NCBI GenBank assembly: GCA_964016885.1 | Contig: OZ024745.1 | Span: 3,968,001 to 4,032,000, forward strand | From: Eledone cirrhosa | Lineage: Eukaryota | Direction: 5' to 3' | DNA length: 64,000 nucleotides | Part shown: in pieces, positions 1-64,000 of the stretch | How the letters are laid out: the number at the start of each line of letters is the position of its first letter | How positions within the stretch are numbered: the first letter of the stretch is position 1 | The notes under the pieces: generated by a model | What the model was told of the DNA's origin: nothing | Database searches by the model: none | What the model saw: the letters and a program-made list of their open reading frames with translations, nothing else | Made by a program: the position numbers and the translations under genes

Positions 1-3000
1 TAGATACTAGCTTGTGTTATTAGATTGGGATGTCAAGGATGGATTGGCAATGTCTAGATACTAGCTTGTGTTATTAGATTGGGATGTCAAGTATGGATTG
101 GCTGTGTCAAGATACTAGCTGGTGTTATTAGATTGGGATGTCAAGGATGGATTGGCAGTGTCTAGATACTAGCTGGTGTTATTAGATTGGGATGTCAAGG
201 ATGGATTGGCAGTGTCTAGATACTAGCTGGTGTTATTAGATTGGGATGTCAAGGATGGATTGGCAGTGTCTAGATACTAGCTGGTGTTATTAGATTGGGA
301 TGTCAAGGATTGATTGGCAATGTCTAGATACTAGCTGGTGTTATTAGATTGGGATGTCAAGGATTGATTGGCAATGTCTAGATACTAGCTGGTGTTATTA
401 GATTGGGATGTCAAGGATGGATTGACAATGTCTAGATACTAGCTGGTGTTATTAGATTGGGATGTCAAGGATGGATTGGCAGTGTCTAGATACTAGCTTG
501 TGTTATTAGATTGGGATGTCAAGGATGGATTGGCAATGTCTAGATACTAGCTGGTGTTATTAGATTGGGATGTCAAGGATGGATTGGCAATGTCTAGATA
601 CTAGCTTGTGTTATTAGATTAGGATCAAGGATGGATTGGCAGTGTCAAGATACTAGCTGGTGTTATTAGATTGGGATGTCAAGGATGGATTGGCAATGTC
701 TAGATACTAGCTGGTGTTATTAGATTGGGATGTCAAGGATGGATTGGCAATGTCTAGATACTAGCTTGTGTTATTAGATTAGGATCAAGGATGGATTGGC
801 AGTGTCTAGATACTAGCTTGTGTTATTAGATTGGGATGTCAGGGATGGATTGGAAATGTCTAGATACTAGCTGGTGTTATTAGATTGGGATGTCAAGGAT
901 GGATTGGCAGTGTCTAGATACTAGCTTGTGTTATTAGATTGGGATGTCAAGGATGGATTGGCAATGTCTAGATACTAGCTTGTGTTATTAGATTGGGATG
1001 TCAAGGATGGATTGGCAGTGTCTAGATACTAGCTCATGTTATTAGATTGGGATGTCAAGGATGGATTGGCAGTGTCTAGATACTAGCTGGTGTTATTAGA
1101 TTGGGATGTCAAGGATGGATTGGCAGTGTCTAGATACTAGCTCATGTTATTAGATTGGGATGTCAACGATGGATTGGCAATGTCTAGATACTAGCTGGTG
1201 TTATTAGAGTGGGATGTCAAGGATGGATTGGCAGTGTCTAGATACTAGCTGGTGTTATTAGATTGGGATGTCAAGGATGGATTGGCAGTATCTAGATACG
1301 AGCTGGTGTTATTAGATTGGGATGTCAAGGATGGATTGGCAATGTCTAGATACTAGCTGGTGTTATTAGATTGGGATGTCAAGGATGGATTGGCAGTGTC
1401 AAGATACTAGCTGGTGTTATTAGATTGGGATGTCAAGGATGGATTGGCAGTGTCTAGATACTAGCTTGTGTTATTAGATTGGGATGTTAAGGATGGATTG
1501 GCAGTGTCAAGATACTAGCTTGTGTTATTAGATTGGGATGTCAAGGATGGATTGGCAGTGTCTAGATACTAGCTGGTGTTATTAGATTGGGATGTCAAGG
1601 ATGGATTGGCAGTGTCAAGATACTAGCTGGTGTTATTAGATTGGGATGTCAAGGATGGATTGGCAGTGTCAAGATACTAGCTGGTGTTATTAGATTGGGA
1701 TGTCAAGGATGGATTGGCAGTGTCTAGATACTAGCTGGTGTTATTAGATTGGGATGTCAAGGATGGATTGGCAGTGTCAAGATACTAGCTGGTGTTATTA
1801 GATTGGGATGTCAAGGATGGATTGGCAGTGTCAAGATACTAGCTGGTGTTATTAGATTGGGATGTCAAGGATGGATTGGCAGTGTCTAGATACTAGCTGG
1901 TGTTATTAGATTGGGATGTCAAGGATGGATTGGCAGTGTCTAGATACTAGCTGGTGTTATTAGATTGGGATGTCAAGGATGGATTGGCAGTGTCAAGATA
2001 CTAGCTGGTGTTATTAGATTGGGATGTCAAGGATGGATTGGCAGTGTCTAGATACTAGCTGGTGTTATTAGATTGGGATGTCAAGGTTGGATTGGCAGTA
2101 TTAAGATACTAGCTGGTGTTATTAGATTGGGATCAAGGATGGATTGGCAGTGTCTAGATACTAGCTGGTGTTATTAGATTGGGATGTCAAGGATGGATTG
2201 GCAGTGTCAAGATACTAGCTGGTGTTATTAGATTGGGATGTCAAGGATGGATTGGCAGTGTCTAGATAATAGCTTGTGTTATTAGATTGGGATGTCAAGG
2301 ATGGATTGGCAATGTCTAGATACTAGCTGGTGTTATTAGATTGGGATCAAGGATGGATTGGCAGTGTCTAGATACTAGCTGGTGTTATTAGATTGGGATG
2401 TCAAGGATGGATTGGCAGTGTCTAGATACTAGCTGGTGTTATTATATTGGGATGTCAAGGATGGATTGGCAGTGTCTAGATACTAGCTTGTGTTATTAGA
2501 TTAGGATCAAGGATGGATTGGCAGTGTCAAGATACTAGCTGGTGTTATTAGATTGGGATCAAGGATGGATTGGCAGTGTCTAGATACTAGCTGGTGTTAT
2601 TAGATTGGGATGTCAAGGATGGATTGGCAGTATCTAGATACGAGCTGGTGTTATTAGATTGGGATGTCAAGGATGGATTGGCAGTGTCTAGATACTAGCT
2701 TGTGTTATTAGATTGGGATGTTAAGGATGGATTGGCAGTGTCAAGATACTAGCTTGTGTTATTAGATTGGGATGTCAAGGATGGATTGGCAGTGTCTAGA
2801 TACTAGCTGGTGTTATTATATTGGGATGTCAAGGATGGATTGGCAGTGTCTAGATACTAGCTGGTGTTTATTAGATTGGGATGTCAAGGATGGATTGGCA
2901 GTGTCTAGATACTAGCTGGTGTTATTAGATTGGGATGTCAAGGATGGATTGGCAGTGTCAAGATACTAGCTGGTGTTATTAGATTGGGATGTCAAGGATG

Positions 3001-6000
3001 GATTGGCAGTGTCTAGATACTAGCTTGTGTTATTAGATTGGGATGTTAAGGATGGATTGGCAGTGTCAAGATACTAGCTGGTGTTATTAGATTGGGATGT
3101 CAAGGATGGATTGGCAGAGTCTAGATACTAGCTGGTGTTATTAGATTGGGATGTCAAGGATGGATTGGCAATGTCTAGATACTAGCTGGTGTTATTAGAT
3201 TGGGATGTCAAGGATGGATTGGCAATGTCTAGATACTAGCTGGTGTTATTAGATTGGGATGTCAAGGATGGATTGGCAGTGTCTAGATACTAGCTTGTGT
3301 TATTAGATTGGGATGTCAAGGATGGATTGGCAATGTCTAGATACTAGCTGGTGTTTATTAGATTGGGATGTCAAGGATGGATTGGCAATGTCTAGATACT
3401 AGCTTGTGTTATTAGATTGGGATCAAGGATGGATTGGCAGTGTCTAGATACTAGCTGGTGTTATTAGATTGGGATCAAGGATGGATTGGCAGTGTCTAGA
3501 TACTAGCTGGTGTTATTAGATTGGGATCAACGATGGATCGGCAGTGTCTAGATACTAGCTGGTGTTATTAGATTGGGATCAAGGATGGATTGGCAGTGTC
3601 TAGATACTAGCTGGTGTTATTAGATTGGGATCAAGGATGGATTGGCAGTGTCTAGATACTAGCTTGTGTTATTAGATTGGGATCAAGGATGGATTGGCAG
3701 TGTCTAGATACTAGCTGGTGTTATTAGATTGGGATGTCAAGGATGGATTGGCAGTGTCAAGATACTAGCTGGTGTTATTAGATTGGGATGTCAAGGATGG
3801 ATTGGCAGTGTCTAGATACTAGCTTGTGTTATTAGATTGGGATGTTAAGGATGGATTGGCAGTGTCAAGATACTAGCTTGTGTTATTAGATTGGGATGTC
3901 AAGGATGGATTGGCAGAGTCTAGATACTAGCTGGTGTTATTAGATTGGGATGTCAAGGATGGATTGGCAATGTCTAGATACTAGCTGGTGTTATTAGATT
4001 GGGATGTCAAGGATGGATTGGCAATGTCTAGATACTAGCTGGTGTTATTAGATTGGGATGTCAAGGATGGATTGGCAATGTCTAGATACTAGCTGGTATT
4101 ATTAGATTGGGATGTCAAGGATGGATTGGCAGTGTCTAGATACTAGCTTGTGTTATTAGATTGGGATGTCAAGGATGGATTGGCAATGTCTAGATACTAG
4201 CTGGTGTTTATTAGATTGGGATGTCAAGGATGGATTGGCAATGTCTAGATACTAGCTTGTGTTATTAGATTGGGATCAAGGATGGATTGGCAGTGTCTAG
4301 ATACTAGCTGGTGTTATTAGATTGGGATCAAGGATGGATTGGCAGTGTCTAGATACTAGCTGGTGTTATTAGATTGGGATCAACGATGGATCGGCAGTGT
4401 CTAGATACTAGCTGGTGTTATTAGATTGGGATCAAGGATGGATTGGCAGTGTCTAGATACTAGCTGGTGTTATTAGATTGGGATCAAGGATGGATTGGCA
4501 GTGTCTAGATACTAGCTTGTGTTATTAGATTGGGATCAAGGATGGATTGGCAGTGTCTAGATACTAGCTGGTGTTATTAGATTGGGATCAAGGATGGATT
4601 GGCAGTGTCTAGATACTAGCTGGTGTTATTAGATTGGGATCAAGGATGGATTGGCAGTGTCTAGATACTAGCTTGTGTTATTAGATTGGGATCAAGGATG
4701 GATTGGCAGTGTCTAGATACTAGCTGGTGTTATTAGATTGGGATCAAGGATGGATTGGCAGTGTCTAGATACTGGCTGGTGTTATTAGATTGGGATCAAG
4801 GATGGATTGGCAGTGTCTAGATACTAGCTGGTGTTATTAGATTGGGATGTCAAGGATTGATTGGCAATGTCTAGATACTAGCTGGTGTTATTAGATTGGG
4901 ATGTCAAGGATGGATTGGCAATGTCTAGATACTAGCTGGTGTTATTCGATTGGGATGTCAAGGATTGATTGGCAATGTCTAGATACTAGCTGGTGTTATT
5001 AGATTCGGATGTCAAGGATGGATTGGCAATGTCTAGATACTAGTTTGTGTTATTTGATTAGGATCAAGGATGGATTGGCAGTGTCTAGATACTAGCTCGT
5101 GTTATTAGATTGGGATGTCAAGGATGGATTGGCAATGTCTAGATACTAGCTGGTGTTATTAGATTGAGATGTCAAGGATGGATTGGCAATGTCTAGATAC
5201 TAGCTGGTGTTATTATATTGGGATGTCAAGGATGGATTGGCAGTGTCTAGATACTAGCTTGTGTTATTAGATTGGGATGTCAAGGATGGATTGGCAGTGT
5301 CTAGATACTAGCTTGTGTTATTAGATTGGGATGTCAAGGATGGATTGGCAATGTTTAGATACTAGCTGGTGTTATTAGATTGGGATGTCAAGGATGGATT
5401 GGCAGTGTCTAGATACTAGCTTGTGTTATTAGATTGGGATGTCAAGAATGGATTGGCAATGTCTAGATACTAGCTTGTGTTATTAGATTGGGATGTCAAG
5501 GATGGATTGGCAGTGTCTAGATACTAGCTCATGTTATTAGATTGGGATGTCAAGGATGGATTGGCAGTGTCTAGATACTAGCAGGTGTTATTAGATTGGG
5601 ATGTCAAGGATGGATTGGTAGTGTCTAGATACTAGCTGGTGTTATTAGATTGGGATGTCAAGGATGGATTGGCAGTGTCTACATACTAGCTGGTGTTATT
5701 AGATTGGGATGTCAAGGATGGATTGGCAGTGTCTACATACTAGCTGGTGTTATTAGATTGGGATGTCAAGGATGGATTGGCAGTGTCAAGATACTAGCTT
5801 GTGTTATTAGATTGGGATGTCAAGGATGGATTGGCAATGTCTAGATACTAGCTGGTGTTATTAGATTGGGATGTCAAGGATGGATTGGCAGTGTCTACAT
5901 ACTAGCTGGTGTTATTAGATTGGGATGTCAAGGATGGATTGGCAGTATCTAGATACGAGCTGGTGTTATAAGATTGGGATGTCAAGGATGGATTGGCAGT

Positions 6001-9000
6001 GTCAAGATACTAGCTTGTGTTATTAGATTGGGATGTCAAGGATGGATTGGCAGTGTCTAGATACTAGCTTGTGTTATTAGATTGGGATGTCAAGGATGGA
6101 TTGGCAGTGTCAAGATACTAGCTTGTGTTATTAGGTTGGGATGTCAAGGATGGATTGGCAGTGTCTAGATAATAGCTTGTGTTATTAGATTGGGATGTCA
6201 AGGATGGATTGGCAATGTCTAGATACTAGCTTGTATTATTAGATTGGGATGTCAAGGATGGATTGGCTGTGTCTAGATTCTAGCTTGTGTTATTAGATTG
6301 GGATGTCAAGGATGGATTGGCAATGTCTAGATACTAGATGGTGTTATTAGATTGGGATGTCAAGGATGGATTGGCAATGTCTATATACTAGCTTGTGTTA
6401 TTAGATTGGGATGTCAAGGATGGATTGGCAGTGTCTAGATACTAGCTGGTGTTATTAGATTGGGATGTAAAGGATGGATTGGCAGTGTCAAGATACTAGC
6501 TGGTGTTATTAGATTGGGATGTCAAGGATGGATTGGCAGTGTCAAGATACTAGCTGGTGTTATTAGATTGGGATGTCAAGGATGGATTGGCAGTGTCAAG
6601 ATACTAGCTGGTGTTATTAGATTGGGATGTCAAGGATGGATTGGCAGTGTCTAGATACTAGCTGGTGTTATTAGATTGGGATGTCAAGGATGGATTGGCA
6701 GTGTCTAGATACTAGCTGGTGTTATTAGATTGGGATGTAAAGGATGGATTGGCAGTGTCAAGATACTAGCTGGTGTTATTAGATTGGGATGTCAAGGATG
6801 GATTGGCAGTGTCAAGATACTAGCTGGTGTTATTAGATTGGGATGTCAAGGATGGATTGGCAGTGTCTAGATACTAGCTGGTGTTATTAGATTGGGATGT
6901 CAAGGATGGATTGGCAGTGTCAAGATACTAGCTGGTGTTATTAGATTGGGATGTCAAGGATGGATTGGCAGTGTCAAGATACTAGCTGGTGTTATTAGAT
7001 TGGGATCAAGGATGGATTGGCAGTGTCTAGATACTAGCTGGTGTTATTAGATTGGGATCAAGGATGGATTGGCAGTGTCTAGATACTGGCTGGTGTTATT
7101 AGATTGGGATCAAGGATGGATTGGCAGTGTCTAGATACTAGCTGGTGTTATTAGATTGGGATGTCAAGGATTGATTGGCAATGTCTAGATACTAGCTGGT
7201 GTTATTAGATTGGGATGTCAAGGATGGATTGGCAATGTCTAGATACTAGCTGGTGTTATTCGATTGGGATGTCAAGGATTGATTGGCAATGTCTAGATAC
7301 TAGCTGGTGTTATTAGATTCGGATGTCAAGGATGGATTGGCAATGTCTAGATACTAGTTTGTGTTATTTGATTAGGATCAAGGATGGATTGGCAGTGTCT
7401 AGATACTAGCTCGTGTTATTAGATTGGGATGTCAAGGATGGATTGGCAATGTCTAGATACTAGCTGGTGTTATTAGATTGAGATGTCAAGGATGGATTGG
7501 CAATGTCTAGATACTAGCTGGTGTTATTATATTGGGATGTCAAGGATGGATTGGCAGTGTCTAGATACTAGCTTGTGTTATTAGATTGGGATGTCAAGGA
7601 TGGATTGGCAGTGTCTAGATACTAGCTTGTGTTATTAGATTGGGATGTCAAGGATGGATTGGCAATGTTTAGATACTAGCTGGTGTTATTAGATTGGGAT
7701 GTCAAGGATGGATTGGCAGTGTCTAGATACTAGCTTGTGTTATTAGATTGGGATGTCAAGAATGGATTGGCAATGTCTAGATACTAGCTTGTGTTATTAG
7801 ATTGGGATGTCAAGGATGGATTGGCAGTGTCTAGATACTAGCTCATGTTATTAGATTGGGATGTCAAGGATGGATTGGCAGTGTCTAGATACTAGCTTGT
7901 GTTATTAGATTGGGATGTCAAGGATGGATTGGCAGTGTCTAGATACTAGCTCATGTTATTAGATTGGGATGTCAAGGATGGATTGGCAATGTCTAGATAC
8001 TAGCTGGTGTTATTAGATTGGGATGTCAAGGATGGATTGGCAGTGTCTACATACTAGCTGGTGTTATTAGATTGGGATGTCAAGGATGGATTGGCAGTAT
8101 CTAGATACGAGCTGGTGTTATAAGATTGGGATGTCAAGGATGGATTGGCAGTGTCAAGATACTAGCTGGTGTTATTAGATTGGGATGTCAAGGATGGATT
8201 GGCAGTGTCTAGATACTAGCTTGTGTTATTAGATTGGGATGTCAAGGATGGATTGGCAGTGTCAAGATACTAGCTTGTGTTATTAGGTTGGGATGTCAAG
8301 GATGGATTGGCAGTGTCTAGATAATAGCTTGTGTTATTAGATTGGGATGTCAAGGATGGATTGGCAATGTCTAGATACTAGCTTGTATTATTAGATTGGG
8401 ATGTCAAGGATGGATTGGCTGTGTCTAGATTCTAGCTTGTGTTATTAGATTGGGATGTCAAGGATGGATTGGCAATGTCTAGATACTAGATGGTGTTATT
8501 AGATTGGGATGTCAAGGATGGATTGGCAATGTCTATATACTAGCTTGTGTTATTAGATTGGGATGTCAAGGATGGATTGGCAGTGTCTAGATACTAGCTG
8601 GTGTTATTAGATTGGGATGTAAAGGATGGATTGGCAGTGTCAAGATACTAGCTGGTGTTATTAGATTGGGATGTCAAGGATGGATTGGCAGTGTCAAGAT
8701 ACTAGCTGGTGTTATTAGATTGGGATGTCAAGGATGGATTGGCAGTGTCAAGATACTAGCTGGTGTTATTAGATTGGGATGTCAAGGATGGATTGGCAGT
8801 GTCTAGATACTAGCTGGTGTTATTAGATTGGGATGTCAAGGATGGATTGGCAGTGTCTAGATACTAGCTGGTGTTATTAGATTGGGATGTAAAGGATGGA
8901 TTGGCAGTGTCAAGATACTAGCTGGTGTTATTAGATTGGGATGTCAAGGATGGATTGGCAGTGTCAAGATACTAGCTGGTGTTATTAGATTGGGATGTCA

Positions 9001-12000
9001 AGGATGGATTGGCAGTGTCTAGATACTAGCTGGTGTTATTAGATTGGGATGTCAAGGATGGATTGGCAGTGTCAAGATACTAGCTGGTGTTATTAGATTG
9101 GGATGTCAAGGATGGATTGGCAGTGTCAAGATACTAGCTGGTGTTATTAGATTGGGATGTCAAGGATGGATTGGCAGTGTCTAGATACTAGCTGGTGTTA
9201 TTAGATTGGGATGTAAAGGATGGATTGGCAGTGTCAAGATACTAGCTGGTGTTATTAGATTGGGATGTCAAGGATGGATTGGCAGTGTCAAGATACTAGC
9301 TGGTGTTATTAGATTGGGATGTCAAGGATGGATTGGCAGTGTCAAGATACTAGCTGGTGTTATTAGATTGGGATGTCAAGGATGGATTGGCAGTGTCTAG
9401 ATACTAGCTGGTGTTATTAGATTGGGATGTCAAGGATGGATTGGCAGTGTCAAGATACTAGCTGGTGTTATTAGATTGGGATGTCAAGGATGGATTGGCA
9501 GAGTCTAGATACTAGCTGGTGTTATTAGATTGGGATGTCAAGGATGGATTGGCAATGTCTAGATACTAGCTGGTGTTATTAGATTGGGATGTCAAGGATG
9601 GATTGGCAGAGTCTAGATACTAGCTGGTGTTATTAGATTGGGATGTCAAGGATGGATTGGCAATGTCTAGATACTAGCTGGTGTTATTAGATTGGGATGT
9701 CAAGGATGGATTGGCAGTGTCAAGATACTAGCTGGTGTTATTAGATTGGGATGTCAAGGATGGATTGGCAGTGTCTAGATACTAGCTGGTGTTATTAGAT
9801 TGGGATGTCAAGGATGGATTGGCAGTGTCAAGATACTAGCTGGTGTTATTAGATTGGGATGTCAAGGATGGATTGGCAATGTCTAGATACTAGCTGGTGT
9901 TATTAGATTGGGATGTCAAGGATGGATTGGCAGTGTCAAGATACTAGCTGGTGTTTTTAGATTGGGATGTCAAGGATGGATTGGCAGTGTCTAGATACTA
10001 GCTGGTGTTATTAGATTGGGATGTCAAGGATGGATTGGCAGAGTCTAGATACTAGCTGGTGTTATTAGATTGGGATGTCAAGGATGGATTGGCAATGTCT
10101 AGATACTAGCTGGTGTTATTAGATTGGGATGTCAAGGATGGATTGGCAATGTCTAGATACTAGCTGGTGTTATTAGATTGGGATGTCAAGGATGGATTGG
10201 CAGTGTCTAGATAATAGCTGGTGTTATTAGATTGGGATGTCAAGGATGGATTGGCAGTGTCTAGATACTAGCTGGTGTTATTAGATTGGGATGTCAAGGA
10301 TGGATTGGCAGTGTCTAGATACTAGCTGGTGTTATTAGATTGGGATGTCAAGGATGGATTGGCAGTATCTAGATACTAGCTGCTGTTATTAGATTGGGAT
10401 GTCAAGGATGGATTGGCAGTGTCTAGATACTAGCTTGTGTTATTAGATTGGGATGTCAAGGATGGATTGGCAGTGTCTAGATAATAGCTGGTGTTATTAG
10501 ATTGGGATGTCAAGGATGGATTGGCAGTGTCTAGATACTAGCTGGTGTTATTAGATTGGGATGTCAAGGATGGATTGGCAGTGTCTAGATACTAGCTGGT
10601 GTTATTAGATTGGGATGTCAAGGATGGATTGGCAGTGTCTAGATACTAGCTGGTGTTATTAGATTGGGATGTCAAGGATGGATTGGCAGTATCTAGATAC
10701 TAGCTGCTGTTATTAGATTGGGATGTCAAGGATGGATTGGCAGTGTCTAGATACTAGCTTGTGTTATTAGATTGGGATGTCAAGGATGGATTGGCAGTGT
10801 CTAGATACTAGCTTGTGTTATTAGATTGGGATGTCAAGGATGGATTGGCAGTGTCAAGATACTAGCTGGTGTAATTAAATTGGGATGTCAAGGATGGATT
10901 GGCAGTGTCAAGATACTAGCTGGTGTTATTAGATTGGGATGTCAAGGATGGATTGGTAGTGTCTAGATACTAGCTGGTGTTATTAGATTGGGATGTCAAG
11001 GATGGATTGGCAGTGTCAAGATACTAGCTGGTGTTATTAGATTGGGATGTCAAGGATGGATTGGTAGTGTCAAGATACTAGCTGGTGTTATTAGATTGGG
11101 ATGTCAAGGATGGATTGGCAGTGTCTAGATACTAGCTTGTGTTATTAGATTGGGATGTCAAGGGTGGATTGGCAATGTCTAGATACTAGCTTGTGTTATT
11201 AGATTGGGATGTCAAGGATGGATTGGCAGTGTCTAGATACTAGCTCATGTTATTAGATTGGGATGTCAAGGTTGGATTGGCAGTGTCTAGATACTAGCTG
11301 GTGTTATTAGATTGGGATGTCAAGGATGGATTGGCAGTGTCTAGATACTAGCTCATGTTATTAGATTGGGATGTCAAGGATGGATTGGCAATGTCTAGAT
11401 ACTAGCTGGTGTTATTAGATTGGGATGTCAAGGATGGATTGGCAGTGTCTAGATACTAGCTGGTGTTATTAGATTCGGATGTCAATGATGGATTGGCAGT
11501 GTCAAGATACTACCTGGTGTTATTAGATTGGGATGTCAAGGATGGATTGGCAGTGTCTAGATACTACCTGGTGTTATTAGATTGGGATGTCAATGATGGA
11601 TTGGCAGTGTCTAGATACTAGCTGGTGTTATTACATTGGGATGTCAAGGATGGATTGGCAGCGTCTAGATACTAGCTTGTGTTATTAGATTGGGATGTCA
11701 AGGATGGATTGGCAGTGTCTAGATAATAGCTTGTGTTATTAGATTGGGATGTCAAGGATGGATTGGCAATGTCTAGATACTAGCTGGTGTTATTAGATTG
11801 GGATGTCAAGGATGGATTGGCAATGTCTAGATACTAGCTTGTGTTATTAGATTAGGATCAAGGATGGATTGGCAGTGTCTAGATACTAGCTGGTGTTATT
11901 AGATTGGGATGGCAAGGTTGGATTGGCAATGTCTAGATACTAGCTTGTGTTATTAGATTAGGATCAAGGATGGATCGGCAGTGTCTAGATACTAGCTGGT

Positions 12001-15000
12001 GTTATTAGATTAGGATCAAGGATGGATTGGCAGTGTCTAGATACTAGCTGGTGTTATTAGATTGGGATGGCAAGGTTGGATTGGCAATGTCTAGATACTA
12101 GCTGGTGTTATTAGATTGGGATGTCAAGGATGGATTGGCAGCGTCTAGATACTAGCTTGTGTTATTAGATTGGGATGTCAAGGATGGATTGGCAGTGTCT
12201 AGATAATAGCTTGTGTTATTAGATTAGGATCAAGGATGGATTGGCAGTGTCTAGATACTAGCTGGTGTTATTAGATTGGGATGGCAAGGTTGGATTGGCA
12301 ATGTCTAGATACTAGCTTGTGTTATTAGATTAGGATCAAGGATGGATCGGCAGTGTCTAGATACTAGCTGGTGTTATTAGATTGGGATGGCAAGGATGGA
12401 TTGGCAGTGTCTAGATACTAGCTGGTGTTATTACATTGGGATGTCAAGGATGGATTGGCAGTGTCTAGATACTAGCTGGTGTTATTACATTGGGATGTCA
12501 AGGATGGATTGGCAGTGTCTAGATACTAGCTGGTGTTATTAGATTGGGATCAAGGATGGATTGGCAGTGTCTAGATACTAGCTGGTGTTATTAGATTGGG
12601 ATGTCAAGGTTGGATTGGCAGTGTCTAGATACTAGCTGGTGTTATTAGATTGGGATGTCAAGGATGGATTGGCAGCATCTAGATACTAGCTTGTGTTATT
12701 AGATTGGGATCAAGGATGGATTGGCAGTGTCTAGATACTAGCTGGTGTTATTAGATTGGGATCAAGGATGGATTGGCAGTGTCTAGATACTAGCTGGTGT
12801 TATTAGATTGGGATGTCAAGGATGGATTGGCAGCGTCTAGATACTAGCTTGTGTTATTAGATTGGGATCAAGGATGGATTGGCAGTGTCTAGATACTAGC
12901 TGGTGTTATTAGATTGGGATCAAGGATGGATTGGCAGTGTCTAGATACTAGCTGGTGTTATTAGATTGGGATGTCAAGGTTGGATTGGCAGTGTCTAGAT
13001 ACTAGCTGGTGTTATTAGATTGGGATGTCAAGGATGGATTGGCAGCGTCTAGATACTAGCTTGTGTTATTAGATTGGGATCAAGGATGGATTGGCAGTGT
13101 CTAGATACTAGCTGGTGTTATTAGATTGGGATGTCAAGGTTGGATTGGCAGTGTCTAGATACTAGCTGGTGTTATTAGATTGGGATGTCAAGGATGGATT
13201 GGCAGCGTCTAGATACTAGCTTGTGTTATTAGATTGGGATCAAGGATGGATTGGCAGTGTCTAGATACTAGCTGGTGTTATTAGATTGGGATGTCAAGGA
13301 TGGATTGGCAGTGTCTAGATACTAGCTGGTGTTATTAGATTGGGATGTCAAGGATGGATTGGCAGCGTCTAGATACTAGCTTGTGTTATTAGATTGGGAT
13401 CAAGGATGGATTGGCAGTGTCTAGATACTAGCTGGTGTTATTAGATTGGGATGTCAAGGTTGGATTGGCAGTGTCTAGATACTAGCTGGTGTTATTAGAT
13501 TGGGATGTCAAGGATGGATTGGCAGTGTCTAGATACTAGCTGGTGTTATTAGATTGGGATGTCAAGGATGGATTGGCAGTGTCTAGATACTAGCTGGTGT
13601 TATTAGATTGGGATCATGGATGGATTGGCAGTGTCTAGATACTAGCTGGTGTTATTAGATTGGGATCAAGGATGGATTGGCAATGTCTAGATACTAGCTG
13701 GTGTTATTAGATTGGGATGTCAAGGATGGATTGGCAGTGTCTAGATACTAGCTGCTGTTATTAGATTGGGATGTCAAGGATGGATTGGCAGTGTCTAGAT
13801 ACTAGCTGGTGTTATTAGATTGGGATGTCAAGGATGGATTGGCAGTGTCAAGATACTAGCTGGTGTTATTAGATTGGGATGTCAAGGATGGATTGGCAGT
13901 GTCTAGATACTAGCTGCTGTTATTAGATTGGGATGTCAAGGATGGATTGGCAGTGTCTAGATACTAGCTGGTGTTATTAGATTGGGATGTCAAGGATGGA
14001 TTGGCAGTGTCAAGATACTAGCTGGTGTTATTAGATTGGGATGTCAAGGATGGATTGGCAGTGTCAAGATACTAGCTGGTGTTATTAGATTGGGATGTCA
14101 AGGATGGATTGGCAGTGTCTAGATACTAGCTGCTGTTATTAGATTGGGATGTCAAGGATGGATTGGCAGTGTCTAGATACTAGCTGGTGTTATTAGATTG
14201 GGATGTCAAGGATGGATTGGCAGTATCTAGATACTAGCTGGTGTTATTAGATTGGGATGTCAAGGATGGATTGGCAGTGTCTAGATACTAGCTTGTGTTA
14301 TTAGATTGGGATCAAGGATGGATTGGCAGTGTCTAGATACTAGCTGGTGTTATTAGATTGGGATCAAGGATGGATTGGCAGTGTCTAGATACTAGCTGGT
14401 GTTATTAGATTGGGATGTCAAGGATGGATTGGCAGCGTCTAGATACTAGCTTGTGTTATTAGATTGGGATCAAGGATGGATTGGCAGTGTCTAGATACTA
14501 GCTGGTGTTATTAGATTGGGATGTCAAGGATGGATTGGCAGCGTCTAGATACTAGCTTGTGTTATTAGATTGGGATCAAGGATGGATTGGCAGTGTCTAG
14601 ATACTAGCTGGTGTTATTAGATTGGGATCAAGGATGGATTGGCAGTGTCTAGATACTAGCTGGTGTTATTAGATTGGGATGTCAAGGTTGGATTGGCAGT
14701 GTCTAGATACTAGCTGGTGTTATTAGATTGGGATGTCAAGGATGGATTGGCAGCGTCTAGATACTAGCTTGTGTTATTAGATTGGGATCAAGGATGGATT
14801 GGCAGTGTCTAGATACTAGCTGGTGTTATTAGATTGGGATGTCAAGGTTGGATTGGCAGTGTCTAGATACTAGCTGGTGTTATTAGATTGGGATGTCAAG
14901 GATGGATTGGCAGCGTCTAGATACTAGCTTGTGTTATTAGATTGGGATCAAGGATGGATTGGCAGTGTCTAGATACTAGCTGGTGTTATTAGATTGGGAT

Positions 15001-18000
15001 GTCAAGGATGGATTGGCAGTGTCTAGATACTAGCTGGTGTTATTAGATTGGGATGTCAAGGATGGATTGGCAGCGTCTAGATACTAGCTTGTGTTATTAG
15101 ATTGGGATCAAGGATGGATTGGCAGTGTCTAGATACTAGCTGGTGTTATTAGATTGGGATGTCAAGGTTGGATTGGCAGTGTCTAGATACTAGCTGGTGT
15201 TATTAGATTGGGATGTCAAGGATGGATTGGCAGTGTCTAGATACTAGCTGGTGTTATTAGATTGGGATGTCAAGGATGGATTGGCAGTGTCTAGATACTA
15301 GCTGGTGTTATTAGATTGGGATCATGGATGGATTGGCAGTGTCTAGATACTAGCTGGTGTTATTAGATTGGGATCAAGGATGGATTGGCAATGTCTAGAT
15401 ACTAGCTGGTGTTATTAGATTGGGATGTCAAGGATGGATTGGCAGTGTCTAGATACTAGCTGCTGTTATTAGATTGGGATGTCAAGGATGGATTGGCAGT
15501 GTCTAGATACTAGCTGGTGTTATTAGATTGGGATGTCAAGGATGGATTGGCAGTGTCAAGATACTAGCTGGTGTTATTAGATTGGGATGTCAAGGATGGA
15601 TTGGCAGTGTCTAGATACTAGCTGCTGTTATTAGATTGGGATGTCAAGGATGGATTGGCAGTGTCTAGATACTAGCTGGTGTTATTAGATTGGGATGTCA
15701 AGGATGGATTGGCAGTGTCAAGATACTAGCTGGTGTTATTAGATTGGGATGTCAAGGATGGATTGGCAGTGTCAAGATACTAGCTGGTGTTATTAGATTG
15801 GGATGTCAAGGATGGATTGGCAGTGTCTAGATACTAGCTGCTGTTATTAGATTGGGATGTCAAGGATGGATTGGCAGTGTCTAGATACTAGCTGGTGTTA
15901 TTAGATTGGGATGTCAAGGATGGATTGGCAGTATCTAGATACTAGCTGGTGTTATTAGATTGGGATGTCAAGGATGGATTGGCAGTGTCTAGATACTAGC
16001 TGGTGTTATTAGATTGGGATGTCAAGGATGGATTGGCAGTGTCTAGATACTAGCTGGTGTTATTAGATTGGGATGTCAAGGATGGATTGGCAGTGTCTAG
16101 ATACTAGCTTGTGTTATTAGATTGGGATGTTAAGGATGGATTGGCAGTGTCAAGATACTAGCTGGTGTTATTAGATTGGGATGTCAAGGATGGATTGGCA
16201 GTGTCTAGATACTAGCTGGTGTTATTAGATTGGGATGTCAAGGATGGTTTGGCAGTGTCTAGATACTAGCTGGTGTTATTAGATTGGGATGTCAAGGATG
16301 GATTGGCAATGTCTAGATACTAGCTGGTGTTATTAGATTGGGATGTCAAGGATGGATTGGCAATGTCTAGATACTAGCTGGTGTTATTAGATTGGGATGT
16401 CAAGGATGGATTGGCAGTGTCTAGATACTAGCTTGTGTTATTAGATTGGGATGTCAAGGATGGATTGGCAATGTCTAGATACTAGCTGGTGTTTATTAGA
16501 TTGGGATGTCAAGGATGGATTGGCAATGTCTAGATACTAGCTTGTGTTATTAGATTGGGATCAAGGATGGATTGGCAGTGTCTAGATACTAGCTGGTGTT
16601 ATTAGATTGGGATCAAGGATGGATTGGCAGTGTCTAGATACTAGCTGGTGTTATTAGATTGGGATCAACGATGGATCGGCAGTGTCTAGATACTAGCTGG
16701 TGTTATTAGATTGGGATCAAGGATGGATTGGCAGTGTCTAGATACTAGCTGGTGTTATTAGATTGGGATCAAGGATGGATTGGCAGTGTCTAGATACTAG
16801 CTTGTGTTATTAGATTGGGATCAAGGATGGATTGGCAGTGTCTAGATACTAGCTGGTGTTATTAGATTGGGATCAAGGATGGATTGGCAGTGTCTAGATA
16901 CTAGCTGGTGTTATTAGATTGGGATCAAGGATGGATTGGCAGTGTCTAGATACTAGCTTGTGTTATTAGATTGGGATCAAGGATGGATTGGCAGTGTCTA
17001 GATACTAGCTGGTGTTATTAGATTGGGATCAAGGATGGATTGGCAGTGTCTAGATACTGGCTGGTGTTATTAGATTGGGATCAAGGATGGATTGGCAGTG
17101 TCTAGATACTAGCTGGTGTTATTAGATTGGGATGTCAAGAATTGATTGGCAATGTCTAGATACTAGCTGGTGTTATTAGATTGGGATGTCAAGGATGGAT
17201 TGGCAATGTCTAGATACTAGCTGGTGTTATTAGATTGGGATGTCAAGGATTGATTGGCAATGTCTAGATACTAGCTGGTGTTATTAGATTCGGATGTCAA
17301 GGATGGATTGGCAATGTCTAGATACTAGTTTGTGTTATTTGATTAGGATCAAGGATGGATTGGCAGTGTCTAGATACTAGCTCGTGTTATTAGATTGGGA
17401 TGTCAAGGATGGATTGGCAATGTCTAGATACTAGCTGGTGTTATTAGATTGAGATGTCAAGGATGGATTGGCAATGTCTAGATACTAGCTGGTGTTATTA
17501 TATTGGGATGTCAAGGATGGATTGGCAGTGTCTAGATACTAGCTTGTGTTATTAGATTGGGATGTCAAGGATGGATTGGCAGTGTCTAGATACTAGCTTG
17601 TGTTATTAGATTGGGATGTCAAGGATGGATTGGCAATGTTTAGATACTAGCTGGTGTTATTAGATTGGGATGTCAAGGATGGATTGGCAGTGTCTAGATA
17701 CTAGCTTGTGTTGTTAGATTGGGATGTCAAGAATGGATTGGCAATGTCTAGATACTAGCTGGTGTTATTAGATTGGGATGTCAAGGATGGATTGGCAGTG
17801 TCTAGATACTAGCTCATGTTATTAGATTGGGATGTCAAGGATGGATTGGCAGTGTCTAGATACTAGCAGGTGTTATTAGATTGGGATGTCAAGGATGGAT
17901 TGGTAGTGTATAGATACTAGCTCATGTTATTAGATTGGGATGTCAAGGATGGATTGGCAATGTCTAGATACTAGCTGGTGTTATTAGATTGGGATGTCAA

Positions 18001-20710
18001 GGATGGATTGGCAGTGTCTAGATACTAGCTCATGTTATTAGATTGGGATGTCAAGGATGGATTGGCAATGTCAAGATACTAGCTGGTGTTATTAGATTGG
18101 GATGTCAAGGATGGATTGGCAGTGTCTAGATACTAGCTCATGTTATTAGATTGGGATGTCAAGGATGGATTGGCAGTGTCTAGATACTAGCAGGTGTTAT
18201 TAGATTGGGATGTCAAGGATGGATTGGTAGTGTCTAGATACTAGCTCATGTTATTAGATTGGGATGTCAAGGATGGATTGGCAATGTCTAGATACTAGCT
18301 GGTGTTATTAGATTGGGATGTCAAGGATGGATTGGCAGTGTCTACATACTAGCTGGTGTTATTAGATTGGGATGTCAAGGATGGATTGGCAGTATCTAGA
18401 TACGAGCTGGTGTTATAAGATTGGGATGTCAAGGATGGATTGGCAGTGTCAAGATACTAGCTGGTGTTATTAGATTGGGATGTCAAGGATGGATTGGCAG
18501 TGTCTAGATACTAGCTTGTGTTATTAGATTGGGATGTCAAGGATGGATTGGCAGTGTCAAGATACTAGCTTGTGTTATTAGGTTGGGATGTCAAGGATGG
18601 ATTGGCAGTGTCTAGATAATAGCTTGTGTTATTAGATTGGGATGTCAAGGATGGATTGGCAATGTCTAGATACTAGCTTGTGTTATTAGATTGGGATGTC
18701 AAGGATGGATTGGCTGTGTCTAGATTCTAGCTTGTGTTATTAGATTGGGTGTCAAGGATGGATTGGCAATGTCTAGATACTAGCTGGTGTTATTAGATTG
18801 GGTGTCAAGGATGGATTGGCAATGTCTAGATACTAGCTGGTGTTATTAGATTGGGTGTCAAGGATGGATTGGCAATGTCTAGATACTAGCTGGTGTTATT
18901 AGATTGGGATGTCAAGGATGGATTGGCAGTGTCTAGATACTAGCTGGTGTTATTAGATTGGGTGTCAAGGATGGATTGGCAATGTCTAGATACTAGCTGG
19001 TGTTATTAGATTGGGATGTCAAGGATGGATTGGCAGTGTCTAGATACTAGCTTGTGTTATTAGATTGGGATGTCAAGGATGGATTGGCAATGTCTAGATA
19101 CTAGCTGGTGTTATTAGATTGGGATGTCAAGGATGGATTGGCAATGTCTAGATACTAGCTTGTGTTATTAGATTAGGATCAAGGATGGATTGGCAGTGTC
19201 AAGATACTAGCTCGTGTTATTAGATTGGGATGTCAAGGATGGATTGGCAATGTCTAGATACTAGCTGGTGTTATTAGATTGGGATGTCAAGGATGGATTG
19301 GCAATGTCTAGATACTAGCTTGTGTTATTAGATTAGGATCAAGGATGGATTGGCAGTGTCTAGATACTAGTTTGTGTTATTAGATTGGGATGTCAAGGAT
19401 GGATTGGCAATGTCTAGATACTAGCTTGTGTTATTAGATTGGGATGTCAAGGATGGATTGGCAGTGTCTAGATACTAGCTGGTGTTATTAGATTGGGATG
19501 TCAAGGATGGATTGGCAGTGTCAAGATACTAGCTGGTGTTATTAGATTGGGATGTCAAGGATTGATTGGCAGTGTCCAGATAATAGCTGGTGTTATTAGA
19601 TTGGGATGTCAAAGATGGATTGGCAGTGTCAAGATACTAGCTGGTGTTATTAGATTGGGATGTCAAGGATTGATTGGCAGTGTCCAGATAATAGCTGGTG
19701 TTATTAGATTGGGATGTCAAAGATGGATTGGCAGTGTCAAGATGCTAGCTGGTGTTATTAGATTGGGATGTCAAGGATGGATTGGCAGTATCTAGATACT
19801 AGCTGGTGTTATTAGATTGGGATGTCAAGGATGGATTGGCAGTGTCAAGATACTAGCTGGTGTTATTAGATTGGGATGTCAAGGATGGATTGGCAGTGTC
19901 TAGATACTAGCTGGTGTTATTAGATTGGGATGTCAAGGATGGATTGGCAGTGTCAAGATACTAGCTGGTGTTATTATATTGGGATGTCAAGGATGGATTG
20001 GCAGAGTCTAGATACTAGCTGGTGTTATTAGATTGGGATGTCAAGGATGGATTGGCAATGTCTAGATACTAGCTGGTGTTATTAGATTGGGATGTCAAGG
20101 ATGGATTGGCAATGTCTAGATACTAGCTGGTGTTATTAGATTGGGATGTCAAGGATGGATTGGCAGTGTCTAGATACTAGCTGGTGTTATTAGATTGGGA
20201 TGTCAAGGATGGATTGGCAATGTCTAGATACTAGCTGGTGTTATTACATTGGGATGTCAAGGATGGATTGGCAGTGTCTAGATACTAGCTGGTGTTATTA
20301 GATTGGGATGTCAAGGATGGATTGGCAGAGTCTAGATACTAGCTGGTGTTATTAGATTGGGATGTCAAGGATGGATTGGCAGAGTCTAGATACTAGCTGG
20401 TGTTATTAGATTGGGATGTCAAGGATGGATTGGCAATGTCTAGATACTAGCTGGTGTTATTAGATTGGGATGTCAAGGATGGATTGGCAGTGTCTAGATA
20501 CTAGCTGGTGTTATTAGATTGGGATGTCAAGGATGGATTGGCAGTGTCAAGATACTAGCTGGTGTTATTAGATTGGGTTGTCAAGGATGGATTGGCAGTG
20601 TCTAGATACTAGCTTGTGTTATTAGATTGGGATGTCAAGGATGGATTGGCAGTGTCTAGATACTAGCTGGTGTTATTAGATTGGGATGTCAAGGATGGAT
20701 TGGCAGTGTC
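1..20710. repeat. 54-bp satellite array, about 380 copies, continuing past the left edge; 52- and 55-bp variants
   Basis: Consensus unit is tagatactagctggtgttattagattgggatgtcaaggatggattggcagtgtc (54 nt). Variants include gggatcaagg (-2 nt) and gtgtttatta (+1 nt). The array ends at ...ggcagtgtc|gttagag, position 20710. Confidence 0.99.
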
Positions 20711-20906
20711 GTTAGAGTGTCAGACAAAATACTTTGTGGTATTTAGTTGTGACTTTCTACATTCTGAGTTTAAATACCACCAATGTCAACTTTGCTTTTC
20801 ATCTTTCTGAGGTTGATAAAGTACCAGTTATATACTGGGGTTGATGTAATCAACTTTCTCCTTCCCCCAAATTGCTGTCATTGTGCCTAAATTAGAAACC
20901 ATTATT
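20693..20906 (+). mobile_element. tRNA-derived SINE (family A), diverged; its head overlaps the last satellite unit
   Basis: Colinear with 50708-50895: degenerate B-box gagtttaaatacc, then caactttgcttttcatc, gataaagtaccagt and aattgctgtcattgtgcctaaattagaaacc. Confidence 0.85.
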
Positions 20907-21042
20907 TAAATGGAATTTAGAAAAGTTACAGAATACCTCTATTTTATTTTCTTTGGTTTTTGTCATTCTTTATTTTAATGGAAAGATTTGCTCCTTAGTC
21001 AATTTCTTGTCATTAAGTACACCAATCAAGTATAATCAACTA

Positions 21043-21430
21043 TCATCATCAGCAGCAGCATCTGTTTTACAAGTATGTTTCATACTTGTACAGGTTAGAT
21101 GGGTTGTCACACTGTCAGGTTTGACATACAAGTCACAAGATTGTGTCTTGATCATACGTTCCATTTTGTCATGGTTTTGACAGTTTGATGTCATTCCTAG
21201 TGCTAACCACTTTGTGACATGTATCAGGTTTATTTTCTCATAGCACTGCTACTATCACTTGACAGAATCAACTGCATGCTTTTTTGTGGCACCAATACTA
21301 TAGTGTGAGCTGTGTGTATTTTAGCATGGCACCAGCACTACCACTTCACATTGTGGGCTGGATGCATTTCATCATGACACTAACACTCCTACATTCCTGT
21401 GTAGGCTGAGTGCACTTTATTGTGGAGCCA
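21043..21430 (-). mobile_element. SINE-like element (family B), minus strand, with an RTE-type 3' tail
   Basis: The reverse complement gives gtggttagcactaggaatgacatc (compare gttggtgttaggaagggcatcc at 47646), several degenerate gctggtgcca...aaaa units, and a tail ccatctaacctgtacaagtatg...gatgatga. Confidence 0.65.
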
Positions 21431-21558
21431 AATTATTTTTTTGTTTATTTTTCATCAACTCCGTATTAGGATTTTGTTGTCTTTTCTCTATCTGTCTCTC
21501 ATCTGTAAGATTTATTTATGTTTACATTCTATATCAAATGTGAAGTAAGTGTAATCAT

Positions 21559-23150
21559 AGTCCACCCTGTAAGGTGATAATGCTGGTGTCACAACAAAAA
21601 TCAATAAGTCCACTCTGTAAGGTGGTAATGCTGGTGTCACAACAAAAATCAATAAGTTCACCCTGTAAGGTGGTAATGTTAGTGTTATGACAAAATGCTT
21701 CCAGTACATGCTGTAAAGTGGATGGCATTAAGAAAGGCATTCCTTGGAAACCAAGCCAAAAATGGAATGTATGAGCTAGAGATGATCACCTGATCAGTCT
21801 CAGAGTATTAAACCTATCTAACCCATGCAAGTATGAGCTAGAGATTATCACCTGATCAGTCTCAGAGTATTAAACCTATCTAACCCATGCAAGTATGAGC
21901 TAGAGATGATCACCTGATCAGTCTCAGAGTATTAAACCTATCTAACCCATGTAAGTATGAGCTAGAGATGATCACCTGATCATCTCAGAGTGTTAAACCT
22001 ATCTAACCCATGCAAGTATGAGCTAGAGATGATCACCTGATCAGTCTCAGAGTGTTAAACCTATCTAACCCATGCAAGTATGAGCTAGAGATTATCACCT
22101 GATCAGTCTCAGAGTGTTAAACCTATCTAACCCATGCAAGTATGAGCTAGAGATGATCACCTGATCAGTCTCAGAGTGTTAAACCTATCTAACCCATGCA
22201 AGTATGAGCTAGAGATTATCACCTGATCAGTCTCAGAGTGTTAAACCTATCTAACCCATGCAAGTATGAGCTAGAGATTATCACCTGGTCATCTCAGAGT
22301 GTTAAACCTATCTAACCCATGCAAGTATGAGCTAGAGATTATCACCTGGTCATCTCAGAGTGTTAAACCTATCTAACCCATGCAAGTATGAGCTAGAGAT
22401 TATCACCTGATCAGTCTCAGAGTGTTAAACCTATCTAACCCATGCAAGTATGAGCTAGAGATTATCACCTGGTCATCTCAGAGTGTTAAACCTATCTAAC
22501 CCATGCAAGTATGAGCTAGAGATTATCACCTGGTCATCTCAGAGTGTTAAACCTATCTAACCCATGCAAGTATGAGCTAGAGATTATCACCTGGTCATCT
22601 CAGAGTGTTAAACCTATTTAACCCATGCAAGTATGAGCTAGAGATGATCACCTGGTCATCTCAGAGTGTTACACCTATTTAACCCATGCAAGTATGAGCT
22701 AGAGATTATCACCTGGTCATCTCAGAGTGTTAAACCTATCTAACTCATGTAAGTATGAGCTAGAGATTATCACCTGATCAGTCTCAGAGTGTTAAACCTA
22801 TCTAACCCATGCAAGTATGAGCTCGAGATTATCACCTGATCATCTCAGAGTGTTAAACCTATTTAACCCATGCAAGTATGAGCTCGAGATTATCACCTGA
22901 TCAGTCTCAGAGTGTTAAACCTATCTAACCCATGCAAGTATGAGCTAGAGATTATCACCTGATCATCTCAGAGTGTTAAACCTATTTAACCCATGCAAGT
23001 ATGAGCTCGAGATTATCACCTGATCAGTCTCAGAGTGTTAAACCTATCTAACCCATGCAAGTATGAGCTAGAGATTATCACCTGGTCATCTCAGAGTGTT
23101 AAACCTATCTAACCCATTCATAGAAAACAAATGTTAAACTGATGAATGAC
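21559..23150 (+). mobile_element. SINE-like element (family B) with about 3 internal 48-bp repeats and an amplified 3' segment
   Basis: 48-bp units (gtccactctgtaaggtggtaatgctggtgtcacaacaaaaatcaataa) are followed by gtggatggcattaagaaaggcatt...gaaaccaagccaaaa, then the 62-bp array, then the tail gaaaacaaatgttaaactgatgaatg. The layout matches 47195-47720. Confidence 0.75.
21769..23117. repeat. 61/62-bp minisatellite, about 22 copies
   Basis: Unit is gtatgagctagagatgatcacctgatcagtctcagagtgttaaacctatctaacccatgcaa, with atgagctaga recurring at 21771 and 21833. Confidence 0.98.
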
Positions 23151-23223
23151 TAGAATGTTTTTTATAACAAGCAGTCTTTTATGTCCTAAATCTCTCTTGA
23201 CTGTATTTTTCATTTATTTCCAG

Positions 23224-23389
23224 ATAATTGAATATGAAAATAGAGTCCGAGCATATTCTACACCAGACAAGATATTCCGTTATTTTGCAACCTTGAAAGT
23301 TCATAATGCGGAGACAAGTGAATATGAAATTTGTATGACTCCATCTGATTTTGTGCGGTCAATAACTCCTGGGGTGAAACAACCTGATG
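23224..23389 (+). CDS. MICU1: Internal coding exon of calcium uptake protein 1, mitochondrial (166 nt, phase 0 to 1)
   Basis: Acceptor is ttttcatttatttccag| and donor is |gtaggt. The exon translates as [55 protein letters not shown], matching the recalled MICU1 segment [24 protein letters not shown]...[12 protein letters not shown]. Confidence 0.96.
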
Positions 23390-23885
23390 GTAGGTTTTTG
23401 TTTTTATCTCACACACATGTTCAATATGTCATATGTACACTGCTTCTCAGTTACTGATATAATTCTTTGATTTACTTTGTTGGATAACTCCCAGGTCAAC
23501 CATTAACCAAACACCTATATCTCTCCATGCTTGGCATCAATTAGCAGTCTCTGCTTCTAATGTCCAAGCCGACCCAAAACCACATTACTCCATGGGGTCC
23601 AGGATGTGAGCTTACTCTTTTTAACTCGACAATATAACAACAGATGTCTGTGATGATGTGTACCACAGCAACACAACTCTGACTTGGTTACCTGCACAGC
23701 ATGAGCAACATGATGGGGTGGCATAGATGAGTGTTGGATAGTAACAGATAACAAAGTTTGGTGATAAGTGAGAGTGATAAATTTCACATGATTAGGTGAT
23801 GGTTATCAGTAAAGAAGGATGATAGTAGGGGTCATTGTGGTGGTGGAGGGATTTGATAGAGATTGTCAATCCTTGTTACACACAG

Positions 23886-26800
23886 GTGGTGTGGTACAAT
23901 GGAGAGAGGGTGGTGTGGTGTGGTACAGTGGAGAGAGGGTGATGTGGTGTGGTACAGTGGAGAGAGGGTGATGTGGTGTGGTACAGTAGAGAGAGGGTGG
24001 TGTGGTACAGTGGAGAGAGGGTGATGTGGTGTGGTACAATGGAGAGAGGGTGATGTGGTGTGGTACAGTAGAGAGAGGGTGATGTGGTGTGGTACAGTGG
24101 AGAGAGGGTGGTGTGGTGTGGTACAATGGAGAGAGGGTGATGTGGTGTGGTACAGTGGAGAGAGGGTGGTGTGGTGTGGTACAGTGGAGAGAGGGTGGTG
24201 TGGTGTGGTACAGTGGGGAGAGGGTGGTGTGGTGTGGTACAGTGGAGAGAGGGTGGTGTGGTGTGGTACAGTGGAGAGAGGGTGGTGTGGTGTGGTACAG
24301 TGGAGAGAGGGTGGTGTGGTGTGGTACAGTGGGGAGAGGGTGGTGTGGTGTGGTACAGTGGAGAGAGGGTGGTGTGGTGTGGTACAGTGGGGAGAGGGTG
24401 ATGTGGTGTGGTACAGTGGAGAGAGGGTGGTGTGGTGTGGTACAATGGAGAGAGGGTGATGTGGTGTGGTACAGTGGAGAGAGGGTGATGTGGTACAGTG
24501 GAGAGAGGGTGATGTGGTGTGGTACAATGGAGAGAGGGTGATGTGGTGTGGTACAGTAGAGAGAGGGTGGTGTGGTGTGGTACAGTGGGGAGAGGGTGAT
24601 GTGGTGTGGTACAGTGGAGAGAGAGGGTGATGTGGTGTGGTACAATGGAGAGAGTGTGGTGTGGTACAGTGGGGAGAGGGTGATGTGGTGTGGTACAGTG
24701 GAGAGAGGGTGGTGTGGTGTGGTACAATGGAGAGAGGGTGGTGTGGTGTGGTACAGTGGAGAGAGGGTGGTGTGGTGTGGTACAGTGGAGAGAGGGTGAT
24801 GTGGTGTGGTACAATGGAGAGAGGGTGGTGTGGTGTGGTACAGTGGAGAGAGGGTGATGTGGTGTGGTACAATGGAGAGAGGGTGGTGTGGTGTGGTACA
24901 GTGGAGAGAGGGTGGTGTGGTGTGGTACAGTGGAGAGAGGGTGATGTGGTGTGGTACAATGGAGAGAGGGTGATGTGGTGTGGTACAGTGGAGAGAGGGT
25001 GGTGTGGTGTGGTACAGTGGAGAGAGGGTGATGTGGTGTGGTACAGTGGAGAGAGGGTGGTGTGGTGTGGTACAGTGGAGAGAGGGTGGTGTGGTGTGGT
25101 ACAGTGGAGAGAGGGTGATGTGGTGTGGTACAGTGGAGAGAGGGTGGTGTGGTGTGGTACAGTGGAGAGAGGGTGATGTGGTGTGGTACAGTGGAGAGAG
25201 GGTGGTGTGGTGTGGTACAGTGGAGAGAGGGTGGTGTGGTACAATGGAGAGAGGGTGGTGTGGTGTGGTACAGTGGAGAGAGGGTGATGTGGTGTGGTAC
25301 AGTGTAGAGAGGGTGATGTGGTGTGGTACAGTGGAGAGAGGGTGGTGTGGTGTGGTACAGTGGAGAGAGGGTGGTGTGGTGTGGTACAGTGGAGAGAGGG
25401 TGATGTGGTGTGGTACAGTAGAGAGAGGGTGATGTGGTGTGGTACAGTGGAGAGAGGGTGGTGTGGTGTGGTACAGTGGAGAGAGGGTGGTGTGGTGTGG
25501 TACAGTGGAGAGAGGGTGATGTGGTGTGGTACAGTGGAGAGAGGGTGATGTGGTGTGGTACAATGGAGAGAGGGTGATGTGGTGTGGTACAATGGAGAGA
25601 GGGTGATGTGGTGTGGTACAGTGGAGAGAGGGTGGTGTGGTGTGGTACAGTGGAGAGAGGGTGGTGTGGTGTGGTACAGTGGAGAGAGGGTGATGTGGTG
25701 TGGTACAGTAGAGAGAGGGTGGTGTGGTGTGGTACAGTGGAGAGAGGGTGATGTGGTGTGGTACAGTGGAGAGAGGGTGGTATGGTGTGGTACAGTGGAG
25801 AGAGGGTGATGTGGTGTGGTACAGTAGAGAGAGGGTGATGTGGTGTGGTACAGTAGAGAGAGGGTGATGTGGTGTGGTACAGTGGAGAGAGGGTGGTGTG
25901 GTACAGTGGAGAGAGGGTGGTGTGGTACAGTGGAGAGAGGGTGGTGTGGTGTGGTACAGTGGAGAGAGGGTGATGTGGTGTGGTACAGTGGAGAGAGGGT
26001 GGTGTGGTGTGGTACAATGGAGAGAGGGTGATGTGGTGTGGTACAGTGGAGAGAGGGTGATGTGGTGTGGTACAGTAGAGAGAGGGTGATGTGGTGTGGT
26101 ACAGTAGAGAGAGGGTGATGTGGTGTGGTACAGTGGAGAGAGGGTGGTGTGGTACAGTGGAGAGAGGGTGGTGTGGTACAGTGGAGAGAGGGTGGTGTGG
26201 TGTGGTACAGTGGAGAGAGGGTGATGTGGTGTGGTACAGTGGAGAGAGGGTGGTGTGGTGTGGTACAATGGAGAGAGGGTGATGTGGTGTGGTACAGTGG
26301 AGAGAGGGTGATGTGGTGTGGTACAGTAGAGAGAGGGTGATGTGGTGTGGTACAGTGGAGAGAGGGTGGTGTGGTGTGGTACAGTGGAGAGAGGGTGATG
26401 TGGTGTGGTACAGTGGAGAGAGGGTGATGTGGTGTGGTACAGTGGAGAGAGGGTGATGTGGTGTGGTACAGTAGAGAGAGGGTGATGTGGTGTGGTACAG
26501 TGGAGAGAGGGTGGTGTGGTGTGGTACAGTGGAGAGAGGGTGATGTGGTGTGGTACAGTGGAGAGAGGGTGATGTGGTGTGGTACAGTAGAGAGAGGGTG
26601 ATGTGGTGTGGTACAGTGGAGAGAGGGTGGTGTGGTGTGTTACAGTGGAGAGAGGGTGATGTGGTGTGGTACAGTGGAGAGAGGGTGATGTGGTGTGGTA
26701 CAGTGGAGAGAGGGTGATGTGGTGTGGTACAGTGGAGAGAGGGTGGTGTGGTGTGGCACAGTGGAGAGAGGGTGATGTGGTGTGGTACAGTGGAGAGAGG

Positions 26801-29800
26801 GTGGTGTGGTACAGTAGAGAGAGGGTGATGTGGTGTGGTACAGTGGAGAGAGGGTGATGTGGTGTGGTACAGTGGAGAGAGGGTGGTGTGGTGTGGTACA
26901 GTAGAGAGAGGGTGGTGTGGTGTGGTACAGTGGAGAGAGGGTGATGTGGTGTGGTACAGTGGAGAGAGGGTGGTGTGGTGTGGTACAGTGGAGAGAGGGT
27001 GGTGTGGTACAGTGGAGAGAGGGTGATGTGGTGTGGTACAGTGGAGAGAGGGTGGTGTGGTGTGGTACAGTGGAGAGAGGGTGATGTGGTGTGGTACAGT
27101 GGAGAGAGGGTGGTGTGGTGTGGTACAGTGGAGAGAGGGTGGTGTGGTACAATGGAGAGAGGGTGGTGTGGTGTGGTACAGTGGAGAGAGGGTGATGTGG
27201 TGTGGTACAGTGGAGAGAGGGTGATGTGGTGTGGTACAGTGGAGAGAGGGTGGTGTGGTGTGGTACAGTGGAGAGAGGGTGGTGTGGTGTGGTACAGTGG
27301 AGAGAGGGTGATGTGGTGTGGTACAGTAGAGAGAGGGTGATGTGGTGTGGTACAGTGGAGAGAGGGTGGTGTGGTGTGGTAAAGTGGAGAGAGGGTGGTG
27401 TGGTGTGGTACAGTGGAGAGAGGGTGATGTGGTGTGGTACAGTGGAGAGAGGGTGATGTGGTGTGGTACAATGGAGAGAGGGTGATGTGGTGTGGTACAA
27501 TGGAGAGAGGGTGATGTGGTGTGGTACAGTGGAGAGAGGGTGGTGTGGTACAGTGGAGAGAGGGTGATGTGGTGTGGTACAGTAGAGAGAGGGTGGTGTG
27601 GTGTGGTACAGTGGAGAGAGGGTGATGTGGTGTGGTACAGTGGAGAGAGGGTGGTATGGTGTGGTACAGTGGAGAGAGGGTGATGTGGTGTGGTACAGTA
27701 GAGAGAGGGTGGTGTGGTGTGGTACAGTGGAGAGAGGGTGATGTGGTGAGGTACAGTAGAGAGAGGGTGATGTGGTGTGGTACAGTAGAGAGAGGGTGAT
27801 GTGGTGTGGTACAGTGGAGAGAGGGTGGTGTGGTACAGTGGAGAGAGGGTGGTGTGGTACAGTGGAGAGAGGGTGGTGTGGTGTGGTACAGTGGAGAGAG
27901 GGTGATGTGGTGTGGTACAGTGGAGAGAGGGTGGTGTGGTGTGGTACAATGGAGAGAGGGTGGTGTGGTGTGGTACAGTGGAGAGAGGGTGATGTGGTGT
28001 GGTACAGTGGAGAGAGGGTGATGTGGTGTGGTACAGTAGAGAGAGGGTGATGTGGTGTGGTACAGTGGAGAGAGGGTGGTGTGGTGTGGTACAGTGGAGA
28101 GAGGGTGATGTGGTGTGGTACAGTAGAGAGAGGGTGATGTGGTGTGGTACAGTGGAGAGAGGGTGGTGTGGTGTGGTACAGTGGAGAGAGGGTGATGTGG
28201 TGTGGTACAGTGGAGAGAGGGTGATGTGGTGTGGTACAGTAGAGAGAGGGTGATGTGGTGTGGTACAGTGGAGAGAGGGTGGTGTGGTGTGGTACAGTGG
28301 AGAGAGGGTGATGTGGTGTGGTACAGTGGAGAGAGGGTGATGTGGTGTGGTACAGTGGAGAGAGGGTGATGTGGTGTGGTACAGTGGAGAGAGGGTGGTG
28401 TGGTGTGGTACAGTGGAGAGAGGGTGATGTGGTGTGGTACAGTGGAGAGAGGGTGGTGTGGTGTGGTACAGTAGAGAGAGGGTGATGTGGTGTGGTACAG
28501 TGGAGAGGGTGATGTGGTGTGGTACAGTGGAGAGAGGGTGGTGTGGTGTGGTACAGTAGAGAGAGGGTGATGTGGTGTGGTACAGTGGAGAGAGGGTGAT
28601 GTGGTGTGGTACAGTGGAGAGAGGGTGGTGTGGTGTGGTACAGTGGAGAGAGGGTGATGTGGTGTGGTACAGTGGAGAGAGGGTGATGTGGTGTGGTACA
28701 GTAGAGAGAGGGTGATGTGGTGTGGTACAGTGGAGAGAGGGTGATGTGGTGTGGTACAGTGGAGAGAGGGTGGTGTGGTGTGGTACAGTAGAGAGAGGGT
28801 GGTGTGGTGTGGTACAGTGGAGAGAGGGTGATGTGGTGTGGTACAGTGGAGAGAGGGTGGTGTGGTGTGGTACAGTGGAGAGAGGGTGATGTGGTGTGGT
28901 ACAGTAGAGAGAGGCTGGTGTGGTGTGGTACAATGGAGAGAGGGTGATGTGGTGTGGTACAGTGGAGAGAGGGTGATGTGGTGTGGTACAGTAGAGAGAG
29001 GGTGATGTGGTGTGGTACAGTGGAGAGAGGGTGGTGTGGTGTGGTACAGTGGAGAGAGGGTGGTGTGGTACAATGGAGAGAGGGTGGTGTGGTGTGGTAC
29101 AGTGGAGAGAGGGTGATGTGGTGTGGTACAGTGGAGAGAGGGTGATGTGGTGTGGTACAGTGGAGAGAGGGTGGTGTGGTGTGGTACAGTGGAGAGAGGG
29201 TGGTGTGGTGTGGTACAGTGGAGAGAGGGTGATGTGGTGTGGTACAGTGGAGAGAGGGTGGTGTGGTGTGGTACAGTGGAGAGAGGGTGGTGTGGTGTGG
29301 TACAGTGGAGAGAGGGTGATGTGGTGTGGTACAGTGGAGAGAGGGTGATGTGGTGTGGTACAATGGAGAGAGGGTGATGTGGTGTGGTACAATGGAGAGA
29401 GGGTGATGTGGTGTGGTACAGTGGAGAGAGGGTGGTGTGGTGTGGTACAGTGGAGAGAGGGTGATGTGGTGTGGTACAGTAGAGAGAGGGTGGTGTGGTG
29501 TGGTACAGTGGAGAGAGGGTGATGTGGTGTGGTACAGTGGAGAGAGGGTGGTATGGTGTGGTACAGTGGAGAGAGGGTGATGTGGTGTGGTACAGTAGAG
29601 AGAGGGTGGTGTGGTGTGGTACAGTGGAGAGAGGGTGATGTGGTGAGGTACAGTAGAGAGAGGGTGATGTGGTGTGGTACAGTAGAGAGAGGGTGATGTG
29701 GTGTGGTACAGTGGAGAGAGGGTGGTGTGGTACAGTGGAGAGAGGGTGGTGTGGTACAGTGGAGAGAGGGTGGTGTGGTGTGGTACAGTGGAGAGAGGGT

Positions 29801-32800
29801 GATGTGGTGTGGTACAGTGGAGAGAGGGTGGTGTGGTGTGGTACAATGGAGAGAGGGTGGTGTGGTGTAGTACAGTGGAGAGAGGGTGATGTGGTGTGGT
29901 ACAGTGGAGAGAGGGTGATGTGGTGTGGTACAGTAGAGAGAGGGTGATGTGGTGTGGTACAGTGGAGAGAGGGTGGTGTGGTGTGGTACAGTGGAGAGAG
30001 GGTGATGTGGTGTGGTACAGTAGAGAGAGGGTGATGTGGTGTGGTACAGTGGAGAGAGGGTGGTGTGGTGTGGTACAGTGGAGAGAGGGTGATGTGGTGT
30101 GGTACAGTGGAGAGAGGGTGATGTGGTGTGGTACAGTAGAGAGAGGGTGATGTGGTGTGGTACAGTGGAGAGAGGGTGGTGTGGTGTGGTACAGTGGAGA
30201 GAGGGTGATGTGGTGTGGTACAGTGGAGAGAGGGTGATGTGGTGTGGTACAGTGGAGAGAGGGTGATGTGGTGTGGTACAGTGGAGAGAGGGTGGTGTGG
30301 TGTGGTACAGTGGAGAGAGGGTGATGTGGTGTGGTACAGTGGAGAGAGGGTGGTGTGGTGTGGTACAGTAGAGAGAGGGTGATGTGGTGTGGTACAGTGG
30401 AGAGAGGGTGATGTGGTGTGGTACAGTGGAGAGAGGGTGGTGTGGTGTGGTACAGTAGAGAGAGGGTGATGTGGTGTGGTACAGTGGAGAGAGGGTGATG
30501 TGGTGTGGTACAGTGGAGAGAGGGTGGTGTGGTGTGGTACAGTGGAGAGAGGGTGATGTGGTGTGGTACAGTGGAGAGAGGGTGATGTGGTGTGGTACAG
30601 TAGAGAGAGGGTGATGTGGTGTGGTACAGTGGAGAGAGGGTGATGTGGTGTGGTACAGTGGAGAGAGGGTGGTGTGGTGTGGTACAGTAGAGAGAGGGTG
30701 GTGTGGTGTGGTACAGTGGAGAGAGGGTGATGTGGTGTGGTACAGTGGAGAGAGGGTGGTGTGGTGTGGTACAGTGGAGAGAGGGTGATGTGGTGTGGTA
30801 CAGTATAGAGAGGCTGGTGTGGTGTGGTACAATGGAGAGAGGGTGATGTGGTGTGGTACAGTGGAGAGAGGGTGATGTGGTGTGGTACAGTAGAGAGAGG
30901 GTGATGTGGTGTGGTACAGTGGAGAGAGGGTGGTGTGGTGTGGTACAGTGGAGAGAGGGTGATGTGGTGTGGTACAGTGGAGAGAGGGTGATGTGGTACA
31001 GTGGAGAGAGGGTGGTGTGGTACAGTGGAGAGAGGAGGATGATGTGTGGTACAGTGGAGAGAGGGTGATGTGGTGTGGTACAGTGGAGAGAGGGTGATGT
31101 GGTGTGGTACAGTGGAGAGAGGGTGATGTGGTGTGGTACAGTGGAGAGAGGGTGGTGTGGTGTGGTACAGTGGAGAGAGGGTGATGTGGTGTGGTACAGT
31201 AGAGAGAGGGTGGTGTGGTGTGGTACAGTGGAGAGAGGGTGATGTGGTGTGGTACAATGGAGAGAGGGTGATGTGGTGTGGTACAATGGAGAGAGGGTGA
31301 TGTGGTGTGGTACAGTGGAGAGAGGGTGATGTGGTGTGGTACAGTGGAGAGAGGGTGATGTGGTGTGGTACAGTGGAGAGAGGGTGATGTGGTGTGGTAC
31401 AGTGGAGAGAGGGTGATGTGGTGTGGTACAGTGGAGAGAGGGTGATGTGGTGTGGTACAGTGGAGAGAGGGTGATGTGGTACAGTGGAGAGAGGGTGGTG
31501 TGGTGTGGTACAATGGAGAGAGGGTGATGTGGTGTGGTACAATGGAGAGAGGGTGATGTGTGGTACAGTGGAGAGAGGGTGATGTGGTGTGGTACAGTGG
31601 AGAGAGGGTGATGTGGTGTGGTACAGTGGAGAGAGGGTGGTGTGGTGTGGTACAGTGGAGAGAGGGTGGTGTGGTGTGGTACAGTGGAGATAGGGTGATG
31701 TGGTGTGGTACAGTGGAGAGAGGGTGATGTGGTGTGGTACAGTGGAGAGAGGGTGATGTGGTGTGGTACAATGGAGAGAGGGTGATGTGGTGTGGTACAG
31801 TGGAGAGAGGGTGATGTGGTGTGGTACAGTGGAGAGAGGGTGATGTGGTGTGGTACAGTGGAGAGAGGGTGATGGGGTACAGTAGAGAGAGGGTGATGTG
31901 GTGTGGTACAGTGGAGAGAGGGTGGTGTGGTACAGTAGAGAGAGGGTGATGTGGTGTGGTACAGTGGAGAGAGGGTGGTGTGGTACAGTAGAGAGAGGGT
32001 GATGTGGTGTGGTTCAGTAGAGAGAGGGTGATGTGGTGTGGTACAGTGGAGAGGGGGTGATGTGGTGTGGTACAGTGGAGAGAGGAGGATGTGGTGTGGT
32101 ACAGTGGAGAGAGGGTGGTGTGGTACAGTAGAGAGAGGGTGATGTGGTGTGGTACAGTAGAGAGAGGGTGATGTGGTGTGGTACAGTGGAGAGAGGGTGG
32201 TGTGGTGTGGTACAGTGGAGAGAGGGTGGTGTGGTGTGGTACAGTAGAGAGAGGGTGGTGTGGTACACTAGAGAGAGGGTGATGTGGTGTGGTACAGTGG
32301 AGAGAGGAGGATGTGGTGTGGTACAGTGGAGAGAGGGTGGTGTGGTGTGGTACAGTGGAGAGAGGGTGATGTGGTGTGGTACAATGGAGAGAGGGTGATG
32401 TGGTGTGGTACAGTGGAGAGAGGGTGGTGTGGTGTGGTACAGTGGAGAGAGGGTGATGTGGTGTGGTACAGTGGAGAGAGGGTGGTGTGGTGTGGTACAG
32501 TGGAGAGAGGGTGGTGTGGTACAGTGGAGAGAGGGTGATGTGGTGTGGTACAGTGGAGAGAGGGTGGTGTGGTGTGGTACAGTGGAGAGAGGGTGATGTG
32601 GTGTGGTACAGTGGAGAGAGGGTGGTGTGGTGTGGTACAGTGGAGAGAGGGTGGTGTGGTACAATGGAGAGAGGGTGGTGTGGTGTGGTACAGTGGAGAG
32701 AGGGTGATGTGGTGTGGTACAGTGGAGAGAGGGTGATGTGGTGTGGTACAGTGGAGAGAGGGTGGTGTGGTGTGGTACAGTGGAGAGAGGGTGGTGTGGT

Positions 32801-35800
32801 GTGGTACAGTGGAGAGAGGGTGATGTGGTGTGGTACAGTAGAGAGAGGGTGATGTGGTGTGGTACAGTGGAGAGAGGGTGGTGTGGTGTGGTACAGTGGA
32901 GAGAGGGTGGTGTGGTGTGGTACAGTGGAGAGAGGGTGATGTGGTGTGGTACAGTGGAGAGAGGGTGATGTGGTGTGGTACAATGGAGAGAGGGTGATGT
33001 GGTGTGGTACAATGGAGAGAGGGTGATGTGGTGTGGTACAGTGGAGAGAGGGTGGTGTGGTGTGGTACAGTGGAGAGAGGGTGGTGTGGTGTGGTACAGT
33101 GGAGAGAGGGTGATGTGGTGTGGTACAGTAGAGAGAGGGTGGTGTGGTGTGGTACAGTGGAGAGAGGGTGATATGGTGTGGTACAGTGGAGAGAGGGTGG
33201 TATGGTGTGGTACAGTGGAGAGAGGGTGATGTGGTGTGGTACAGTAGAGAGAGGGTGGTGTGGTGTGGTACAGTGGAGAGAGGGTGATGTGGTGAGGTAC
33301 AGTAGAGAGAGGGTGATGTGGTGTGGTACAGTAGAGAGAGGGTGATGTGGTGTGGTACAGTGGAGAGAGGGTGGTGTGGTACAGTGGAGAGAGGGTGGTG
33401 TGGTACAGTGGAGAGAGGGTGGTGTGGTGTGGTACAGTGGAGAGAGGGTGATGTGGTGTGGTACAGTGGAGAGAGGGTGGTGTGGTGTGGTACAATGGAG
33501 AGAGGGTGGTGTGGTGTGGTACAGTGGAGAGAGGGTGATGTGGTGTGGTACAGTGGAGAGAGGGTGATGTGGTGTGGTACAGTAGAGAGAGGGTGATGTG
33601 GTGTGGTACAGTGGAGAGAGGGTGGTGTGGTGTGGTACAGTGGAGAGAGGGTGATGTGGTGTGGTACAGTAGAGAGAGGGTGATGTGGTGTGGTACAGTG
33701 GAGAGAGGGTGGTGTGGTGTGGTACAGTGGAGAGAGGGTGATGTGGTGTGGTACAGTGGAGAGAGGGTGATGTGGTGTGGTACAGTAGAGAGAGGGTGAT
33801 GTGGTGTGGTACAGTGGAGAGAGGGTGGTGTGGTGTGGTACAGTGGAGAGAGGGTGATGTGGTGTGGTACAGTGGAGAGAGGGTGATGTGGTGTGGTACA
33901 GTGGAGAGAGGGTGATGTGGTGTGGTACAGTGGAGAGAGGGTGGTGTGGTGTGGTACAGTGGAGAGAGGGTGATGTGGTGTGGTACAGTGGAGAGAGGGT
34001 GGTGTGGTGTGGTACAGTAGAGAGAGGGTGATGTGGTGTGGTACAGTGGAGAGAGGGTGATGTGGTGTGGTACAGTGGAGAGAGGGTGGTGTGGTGTGGT
34101 ACAGTAGAGAGAGGGTGATGTGGTGTGGTACAGTGGAGAGAGGGTGATGTGGTGTGGTACAGTGGAGAGAGGGTGGTGTGGTGTGGTACAGTGGAGAGAG
34201 GGTGATGTGGTGTGGTACAGTAGAGAGAGGGTGATGTGGTGTGGTACAGTGGAGAGAGGGTGATGTGGTGTGGTACAGTGGAGAGAGGGTGGTGTGGTGT
34301 GGTACAGTAGAGAGAGGGTGGTGTGGTGTGGTACAGTGGAGAGAGGGTGATGTGGTGTGGTACAGTGGAGAGAGGGTGGTGTGGTGTGGTACAGTGGAGA
34401 GAGGGTGATGTGGTGTGGTACAGTAGAGAGAGGGTGGTGTGGTGTGGTACAGTAGAGAGAGGGTGGTGTGGTGTGGTACAGTGGAGAGAGGGTGATGTGG
34501 TGTGGTACAGTAGAGAGAGGGTGATGTGGTGTGGTACAGTGGAGAGAGGGTGGTGTGGTGTGGTACAGTGGAGAGAGGGTGATGTGGTGTGGTACAGTGG
34601 AGAGAGGGTGATGTGGTACAGTGGAGAGAGGGTGGTGTGGTGTGGTACAGTGGAGAGAGGAGGATGTGGTGTGGTACAGTGGAGAGAGGGTGATGTGGTG
34701 TGGTACAGTGGAGAGAGGGTGATGTGGTATGGTACAGTGGAGAGAGGGTGATGTGGTGTGGTACAGTGGAGAGAGGGTGGTGTGGTGTGGTACAGTGGAG
34801 AGAGGGTGATGTGGTGTGGTACAGTAGAGAGAGGGTGGTGTGGTGTGGTACAGTGGAGAGAGGGTGATGTGGTGTGGTACAATGGAGAGAGGGTGATGTG
34901 GTGTGGTACAATGGAGAGAGGGTGATGTGGTGTGGTACAGTGGAGAGAGGGTGATGTGGTGTGGTACAGTGGAGAGAGGGTGATGTGGTGTGGTACAGTG
35001 GAGAGAGGGTGATGTGGTGTGGTACAGTGGAGAGAGGGTGATGTGGTGTGGTACAGTGGAGAGAGGGTGATGTGGTGTGGTACAGTGGAGAGAGGGTGAT
35101 GTGGTACAGTGGAGAGAGGGTGGTGTGGTGTGGTACAATGGAGAGAGGGTGATGTGGTGTGGTACAATGGAGAGAGGGTGATGTGGTGTGGTACAGTGGA
35201 GAGAGGGTGATGTGGTGTGGTACAGTGGAGAGAGGGTGATGTGGTGTGGTACAGTGGAGAGAGGGTGGTGTGGTGTGGTACAGTGGAGAGAGGGTGGTGT
35301 GGTGTGGTACAGTGGAGAGAGGGTGATGTGGTGTGGTACAGTGGAGAGAGGGTGATGTGGTGTGGTACAGTGGAGAGAGGGTGATGTGGTGTGGTACAAT
35401 GGAGAGAGGGTGATGTGGTGTGGTACAGTGGAGAGAGGGTGATGTGGTGTGGTACAGTGGAGAGAGGGTGATGTGGTGTGGTACAGTGGAGAGAGGGTGA
35501 TGTGGTACAGTAGAGAGAGGGTGATGTGGTGTGGTACAGTGGAGAGAGGGTGGTGTGGTACAGTAGAGAGAGGGTGATGTGGTGTGGTACAGTGGAGAGA
35601 GGGTGGTGTGGTACAGTAGAGAGAGGGTGATGTGGTGTGGTACAGTAGAGAGAGGGTGATGTGGTGTGGTACAGTGGAGAGAGGGTGATGTGGTGTGGTA
35701 CAGTGGAGAGAGGAGGATGTGGTGTGGTACAGTGGAGAGAGGGTGATATGGTGTGGTACAGTGGAGAGAGGGTGGTGTGGTACAGTAGAGAGAGGGTGAT

Positions 35801-38800
35801 GTGGTGTGGTACAGTAGAGAGAGGGTGATGTGGTGTGGTACAGTGGAGAGAGGGTGGTGTGGTACAGTGGAGAGAGGGTGGTGTGGTGTGGTACAGTAGA
35901 GAGAGGGTGGTGTGGTACACTAGAGAGAGGGTGATGTGGTGTGGTACAGTGGAGAGAGGAGGATGTGGTGTGGTACAGTGGAGAGAGGGTGGTGTGGTGT
36001 GGTACAGTGGAGAGAGGGTTGTATGGTGTGGTACAGTGGAGAGAGGGTGGTGTGGTACAGTAGAGAGAGGGTGATGTGGTGTGGTACAGTGGAGAGAGGG
36101 TGGTGTGGTGTGGTACAATGGAGAGAGGGTGATGTGGTGTGGTACAGTGGAGAGAGGGTGATGTGGTGTGGTACAGTAGAGAGAGGGTGATGTGGTGTGG
36201 TACAGTGGAGAGAGGGTGGTGTGGTGTGGTACAGTGGAGAGAGGGTGGTGTGGTGTGGTACAGTGGAGAGAGGGTGGTGTGGTACAATGGGGAGAGGGTG
36301 GTGTGGTGTGGTACAGTGGAGAGAGGGTGATGTGGTGTGGTACAGTGGAGAGAGTGTGGTGTGGTACAGTGGAGAGAGGGTGATGTGGTGTGGTACAATG
36401 GAGAGAGGGTGATGTGGTGTGGTACAGTGGAGAGAGGGTGGTGTGGTACAGTAGAGAGAGGGTGATGTGGTGTGGTACAGTAGAGAGAGGGTGGTGTGGT
36501 GTGGTACAGTGGAGAGAGGGTGATGTGGTGTGGTACAGTGGAGAGAGGGTGATGTGGTGTGGTACAATGGAGAGAGGGTGATGTGGTGTGGTACAGTGGA
36601 GAGAGGGTGGTGTGGTGTGGTACAGTGGGGAGAGGGTGGTGTGGTGTGGTACAGTAGAGAGAGGGTGATGTGGTGTGGTACAGTGGAGAGAGGGTGGTGT
36701 GGTGTGGTACAGTGGAGAGAGGGTGATGTGGTGTGGTACAGTAGAGAGAGGGTGATGTGGTGTGGTACAGTGGAGAGAGGGTGATGTGGTGTGGTACAGT
36801 GGAGAGAGGGTGGTGTGGTGTGGTACAGTGGAGAGAGGGTGGTGTGGTACAGTGGAGAGAGGGTGGTGTGGTGTGGTACAGTGGAGAGAGGGTGATGTGG
36901 TGTGGTACAGTGGAGAGAGGGTGATGTGGAGTGGTACAGTGGAGAGAGGGTGGTGTGGTGTGGTACAGTGGAGAGAGGGTGGTGTGGTGTGGTACAGTGG
37001 AGAGAGGGTGATGTGGTGTGGTACAGTGGAGAGAGGGTGATGTGGTGTGGTACAGTGGAGAGAGGGTGGTGTGGTACAGTAGAGAGAGGGTGATGTGGTG
37101 TGGTACAGTGGAGAGAGGGTGATGTGGTGTGGTACAGTGGAGAGAGGGTGATGTGGTGTGGTACAGTGGAGAGAGGGTGGTGTGGTACAATAGAGAGAGG
37201 GTGATGTGGTGTGGTACAGTGGAGAGAGGGTGATGTGGTGTGGTACAGTGGAGAGAGGGTGGTGTGGTGTGGTACAGTGGAGAGAGGGTGGTGTGGTGTG
37301 GTACAGTGGAGAGAGGGTGGTGTGGTGTGGTACAGTGGAGAGAGGGTGGTGTGGTGTGGTACAGTGGAGAGAGGGTGGTGTGGTGTGGTACAGTGGAGAG
37401 AGGGTGGTGTGGTGTGGTACAGTGGAGAGAGGGTGGTGTGGTGTGGTACAGTGGGGAGAGGGTGGTGTGGTGTGGTACAATGGAGAGAGGGTGATGTGGT
37501 GTGGTACAGTGGAGAGAGGGTGATGTGGTGTGGTACAGTGGAGAGAGGGTGATGTGGTGTGGTACAATGGAGAGAGGGTGGTGTGGTGTGGTACAGTGGA
37601 GAGAGGGTGGTGTGGTGTGGTACAGTGGGGAGAGGGTGATGTGGTGTGGTACAGTGGGGAGAGGGTGGTGTGGTGTGGTACAATGGAGAGAGGGTGATGT
37701 GGTGTGGTACAGTGGAGAGAGGGTGATGTGGTGTGGTACAATGGAGAGAGGGTGGTGTGGTGTGGTACAGTGGAGAGAGGGTGGTGTGGTGTGGTACAGT
37801 GGAGAGAGGGTGATGTGGTGTGGTACAATGGAGAGAGGGTGGTGTGGTGTGGTACAGTGGAGAGAGGGTGGTGTGGTGTGGTACAGTGGAGAGAGGGTGG
37901 TGTGGTGTGGTACAGTGGGGAGAGGGTGGTGTGGTGTGGTACAATGGAGAGAGGGTGATGTGGTGTGGTACAGTGGAGAGAGGGTGATGTGGTGTGGTAC
38001 AGTGGAGAGAGGGTGGTGTGGTGTGGTACAGTGGAGAGAGGGTGGTGTGGTGTGGTACAGTAGAGAGAGGGTGGTGTGGTGTGGTACAGTGGAGAGAGGG
38101 TGATGTGGTACAGTGGAGAGAGGGTGGTGTGGTACAGTGGAGAGAGGGTGGTGTGGTGTGGTACAGTGGAGAGAGGGTGATGTGGTACAGTGGAGAGAGG
38201 GTGGTGTGGTACAGTGGAGAGAGGGTGGTGTGGTACAGTGGAGAGAGGGTGATGTGGTGTGGTACAGTAGAGAGAGGGTGGTGTGGTGTGGTACAGTGGA
38301 GAGAGGGTGATGTGGTGTGGTACAGTGGAGAGAGGGTGGTGTGGTGTGGTACAGTAGAGAGAGGGTGGTGTGGTGTGGTACAGTGGAGAGAGGGTGATGT
38401 GGTGTGGTACAGTGGAGAGAGGGTGATGTGGTGTGGTACAGTGGAGAGAGGGTGATGTGGTGTGGTACAGTGGAGAGAGGGTGATGTGGTGTGGTACAGT
38501 GGGGAGAGGGTGATGTGGTGTGGTACAGTGGGGAGAGGGTGGTGTGGTGTGGTACAATGGAGAGAGGGTGATGTGGTGTGGTACAGTGGAGAGAGGGTGA
38601 TGTGGTGTGGTACAATGGAGAGAGGGTGGTGTGGTGTGGTACAGTGGAGAGAGGGTGGTGTGGTGTGGTACAGTGGAGAGAGGGTGATGTGGTGTGGTAC
38701 AATGGAGAGAGGGTGGTGTGGTGTGGTACAGTGGAGAGAGGGTGGTGTGGTGTGGTACAGTGGAGAGAGGGTGGTGTGGTGTGGTACAGTGGAGAGAGGG

Positions 38801-40028
38801 TGATGTGGTGTGGTACAATGGAGAGAGGGTGATGTGGTGTGGTACAGTGGAGAGAGGGTGGTGTGGTGTGGTACAGTGGAGAGAGGGTGGCGTGGTGTGG
38901 TACAGCAGAGAGAGGGTGGTGTGGTGTGGTACAGTGGAGAGAGGGTGATGTGGTACAGTGGAGAGAGGGTGGTGTGGTACAGTGGAGAGAGGGTGGTGTG
39001 GTGTGGTACAGTGGAGAGAGGGTGATGTGGTACAGTGGAGAGAGGGTGGTGTGGTACAGTGGAGAGAGGGTGGTGTGGTGTGGTACAGTGGAGAGAGGGT
39101 GATGTGGTACAGTGGAGAGAGGGTGGTGTGGTGTGGTACAGTGGAGAGAGGGTGGTGTGGTGTGGTACAGTGGAGAGAGGGTGGTGTGGTACAGTGGAGA
39201 GAGGGTGGTGTGGTGTGGTACAGTAGAGAGAGGGTGGTGTGGTACAGTGGAGAGAGGGTGGTGTGGTGTGGTACAGTAGAGAGAGGGTGGTGTGGTGTGG
39301 TACAGTGGAGAGAGGGTGGTGTGGTGTGGTACAGTAGAGAGAGGGTGGTGTGGTACAGTGGAGAGAGGGTGGTGTGGTGTGGTACAGTAGAGAGAGGGTG
39401 GTGTGGTGTGGTACAGTGGAGAGAGGGTGGTGTGGTGTGGTACAGTGGAGAGAGGGTGGTGTGGTACAGTGGAGAGAGGGTGGTGTGGTGTGGTACAGTG
39501 GAGAGAGGGTGGTGTGGTGTGGTACAGTGGAGAGAGGGTGGTGTGGTACAGTGGAGAGAGGGTGGTGTGGTGTGGTACAGTAGAGAGAGGGTGGTGTGGT
39601 ACAGTGGAGAGAGGGTGGTGTGGTGTGGTACAGTAGAGAGAGGGTGGTGTGGTACAGTGGAGAGAGGGTGGTGTGGTACAGTGGAGAGAGGGTGGTGTGG
39701 TGTGGTACAGTGGAGAGAGGGTGGTGTGGTACAGTGGAGAGAGGGTGGTGTGGTGTGGTACAGTAGAGAGAGGGTGGTGTGGTACAGTGGAGAGAGGGTG
39801 GTGTGGTACAGTGGAGAGAGGGTGGTGTGGTGTGGTACAGTGGAGAGAGGGTGGTGTGGTGTGGTACAGTGGAGAGAGGGTGGTGTGGTGTGGTACAGTG
39901 GAGAGAGGGTGGTGTGGTGTGGTACAGTGGAGAGAGGGTGATGTGGTACAGTGGAGAGAGGGTGGTGTGGTGTGGTACAGTGGAGAGAGAGTGATGTGGT
40001 GTGGTACAGTGGAGAGAGGGTGATGTGG
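23886..40028. repeat. G-rich 29-bp satellite array (24-bp variant), about 16.1 kb and roughly 560-580 units, inside a MICU1 intron
   Basis: Unit is gtggtgtggtacagtggagagagggtg(a/g)t. The 24-bp variant lacks one gtggt. Confidence 0.99.
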
Positions 40029-40074
40029 AATGGATGAGAATCACAAAGATAGCTGTGGACGGAGAACACATATA

Positions 40075-40340
40075 AATGTAATGGGGGTGTGTGTCTAAAG
40101 TCTGTCCCCAAGAGGTTCATCAGGCCAGTGCTTATCTCGGTTTCCATGGCATTAAGTAACTGAGAGTACAAGACTTCCTCCTGGACAGGATGCCAGTCCG
40201 TCGCAGGGTTGAACCCTCAGCTGACTATACTGGAGCAACATGAAATGAAGTGTTTTGCTGAAGAACACATCATACAAGCCATTCCAGGAATTGAACCCAC
40301 CACATTATGGTCATGTCCAACAGGCCACAAATCTCCACTA
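40075..40340 (-). mobile_element. tRNA-derived SINE (family C) with a CORE-like segment, minus strand
   Basis: The reverse complement reads gggttcaattcctgg (B-box), tgtgttcttcagcaaaacacttcatttc, aaccctgcgacggactggcatcc and gaaaccgagataagcactggcctgatgaacct, colinear with 49345-49590. Confidence 0.8.
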
Positions 40341-40374
40341 AGAGAGACCCAATATTAATATGTTATACATTCTT

Positions 40375-40620
40375 TTATCACCACTATTTTAATAATAATT
40401 TTGCCATACTTGCACCAGTGTGTGGTTGTTTCCTAGCTACATGTTGCCAATTATTATAGCTCTTTGTCATCTTTAGCTTCTTGAGATCAGTCTTCCACAG
40501 GTTTCAAGCACACAACCCTACCACATTACATCACTGACATTCTCCATCTTCACGAGTACGACTTAACAACATGTTCCAAAATCTTCCTTTCTCTACTTCA
40601 ACTATGAATGTCTTACTCTT
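40375..40620 (-). mobile_element. Highly decayed RTE LINE 3' end remnant
   Basis: The reverse complement agactgatctcaagaagctaaagatgacaaagagc...tgcaagtatggcaaaa...aaaatagtggtgat loosely parallels 52550-52677. Confidence 0.4.
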
Positions 40621-40799
40621 TCAAAACACCCTTTATTTTTATCCAGTGTGTTAAATCCATTCACATATCCAAATCAGCGTAGTTATATCACAGGAACCAA
40701 TAATTCTGACAACTCAGTTATGTCACCAAAATCCTGGGCCTTCTCACTCCTGTCTGAGGAACCCCTCCCTGGTTGACCTCCACCACTTCCTATCTCTGA

Positions 40800-41270
40800 C
40801 CATATTAGGCCGAAATATCAGGTCAGATCATCATTCCATATGGCCTCTGGCCACCATCTGGTTCTTCTCCACTGCTTTGGTGTCCACCCCATTGCTCTAA
40901 TAATTGTGTCTGAGATGAGAGATGTCACCAGCCCATGTTTGTTCATCTTGATGGTCTTCATTATGTCCTTCATGCCAGTCTGCTGTCCAACACAGGTGTT
41001 GTTCTTCTTGTCATGTAAGTTGATCCTGAGCAGGATTCGCTCTATTTTACATTGGACCACTGCAATCATCTCTGCAGTAGGTGGTATTGAGTACCCACAT
41101 CTCACTTCCATATGTCAACACCAGCAGAACATATGCATTAAACAGCTTTCTTTTGGTTTTCATTGTTCACTTGGGACTTCTAATGATGTTATAAACTTTT
41201 CCCAAAGTTATCCAGTCAAGCACAATTCTTCTTTTATCACAGCAGACAATTTTGACATCTTATCCTTTTC
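40800..41270 (-). mobile_element. Decayed RTE-clade LINE fragment (C-terminal part of the ORF), a different subfamily from the one at 51199
   Basis: Minus-strand translation gives IKRRIVLDWITLGKVYNII..MKTKRKLFNAYVLLVLTYGSEMW and, after a frameshift, ERILLRINLHDKKNN...WTPKQWRRTR...WNDDL. These are typical post-RT motifs of RTE elements, here with stops and frameshifts. Confidence 0.8.
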
Positions 41271-41345
41271 AAATTTCTCTTATTTGTAGTAGTTTTTACT
41301 TTATCTCTTTAAAGATATTAGCTCATAATATCTTCATTTTTCCAG

Positions 41346-41383
41346 GTCTTGGTTTAGATCAGTTCCGTAAATTTGATCCTAAG
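41346..41383 (+). CDS. MICU1: Short internal coding exon of MICU1 (38 nt, phase 1 to 0)
   Basis: Acceptor is tcttcatttttccag| and donor is AAG|gtaagt. It joins the previous exon in frame as (G)LGLDQFRKFDPK, matching the recalled human LGLDQYIIKRFDGK. Confidence 0.93.
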
Positions 41384-41466
41384 GTAAGTTTATAGTCTTC
41401 CATTAATTTCATTTATTTAACTGGGTTGGTTGTTATCATGTCACCCCTTTTCTCTGTTTTGCTGGG

Positions 41467-42251
41467 TTTTCTTGTAAGTTAGCCTATATTTCTTGTAAGT
41501 TAGCCTATATTTCTTGTAAGTTAGCCTATATTTCTTGTAAGTTAGCCTATATTTCTTGTAAGTTAGCCTATATTTCTTGTAAGTTAGCCTATATTTCTTG
41601 TAAGTTAGCCTATATTTCTTGTAAGTTAGCCTATATTTCTTGTAAGTTAGCCTATATTTCTTGTAAGTTAGCCTATATTTCTTGTAAGTTAGCCTATATT
41701 TCTTGTAAGTTAGCCTATATTTCTTGTAAGTTAGCCTATATTTCTTGTAAGTTAGCCTATATTTCTTGTAAGTTAGCCTATATTTCTTGTAAGTTAGCCT
41801 ATATTTCTTGTAAGTTAGCCTATATTTCTTGTAAGTTAGCCTATATTTCTTGTAAGTTAGCCTATATTTCTTGTAAGTTAGCCTATATTTCTTGTAAGTT
41901 AGCCTATATTTCTTGTAAGTTAGCCTATATTTCTTGTAAGTTAGCCTATATTTCTTGTAAGTTAGCCTATATTTCTTGTAAGTTAGCCTATATTTCTTGT
42001 AAGTTAGCCTATATTTCTTGTAAGTTAGCATATATTTCTTGTAAGTTAGCATATATTTCTTGTAAGTTAGCATATATTTCTTGTAAGTTAGCATATATTT
42101 CTTGTAAGTTAGCCTATATTTCTTGTAAGTTAGCCTATATTTCTTGTAAGTTAGCCTATATTTCTTGTAAGTTAGCCTATATTTCTTGTAAGTTAGCCTA
42201 TATTTCTTGTAAGTTAGCCTATATTTCTTGTAAGTTAGCATATATTTCTTG
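41467..42251. repeat. 21-bp minisatellite, 37 copies, nearly homogeneous
   Basis: Unit is tttcttgtaagttagcctata; gtaagt recurs from 41474 to 42230 at a 21-nt period. Confidence 0.99.
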
Positions 42252-42553
42252 AAAATATACATATATAATTTAGACATGTATAAGAAACAATGTATATTAT
42301 ATGATTTTGTCATAAATAAATAATATATTATTGTGATAACTTTTTTCACACATGTACAGGCACAACTGATGTGCATAAATAATATATAACATACATATAT
42401 TTGATAAATATCATATAATATATATTTGATATTATGGGAATGGTGTTTAATTTTTATTTCTGTTATATATTTGATATCTGTCTCTGAATTGAAATTAAAG
42501 AAGCAACATTTACATTAGTTGGATAATGATTATAATTATATATACATATATAC

Positions 42554-42555
<2 letters not shown>

Positions 42556-42609
<54 letters not shown>

Positions 42610-42617
42610 CACACACA
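42556..42617. repeat. (TA)n microsatellite followed by short (CA)n
   Basis: Read directly from the sequence. Confidence 0.95.
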
Positions 42618-43309
42618 CGAGTGCCCAACCGGCATACTGCCTACGGAGGCAATTTTTCTTGCAACCATACACCTATATGTATATATATATATTATATATA
42701 CATTGATAGTATCATTCTAAATTTATGAATTTTACATCAAAAGTGTCATGTAGTGAGTAATTTTCTAGGTATTATTACATGAAATATTATATAATAAGTC
42801 AAAATATATGTGTATGTATATATTTGCATGTTTTTATTGTTTATATATTTATTTGCATAGTAAATTTATGAATTTTTCGTTTGTTTAATGGAAAATGTGT
42901 TTGTTTTTAATTTATAATGTTTAATTTCAGCTCAGTTAAAATATTTTGTATTAAATCTGATATTAAATGTTAGTTATTTTTTAGGTTTTTTTTATAGTTC
43001 AAATTGAGTGACATAGATTCTCGGGATTTTTAATTCTTTATTGAGTTAAATCTAATGCATTAACCTGTCAGATCCATGAAGTAGCTTGAAAATGTTACTT
43101 TGTCATTATTAACTTGGTACTTTTAGGAATGTTTCTCTTTAAACATCTACTTACACAGCAGTATATCAAAATAAAATTAATTTTTGTCAATTTTATTTCC
43201 ATCATACATATCTTTATATTCTACTTATAGGTATATTTTACTTGCTTTTTGCAACATATAGCACACATACTTAATAACTTATACTACATGTGAAGCTTAT
43301 TTTGTGGAG

Positions 43310-43744
43310 TAAATTGTTCCACATGTGGTTTCTTAAACATTTATTAAGTAAATTGTGTAAGTTCCACATGTGGTTTATTAGAGATTTATTAAGTAAATTG
43401 TATAAGTTCCACATGTGGTTTATTAGACATTTATTAAGTAAATTGTATAAGTTCCACATGTGGTCTATTAAACATTTATTAAGTAAATTGTATAAGTTAC
43501 ACATGTGGTTTATTAAACATTTATTAAGTAAATTGTATAAGTTCCACATGTGGTTTATTAGACATTTATTAAGTAAATTGTATAAGTTACACATGTGGTT
43601 TATTAAACATTTATTAAGTAAATTGTATAAGTTACACATGTGGTTTATTAAACATTTATTAAGTAAATTGTATAAGTTACACATGTGGTTTATTAAACAT
43701 TTATTAAGTAAATTGTATAAGTTACACATGTGGTTTATTAAACA
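43310..43744. repeat. 45-bp minisatellite, about 10 copies
   Basis: Unit is aagtt(c/a)cacatgtggtttattaaacatttattaagtaaattgtat. Confidence 0.97.
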
Positions 43745-44657
43745 CTATTATCAGTGGTGAAAACAAATTGCTATTTAACAGTTACTTAACGAAAATATGG
43801 AAATAGTAAAGTGTTGCACAAGAAACAGTTGACAGTTCATAAATACCAAAACTTGGTTGTATGTAAGAACAAATAGAACAAGGTTTATTTTGTTTGTAAA
43901 AAAAAATACAATTGAACATTCACAGTACATTGTTTAAAAATACAAAAATACAACAAAGTTCCAATATGGAAATTGCTGTTGTTTTACTATAACATCAGTG
44001 AAATGAAGGTTTGATAGTGAATATGAAAGATTGTAGATCAATAAGTCAAATAAATATATTTTAATGATATAGAAATGTGATAATGTATGTAGCCATTGTT
44101 GAATATTTTGGTTGGTGTAAAGTTAAATATAGGTTAAACAGATAACTAGCAATAAATCATTGACGTGTTTTAAATGATAAATGGAGAAAGGTAGAAAAGT
44201 GTTGTGGAGAATATAGCATGTATTTAAATCAGCTGAAATGACTATGTTAATGGTTGTTATAAAAGAGGTGGTGTTAGGGGAGGGGGCAGACCAGTTGGGA
44301 TTGTTTAGATGGTGTCTGTTTTCACAACCACATGATAAACTGAAGGACACCATTTTTAGATTGTTGATTAGTTGTAAACACCACCAGTGTCTTTCAACCT
44401 GATACATCACAACATACTTTGCTAGCTGGATACCCATCTTCAGCAACATATTTATGGACATTAAACAGTGATGATGATGAATTACATAATTATTTATGGG
44501 TTAAATATATCAATATATTATGTATCTTTGTTGTATTCCATTATTTTATATTGTTGAAGATATTACATACAGACATAAATCTTGATGATCATACTAGTTT
44601 CAGGATTCTCTTGGGGAAAATATTCTGCAGTTGTTTCCTCTTGTCAAATAAGGTTCC

Positions 44658-45011
44658 AAGCTGTTTGTGCTATCCACATCACCTATTTACAGTTTGGTAG
44701 ATTCAGCCAGCTAGAGAAGCTGTTTGTGTTATCCACATCACCTATTTACAGTTTGGTAGATTCAGCCAGCTAGAGAAGCTGTTTGTGTTATCCACATCAC
44801 CTATTTACAGTTTGGTAGATTCAGCCAGCTAGAGAAGCTGTTTGTGTTATCCACATCACCTATTTACAGTTTGGTAGATTCAGCCAGCTAGAGAAGCTGT
44901 TTGTGTTATCCACATCACCTATTTACAGTTTGGTAGATTCAGCCAGCTAGAGAAGCTGTTTGTGTTATCCACATCACCTATTTACAGTTTGGTAGATTCA
45001 GCCAGCTAGAG
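44658..45011. repeat. 59-bp minisatellite, 6 near-identical copies
   Basis: Unit is aagctgtttgtgttatccacatcacctatttacagtttggtagattcagccagctagag, with attcag recurring at 44701 and 44760. Confidence 0.98.
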
Positions 45012-46016
45012 CAAACTACCTTGGTCCTTGGCCATCATTATAGCACGGTACTGGAATATAAGGAATCATATTTGGTTAATAAACTACAACCAGTAAATGT
45101 AGATCTAATTATGTAAATTTAAGCATGTAAAATATGTATATAAAGGATGTAGGATGGATGTGTTATCACTTCCTATATTATCAAAGTGTTTTCAGATTAT
45201 TTTAATTTAATTTACTACTGAAAAAAATAAACAAAATTGTTTAAGTTTTATAATCGTATATTTAATGAGAGAAAATGATACTATATTTCTTAATAAGCAA
45301 CATAAATATATACTCTCCATTAATTTAAAATATATTTCATAATTCTAAAATAAATCCTTTACTTAAAAATGTAAAGAATTTAAATGATTTAATAAAAAAT
45401 CCAAAAGTAAATCAGTTTATTTCAAACATAGCATTGTCTTCTTTTTGGTTAGATTTTAAAGTTTTACAAAATTTAAATTGGTGTTTTGTATCCTCTATAC
45501 ATTTAGTTTATCAACTACTAGACAATACATTTATTACATATCTATAGTATCCATAATCTATTTACTTTTTAACATACATACCTACCAGATGCAGTTGTGC
45601 CTATCATATGAAATTCTATAAGAATATACAACTACATTTATTTTTCTGTTTTTATACATGCTTTTTTGTTTTAAATTGGATATATAAAATTTAAATTTCT
45701 TTATTCATTTGATTTACTTATTTGTTTCTGCTATCCTCACACATTACATATATACTGTTGTGAATATTAGGTGTGTGTATATATATAGTAAGTAGAATCG
45801 AAGTCAGTGTTACAGCATATGTACAAACTTTATTGGCATATTACTAGTGCCACCTGTAACTTTTGTTACACACTTAACATATATAATATAAAACAATCAT
45901 ACATTTTTATGAAACCACCATGTTTTGGATGAATGATTTTAAACAAAGGACAGTACTTTAAATTAGTTGAGTAAATGTTCACATATTCTCTTCAATATAT
46001 GCTATTCTGTGTCTAG

Positions 46017-46026
46017 TTTACAAATG
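46017..46026 (+). other. Candidate 10-nt frame-shifting microexon of MICU1
   Basis: Sequence is tgctattctgtgtctag|TTTACAAATG|gtaagt. The donor is perfect, but the length is not a multiple of 3. Confidence 0.3.
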
Positions 46027-46426
46027 GTAAGTTCTGTTGGTTTCTTGATAATATTTATAGCAGCTCTACTTCAAGAATTCACAATGTTTCTCTTGTCCAT
46101 TATTAACTCTAGTGCTCCTTGTTGTATTTATGTATATATATGGTTATTGAGAATATGTGTTTTAGATTCACATGAATATCTAGACTTTTCTCTTTCAACC
46201 ATTTTATATTCTGTAACTGAAATTGGAATGAAGCTTTTTTTTATAAGTTTCATTTATCCTTAATTCTCTTGTGTTCTTTATTTCCTTCTTTTTATATATA
46301 ATATGAAATTATCTTTCTATTTATATATAATATGAAACTGTTTTGATTTTAAAAAAAAAAACTTTTTTCCTTCCAAAGATAAATAGCAAAATGTTGTTAT
46401 TTATTTCATCTCTTTTTGGCTTTTAG

Positions 46427-46438
46427 AAGGATTCATTG
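46427..46438 (+). CDS. MICU1: Candidate 12-nt alternative microexon of MICU1 (KDSL)
   Basis: Sequence is ttatttatttcatctctttttggcttttag|AAGGATTCATTG|gtgagt, with a long pyrimidine tract and consensus donor. It preserves frame after the phase-0 exon end. Confidence 0.6.
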
Positions 46439-47194
46439 GTGAGTTTAGTGTCCCTTTTAATATCTCTTTACCTTCCCCCCTCCATCCCTGCTCTCTCTTT
46501 CTCTCTCTTTTTCTCTCTAGACATACTCCTTTGATCCTACTGACAGATAACAATTTTTGGTCTTGATACATACATTTTTGTTCTAGAATCAGTGGAATGC
46601 CTTTCTCGTCTTCTTGTCTTCTGTGCAACGAAGACAGAATTCATTAAGACTTTTCATTTTACATTTTTGCCCATTCACTCTGTTCAATGAGTTTGCATAT
46701 TATTATATTTATTATTATTATTATTATTTAATAACTGTTGTTTACAATCTGGTTTTTGCACTTAGTCGAAGCTGTTGCCATGTAACAAAAACAACAGTAA
46801 CAAAGTATATAGTTGTTCTTTAAACATCACTTGTATCAGAAATCAGTGTTACTTTTTTATTTCTGCATTCTTCGTAGTATTTTCATTGCCTGCGGCACTA
46901 TTATAGATATTTCGCCACACAGTGTTTTGTTGTTTTACCCACCCCGTCCCCTAAAAGAAACTTATTAAAGTAATTTGACACAACATTCATTGCTAAACAT
47001 GACTGATGATAATGATTTGACACAACATACATTGCTAAACATGACTCTGACAAGGATGATTTCTTTTGGGAAGATTATTTTAGAGGGAAACAATAATGCT
47101 GAGCGTTATAAATGTCAAAAGGATAAAATAGTATTGAACTTGGTGAGATTTGAACTCTGAAATTAGCACAGTAAATATCTAGTTTACCACAAGA

Positions 47195-47720
47195 ACAAAA
47201 AGCACCCAGTCCACACTGTAAGATGGTCATGTTGGTGACATTACAAAAAGCACCCAGTCCACACTGTAAGATGGTCATGTTGGTGACATTACAAAAAGCA
47301 CCCAGTCCACACTGTAAGATGGTCATGTTGGTGACATTACAAAAAGCACCCAGTCCACACTGTAAGATGGTCATGTTGGTGACATCACAAAAAGCACCCA
47401 GTCTACCCTGTAAAGTGATCATGTTGGTGACACAAGAAAAAGCACCTATTCCGCCTTGTAAGTGGTTATACCGGTAACATGACAAAAAGTGCCCAGTCTA
47501 CTCTGTAAAGTGACATGATAAAAAGCGCTCAGTCAATCCTGTAAGGTGGTCGTGCTGGTGACATGACAAAAAGTACCCAGTCTACCCTGTAAAGTGATCG
47601 TGTTGGTGACATGATAAAAAGCACTCAGTCCATACTGTAAATGTAGTTGGTGTTAGGAAGGGCATCCAGACATAGAAACCAAACCAAAATATAGATGTAT
47701 ATGAGCAAGACATGGTCTTC
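47195..47720 (+). mobile_element. SINE-like element (family B) with about 9 internal 48-bp tandem repeats
   Basis: Unit is aaaaagcacccagtccacactgtaagatggtcatgttggtgacattac. It is followed by gtagttggtgttaggaagggcatccagacatagaaaccaaaccaaaa...gtatatgagcaagac, homologous to 21720-21780. Confidence 0.8.
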
Positions 47721-48050
47721 GGACCTGACTTGTCTCATAATAACCCTTCTGTCACGCTACAGTCCCAGCTGTGTGAAACATCATAATAATGTCATTGTAG
47801 AACATTTATTTGTTGTTATCCAGAGTTGTTACTTGAACTATATAACCTTGGTACAGTTTTAGCTTTATATATATTATCATTAGTATTTCTGATACTTTAT
47901 GTTATAATTGTTTAGAATGGTGGGTGGGAAACCTGATGGGGAGGACCGTCAGTTGTGTCAAAGACATAACAACCTCTCCTATCCACTTAGTGGAGTGTCA
48001 ACCATACATAAAGTGAGATCCCTGACCTGCTACAGACTTAGTCTCTCTTA

Positions 48051-48110
48051 GACCCGTCCAACCTTTGCTAACAGGGAAAGCAGACATTTAGACGACGACA
48101 ACGATGATGA
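48051..48110 (+). mobile_element. RTE-type 3' tail (end of a SINE or LINE fragment)
   Basis: gacccgtccaacctttgctaacagggaaagcagacatttagacgacgacaacgatgatga resembles the LINE end gacccgtcccacccttgcaagcagggaaaagcggacgtaaaatgatgatg. Confidence 0.75.
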
Positions 48111-48170
48111 AGTCCATGACAGGGTTTCAGTTTCTAGCTGGAGTTAAATAACAATATATTAAATGTAGTG

Positions 48171-48300
48171 AAGGCAGGTGACTAAGTGGTCGGAGTTGCA
48201 ATCATGAGGTTGTCAGTTTGATTCCCAGACCAGACAATACATTGTCCTTGAGCAAGACACTTTATTTCACATTGCTCTTTCTGCCAGGAGTTGCAACTGG
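48171..48300 (+). mobile_element. 5' part of a tRNA-derived SINE with a CORE-like motif
   Basis: A tRNA-like head (gtgactaagtggt...agtttgattccc) is followed by ttgtccttgagcaagacactttatttcacattgctc. Confidence 0.7.
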
Positions 48301-48583
48301 TTGATAGTATCAGCAATTGAAAAGACCAATGGAAACATTGTTTCCTAGGTCCAATTTGACAAGCTACACCACACTGTAAGCAAATAAGGTGTGGGAACTT
48401 GTAATTCAATTGCTATATTAAATGTAGTAGTATTTGATGACAAAATCATTTTGAATTCAAGTTTTGCTTCACTCCTCATCATTTAACATCCAATTCCCTG
48501 ACATTGATGATGAAGAAACTTGAAGTTTAAATGTATTCAAAATCATTTTCTCTTCAAATGTTACTACATCACTGAAAAAAATT

Positions 48584-48956
48584 GTGTGTCCCCATATGTC
48601 TGTTTCCCCGTGTGTGTGTGTGTGTGTCCGTGTGTGTTTCCCATTATGTGTGTTTCCCCGTGTGTGTGTCCCCCTGTGTCTGTGTGTCCGTGTCCCCCTG
48701 TGTGTGTGTGTCCATGTGTCGCCCCGTGTGTATGTGTCCCTGTGTTCGTGACCCCACCCCCCACCCCCCGTGTGTGTCCATGTCCCCCTGTGTCCGCATC
48801 CCCTGTGTGTCCCCCGTATGTGTGTGTCCCTGTGTACGTGTCCCCCTGTATGTGTGTCCGTGTCCTCGTGTGTGTGTACCCGTATGTGTGTGTACCTGTG
48901 TCCATGTCCCCCTGTGTATGTGTGTCCCCCCGTGTCCCTCCGTATGTGTGTGTCCG
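48584..48956. repeat. Low-complexity (TG)n/C-run cryptic repeat
   Basis: Irregular tgtgtgtccccc units. Confidence 0.9.
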
Positions 48957-49069
48957 TTCAATGAAGGGGAATCTAACTTGTGTTATTAAGAAATAAAATG
49001 TAAAATGAATCAGTTCAGGGATGTTTGTTATATAAGATCAGTGTGTAGTCTCTGGTCCCAAATAATAGA

Positions 49070-49087
49070 GGGGGGGGGGGGGGGGGG
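49070..49087. repeat. G18 homopolymer
   Basis: Read directly from the sequence. Confidence 0.9.
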
Positions 49088-49344
49088 TCAGTCATTTTTC
49101 TAGGTTGTCTCTGTTGGTTTTTTTTTTTAAACCTGAATTAGTGGTTTAGTTGACATATTGAGTCCCCAACCCTTCCTATTTTATAACATATGGGATTTCT
49201 AGTAATTTAATAAGCGGGGTTTGAGGGTTGGAAAAACTTATCAAGTTCTTTACTATTCACAAGTTTGGGCCTTTATGACCAAAATTACAGTGAAATGGTG
49301 TGTTGGGAATAGGTTTTAGCACTGGTTAATTCCATTTTTGTAAA

Positions 49345-49590
49345 CCCATGTGACCCAGTGGTTAGACTGTCAGACTATCATAATGCCATAAGTTCAATTC
49401 TTGGACCAGATGGGGTGATGTGTTGTGTTAAACACTTGACTTTATGTGTTGCTCCAGCTGAAAATGAGTACCTGTAATAAGTGGGGAAGGTTAACCCTGC
49501 AATGGACTGACATTTAATCTAGGGAGAAGTTTTCTAATCTCAGTCACTGATGAAACCAGGATCAGTACTGACCTGGTGAACCTGATGGCA
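49345..49590 (+). mobile_element. tRNA-derived SINE (family C), diverged
   Basis: Contains gtgacccagtggttag, aagttcaattcttgg, gttgctccag, aaccctgcaatggactgac and gaaaccaggatcagtactgacctggtgaacct; it is an inverted homolog of 40075-40340. Confidence 0.75.
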
Positions 49591-50707
49591 GATTATGATT
49601 GAATTTAATCTAGCTGTAAGTAATCCAGGGAGAGATACGTTATTTTGTCACTTTCCCTTTTAAGGGGTAAATGAAGAGTGAAGTGACTGTATTGACACTT
49701 ATTATATCAACCTTAATAGGATCTGGAATTTGTTGCTTGAGACATCAAATCAAATAATATATCAACTTTGTTAATTGCCTGTAATACTCAAGAACTAAAT
49801 ATCAATCATTATCATCATCATAAGCCAGAAAACATATACAGTCCTTTGATTACATATTCATCAGCTTGAAAATTATGTTTTTTTTCTTCCTTACACTTCC
49901 CCAAAATACTGCTGACAAATGAGTAACTTAGCTTGAAATATTCCTTGAAATAAAAATGTTTGAATAATCATTAGATGTTTTTATATTTTTGTTTCCTTCT
50001 GTGGCAAAGTATCTACAAGTATCTTAAAATATATAAATATTAGTTATAAGTTATAAGTTATTAGTAGTATTTTTCATTAAACTTCTTTGTCTCTGATGGA
50101 GACATAAGTCTACAAGTTTATAAGTTGCTGATATCTTCAATTCTTTTAATTAAAGATAAATATGCAGATGAGTCCTGCTACAAAAGAATGCCTTCTTGCA
50201 GTTCACTGAGAAAGTCTACCAAAACAAGTTTTACTATTTTCTATTTTAGTGTAGTTTCAGATTTCATTATTTTTCTTTGTATATATAATGAATATATATT
50301 TAATCTATATTTTACATACATATCTCAGTATTTTAAAAATGGTTTCAAATTTTTAGCATTCATAAAGTGTTGTTTTTTTTCCCCTCACTAACATGGTTTT
50401 GCTAGGTCTACAAATTTTGACATTTGCATGTCTTTTTGCCATGGATATTTACATGTGAATATTTTCATAATACTAACCTATTTTTTTCTCATGAACTGGA
50501 GTCTTTTTATTTTCTAGTTAATGAAGCTTTGATATAATCATATTGTTTCATTTAACATAAATGCAGACTATCTCAAGTAAAATGAAAATATGTTGTTTTT
50601 TTATATTGCCGTGGCATAGCCTCATTTTCATACCTTTGAAGACTGTGTTCTTTTTTTATTCTTTTCATTTTTTCCATATCAAAACACAAGTTATTATATA
50701 TATATAG

Positions 50708-50895
50708 GGCGGTGGATTGGTAGTATCGGTAGAGCATTGGACGCCATGCTTTGTAGCATAGAGTTACGGCCCTTTATGATCTGAGTTCAAATCCCGCCGA
50801 GGTTAACTTTGCCTTTCATCCTTATGGGGTCGATAAAATAAAATACCAGTAATACACTGGGATAATTGCTGGCCTTGTGACAAAAAGTAGAAACA
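50708..50895 (+). mobile_element. Apparently complete tRNA-derived SINE (family A) with a 15-bp target-site duplication
   Basis: Head is ggcggtggattggtagtatcggtagagc, with B-box gagttcaaatccc. The direct repeat attatatatatatag sits at 50693-50707 and 50896-50910. Confidence 0.9.
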
Positions 50896-51198
50896 ATTAT
50901 ATATATATAGTGTTATGTCACTACTTGCTGTTTTGTCATATAACACAAGATATTACATATATATAGTATGTAACTACTTGCTGTCATAAAATGTTGAAAT
51001 ATGGTAGAAAGAATTGGATGAATTCTTAATATCATGTTTTTATGATCAAGATAAGTTGTAATGAAGGTTTCTAAGTTGAGGAATAGTCCAAAATAATATT
51101 GTCATTTAGAAAACATTTAAAACATGAAATCTTTAAATGTCAAAATAATTGTACTGCTATTGTAATAATTCTCTTCATTTTTTTACTAGTTATATCTC

Positions 51199-52677
51199 AT
51201 AAATTGCTACAAAGGTAAAGGGAATGCTCTGGAGGGGAGCAATTATAGGGGTATAAAACTGATGGATCAGGTTATGAAAGTGGCTGAAAGTATATTAGCG
51301 CAACTAATTAGAGAAAGGGTCAAACTAGATGAGATGCAGTTTGGTTTTGTACCTGGTAAAAGTTTTACAGATGCCCTCTTCTTGCTGAGACAATTACAAG
51401 AGAGGTTCTTAGAGAAGAATAAGCCACTATACTTAGCTTTTGTTGACCTAGAGAAGGCCGTTGATAGGGTACCCCAATCTGTCATCTGGTGGTCCCTAAG
51501 GAAACTAGGTGTAGAGGAATGGCTTGTGAGGACAGTACAAAGTTTGTATAGAGGTGCTGTCAGTAAAGTGAGGGTAGGAATGGAGTTTAGTGAGGAATTC
51601 CAGATACAAGTAGGAGTACATCAGGGTTCATTCCTCAGCCCGCTCTTGTGCATTATAGTCCTCCAAGCCATAACAGGAGTTTAAGACTGGCTGTCCATGA
51701 GAACTTCTCTATGCTGACGATCTGGTTCTTATAGCAGAATCAGTAGAGGAGCTAGAGAATAAATTCTGGCTATGGAAACAGCAGTTGGAATCAAGAGGAC
51801 TGAGAGTGAACCTAGCTAAGACAAAAGTGTTGATGAGTAGAAAAGAGGACAAAACTCTGATTCCATCAGGGAAATGGCCATGTTCGATATGCAGAAAAGG
51901 AACTGGCATAAATTCTATAAAATGCACACAATGCAGATCTTGGGTACACAAGAGATGTAGTGGGAAAGCAGGCAAACTAACAGGTAGGGGAAAATACGTA
52001 TGCAGTAGAGGTACAGGGAAATTAGACAGTAGAAGTCGCATTGATAGACACATTTTTCAAATGCAGGCGGGTGCTATAGAAGTGGTGGATAGCTTCCGAT
52101 ACCTAGGAGATCAGATTAGCATGGGAGGGGGGTGTTTTGAGGCCATAGTATCTAGAATAAGGACGGGTTGGAAGAAGTTTAGGGAGCTGCTTCCTCTGCT
52201 GACAAAGAAGGGTTTCTCTCTGCGCACGAAAGGCCGGTTATATGATGCATGTATGAGGAGTGCGATGCTGCATGGAGGTGAGACTTGGGCAGCAACTGCA
52301 GAGGATATGTGACGGCTGGAGAGAAATGATGCAAGCATGCTCCGTTGGATGTGCAATGTCAATGTGCGTGAACAACCGAGCATGAATGTGTTGAGAGGGG
52401 TAAATTGTAGTGTGCGAGAGAGGAGACTGATGGTATGGACATGTGATACGCATGGAGGATGACCGATGGGTGAAGAAGTGCCAGGAAATGCCAGTTGAAG
52501 GAAGACGTGGTAGAGGTAGACCATGAAAAACATGGGTGGAGGTGGTGAGAGCAGACCTCTGATCGCTGAAGCTCACGGAGATGACGAAGGACCGTGACAA
52601 GTGGAGAGATGCTGTGCTGAATAGGACCCGTCCCACCCTTGCAAGCAGGGAAAAGCGGACGTAAAATGATGATGATG
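51199..52677 (+). mobile_element. 5'-truncated RTE-clade LINE with a disrupted reverse transcriptase
   Basis: Motifs include NCYKGKG..NYRGIKL, QFGFVPGK, LAFVDLEKAVDRVP, GVHQGSFLSP, LYADDL (YADD at 51710-51721), FRYLGD and MLHGGETW. There is a frameshift near 51678 plus in-frame stops. The element ends in an (atg)n tail, with a candidate TSD atatctc at 51192-51198 and 52678-52684. Confidence 0.95.
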
Positions 52678-53002
52678 ATATCTCTTTCTCACTTCTTTTC
52701 TCTCCTTCTCTTGAATAAATTGGAATAAAAGATGGTCGAAAATCTATGTTTCAGTATAGATTCCAATGGAGACTTAGCCACACATTGTCATAGAGATTTT
52801 ATCTTTCTAAAATATAATTTAGCAACCAATATGTTGCTACCGTCATCTGTTTTTACTTTTGCAAGATTGGTAATTATTAGATCTCTTTATTTGAAGTTTG
52901 ATCTTATAAGATGATGAAGGATGATATATCATCATTTAATATTTCTTATACGATAGCTTGCACACAAAAATAATATCAATATTATTTCTTTAATGATTGC
53001 TC

Positions 53003-53050
53003 TTCCAACCCGTGCTAGCGGGGAAAATGAACATTAAACAATGATGATGA
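53003..53050 (+). mobile_element. Isolated RTE-type 3' tail
   Basis: Sequence is ttccaacccgtgctagcggggaaaatgaacattaaacaatgatgatga. Confidence 0.65.
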
Positions 53051-53114
53051 GATCAAACTGGATTGCAATACAGCATTACTTCATGTATCTCAATCTCTTG
53101 TTATCCTGTCTAGG

Positions 53115-53275
53115 CCTAGCCGGCAAATTAGCAGTCATTAGAATGTTGGATAGAATGCTTTGTGGTATTCATTTTGGCTCTCTGCACTCTTAGTTCAAAC
53201 CCCACTGAGGTCAACTTTACATTGCATCCTTTTGTGGACGATAAAAAAAGTACCAGTCTAGTACTGGAGTTGATT
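53115..53275 (+). mobile_element. tRNA-derived SINE (family A), diverged and incomplete at the 3' end
   Basis: Sequence includes tagttcaaaccccactgaggtcaactttacattgcatccttttgtggacgataaaaaaagtaccagt. Confidence 0.8.
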
Positions 53276-53439
53276 CTTCCTCTATATCTCTCACTTCTCT
53301 CTCTCTCCTTCTCTGAAAGAAATTGTCTGTGTTCAGAGTTTAAAATGGCCAACAAACAGCCTGTGTCAGGACAACACCTCTACAACTCCACCAGGAGTTA
53401 CAGGTTCATTCTATGCTTAGTATTTTCAGATTTAATCAG

Positions 53440-53460
53440 ATTGTTTCTCACATCTTTGGT
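53440..53460 (+). other. Candidate 21-nt microexon (IVSHIFG)
   Basis: Sequence is tattttcagatttaatcag|ATTGTTTCTCACATCTTTGGT|gtgagt. It preserves frame, but an upstream AG at 53428-53429 competes and would give 31 nt. Confidence 0.3.
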
Positions 53461-54229
53461 GTGAGTCTGTGATATCATGTATTTAGAATATATACTGAGA
53501 ACAGTGTGATTGACTGTCTTTTATCAATAAATCAATGTTGTTGAATTCTAGCCACTTCTCAAGTAACTCAACATAAATGAGTCTGTACATTCCCAACAAT
53601 AATCTCACAACTCACATCAATTACTCTTAAATTAAAATTTATATTGATTTAAATGTTTTTCCACCCACTTATATTGACAGTTTAACTATTTTCATCATGT
53701 GTCTTCAAATATAATTTCATTTGGTTTAACTACTAGCAATGAAAATTATAAACTTTGCTGTAGAAAACTGTACAGTTATAATCATGTCTATGTGTTTAAT
53801 CTCTGCTTAGAACACACCAAAAATTATGTAAAAGACCCCCAAAATGGTAAAAATATGACTGAATATGCCAGAAGGTCTAGCACTTTTCATGATATCAAAT
53901 GCAAGTTATTTTTTATAACTCTCTACTTTCAACCATCTGAATTTCTATAATTCTGTTTTATTCACAATTGAAATCCTACTGCAGGCATTGGGTTGTGTAT
54001 GTTTACAATCATATAACTTTGTTAGCCTCAATCTTCCTGCTTAACACTTTTCACTGCTGGATATGATTAGCAGCAGAGAAGACAACCAGATTTAAAAGTA
54101 ATTGTTCCAACAATAAGGAAATTTCAAATTTTGAGGGAACAATTTCACCTATTGCAGCAGGAATGTATATATATATATAATATAGCATCATCATTAATAT
54201 ATATGTGTGTGTGTGTGTGTGTCGTCATT

Positions 54230-54348
54230 TCTGAGTTCAAATCCCACTGAGGTTAACTTTGCCTTTCATCCTTACGGGGTCGATAAAATAAAATACCAGT
54301 AATACACTGGGTAATTGCTGGCCTTGTGCCAAAAGTAGAAACAATTAT
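54230..54348 (+). mobile_element. 5'-truncated SINE (family A) next to a (TG)n tract
   Basis: Nearly identical to 50780-50898. Confidence 0.88.
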
Positions 54349-55060
54349 TTTATGTCTGTTGAAGTAATGCTGCATTACAGTTATCTCATACCAGTATACA
54401 AATTAGACATAAAAATGGTTGTGTTTAGCAGTTGTTGAGTACTTCACTTTTTATGACAATTCTACTACCTTCAGTTCTGACATAAACCTAACATTAGATA
54501 TGGTGATAATGTATGCTGTGTACAAGAAGTAGACAGTGTTTAATTTTACACAGCTGAAATATATCAAAATTCTAACCATCAATCTATTACTCTATCAAAC
54601 CGAGTTATCTCTTTTTCCACTTTAGGAAGGCTTGATCAATTTATCAACACTGCTTTTTCCACAGATGAATAAAGATTAAATCTATTTAAACAGGACTCCA
54701 CTTTAAATAAACCTTTTGTTAAATAATGTTCATATATTCAGATTCTAATTATTATTATTTTTTATTTTATTTAGATGTAGATCTTTTATTTATTGTTTTC
54801 TCTGTTTCCATCTCTCTCTTTTGGGTCCCATTTCCCTCACAGCCCTCTCGCTGTATTTTGTTTATTCACTTTGCTTATATTGTAGAAAGAAATGAAAATG
54901 GTCAAATATACTTCATTACCTCTTGTGTACCTATCTTAATTAGTTTAATTACTTGGAAAAATGAATATAAAATCTCTCATTCTCTGTCTTACACACACAA
55001 CACATACATACAATTCCTTCATGTTATTAGAAATTCATTCATAAAGCCATCCCTTCTATG

Positions 55061-55063
<3 letters not shown>

Positions 55064-55130
<67 letters not shown>
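55064..55130. repeat. (TC)n microsatellite
   Basis: Read directly from the sequence. Confidence 0.97.
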
Positions 55131-55133
<3 letters not shown>

Positions 55134-55831
55134 TGAGTATTGTATATTTTAAGAGCTTTATCAAGAAGTTGTTCCTGTCTTCTACAATGTCAAGAAATGT
55201 AACAACAGTTTCTTCTTCCAACCACTTATATTCGCATATCCATGTAGTCATTGGAAAAAGGAACATACTAATGACAGAGTCTCTATATATGGTCACTTGA
55301 CATGCCTGAAATAACAGCCTATCATCTTAGTAAAGGACATGTTGGATAATGTGGTCCATTCACACAAGGAAACGTGTGGGTCATGACTGGAATATTTTTG
55401 GTCATAGATCTTCTCACTCAGTACTGACCTGGGGTTAAACAACAACATTCATATTTTTCCTTCCAATAAAATCAACAAAAAAACAACATGTCCCTCATCT
55501 TTCCATTGTTAAAGTATCTGGGGGTAAAAGAACACATGCTTATCACTTCTTTGTTGCTTGGTTTAATCTAAGGAATTTCAATCATTTTGCAACAATTTTA
55601 TTCAGCCTTCACTGCCTTTTATTATTTTTTTAATTGAATTCTTCTGCATGTCTTTCTAAATTACATGTCTCTCTTAAATTTCCAAGAAAACAACAGTAGC
55701 TGTTCATTGTCATTTGCTGTTTTACTGCTGCTATATGTTGTTGTTGTTTAAAACTTATTGTCAACAACGGTTGGTATGAGTTCTTCTCTATATGGTCATT
55801 TCATTACATTCTACTTTACTTCTTTAATCAG

Positions 55832-55849
55832 AACCCTCGGATATCAAAG
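55832..55849 (+). CDS. MICU1: Candidate 18-nt alternative microexon of MICU1 (NPRISK)
   Basis: Sequence is ttctactttacttctttaatcag|AACCCTCGGATATCAAAG|gtaagt, with a pyrimidine tract and perfect AAG|GTAAGT donor. It preserves frame, has no stop, and is GC-richer than its flanks. Confidence 0.65.
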
Positions 55850-56193
55850 GTAAGTTTAAATTCCCCTCAAACTGCTTACAAAAGGCTTTAGTATATTAAA
55901 GCAGGAATCTTATCAAGCATCTCACTGACAAATCTTCCTAATTTAGTTAAACTTTCAATCAGACAAAATATTTCTTTCAAAACCCTTTCCTTAAAACCCC
56001 TCTAATTGACACATTAAAATCACTGAGAGGTATGACTTCCTCTTCCTACTCCCTACCTAACACTGCATTCATTCCCTCCACAAATATTAGCTACATCTGC
56101 AAATATATGAATTAAACATATAAATGTTACTTAAGATTGTCTTTTTACATAATACAGTAGACAGTGGGATAAAAGTATTTCTAGATTCTATTG

Positions 56194-59100
56194 GCTCTCC
56201 TTAATCAGAAGATAGAAAGGTAGATGACATCAACACAGTGTAGTTTATAGTGTTATAGCTCTCCTTAATCAGAAGATAGAAAGGTAGATGACATCAACAC
56301 AGTGTAGTTTATAGTGTTATAGCTCTCCTTAATCAGAAGATAGAAAGGTAGATGACATCAACACACTGTAGTTTATAGTGTTATAGCTCTTCTTAATCAG
56401 AAAATAGAAAGCTAGATGACATCAACACAGTGTAGTTTATAATGCTATAGCTCTCCTTAATCAGAAGTCTGAAAGGTAGATGACATCAACACAGTGTAGT
56501 TTATAGTGTTATAGCTCTCCTTAATCAGAATCTGAAAGGTAGATGACATCAACACAGTGTAGTTTATAGTGTTATAGCTCTCCTTAATCAGAATCTGAAA
56601 GGTAGATGACATCAACACAGTGTAGTTTATAGTGTTATAGCTCTCCTTAATCAGAAGTCTGAAAGGTAGATGACATCAACACAGTGTAGTTTATAGTGTT
56701 ATAGCTCTTCTTAATCAGAAGATAGAAAGCTAGATGACATCAACACAGTGTAGTTTATAGTGTTATAGCTCTCTTTAATCAGAAGATAGAAAGGTAGATG
56801 ACATCAACACAGTGTAGTTTATAGTGTTATAGCTCTCGTTAATCAGAGGATAGAAAGGTAGATGACATCAACACAGTGTAGTTTGTAGTGTTATAGCTCT
56901 CGTTAATCAAGTGAAAAAAAGGTAGATGACATCAACACAGTGTAGTTTATAGTGTTATAGCTCTCGTTAATCAGAGGATAGAAAGGTAGATGACATCAAC
57001 ACAGTGTAGTTTATAGTGTTATAGCTCTCCTTAATCAGAAGATAGAAAGGTAGATGACATCAACACAGTGTAGTTTATAGTGTTATAGCTCTCCTTAATC
57101 AGAGGATAGAAAGGTAGATGACATCAACACAGTGTAGTTTATAGTGTTATAGCTCTCCTTAATCAGAAGGTAGAAAGGTAGATGACATCAACACAGTGTA
57201 GTTTATAGTGTTATAGCTCTCCTTAATCAGAAGATAGAAAGGTAGATGACATCAACACAGTGTAGTTTATAGTGTTATAGCTCTCCTTAATCAGAAGATA
57301 GAAAGGTAGATGACATCAACACAGTGTAGTTTATAGTGTTATAGCTCTCCTTAATAAGAAGATTGAAAGGTAGATGACATCAACACAGTGTAGTTTATAG
57401 TGTTGTAGCTCTCCTTAATCAGAAGATAGAAAGGTAGATGACATAAACGCAGTGTAGTTTATAGTGTTATAGCTCTCCTTAATCAGAAGATAGAAAGGTA
57501 GATGACATAAACGCAGTGTAGTTTATAGTGTTATAGCTCTCCTTAATCAGAGGATAGAAAGGTAGATGACATCAACACAGTGTAGTTTATAGTGTTATAG
57601 CTCTCCTTAATAAGAAGATTGAAAGGTAGATGACATCAACACAGTGTAGTTTATAATGTTATAGCTCTCCTTAATCAGAAGGTAGAAAGGTAGATGACAT
57701 CAACACAGTGTAGTTTATAGTGTTATAGCTCTCCTTAATAAGAAGATTGAAAGGTAGATGACATCAACACAGTGTAGTTTATAATGTTATAGCTCTCCTT
57801 AATCAGAAGGTAGAAAGGTAGATGACATCAACACAGTGTAGTTTATAGTGTTATAGCTCTCCTTAATAAGAAGATTGAAAGGTAGATGACATCAACACAG
57901 TGTAGTTTATAGTGTTGTAGCTCTCCTTAATCTGAGGATAGAAAGGTAGATGACATCAACACAGTGTAGTTTATAATGTTATAGCTCTCCTTAATCAGAA
58001 GGTAGAAAGGTTGATGACATCAACACAGTGTAGTTTATAGTGTTATAGCTCTCCTTAATCAGAGGATAGAAAGGTAGATGACATCAACACAGTGTAGTTT
58101 ATAGTGTTATAGCTCTCCTTAATCAGAGGATAGAAAGGTAGATGACATCAACACAGTGTAGTTTATAGTGTTATAGCTCTCCTTAATCAGAGGATAGAAA
58201 GGTAGATGACATCAACACAGTGTAGTTTATAGTGTTATCGCTCTCCTTAATCAGAAGTCTGAAAGGTAGATGACATCAACACAGTGTAGTTTATAGTGTT
58301 ATAGCTCTCCTTAATCAGAAGACAGAAAGGTAGATGACATCAACACAGTGTAGTTTATAGTGTTATAGCTCTTCTTAATCAGAAAATAGAAAGCTAGATG
58401 ACATCAACACAGTGTAGTTTATAGTGTTATAGCTCTCCTTAATCAGAGGATAGAAAGCTAGATGACATCAACACAGTGTAGTTTATAGTGGTATAGCTCT
58501 TCTTAATCAGAAGATAGAAAGGTAGATGACATCAACACAGTGTAGTTTATAGTGTTATAGCTCTCCTTAATCAGAAGATAGAAAGGTAGATGACATCAAC
58601 ACAGTGTAGTTTATAGTGTTATAGCTCTCCTTAATCAGAAGATAGAAAGGTAGATGACATCAACACAGTGTAGTTTATAGTGTTATAGCTCTTCTTAATC
58701 AGAAAATAGAAAGGTAGATGACATCAACACAGTGTAGTTTATAGTGTTATAGCTCTTCTTAATCAGAAAATAGAAAGCTAGATGACATCAACACAGTGTA
58801 GTTTATAGTGTTATAGCTCTCCTTAATCAGAAGATAGAAAGGTAGATGACATCAACACAGTGTAGTTTATAGTGTTATATCTCTTCTTAATCAGAAGATA
58901 GAAAGGTAGATGACATCAACACAGTGTAGTTTATAGTGTTATAGCTCTTCTTAATCAGAAAATAGAAAGCTAGATGACATCAACACAGTGTAGTTTATAG
59001 TGTTATAGCTCTCCTTAATCAGAAGATAGAAAGGTAGATGACATCAACACACTGTAGTTTATAGCTCTTCTTAATCAGAAAATAGAAAGGTAGATGACAT

Positions 59101-62100
59101 CAACACAGTGTAGTTTATAGTGTTATAGCTCTCCTTAATCAGAAGATAGAAAGGTAGATGACATCAACACAGTGTAGTTTATAGTGTTATACCTCTCCTT
59201 AATCAGAGGATAGAAAGGTAGATGACATCAACACAGTGTAGTTTATAGTGTTATAGCTCTCCTTAATAAGAAGATAGAAAGGTAGATGACATCAACACAG
59301 TGTAGTTTATAGTGTTATAGCTCTTCTTAATCAGAAGTCTGAAAGGTAGATGACATCAACACAGTGTAGTTTATAGTGTTATAGCTCTCCTTAATCAGAA
59401 GATAGAAAGGTAGATGACATCAACACAGTGTAGTTTATAGTGTTATAGCTCTCCTTAATCAGAATCTGAAAGGTAGATGACATCAACACAGTGTAGTTTA
59501 TAGTGTTATAGCTCTTCTTAATCAGAAGATAGAAAGCTAGATGACATCAACACAGTGTAGTTTATAGTGTTATAGCTCTCCTTAATCAGAAGATAGAAAG
59601 GTAGATGACATCAACACAGTGTAGATTATAGTATTATAGCTCTCGTTAATCAGAGGATAGAAAGGTAGATGACATCAACACAGTGTAGTTTATAGTGTTA
59701 TAGCTCTCGTTAATCAAGTGAAAAAAAGGTAGATGACATCAACACAGTGTAGTTTATAGTGTTATAGCTCTACTTAATCAGAAGATAGAAAGGTAGATGA
59801 CATAAACACAGTGTAGTTTATAGTGTTATAGCTCTCTTTAATCAGAGGGTAGAAAGTTAGATGACATCAACACAGTGTAGTTTATAGTGTTATAGCTCTC
59901 CTTAATCGGAAGATAGAAAGGTAGATGACATCAACACAGTGTAGTTTATAGTGTTATAGCTCTCCTTAATCAGAAGACAGAAAGGTAGATGGCATCAACA
60001 CAGTGTAGTTTATAGTGTTATAGCTCTCCTTAATCAGAAGACAGAAAGGTAGATGGCATCAACACAGTGTAGTTTATAGTGTTATAGCTCTCCTTAATAA
60101 GAAGATAGAAAGGTAGATGACATCAACACAGTGTAGTTTATAGTGTTGTAGCTCTCCTTTATCAGAAGATAGAAAGGTAGATGACATAAACGCAGTGTAG
60201 TTTATAATGTTATAGCTCTCCTTAATCAGAAGGTAGAAAGGTAGATGACATCAACACAGTGTAGTTTATAGTGTTATAGCTCTCCTTAATCAGAAGATAG
60301 AAAGTTGGATGACATCAACACAGTGTAGTTTATAGTGTTATAGCTCTCCTTAATCAGAAGACAGAAAGGTAGATGGCATCAACACAGTGTAGTTTATAGT
60401 GTTATAGCTCTCCTTAATAAGAAGATTGAAAGGTAGATGACATCAACACAGTGTAGTTTATAGTGTTGTAGCTCTCCTTAATCAGAAGATAGAAAGGTAG
60501 ATGACATAAACGCAGTGTAGTTTATAATGTTATAGCTCTCCTTAATCAGAAGGTAGAAAGGTAGATGACATCAACACAGTGTAGTTTATAGTGTTATAGT
60601 TCTCCTTAATCAGAAGATAGAAAGGTAGATGACATCAACACAGTGTAGTTTATAGTGTTATAGCTCTCCTTAATCAGAAGATAGAAAGGTAGATGACATC
60701 AACACAGTGTAGTTTATAGTGTTATAGCTCTCCTTAATCAGAGGATAGAAAGGTAGATGACATCAACACAGTGTAGTTTATAGTGTTATCGCTCTCCTTA
60801 ATCAGAAGTCTGAAAGGTAGATGACATCAACACAGTGTAGTTTATAGTGTTATAGCTCTCCTTAATCAGAGGATAGAAAGGTAGATGACATCAACACAGT
60901 GTAGTTTATAGTGTTATAGCTCTCCTTAATCAGAAGGTAGAAAGGTAGATGACATCAACACAGTGTAGTTTATAGTGTTATAGTTCTCCTTAATGAGAAG
61001 ATAGAAAGGTAGATGACATCAACACAGTGTAGTTTATAGTGTTATAGCTCTCCTTAATCAGAAGATAGAAAGGTAGATGATATCAACACAGTGTAGTTTA
61101 TAGTGTTATAGCTCTCCTTAATCAGAAGATAGAAAGGTAGATGACATCAACACAGTGTAGTTTATAGTGTTATAGCTCTCCTTAATCAGAAGACAGAAAG
61201 GTAGATGACATCAACACAGTGTAGTTTATAGTGTTATAGCTCTCCTTAATCAAAAGATAGAAAGGTAGATGACATAAACGCAGTGTAGTTTATAATGTTA
61301 TAGCTCTCCTTAATCAGAAGGTAGAAAGGTAGATGACATCAACACAGTGTAGTTTATAGTGTTATAGTTCTCTTTGATCAGAAGATAGAAAGGTAGATGA
61401 CATCAACACAGTGTAGTTTATAGTGTTATAGCTCTCCTTAATCAGAAGTCTAAAAGGTAGATGACATCAACACAGTGTAGTTTATAGTGTTATAGCTCTC
61501 CTTAATCAGAGGATAGAAAGGTAGATGACATCAACACAGTGTAGTTTATAGTGTTATAGCTCTCCTTAATCAGAGGATAGAAAGGTAGATGACATCAACA
61601 CAGTGTAGTTTATAGTGTTATAGCTCTCCTTAATCAGAGGATAGAAAGGTAGATGACATCAACACAGTGTAGTTTATAGTGTTATCGCTCTCCTTAATCA
61701 GAAGTCTGAAAGGTAGATGACATCAACACAGTGTAGTTTATAGTGTTATAGCTCTCCTTAATCAGAAGACAGAAAGGTAGATGACATCAACACAGTGTAG
61801 TTTATAGTGTTATAGCTCTTCTTAATCAGAAAATAGAAAGCTAGATGACATCAACACAGTGTAGTTTATAGTGTTATAGCTCTCCTTAATCAGAGGATAG
61901 AAAGCTAGATGACATCAACACAGTGTAGTTTATAGTGGTATAGCTCTTCTTAATCAGAAGATAGAAAGGTAGATGACATCAACACAGTGTAGTTTATAGT
62001 GTTATAGCTCTCCTTAATCAGAAGATAGAAAGGTAGATGACATCAACACAGTGTAGTTTATAGTGTTATAGCTCTCCTTAATCAGAAGATAGAAAGGTAG

Positions 62101-64000
62101 ATGACATCAACACAGTGTAGTTTATAGTGTTATAGCTCTTCTTAATCAGAAAATAGAAAGGTAGATGACATCAACACAGTGTAGTTTATAGTGTTATAGC
62201 TCTTCTTAATCAGAAAATAGAAAGCTAGATGACATCAACACAGTGTAGTTTATAGTGTTATAGCTCTCCTTAATCAGAAGATAGAAAGGTAGATGACATC
62301 AACACAGTGTAGTTTATAGTGTTATATCTCTTCTTAATCAGAAGATAGAAAGGTAGATGACATCAACACAGTGTAGTTTATAGTGTTATAGCTCTTCTTA
62401 ATCAGAAAATAGAAAGCTAGATGACATCAACACAGTGTAGTTTATAGTGTTATAGCTCTCCTTAATCAGAAGATAGAAAGGTAGATGACATCAACACACT
62501 GTAGTTTATAGCTCTTCTTAATCAGAAAATAGAAAGGTAGATGACATCAACACAGTGTAGTTTATAGTGTTATAGCTCTCCTTAATCAGAAGATAGAAAG
62601 GTAGATGACATCAACACAGTGTAGTTTATAGTGTTATACCTCTCCTTAATCAGAGGATAGAAAGGTAGATGACATCAACACAGTGTAGTTTATAGTGTTA
62701 TAGCTCTCCTTAATAAGAAGATAGAAAGGTAGATGACATCAACACAGTGTAGTTTATAGTGTTATAGCTCTTCTTAATCAGAAGTCTGAAAGGTAGATGA
62801 CATCAACACAGTGTAGTTTATAGTGTTATAGCTCTCCTTAATCAGAAGATAGAAAGGTAGATGACATCAACACAGTGTAGTTTATAGTGTTATAGCTCTC
62901 CTTAATCAGAATCTGAAAGGTAGATGACATCAACACAGTGTAGTTTATAGTGTTATAGCTCTTCTTAATCAGAAGATAGAAAGCTAGATGACATCAACAC
63001 AGTGTAGTTTATAGTGTTATAGCTCTCCTTAATCAGAAGATAGAAAGGTAGATGACATCAACACAGTGTAGATTATAGTATTATAGCTCTCGTTAATCAG
63101 AGGATAGAAAGGTAGATGACATCAACACAGTGTAGTTTATAGCGTTATAGCTCTCGTTAATCAAGTGAAAAAAAGGTAGATGACATCAACACAGTGTAGT
63201 TTATAGTGTTATAGCTCTACTTAATCAGAAGATAGAAAGGTAGATGACATAAACACAGTGTAGTTTATAGTGTTATAGCTCTCTTTAATCAGAGGGTAGA
63301 AAGTTAGATGACATCAACACAGTGTAGTTTATAGTGTTATAGCTCTCCTTAATCGGAAGATAGAAAGGTAGATGACATCAACACAGTGTAGTTTATAGTG
63401 TTATAGCTCTCCTTAATCAGAAGACAGAAAGGTAGATGGCATCAACACAGTGTAGTTTATAGTGTTATAGCTCTCCTTAATCAGAAGACAGAAAGGTAGA
63501 TGGCATCAACACAGTGTAGTTTATAGTGTTATAGCTCTCCTTAATAAGAAGATAGAAAGGTAGATGACATCAACACAGTGTAGTTTATAGTGTTGTAGCT
63601 CTCCTTTATCAGAAGATAGAAAGGTAGATGACATAAACGCAGTGTAGTTTATAATGTTATAGCTCTCCTTAATCAGAAGGTAGAAAGGTAGATGACATCA
63701 ACACAGTGTAGTTTATAGTGTTATAGCTCTCCTTAATCAGAAGATAGAAAGTTGGATGACATCAACACAGTGTAGTTTATAGTGTTATAGCTCTCCTTAA
63801 TCAGAAGACAGAAAGGTAGATGGCATCAACACAGTGTAGTTTATAGTGTTATAGCTCTCCTTAATAAGAAGATTGAAAGGTAGATGACATCAACACAGTG
63901 TAGTTTATAGTGTTGTAGCTCTCCTTAATCAGAAGATAGAAAGGTAGATGACATAAACGCAGTGTAGTTTATAATGTTATAGCTCTCCTTAATCAGAAGG
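56194..64000. repeat. 64-bp satellite array, about 122 copies, continuing past the right edge
   Basis: Unit is gctctccttaatcagaagatagaaaggtagatgacatcaacacagtgtagtttatagtgttata, starting at 56194 and 56258. Confidence 0.99.

What the first reader, a model, noticed from the sequence alone, without database searches (positions are those of the whole stretch)
46017..55855. Cluster of candidate MICU1 microexons at the position of the vertebrate MICU1.1 microexon
Seen: the intron after the exon ending ...RKFDPK (phase 0) holds four tiny AG...GT(A/G)AGT cassettes. These are 12 nt KDSL (46427-46438), 18 nt NPRISK (55832-55849), 21 nt IVSHIFG (53440-53460) and 10 nt (46017-46026). By eye, they account for most GTRAGT donors outside the tandem arrays, and three preserve frame. 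Known: mammalian muscle MICU1.1 carries a 4-aa microexon (EFWQ) in this part of the protein, recalled as after RFDGK, which enhances Ca2+ uptake. Inference: this animal may have independently built a combinatorial microexon set in the same loop, tuning mitochondrial Ca2+ gating by tissue.
Basis: partly seen in the sequence, partly recalled or inferred. Interest (0 to 1): 0.82.

Follow-up and report, generated by a model that had tools for sequence, protein, structure and literature searches.

The report
Ancient MICU1 microexons in an octopod
Two of four proposed tiny optional exons in this octopod's gene for MICU1, the calcium gatekeeper of mitochondria, match mini-exons of related cephalopods (one is seen spliced in a relative's transcript contig and is likely inherited from early molluscs), sit where vertebrates insert their muscle and brain mini-exons, and likely tune mitochondrial calcium uptake by tissue; the other two are likely chance matches.

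Summary
All four AG..GTRAGT cassettes are at the stated coordinates, in a 73.5-kb phase-0 intron of an expressed octopod MICU1 gene, but such cassettes are not enriched there (8 seen, 7.8 in shuffles). Two are real by outside evidence. KDSL (with a shorter DSL form) and NPRISK match annotated Octopus and Argonauta isoforms. KDSL is spliced in, 12/12 bases identical, in a transcript contig of another octopod. The one run with this genome's organism label showed only the skipped form. IVSHIFG and the 10-nt piece have no support in 32 cephalopod proteins, and the 10-nt piece gives an immediate stop. The junction is the vertebrate DFWQ/TE one. The set is not this animal's invention: a K[DE][SNDT][LIVF] cassette occurs in 17 of 25 mollusc groups from four classes, and 32 of 32 species isoform sets examined vary at this junction, only 4 elsewhere. 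Humans already combine two microexons here. Tuning of Ca2+ gating by tissue is inferred, not tested. The scan earlier noted an arthropod MICU1 microexon at this junction (e1-9946404). No paper on mollusc MICU1 microexons was found.

The parts
23224..23389 (+). MICU1 constitutive exon (166 nt, IIEYENR...PGVKQPD), here called exon 4 after the human numbering
   Evidence: tblastn with Octopus MICU1 P0122, 87% identity; splice sites read
41346..41383 (+). MICU1 constitutive exon 5 (38 nt, GLGLDQFRKFDPK), phase-0 donor of the 73.5-kb intron; exon 6 lies outside the window at G000:C5:4082861-4082972
   Evidence: 13/13 aa identical to Octopus P0122; joined to exon 6 in spliced contigs of X23, X1 and X2
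46017..46026 (+). 10-nt AG..GTAAGT candidate; unsupported as a coding exon; at most a poison-exon candidate
   Evidence: Stop at the second codon position in exon 6 if included; strong donor, 45-nt AG-free zone and a TGC about 16 nt upstream; within the chance class; no protein support
46427..46438 (+). 12-nt microexon KDSL; tandem acceptor gives the 9-nt DSL form (46430-46438)
   Evidence: KDSL and DSL isoforms in O. sinensis, KDSL in O. vulgaris and in two decapodiform-like Logan proteins; spliced in with 12/12 identical bases in run X5; mollusc-wide motif
46480..46520 (+). CU-rich tract 50-80 nt downstream of KDSL, a possible PTB-type site (inferred)
   Evidence: (TC/CT)n hits at +53 and +62, 0.39 per kb in the unmasked intron
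53440..53460 (+). 21-nt IVSHIFG candidate; likely a chance match
   Evidence: Pyrimidine fraction 0.59, rival AG at -10 that would give a frameshifting 31-nt exon; upstream flank matches dispersed repeats; 0 of 32 cephalopod proteins
55832..55849 (+). 18-nt microexon NPRISK
   Evidence: NPRTSK in O. sinensis, O. vulgaris and Argonauta hians, NPRTPK in O. bimaculoides, NPNNRNR in a decapodiform-like Logan protein; donor matches the consensus at 9 of 9 places, 51-nt AG-free zone

Best explanation
KDSL/DSL and NPRISK are frame-preserving microexon sequences shared with other coleoid MICU1 genes, and their optional inclusion, likely tissue-regulated, would lengthen a flexible loop before the first EF-hand and likely shift the Ca2+ level at which MICU1 lets the uniporter open, as the vertebrate DFWQ/EFWQ exon does at the same junction. 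Shown: the gene, the junction, the skipped isoform in a run with this organism's label, KDSL inclusion in another octopod, orthologous isoform models, and a low-confidence loop in the predicted structure. Inferred: inclusion in this species (about 0.9 for KDSL, 0.88 for NPRISK), six in-frame combinations ({none, KDSL, DSL} x {none, NPRISK}), descent of KDSL from a 7-aa exon of early molluscs (about 0.75), enrichment in nerve or muscle (about 0.7), and a shift in the gating threshold (about 0.55). IVSHIFG and the 10-nt piece are likely not coding exons.
For: Eleven O. sinensis isoforms listed carry K/DSL, NPRTSK and DMSTELVEGLE in combinations. In X5 the contig over exon 6 (depth 288) reads exon 5 + AAGGATTCATTG + exon 6, while exon 6 itself differs from this genome at 7 of 113 bases. 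KDSL is unchanged in two decapodiform-like proteins whose group is about 70% identical to Argonauta MICU1. The strict splice-signal class holds 2 cassettes against 0.1 expected. 17 of 25 mollusc groups show K[DE][SNDT][LIVF] or D[SN]L at this junction, chance per start about 7e-4 and 6e-4, and Aplysia has the same optional K. 32 of 32 isoform sets vary here, 4 elsewhere. 27 of 110 mostly vertebrate hits carry DFWQ after (F/Y)DGK, which aligns with FDPK (my count). Residues 263-270 of the KDSL+NPRTSK model have pLDDT under 50, in line with the loop being unresolved in crystal structures; human exon 5' raises Ca2+ uptake (PMC8909990). Two zebrafish micu1 microexons depend on srrm3 (PMC13281805).
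Against: No inclusion was seen in X23, X1 or X2: 3 of 4 runs laid show only the skipped junction (contigs drop rare forms). NPRISK inclusion rests on gene models and one divergent Logan protein; no junction for it was seen. RefSeq models may list combinations that never occur on one molecule. The human TE insert at the same place alone did not change Ca2+ uptake, so an insert here need not tune gating. KDSL shares no sequence with DFWQ. No TGCATG lies within 300 nt downstream of either cassette, and no UGC lies within 20 nt of their acceptors. No tissue labels were available. The model is only moderately confident (mean pLDDT 62.6, pTM 0.52).
Confidence: 0.55

Rival explanations
1. The two exons are real and under selection, but they change something other than the Ca2+ threshold: partner choice (MICU2/3-like subunit, EMRE), phosphorylation, turnover or membrane contact of MICU1.
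For: The inserts differ in chemistry across lineages: acidic, basic, His-rich. The loop is far from the EF-hands and the mechanism is unexplained even for MICU1.1. KDSL followed by HED places a serine in an S-x-x-E context (kinase motif recalled, not tested).
Against: The only measured effect of any insert here is on Ca2+ binding and uptake (PMC8909990).
Confidence: 0.2
2. The loop merely tolerates insertions, so cassettes in a long intron arise and drift without function.
For: Disordered loop; rapid turnover of inserts between lineages; the third Octopus cassette is not found in this genome; human TE alone is silent; individually deleted zebrafish microexons mostly give mild or no phenotypes (passage).
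Against: KDSL is 12/12 nt identical between two octopods, 4/4 aa identical in decapodiform-like proteins, the main form in one sample, and its motif spans four mollusc classes. Other MICU1 junctions rarely vary (4 of 32 sets).
Confidence: 0.15
3. One reading: all four cassettes are used, and the set was built independently in this animal.
For: All four have AG..GTRAGT; IVSHIFG keeps the frame; a species-specific exon would be absent from relatives' proteins; only one sample with this organism's label was laid.
Against: Chance level accounts for IVSHIFG and the 10-nt piece; 0 of 32 cephalopod proteins carry them; KDSL and NPRISK are shared with relatives.
Confidence: 0.05
4. Add-on, not exclusive: the 10-nt piece is a real poison microexon, or the remnant of the single-residue N cassette that decapodiform-like proteins carry just before KDSL, and lowers MICU1 output through nonsense-mediated decay.
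For: Donor matches at 8 of 9 places, 45-nt AG-free zone, TGC near the acceptor, unique flanks, 400 nt upstream of KDSL; immediate stop on inclusion; proteins otherwise identical differ by one N at this junction (P0135/P0140, P0136/P0141).
Against: Cassettes with a tract >= 0.64 number 3 against 1.6 in shuffles, 41 of 200 shuffles reach 3; no transcript evidence; no squid DNA to compare.
Confidence: 0.12

Closest known systems
Vertebrate MICU1 exons 5' (EFWQ/DFWQ, MICU1.1) and 5'' (TE, MICU1.2; both, MICU1.3), PMC8909990
   Same: Same gene, same protein junction (FDGK = FDPK), frame-preserving microexons that combine, unresolved loop
   Different: No sequence match for KDSL or NPRISK; a tandem acceptor adds a third state; no RBFOX motif downstream; function and tissue not measured
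RefSeq MICU1 isoforms of Octopus sinensis (X1-X5, X7-X12 listed), O. vulgaris, O. bimaculoides, Argonauta hians
   Same: Orthologous cassettes K/DSL and NPRT[SP]K in the same order
   Different: Thr to Ile in NPRISK; the third cassette D[MV]S[TA]ELVEGLE was not found in this genome; these are automatic models, and no paper describing them was found
Type I convergent tissue-specific exons (spg/DOCK3-4; syd/SPAG9 called a hotspot), bioRxiv 10.64898/2026.09.05.749416
   Same: Different short exons at one coding position in several bilaterian lineages
   Different: MICU1 is not named in the main text; KDSL looks conserved within molluscs rather than newly gained; tissue specificity not shown here
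Arthropod 12-nt MICU1 inserts (HGFQ in Anoplophora, SAEE in Penaeus; scan note e1-9946404)
   Same: Same junction, four residues
   Different: Unrelated sequence

Membership tests
MICU1 | Closer to MICU1 than to MICU2/MICU3 | tested here: met
   Own exons are 87-100% identical to Octopus P0122; its isoform P0123 hits human MICU1 at E 1e-147, MICU3 at 3e-40, MICU2 at 6e-33
MICU1 | EF-hand exons downstream; transcript spliced | tested here: met
   First EF-hand loop and C-terminal exons found; exon 5-6 and 6-7 junctions in X23. Exons upstream of the window were not mapped.
Alternative microexon (KDSL/DSL) | 3-27 nt, AG..GT, both skipped and included | tested here: met
   Skipped in X23, X1, X2; included in X5, another octopod; both states in Octopus models
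Alternative microexon (KDSL/DSL) | Included in this species' own RNA | tested here: inconclusive
   One run, contigs only, skipped form only
Alternative microexon (NPRISK) | 3-27 nt, AG..GT, both skipped and included | tested here: inconclusive
   Orthologous isoform models in four octopod species and one Logan protein; no junction seen in the 4 runs laid
Alternative microexon (IVSHIFG, 10-nt) | Transcript or orthologue support, signals above chance | tested here: not met
   0 of 32 cephalopod proteins; chance class; a frameshifting exon would not show among proteins
Vertebrate MICU1 exon 5' (MICU1.1) | Inserted right after (F/Y)DGK | tested here: met
   Protein alignment; the vertebrate intron was not checked at DNA level
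Vertebrate MICU1 exon 5' (MICU1.1) | Sequence D/E-F-W-Q/K | tested here: not met
   KDSL and NPRISK; only bivalve cassettes (KDDFRTL, TGDFKQIL) share D-F
Vertebrate MICU1 exon 5' (MICU1.1) | RBFOX motif near the exon | tested here: not met
   No TGCATG within 300 nt downstream; one 187 nt upstream of NPRISK
Vertebrate MICU1 exon 5' (MICU1.1) | Muscle/brain inclusion and raised Ca2+ uptake | not testable with these tools
   No tissue labels, no assay
eMIC (Srrm3/4)-dependent neural microexon | UGC close to the 3' splice site, long AG exclusion zone (PMC8797185) | tested here: inconclusive
   AG-free zones of 40 and 51 nt, but constitutive exons have 24-62; no UGC within 20 nt for KDSL or NPRISK; present for the 10-nt piece
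eMIC (Srrm3/4)-dependent neural microexon | Inclusion depends on the eMIC domain | not testable with these tools
   Needs a minigene or knockdown
Type I convergent exon | Independent origin at the same coding position | tested here: inconclusive
   Same position in 32 of 32 sets; inserts too short to separate convergence from deep homology

The most novel reading that the evidence does not exclude
The MICU1 exon 5/6 junction has carried a regulated microexon since the last common bilaterian ancestor. The molluscan K-D-x-hydrophobic exon (KDSL here, KDSLADL in Aplysia, KDDFRTL in mussels, TGDFKQIL in oysters) and the vertebrate DFWQ exon descend from it, and lineages have since stacked further cassettes, down to a single residue in squid-like species, making this loop a universal splice-tuned dial of mitochondrial Ca2+ gating.
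Probability: 0.2. Interest if true: 0.72.

Novelty: new member of a known kind. Interest (0 to 1): 0.44.

Why it matters
MICU1.1 is described from mouse and human, and how four residues far from the EF-hands change Ca2+ affinity is stated to be unexplained (PMC8909990). If nearly all isoform variation of MICU1 across bilaterians falls on this one loop, the natural inserts (1 to 26 residues; acidic, basic or aromatic) form a ready panel to ask whether length, charge or sequence sets the gate. A microexon kept from chitons to coleoids would also be a rare case of deep conservation outside vertebrates and insects: a 2026 preprint found a median of 3% of neural exons conserved in its outgroup species. 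For this species alone the result is modest, since the orthologous cassettes are already in automatic gene models.

Tried and rejected
The third Octopus cassette (D[MV]S[TA]ELVEGLE) was not found. There was no six-frame match with up to 4 substitutions in the intron, no AG..GT candidate of like sequence and no exact degenerate-pattern match in G000. The best ungapped match (extended coordinate 109993, DLSTSLALDLQ) scores 23, reached by 4 of 30 shuffles, and has no in-frame acceptor. Loss, divergence or an assembly fault cannot be told apart. Enrichment of GTRAGT donors was rejected. RBFOX and QKI motifs near the cassettes were uninformative. 19 of the 24 runs listed held only 0.05-0.08 of the words; 4 of 24 were laid, on exon 6 only, so nothing was laid on the cassettes' flanks and intron conservation is untested. 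The depth gap in X23 between the exon 6 contig (322) and the skip (189) plus intron (20) contigs was not used, since contig depth is a whole-contig mean. A second full-length protein search added only one cephalopod cluster (Sepia pharaonis, skipped form). Scan notes by place and by sequence were empty. No complex prediction or fold search was run. Paper searches found no report of mollusc or cephalopod MICU1 microexons: MICU1.1/micro-exon (10), microexon+cephalopod, MICU1+microexon, MICU1+isoforms+Drosophila+alternative splicing, EFWQ+MICU1 (39), MICU1+octopus, microexons+octopus, hotspot terms, MICU1+mollusc+splic (56, zero papers). These were seen as listings except for the four papers named in the report. 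The library lacks most subscription papers. The supplements of the 2026 preprint, which includes O. bimaculoides, could not be seen and may list these exons.
Full report
Setting. The window is G000:C5:3968001-4032000 of a 3.0-Gb assembly. It holds two exons of MICU1, 23224-23389 and 41346-41383, among very long tandem arrays. I fetched 200 kb downstream and found the remaining exons, 87-100% identical to Octopus MICU1. Exon 4 is 95% identical to Argonauta, so the animal is an octopod. The next constitutive exon (HEDYPEL...) starts at C5:4082861, so the intron in question is 73.5 kb, of which 25,523 bases lie outside tandem repeats. Exon numbers follow the human gene; upstream exons were not mapped. 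An Octopus isoform hits human MICU1 structures at E 1e-147 and MICU2 at 6e-33.

Observation. The four cassettes are exactly as described. They are 4 of 7 GTRAGT donors outside arrays in the window's part of the intron, but this is not above chance: 10 donors against 13.9 in shuffles, and 8 YAG-N(3-30)-GTRAGT cassettes against 7.8. Only two, KDSL and NPRISK, have a strong pyrimidine tract, no rival AG and a length divisible by three (2 against 0.1 in shuffles; none on either strand of 117 kb of control DNA; thresholds set after the fact). IVSHIFG has a tract of 0.59 and a better-placed AG 10 nt upstream that would give a frameshifting 31-nt exon. The 10-nt piece has good splice signals but produces a stop at once in exon 6.

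Outside evidence. Among 32 cephalopod MICU1 proteins that span the junction, 11 have no insert and 21 carry K/DSL, NPRT[SP]K or NPNNRNR, an 11-13-residue acidic cassette, or a single N. None carries IVSHIFG or an FTN-like insert. O. sinensis has 11 listed RefSeq isoforms, whose combinations fit three states (none, KDSL, DSL) times two times two; such models may enumerate combinations. The DSL form is explained by the tandem acceptor tag/AAG, which is also present here. Laying four runs on exon 6 gave the direct exon 5-exon 6 junction in X23 (same organism label as the full DNA holders, no differences in exon 6), X1 and X2. These runs are contigs, not on record as RNA though spliced, and cannot show absence. 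Inclusion in this species, and any NPRISK junction, remain unseen. The third Octopus cassette was not found in this genome.

Position. FDPK aligns with human FDGK (residues 176-179 by my count). In 27 of 110 mostly vertebrate hits DFWQ follows (F/Y)DGK, with or without TE (my count); lampreys have DFWK and a second, basic cassette. PMC8909990 (passages and part 1 of 2 of the Discussion) reports human exons 5' (EFWQ) and 5'' (TE) and four isoforms. Exon 5' raises Ca2+ uptake, exon 5'' alone does not, RBFOX2 drives the splicing, and the loop is unresolved in crystal structures. The original MICU1.1 paper was not read. An AlphaFold model of the O. sinensis KDSL+NPRTSK isoform (mean pLDDT 62.6) has residues 263-270 under 50, about 50 residues before the first EF-hand loop.

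Origin. The set is not species-specific. A cassette starting K[DE][SNDT][LIVF], or D[SN]L, follows the junction in 17 of 25 mollusc groups: 2 cephalopod, 5 gastropod, 9 bivalve and 1 chiton. Examples are Aplysia KDSLADL/DSLADL with the same optional K, Biomphalaria KDSLDDL, Littorina KESLKDL, Haliotis KDNLFEM, Mytilus KDDFRTL, scallop KDDVHSL and Liolophura KDTLS. The 8 misses are three oyster groups, Gigantopelta and four groups with a single sequence. The motif was drawn from these data and the groups are related, so this is not 17 independent tests; four classes sharing a motif of chance about 7e-4 per start still point to one ancestral exon of about 7 residues, shortened to 4 in coleoids (inference; no DNA comparison was possible). 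More widely, 20 of 20 and 12 of 12 species isoform sets from molluscs, a nemertean, arthropods, amphioxus and vertebrates differ at this junction, and 2 plus 2 differ elsewhere. The sets come from multi-member 90% clusters, which hides large differences. The two Octopus sets share proteins, and the ant and Nephila clusters were left out. A scan note (e1-9946404) reports a 12-nt arthropod exon here; I saw such inserts in Anoplophora and Penaeus myself.

Mechanism. I commit to regulated inclusion of KDSL/DSL and NPRISK, six in-frame states, lengthening a flexible loop and likely shifting the Ca2+ threshold of uniporter opening in nerve or muscle (0.55). Shown are the gene, the junction, the skipped form and KDSL inclusion in a relative. 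Inferred are inclusion in this species, tissue pattern and gating effect. The regulator is open: there is no TGCATG within 300 nt downstream, no UGC next to the two acceptors, a CU-rich tract after KDSL and one TGCATG 187 nt before NPRISK. Two zebrafish micu1 microexons depend on srrm3 (PMC13281805, passages); eMIC features are from PMC8797185 (passages). Rivals are a different molecular effect (0.2), neutral tolerance (0.15) and the full four-cassette, independent version (0.05); a poison role for the 10-nt piece is a side possibility (0.12).

Novelty. The orthologous cassettes are in automatic annotation, combinatorial microexons at this loop are known in humans, and recurrent exons at one coding position are a described pattern (bioRxiv 10.64898/2026.09.05.749416, passages and one section; MICU1 absent from the main text; supplements not seen). 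Nine paper searches found nothing on mollusc MICU1 microexons. What seems unreported is the mollusc-wide KD exon and the concentration of MICU1 isoform diversity on one loop across bilaterians.

Noticed in passing
proteins P0135/P0140 and P0136/P0141 (unnamed Logan, decapodiform-like): Otherwise identical MICU1 proteins differ by a single N at the junction, also seen before KDSL and before the acidic cassette: a likely 3-nt microexon in two squid-like species.
   Followed up: partly
window 41468-42251: A 21-bp x 37 array starts 85 nt after the exon 5 donor, and every unit carries GTAAGT: a stack of possible decoy donors.
   Followed up: no
window 56194-64000, continuing to extended coordinate 82866: A 64-bp x 417 array starts 345 nt after NPRISK; its unit holds a TTAATCAG acceptor-like stretch, as NPRISK's acceptor does, then 11 nt and AAG/GTAGAT: a frameshifting pseudo-microexon repeated hundreds of times.
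   Followed up: no
window 1-20710 and 23886-40028: Introns of this gene are filled with 54-bp x 386 and 29-bp x 568 arrays; about two thirds of the exon 5-6 intron is tandem repeat.
   Followed up: no
window about 51200-52650: A purine-rich stretch that by eye looks like a broken LINE reverse-transcriptase fragment (YADD-like codons near 51710; motif recalled, no family scan run).
   Followed up: no
L006 about 5993-6031 (extended coordinate 109993): The best match to the missing third cassette sits at an AG with a T-rich tract but one base out of frame; its score is within chance.
   Followed up: yes
L007:500-888: Run X23 has a 1,731-nt contig at depth 20 that runs from the intron into exon 6: pre-mRNA or a retained 3' part of the intron.
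   Followed up: no
insect and crustacean proteins P0001-P0033, P0111 group, P0405 group: The exon-4 segment appears twice in many insect gene models and is swapped between isoforms in Anoplophora and Penaeus: likely mutually exclusive duplicated exons in pancrustacean MICU1.
   Followed up: no
vertebrate proteins, e.g. P0267, P0324, P0297, P0332, P0340: Birds and crocodiles, bats, afrotherians and xenarthrans, and sharks have further lineage-specific inserts of 13 to about 58 residues at the same junction in gene models.
   Followed up: no
bivalve proteins P0375, P0155, P0045: Mussel KDDFRTL and oyster TGDFKQIL/SEDFKQIL contain D-F (oysters D-F-x-Q), like vertebrate DFWQ: a hint of deep homology, not tested statistically.
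   Followed up: partly

Follow-up and report, generated by a model that had tools for sequence, protein, structure and literature searches.

A 12-nt cassette microexon encoding KDSL at the MICU1.1 junction of octopod MICU1

The closest described counterpart of the exon considered here is the MICU1.1 variant of MICU1, the vertebrate gatekeeper of mitochondrial calcium. In mouse MICU1 the four residues EFWQ, encoded by the 12-nt, frame-preserving exon 5', are inserted after residue 181, and a second exon, 5'', adds the dipeptide TE (PMC8909990); most of the vertebrate sequences that we fetched carry DFWQ or DFWK in place of EFWQ. MICU1.1, a form enriched in muscle and brain, is under the control of RBFOX2, has a higher affinity for Ca2+ and is resistant to MICU2; the human TE insert alone has little effect and leaves the behaviour with MICU2 unchanged (PMC8909990). 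How four residues far from the EF-hands raise the Ca2+ affinity about tenfold is described by the same authors as unexplained, because the loop that holds the insert is unresolved in the crystal structures (PMC8909990).

Two further systems invite comparison. The first comprises the neural microexons that depend on the eMIC domain of Srrm3/4 and Srrm234 (PMC8797185; PMC13281805); the zebrafish micu1 microexons are srrm3-dependent (PMC13281805). The second is ‘type I convergence’, the occurrence of different tissue-specific exons at equivalent intron positions, for instance in fly spg and DOCK3/4 (bioRxiv 10.64898/2026.09.05.749416; PMC8797185). The main texts of these two type I sources contain no occurrence of MICU1. 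Our literature search returned nothing on the splicing of MICU1 in molluscs or cephalopods, and no paper that names invertebrate MICU1 exons in its title; most subscription papers lay outside its reach, and a preprint supplement with O. bimaculoides data may list such exons.

Here we describe a 12-nt exon encoding KDSL in a window of 64,000 nt from Eledone cirrhosa (contig OZ024745.1, positions 3,968,001 to 4,032,000). The exon itself is already part of automated RefSeq/GenBank annotation: Octopus MICU1 records including XP_029657338.1, XP_036355963.1 and CAI9717533.1 share the exact KDSL peptide, but they are annotation only, and we found no description of it and no analysis of its regulation or evolution. 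Our main reading, to which we give a probability of roughly 0.75, is that it is a frame-preserving cassette of octopod MICU1 which adds KDSL or DSL at the MICU1.1 junction, likely stems from a 21-nt mollusc exon and not from the vertebrate one, and would likely tune calcium gatekeeping in a tissue-dependent manner.

Host gene, splice sites and isoforms

The window contains two coding exons of MICU1, here termed A and B, followed by the KDSL exon and a second cassette microexon (Table 1). Exon A is identical to Octopus MICU1 at 50/55 positions and to four sister-clade proteins at 49/55, and gave no match when searched alone against Pfam; exon B ends in phase 0 and is the upstream neighbour of the cassettes. 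The gene is therefore that of an octopod whose protein differs from the named ones. In insects exon A is tandemly duplicated (proteins P0001, P0020 and P0021), marking a second splicing hotspot of MICU1, and the fly has alternative exons A of 160 and 163 nt, one of which is labelled neural.

Table 1. MICU1 exons and splicing-related features in the Eledone cirrhosa window
Feature	Position	Strand	Evidence or remark
MICU1 coding exon A (IIEYENR...QPD-G)	23224..23389	+	52/55 identical to Argonauta (Argonauta hians) MICU1
MICU1 38-nt exon B, GLGLDQFRKFDPK	41346..41383	+	13/13 tblastn match to O. sinensis X1; ag/gtaagt sites
Conserved intronic island around the KDSL exon	46156..46928	+	contig of another species (run X9)
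Pyrimidine tract and acceptor AG	46397..46426	+	tract 46397-46424 is 82% C/T; AG at 46425-46426
Second AG of the tandem (NAGNAG) acceptor	46428..46429	+	KDSL and DSL isoforms both in O. sinensis
12-nt cassette microexon KDSL, AAGGATTCATTG	46427..46438	+	9-nt DSL form starts at 46430
Donor gtgagt	46439..46444	+	sequence; read-through region 46439..46449
CU-rich element, 84% pyrimidine with a TCTCT run	46445..46530	+	3' of the KDSL donor
Second cassette microexon NPRISK, 18 nt	55832..55849	+	NPRTSK/NPRTPK in relatives

The KDSL exon preserves the frame and, with its 12 nt between canonical ag and gtgagt sites, is a microexon; the succession of pyrimidine tract, ttttag, 12 nt and gtgagt reported in the initial annotation is exact in the sequence (46397-46444). 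Upstream of the acceptor 40 nt are free of AG, the preceding AG standing at -42, and a TCTCT lies at -18. When both strands of the whole window were scanned for YAG and GTRAG separated by 3-60 nt, with an upstream pyrimidine content of at least 0.75, four matches were obtained on the plus strand and none on the minus strand. Three of them are exons known from the proteins of relatives (exon B, KDSL and NPRISK), and the fourth, at 40979-41014, has no counterpart exon in those proteins. A total of 14,321 non-tandem nucleotides of the window contain two frame-preserving candidates of 3-27 nt where 200 local shuffles predict 0.155, and one candidate of 12 nt where they predict 0.025. A DNA contig of the same organism (X6) spans 45817-46487 with zero differences; it is possibly the source of the assembly and hence not independent. 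Just beyond the conserved island, 46958-46969 forms a weak 12-nt candidate (aag, AAACTTATTAAA, gtaatt) that has no isoform support.

The FDPKKDSL isoforms by which the exon was to be verified exist. Among 15 listed proteins of an Octopus cluster of 20, all of them automated annotations, four include KDSL, four DSL and seven neither; the annotated isoforms of O. sinensis/vulgaris show all three states, DSL being the product predicted from the second AG of ttttagAAG. Octopods possess three cassettes at the junction, namely KDSL, NPRISK and an 11-residue cassette, DMSTELVEGLE, for which tblastn found no match within the window. Out of the 12 ways to combine KDSL, DSL or none with NPRTSK or none and DMSTELVEGLE or none, the O. 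sinensis isoforms X1-X5 and X7-X12 represent 11, and the twelfth occurs in O. vulgaris and O. bimaculoides; as products of automated annotation these combinations are not necessarily supported over their full length.

Outside the octopods, and independently of these annotations, two of the ten junction-covering proteins in a Logan cluster carry KDSL. Members of this cluster are full-length ORFs of 591-594 aa on contigs of 1.9-2.0 kb and therefore spliced; they fall in a clade (support 100/99) that is sister to the octopods (100/100), has 72-75% protein identity and presumably represents squid/cuttlefish. Several isoforms of the sister clade (P0140, P0141, P0142 and P0144-P0146) have a lone Asn after FDPK, possibly from a 3-nt microexon, for which the window offers one weak candidate only (53142, with a poor donor). 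KDSL is absent from three listed O. bimaculoides isoforms, from one Argonauta protein and from five proteins of two other clusters. Inclusion and skipping of the exon are established in relatives, and we infer the same for Eledone cirrhosa itself. Runs X1 and X5, which had the character of DNA, contained no splice joints and so speak neither for nor against it. The 4-residue insertion originally proposed is alternatively included in those relatives, with the refinements that two other cassettes share the junction and that a 3-residue DSL form accompanies it. That 46427-46438 is a real cassette exon we regard as virtually certain.

The flanking intron and its candidate signals

The initial annotation placed the exon in an element-free, pyrimidine-rich context of 1.5 kb, held to be unusual in this window, and proposed that the conservation of 45500-46950 be assessed. 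On a contig of another species (run X9) the 773-nt island around the KDSL exon shows 39 substitutions (5%; about 95% identical) and 33 gap letters, 45244-45486 on the same contig has 43 substitutions over 243 nt (18%), and 55445-56027 around NPRISK has 65 substitutions and 37 gap letters over 583 nt. Among the pieces listed for X9 against 45015-56190, the two longest sit exactly around the two microexons and the remainder are repeat matches of about 115-135 nt; the roughly 670 nt that separate 45244-45486 from the island are not among them. Conservation is found for 46156-46928, in one other species. The claim of an unusual context held up only in part: the sequence is 60% pyrimidine, but five other non-tandem stretches reach 45-59%, the depth of the bin 45761-46133 in X6 is that of a repeat (1654, against 12-81 for the bins next to it), and the intron contains several other low-copy stretches. 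The distinctive feature of the locus is the cross-species conservation of 46156-46928 rather than a 1.5-kb pyrimidine block, and the island is likely to be splicing-regulatory.

Tandem repeats account for 48,469 of the 64,000 bases (76% of the window). Large intronic arrays extend over 1-20710, 23886-40028, 41468-42251 and 56194-64000 (a 54-mer x386, a 29-mer x568, a 21-mer x37 and a 64-mer x122), and the G-rich 29-mer array has a GC skew of about 0.87. The 64-nt satellite at 56194-64000, with 122+ copies, begins about 345 nt past the NPRISK exon, and its units read ttaatcag, 10-11 nt and gt (84 counted), resembling the NPRISK splice sites. This similarity was attained by 5 of 2000 local shuffles and by 76 of 100 in the window-wide comparison, where it is not exceptional; the units might conceivably act as decoy or pseudo-exons. 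The remains of a broken non-LTR retrotransposon (Pfam RVT_1, E 7e-16), of high copy number in its own and in related genomes, occupy 51190-52312.

The KDSL exon has the small size of eMIC microexons, and its AG-free zone of 40 nt and UCUC-containing tract may be further likenesses. It lacks two of the hallmarks described in PMC8797185: UGC does not occur within 300 nt upstream of its acceptor, nor a CUAAY branch motif within 80 nt. Unlike MICU1.1 it also lacks an RBFOX motif: in a motif test no UGCAUG was present within 300 nt of the exon, the nearest TGCATG lying at 42825 and 50425. Another TGCATG lies 187 nt upstream of the NPRISK exon. The RNA structure of 46330-46560 is unexceptional in score (z +0.30), and a hairpin formed by the last 60 nt of intron ahead of the KDSL acceptor (z -2.9) was rejected as a specific signal because the 60 nt upstream of exon B give an equal z of -2.9. 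In the mechanism that we propose, inclusion and skipping would be controlled through the conserved CU-rich flanks, where our guess is that CU-binding (PTB-like) repressors act.

Descent from a mollusc exon

Among 14 genera of gastropods and bivalves, 12 have a cassette of seven residues (corresponding to 21 nt) at the same junction: KDSLDDL, KDSLADL, KDNLFEM, KDSIPIW, KESLKDL, TDKLWEV, KDDFRTL, KDDVHSL, KESIADL, KESVAEL, KDNLKAL and NDSLHTL, with the consensus K-D-S-L-x-D/E-L. They come from hand-picked within-genus isoform pairs and were chosen by length only; Pecten, redundant with Mizuhopecten, was omitted from the profile, and a Xenopus pair was dropped owing to a cross-species mismatch. 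The cassettes are mutually similar, their mean pairwise BLOSUM score being 13.1 vs -4.4 after shuffling (maximum -0.7 in 1000 shuffles), and pairs of a gastropod with a bivalve cassette average 12.8. We scored 37 other cassettes in two registers (74 tests) against the resulting profile. KDSL, which corresponds to the first four residues of the consensus, fits with p ~1e-4 (at the protein level, over four residues), followed by Aplysia DSLADL (2e-4), chiton KDTLS (9e-4), DSL (1e-3), the six-residue Dreissena DNLNDL (2e-3), nemertean DELDDW (0.004-0.009, not significant over 74 tests) and Mya KQRL (0.01-0.03). Vertebrate DFWQ and DFWK do not fit (p 0.14-0.23), nor do octopus NPRTSK and the 11-residue cassette (p 0.19 or more); oysters have no 7-residue cassette, and their 8-residue TGDFKQIL does not fit either (p 0.2-0.3).

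KDSL shows the K-[DE]-[SND]-hydrophobic beginning of the mollusc cassette, likewise at the junction after FDP[KQT]. Variants without the first K recur, as DSL in Octopus, as DSLADL in Aplysia X2 against KDSLADL in X1, and as DNLNDL in Dreissena. The length departs from the seven residues of the mollusc form in octopods (four residues) and in the chiton (five). Given the cassette of 12/14 genera, chiton KDTLS and the K-dropping pair of Aplysia, the KDSL exon is likely to be an old mollusc exon; its homology to the 7-residue exon is, on these peptide comparisons, very probable, and we infer that it represents the cephalopod form of an exon that predates the chiton split. That split is dated to the Cambrian.

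The 12-nt exon would have arisen in a cephalopod ancestor by shortening of the older 21-nt exon, through the gain of an internal GTGAGT donor. Reading on past the present donor yields KDSLVSL and then a GT at 46448-46449 (+22), a combination of Leu codon and GT that recurs at 9/768 positions of the island; no 21-nt KDSLVSL isoform was seen among the isoforms. The idea that this is a remnant of the older exon end was noticed post hoc, and VSL repeats immediately afterwards, so that it stays speculative. In metagenome contigs the exact 24-nt pattern had 0 matches, and the metagenome scans yielded no locus holding a mollusc-type cassette at the DNA level. A Patella pair (P0306 vs P0443) has the cassette KDSIPIW followed by a constitutive exon that starts KDSMEM, a hint that the beginning of this exon may have been duplicated to give rise to the cassette.

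Position, loop and alternative readings

Human PDB chains align YIIKRFDGK/KISQER with QF--RKFDPK/KDSL, and at the protein level DGK is directly followed by each of the vertebrate inserts, namely DFWQ, DFWK in lamprey, TE and the longer cassettes of birds, crocodiles and sharks. By protein alignment the KDSL exon and MICU1.1 exon 5' have in common the host gene, the exon 5/6 junction after DGK, the 12-nt length and the frame, and both are stacked among several cassettes in a loop that lies away from the EF-hands and is unresolved in structures. The initial annotation was thus right that the position is shared and the sequence different, as the alignment, the insertion points and the comparison of KDSL with [DE]FW[QK] all indicate. 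KDSL differs from the vertebrate insert in having no sequence similarity to it and no aromatic FW, in its tandem acceptor with a 9-nt form and in its likely mollusc homologue of 21 nt. The equality in size, which had been emphasised, is correct but probably secondary and coincidental, because 4-residue cassettes occur here also in a beetle (Tribolium, HDFQ), a shrimp (Penaeus, SAEE) and clams (KRQM), and because of that likely 21-nt homologue. The intron position is old. A scan for related loci returned 80, mostly spliced or intron-poor; among 11 examined, six have a GT at the same end of exon B and represent four distinct genomic sequences (L062, L066, L068/L069 and L077/L078), L075 has no GT there and four have no exon-B match. 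Fly coordinates also show a 38-nt exon. The five of the 11 loci whose next exon was located contain no microexon candidate.

The KDSL isoform of O. vulgaris/sinensis, as modelled by AlphaFold, has the fold of MICU1, and its KDSL (residues 259-262) lies in a low-confidence loop (pLDDT 53, residues 261-270). Alignment with the human PDB chains puts the insert about 50 residues N-terminal to human Asp231, which belongs to EF-hand 1 (PMC7055370). KDSL would lengthen this flexible loop ahead of EF-hand 1, in combination with the two further cassettes, and we give about even odds that it tunes gating in the manner of MICU1.1. The cassette may instead be real but nearly neutral, the loop tolerating insertions so that exons accumulate without tuning MCU gating. 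The great number of unrelated inserts, 1-21 aa long, that animals carry at this junction, the low confidence of the loop and the little effect of TE alone (PMC8909990) agree with such neutrality; we nonetheless consider it unlikely, since KDSL is identical in octopods and their sister clade despite the 72-75% identity of the whole proteins, about 770 nt of flank are conserved at about 95%, and the 7-residue form has been kept across gastropods and bivalves.

Somewhat less probable again is that the KDSL exon is orthologous to vertebrate exon 5', both descending from a single bilaterian microexon that has since diverged in sequence along each lineage. We take CG4495 to be the fly MICU1 gene. 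The GO tables in the supplement of PMC8797185 agree with this assignment, and in Drosophila the 38-nt exon B is followed by an intron of only 56 nt, with a 9-nt eMIC-dependent microexon two introns downstream of the KDSL-equivalent intron (PMC8797185). Deep orthology draws on the shared intron and on the order of its exons, the first cassette after the donor being the one concerned in octopods and in mouse alike (a 12-nt before a 6-nt exon, table S2 of PMC8797185). Inserts that are loosely acidic and then aromatic occur elsewhere (oyster TGDFKQIL, Tribolium HDFQ, Gigantopelta TDKLWEV), and nemertean DELDDW fits the mollusc profile, albeit weakly and without significance over the tests made. 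Against this, the fly has only the 56-nt intron here and its eMIC microexon elsewhere, DFWQ and DFWK fall outside that profile, the amphioxus cassettes at this junction are unrelated in sequence, and exon gain recurs commonly at equivalent introns (10.64898/2026.09.05.749416; PMC8797185). We consider it probable that the KDSL exon is independent of exon 5'; it would then have an origin separate from DFWQ and be convergent in position with MICU1.1. It resembles the type I convergent exons as a lineage-specific microexon in the equivalent intron of orthologous genes (10.64898/2026.09.05.749416; PMC8797185), a likeness of position and lineage only, the type I exons being tissue-specific. That the exon is a splice-like motif produced by chance, or an artefact of annotation, is scarcely tenable: random occurrences of such motifs spanning 3-60 nt are to be expected (1.2), but the isoforms of relatives, with the exact peptide and the predicted NAGNAG variant, largely refute it, and the flank is conserved.

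A wider scheme, which we hold to be doubtful, would turn the loop encoded at this intron into a bilaterian-wide splicing dial for mitochondrial calcium gatekeeping. A mollusc exon of the form K-D-S-L-x-x-L and a K-dropping acceptor would predate the chiton split and perhaps be lophotrochozoan, if nemertean DELDDW belongs with them; in cephalopods a new donor would have trimmed the exon to 12 nt, and stacking with the other cassettes would have given a combinatorial code of 12 states that sets uptake thresholds specific to neurons or muscle as MICU1.1 does.

The KDSL exon represents no new type of system. It is a candidate for an invertebrate microexon of great age whose tandem acceptor is conserved, and it exemplifies convergence in position. 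KDSL, DSL and the 7-residue mollusc forms constitute a natural series of sequence-unrelated inserts at the same point as the vertebrate one, by which the length of the loop can be separated from its sequence. If inserts unrelated in sequence do mimic EFWQ, the mechanism of MICU1.1 would be an effect of loop length, which is directly testable.

Follow-up and report, generated by a model that had tools for sequence, protein, structure and literature searches.

Does an 18-nt segment in a repeat-rich intron of Eledone cirrhosa represent a real microexon, and if so, how is its inclusion controlled and what would the added peptide do? The window, i.e. the whole stretch of 64,000 nt that was analyzed (G000:C5:3968001-4032000 of the 3.0-Gb assembly), is tandem repeat for the most part, and its + strand carries part of the MICU1 gene. 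A sequence-only reading had proposed a microexon encoding NPRISK, with splicing-factor motifs upstream and tissue-regulated inclusion. Our preferred reading, held with moderate confidence, is an in-frame MICU1 cassette that is skipped in one spliced data set and is likely to be tissue-regulated. The NPRISK peptide would lengthen a loop and would likely shift the calcium threshold of the uniporter. In the stricter usage, microexons measure 3-27 nt. A bound of 51 nt or less is given in PMC12064062.

The Host Gene and the Intron

The identification of the host gene as MICU1 and the parallel to vertebrates (see below) are additions to what had been found earlier. A constitutive exon of 166 nt (IIEYENR...KQPD) at 23224..23389 on the + strand was matched by phmmer to human MICU1 chains (E 2e-20). 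It has 95% identity to MICU1 from Argonauta and 91% to that from Octopus sinensis. The upstream partner of the microexons is a constitutive 38-nt exon (G LGLDQFRKFDPK) at 41346..41383 (+), which ends in phase 0. Its peptide, GLGLDQFRKFDPK, is identical to Argonauta MICU1 in 13/13 residues. The next constitutive exon (HEDYPELEL...) is located beyond the window at L007:861, and all further downstream exons were found in L007. The exon-matched stretches are 87-100% identical to MICU1 from Argonauta and O. sinensis, and the ortholog from O. vulgaris/sinensis matches human MICU1 with an E value of 1e-145. We assign the host gene to MICU1, the protein with the best similarity over the whole length, rather than to MICU2/3.

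The intron that holds the microexons, from 41384 of the window to L007:860, is 73,477 nt long, of which 48,950 nt (two-thirds) are tandem repeat. At 51190-52700 of the window, it carries a broken reverse-transcriptase fragment, which we take to be a LINE-type element. T-rich intronic stretches at 50380-50680 and 42780-43100 contain one TGCATG each (at 50425 and 42825), and no convincing in-frame small exon was found near either of them. On the - strand of L007:9400-9850, about 1.5 kb past the MICU1 stop, there are Pro/Gly-rich stretches with apparent exon borders; these probably belong to a neighbouring convergent gene.

The NPRISK Exon and Its Splice Sites

The microexon, AACCCTCGGATATCAAAG, is located at 55832..55849 (+) and encodes NPRISK. 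It is in phase 0 on both sides, its 18 nt are a multiple of three, and it is flanked by canonical AG/GT. The acceptor reads cttctttaatcag, with its last base at 55831. The 3' splice-site region (55781..55831, +) has 16/20 pyrimidines, a single TCTC at -47, no TGC, and CAG as the acceptor. The nearest preceding AG is at -53, which leaves about 50 nt free of AG. For nine constitutive exons, the preceding AG is at -19 to -31 in seven cases and at -51 in one, and one exon has none within 60 nt. At the other end, AAG is followed by the consensus donor GTAAGT (55850..55855, +), the score of which equals that of the best constitutive donors of the gene. All of the letters described in the sequence-only reading (acceptor, exon, AAG/GTAAGT, TGCATG, and the TGCT/YGCY cluster) are indeed in place.

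The whole 73,477-nt intron was scanned under strict conditions (YAG to a strong donor, 3-60 nt). Among 168 candidates, just two are in frame, stop-free and pyrimidine-rich: NPRISK (55832-55849) and a segment encoding KDSL (46427-46438). A splice-site score was also derived from 9 acceptors and 8 donors of the gene itself; it is crude, and one training acceptor is off by one base. With this score, NPRISK ranks first among 25,720 AG..GT pairs of 3-60 nt (18.8; runner-up 15.0) and first among the 2,215 pairs that are in frame (runner-up 10.8). KDSL falls outside the top 25 in-frame rows, a mark of the crudeness of the score. The NPRISK acceptor taken alone scores 6.6, with constitutive acceptors ranging from -2.5 to 10.1. 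No good branch-point consensus was found between -100 and -10 of the exon, and there is no excess RNA structure in 55600-55900 (folding z -0.24). The exon is far beyond what chance would provide, and it is almost certainly real.

Orthologous Exons in Octopods and Variation in Related Proteins

The ortholog survey covered 10 protein clusters and listed 16 octopod MICU1 proteins (15/20 members of the Octopus cluster, plus Argonauta); the octopod isoforms are automated gene models. NPRTSK or NPRTPK is present in 8/16 of the listed proteins, where it follows either RKFDPK itself or (K)DSL, and is absent from the other eight. Among the proteins listed, NPRTSK occurs in 6/11 from O. sinensis, 1/4 from O. 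vulgaris and 1/1 from Argonauta, with three sequences common to the O. sinensis and O. vulgaris counts. NPRTPK occurs in 1/3 of the listed proteins from O. bimaculoides. The included form is, in this way, annotated in four other octopod species. The protein-database search that had been suggested for an NPRISK-type insert was successful, as it retrieved the orthologous NPRT[S/P]K from annotated octopod MICU1.

The octopod exon (O. sinensis XP_029657331.1, O. bimaculoides XP_014771003.1, Argonauta GAB1597365.1) agrees with the NPRISK exon in gene, junction, length and order after KDSL. NPRISK has 5/6 residues identical to NPRTSK and 4/6 to NPRTPK. Position 4 of the hexapeptide is Ile in this genome, whereas the annotated octopod orthologs have Thr. 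The annotated octopod exon is the ortholog of the NPRISK exon. In the O. sinensis models, three cassettes occur in combination: KDSL or DSL, NPRTSK, and DMSTELVEGLE.

A further survey yielded 18 Logan proteins in three clusters, the representatives of which are 72-73% identical to the Octopus protein. They are probably from squid or cuttlefish. The site is spanned by 15/18 of them: eight have no insert, two have N, one has NPNNRNR, and four have an acidic insert, in some cases together with KDSL.

No description of a cephalopod MICU1 microexon was found in the literature covered, subscription journals being outside this coverage. The surprise is limited, because the orthologous exon is already present in public gene models of other octopods; microexons at the MICU1 junction are well studied in mammals.

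Transcript Evidence in Eledone cirrhosa

One run of unrecorded kind (X4) was analyzed, with contigs over L007:560-1180, the region of the downstream exon (two contigs in all). The contigs cover only the exon in this region, and their loose ends continue into neighbouring exons, which is spliced behaviour. A contig of 909 nt runs straight from the end of exon 41346-41383 into the exon at L007:861, its 5' loose end corresponding to 41352-41381 of the window. As upstream and downstream exons are directly joined, both microexons are skipped in this contig. The skipped form of the NPRISK exon exists in this organism.

An inclusion contig was found in 0 of the 2 contigs from this one run. This says little, because contigs drop minor variants. 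The X4 contigs are interrupted precisely where the downstream exon begins (L007:859), with a mean depth of 189 before and 322 after this position. This break may be due to a second incoming splice path that was left out.

The proposal of an 18-nt microexon is thus borne out: it is a frame-preserving cassette with the top score of the intron, its orthologs have inclusion and skipping isoforms, and skipping occurs in this organism. Likewise, the exon adds a basic hexapeptide in frame, as had been claimed.

Sister Cassettes

The second of the two strict candidates is a cassette microexon of 12 nt at 46427..46438 (+), encoding KDSL. It has a TAG-AAG tandem acceptor, which would also give a 9-nt form encoding DSL. 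KDSL and DSL isoforms are both annotated in O. sinensis, and KDSL is also found in Logan proteins. Scallops have KDDVHSL at the same junction as octopod KDSL. If used together, the KDSL and NPRISK exons would generate combinatorial loop variants. The octopod cassette set (KDSL/DSL, NPRxSK, and the acidic 11-mer) allows 12 combinations, with an insert charge of -4 to +2.

No convincing match to the third cassette, D[MV]S[TA]ELVEGLE, turned up in this assembly. A splice-bounded BLOSUM scan of the whole intron gave nothing convincing (best score 18), a degenerate codon profile reached at best 17.5 of 49.2 in 336 windows downstream of the microexon, and the exact degenerate pattern has 0 matches genome-wide. 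The cassette may have been lost or have diverged strongly, or the assembly may lack it.

The Adjacent Satellite

The microexon region is adjoined by a locus-specific satellite with a 64-nt unit and about 417 copies (56194..64000, +, continuing to about 4050866 of G000:C5). It starts 345 nt past the microexon. A 46-nt unit pattern has 79 exact matches in the genome, all of them inside this array. The unit carries an AG..GT pseudo-exon (ttaatcag/AAGATAGAAAG/gtagat), which is 11 nt long in 257 copies and 10 nt long in 12. These pseudo-exons would be frame-shifting if used, and they score below the true exon.

An origin of the satellite from the microexon is not supported: depending on which of four scoring schemes is used, the microexon is equalled by 13, 32, 73 or 353 of 3420 control windows, and with longer windows, the microexon window ranks 35 of 4484. 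Derivation from the third cassette was rejected (rank 105 of 336). The satellite is adjacent to the microexon, and a part in the mechanism is not indicated.

The Same Junction in Vertebrates and Other Bilaterians

Octopod RKFDPK aligns with human KRFDGK, which places the insertion point exactly at the one used by MICU1.1 and MICU1.2 of vertebrates. According to PMC8909990, MICU1.1 contains exon 5' (EFWQ, muscle) and MICU1.2 contains exon 5'' (TE, brain). In the same report, MICU1.1 binds calcium more tightly, raises calcium uptake and escapes inhibition by MICU2, whereas the TE exon alone leaves MICU1-MICU2 gating unchanged and has little effect in human cells. The loop that takes up the insert is described there as unresolved in crystal structures.

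A vertebrate survey was seeded with a hagfish fragment and gave 104 new rows, 94 of which were parsed. Right after DGK, 39 of the parsed rows have no insert, 18 have DFWQ, 11 have DFWQTE, 6 have TE, and 20 have other inserts, including AGQQRSRN from lamprey. In scallops, oysters, Gigantopelta and amphioxus, isoforms are distinguished from one another by this junction alone, and the peptides there are unrelated. The junction is the most length-variable linker of the alignment, with 21 distinct lengths in 90 rows, isoforms having been included by choice. The insert occupies residues 259-264 of the Octopus protein, in which the loop of EF-hand 1 starts at residue 315.

The octopod cassettes resemble vertebrate MICU1.1, MICU1.2 and MICU1.3 in several respects: the microexons are in frame, are used singly or together, and enter at an aligned junction (after FDGK / FDPK), and the loop in question lies apart from the EF-hands. 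However, NPRISK differs from DFWQ and TE in length and shares zero residues with them. Its net charge is +2, compared with -1 for the vertebrate inserts, and Octopus has three cassettes at the junction versus two in human. With regard to orthology of the NPRISK exon to vertebrate exons 5' and 5'', the insertion point is the same, but the exon sequences are not related. The octopod exon is likely a parallel use of an old intron position rather than an inherited exon, because its peptide is unrelated to E/DFWQ or TE.

Recurrent tissue-specific exons at bilaterian hot-spot positions have been reported (PMC8797185; bioRxiv 10.64898/2026.09.05.749416). In these, too, unrelated short exons occur at one position in distant lineages. 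The main texts of the two reports have 0 occurrences of MICU1, which their supplements may list. The eight-tissue set of bioRxiv 10.64898/2026.09.05.749416 includes O. bimaculoides.

Upstream Motifs and Candidate Regulators

Three factors had been connected to the exon on the basis of upstream motifs: RBFOX, MBNL and Srrm4/eMIC. By sequence match, a TGCATG (RBFOX consensus; 55645..55650, +) is a candidate site 187 nt upstream of the exon. Three YGCY within 18 nt (MBNL-type consensus; 55715..55732, +) are a second candidate site. Their positions are 55715, 55726 and 55729 (-117, -106 and -103), and they also represent the TGC triplets nearest to the acceptor.

Motif frequencies were compared with those in 200-nt windows free of tandem repeats (423 from the two long introns of the gene, 2575 from 264 kb) and with 5000 dinucleotide shuffles. 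Windows over the microexon's own TGCATG are masked out of this background by a weak 17-nt repeat call. TGCATG is present in 19/423 and 147/2575 windows and in 8.8% of shuffles. At least three YGCY per 200 nt occur in 63/423 and 633/2575 windows and in 34% of shuffles. A cluster of three YGCY within 20 nt is less common (0/423 and 40/2575 windows; 0.9% of shuffles). Only this tight YGCY cluster, which was selected post hoc, is uncommon relative to the controls; TGCATG by itself is unremarkable, and YGCY density is ordinary. TGCATG and the tight cluster occur jointly in 3/2575 windows and 0.04% of shuffles; with motif and window size chosen post hoc, this joint figure is suggestive.

One explanation is that of a neural microexon switched on by the eMIC domain of Srrm234 without a nearby UGC. 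We consider this rather unlikely. As a hallmark, eMIC-dependent exons have a UGC between the branch point and the AG, together with a weak 3' region (bioRxiv 2021.02.24.432780; bioRxiv 2024.09.17.613571). This hallmark, as invoked in the sequence-only reading, is lacking, because the nearest TGC (-103) is beyond the AG at -53; the 100 nt before the acceptor contain no TGC. Also, no good branch point was seen between -100 and -10, and the acceptor (6.6) is not weak but similar to constitutive ones, whereas fly eMIC exons are reported to have very weak 3' regions (bioRxiv 2021.02.24.432780). Other properties are shared with Srrm3/4-dependent neural microexons, namely, the size of 18 nt, the preserved frame, the strong (consensus) donor and the AG-free stretch of about 50 nt before the acceptor, to which one TCTC can be added. 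Moreover, UGC between branch point and AG is reported for 74-79% of SRRM3/4-dependent human microexons and is thus absent in 21-26% (bioRxiv 2024.09.17.613571). In zebrafish, two micu1 microexons are srrm3-dependent and drop in srrm3 mutants, as reported in PMC13281805.

A second explanation, to which we attribute a similarly low probability, is that RBFOX and/or MBNL decide on inclusion via the upstream motifs, as RBFOX2 does for vertebrate MICU1.1. MICU1.1 is reported to require RBFOX2 (PMC8909990). The rare co-occurrence of the two motifs speaks for this explanation, as does the finding that only 1/11 mapped exons, the NPRISK exon, has a TGCATG within 300 nt upstream (a few mapped exon ends are off by one base). 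However, each motif is unremarkable alone or was selected post hoc, and the TGCATG coincides in part with the beginning of a local duplication of 17 nt. No GCATG was found within 300 nt downstream of the exon. According to PMC12064062, RBFOX and MBNL act as repressors when bound upstream and as activators when bound downstream. Repression would thus be expected from both factors, because the candidate motifs are upstream, where both reportedly promote skipping. If functional, the upstream UGCAUG and the YGCY cluster would more likely act as silencers of inclusion. In addition, MBNL1 is reported not to be required for MICU1.1, and the predicted MBNL sites at this exon to be non-functional (PMC8909990). 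Of the link to RBFOX and MBNL, the presence of the motifs stands, while their upstream position, the lack of a downstream GCATG and the non-functional MBNL sites at MICU1.1 weaken it. Factors other than these and eMIC proteins may also control the exon.

Proposed Mechanism and Function

The preferred reading remains that of a tissue-regulated MICU1 cassette. A very short exon in a 73-kb intron would be passed over by default. The consensus donor and the pyrimidine-rich acceptor could rescue it wherever splicing factors are suitably balanced. In those tissues that included it, the variable loop ahead of EF-hand 1 would become longer and more basic, and this might change the gating threshold of the mitochondrial uniporter. 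We infer that inclusion of the exon is likely to be tissue-regulated. For an effect of NPRISK on calcium uptake, the prospects are nearly even, and we propose it tentatively. Inserts at this position may be without consequence, because TE alone leaves MICU1-MICU2 gating unchanged in vertebrates.

The exon may also be real yet nearly neutral. In that case, a tolerant loop would accept any short in-frame insert, inclusion would be low or noisy, and gating would be unchanged. Inserts at the junction are wholly different among lineages, this linker is the most variable in length (with the choice of rows noted above), the third cassette is apparently missing here, and TE is reported to have little effect in human cells (PMC8909990). 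The peptide drifts, with T replaced by I here and S by P in O. bimaculoides, which, like the missing third cassette, fits relaxed constraint. Near-neutrality is nevertheless unlikely in our view, given that the frame is kept, that at least 4/6 residues are identical across Octopus, Argonauta and this genome, and that a perfect donor persists inside an intron that is two-thirds tandem repeat. A chance or decayed pseudo-exon, with splicing lost in this species, would agree with the lack of an inclusion contig in run X4 and with the one residue that differs from all listed orthologs, but it is highly improbable in view of the top splice-site score of the intron, the intact frame, the 5/6 identity to an annotated exon, and the loss of minor variants from contigs.

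As for the cassette reading, a much broader version can be formulated, which is speculative and which we hold to be doubtful. The MICU1 loop might be a hot spot for microexons throughout the bilaterians, and it might set the calcium threshold of the uniporter. The octopod cassettes would then be independent and switched between neurons and muscle in the manner of vertebrate MICU1.1 and MICU1.2, with the acidic exon lost and about 400 decoy units gained a short way past the basic exon in this genome.

According to PMC8909990, there is as yet no explanation of how the four-residue insert of MICU1.1, in a loop distant from the EF-hands, increases calcium affinity. The unrelated natural inserts from octopods, bivalves, amphioxus and lamprey represent a panel with which to ask if sequence, charge or loop length is decisive. 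If inclusion is tissue-specific, this would be a clear parallel between cephalopods and vertebrates in the control of mitochondrial calcium uptake by splicing.
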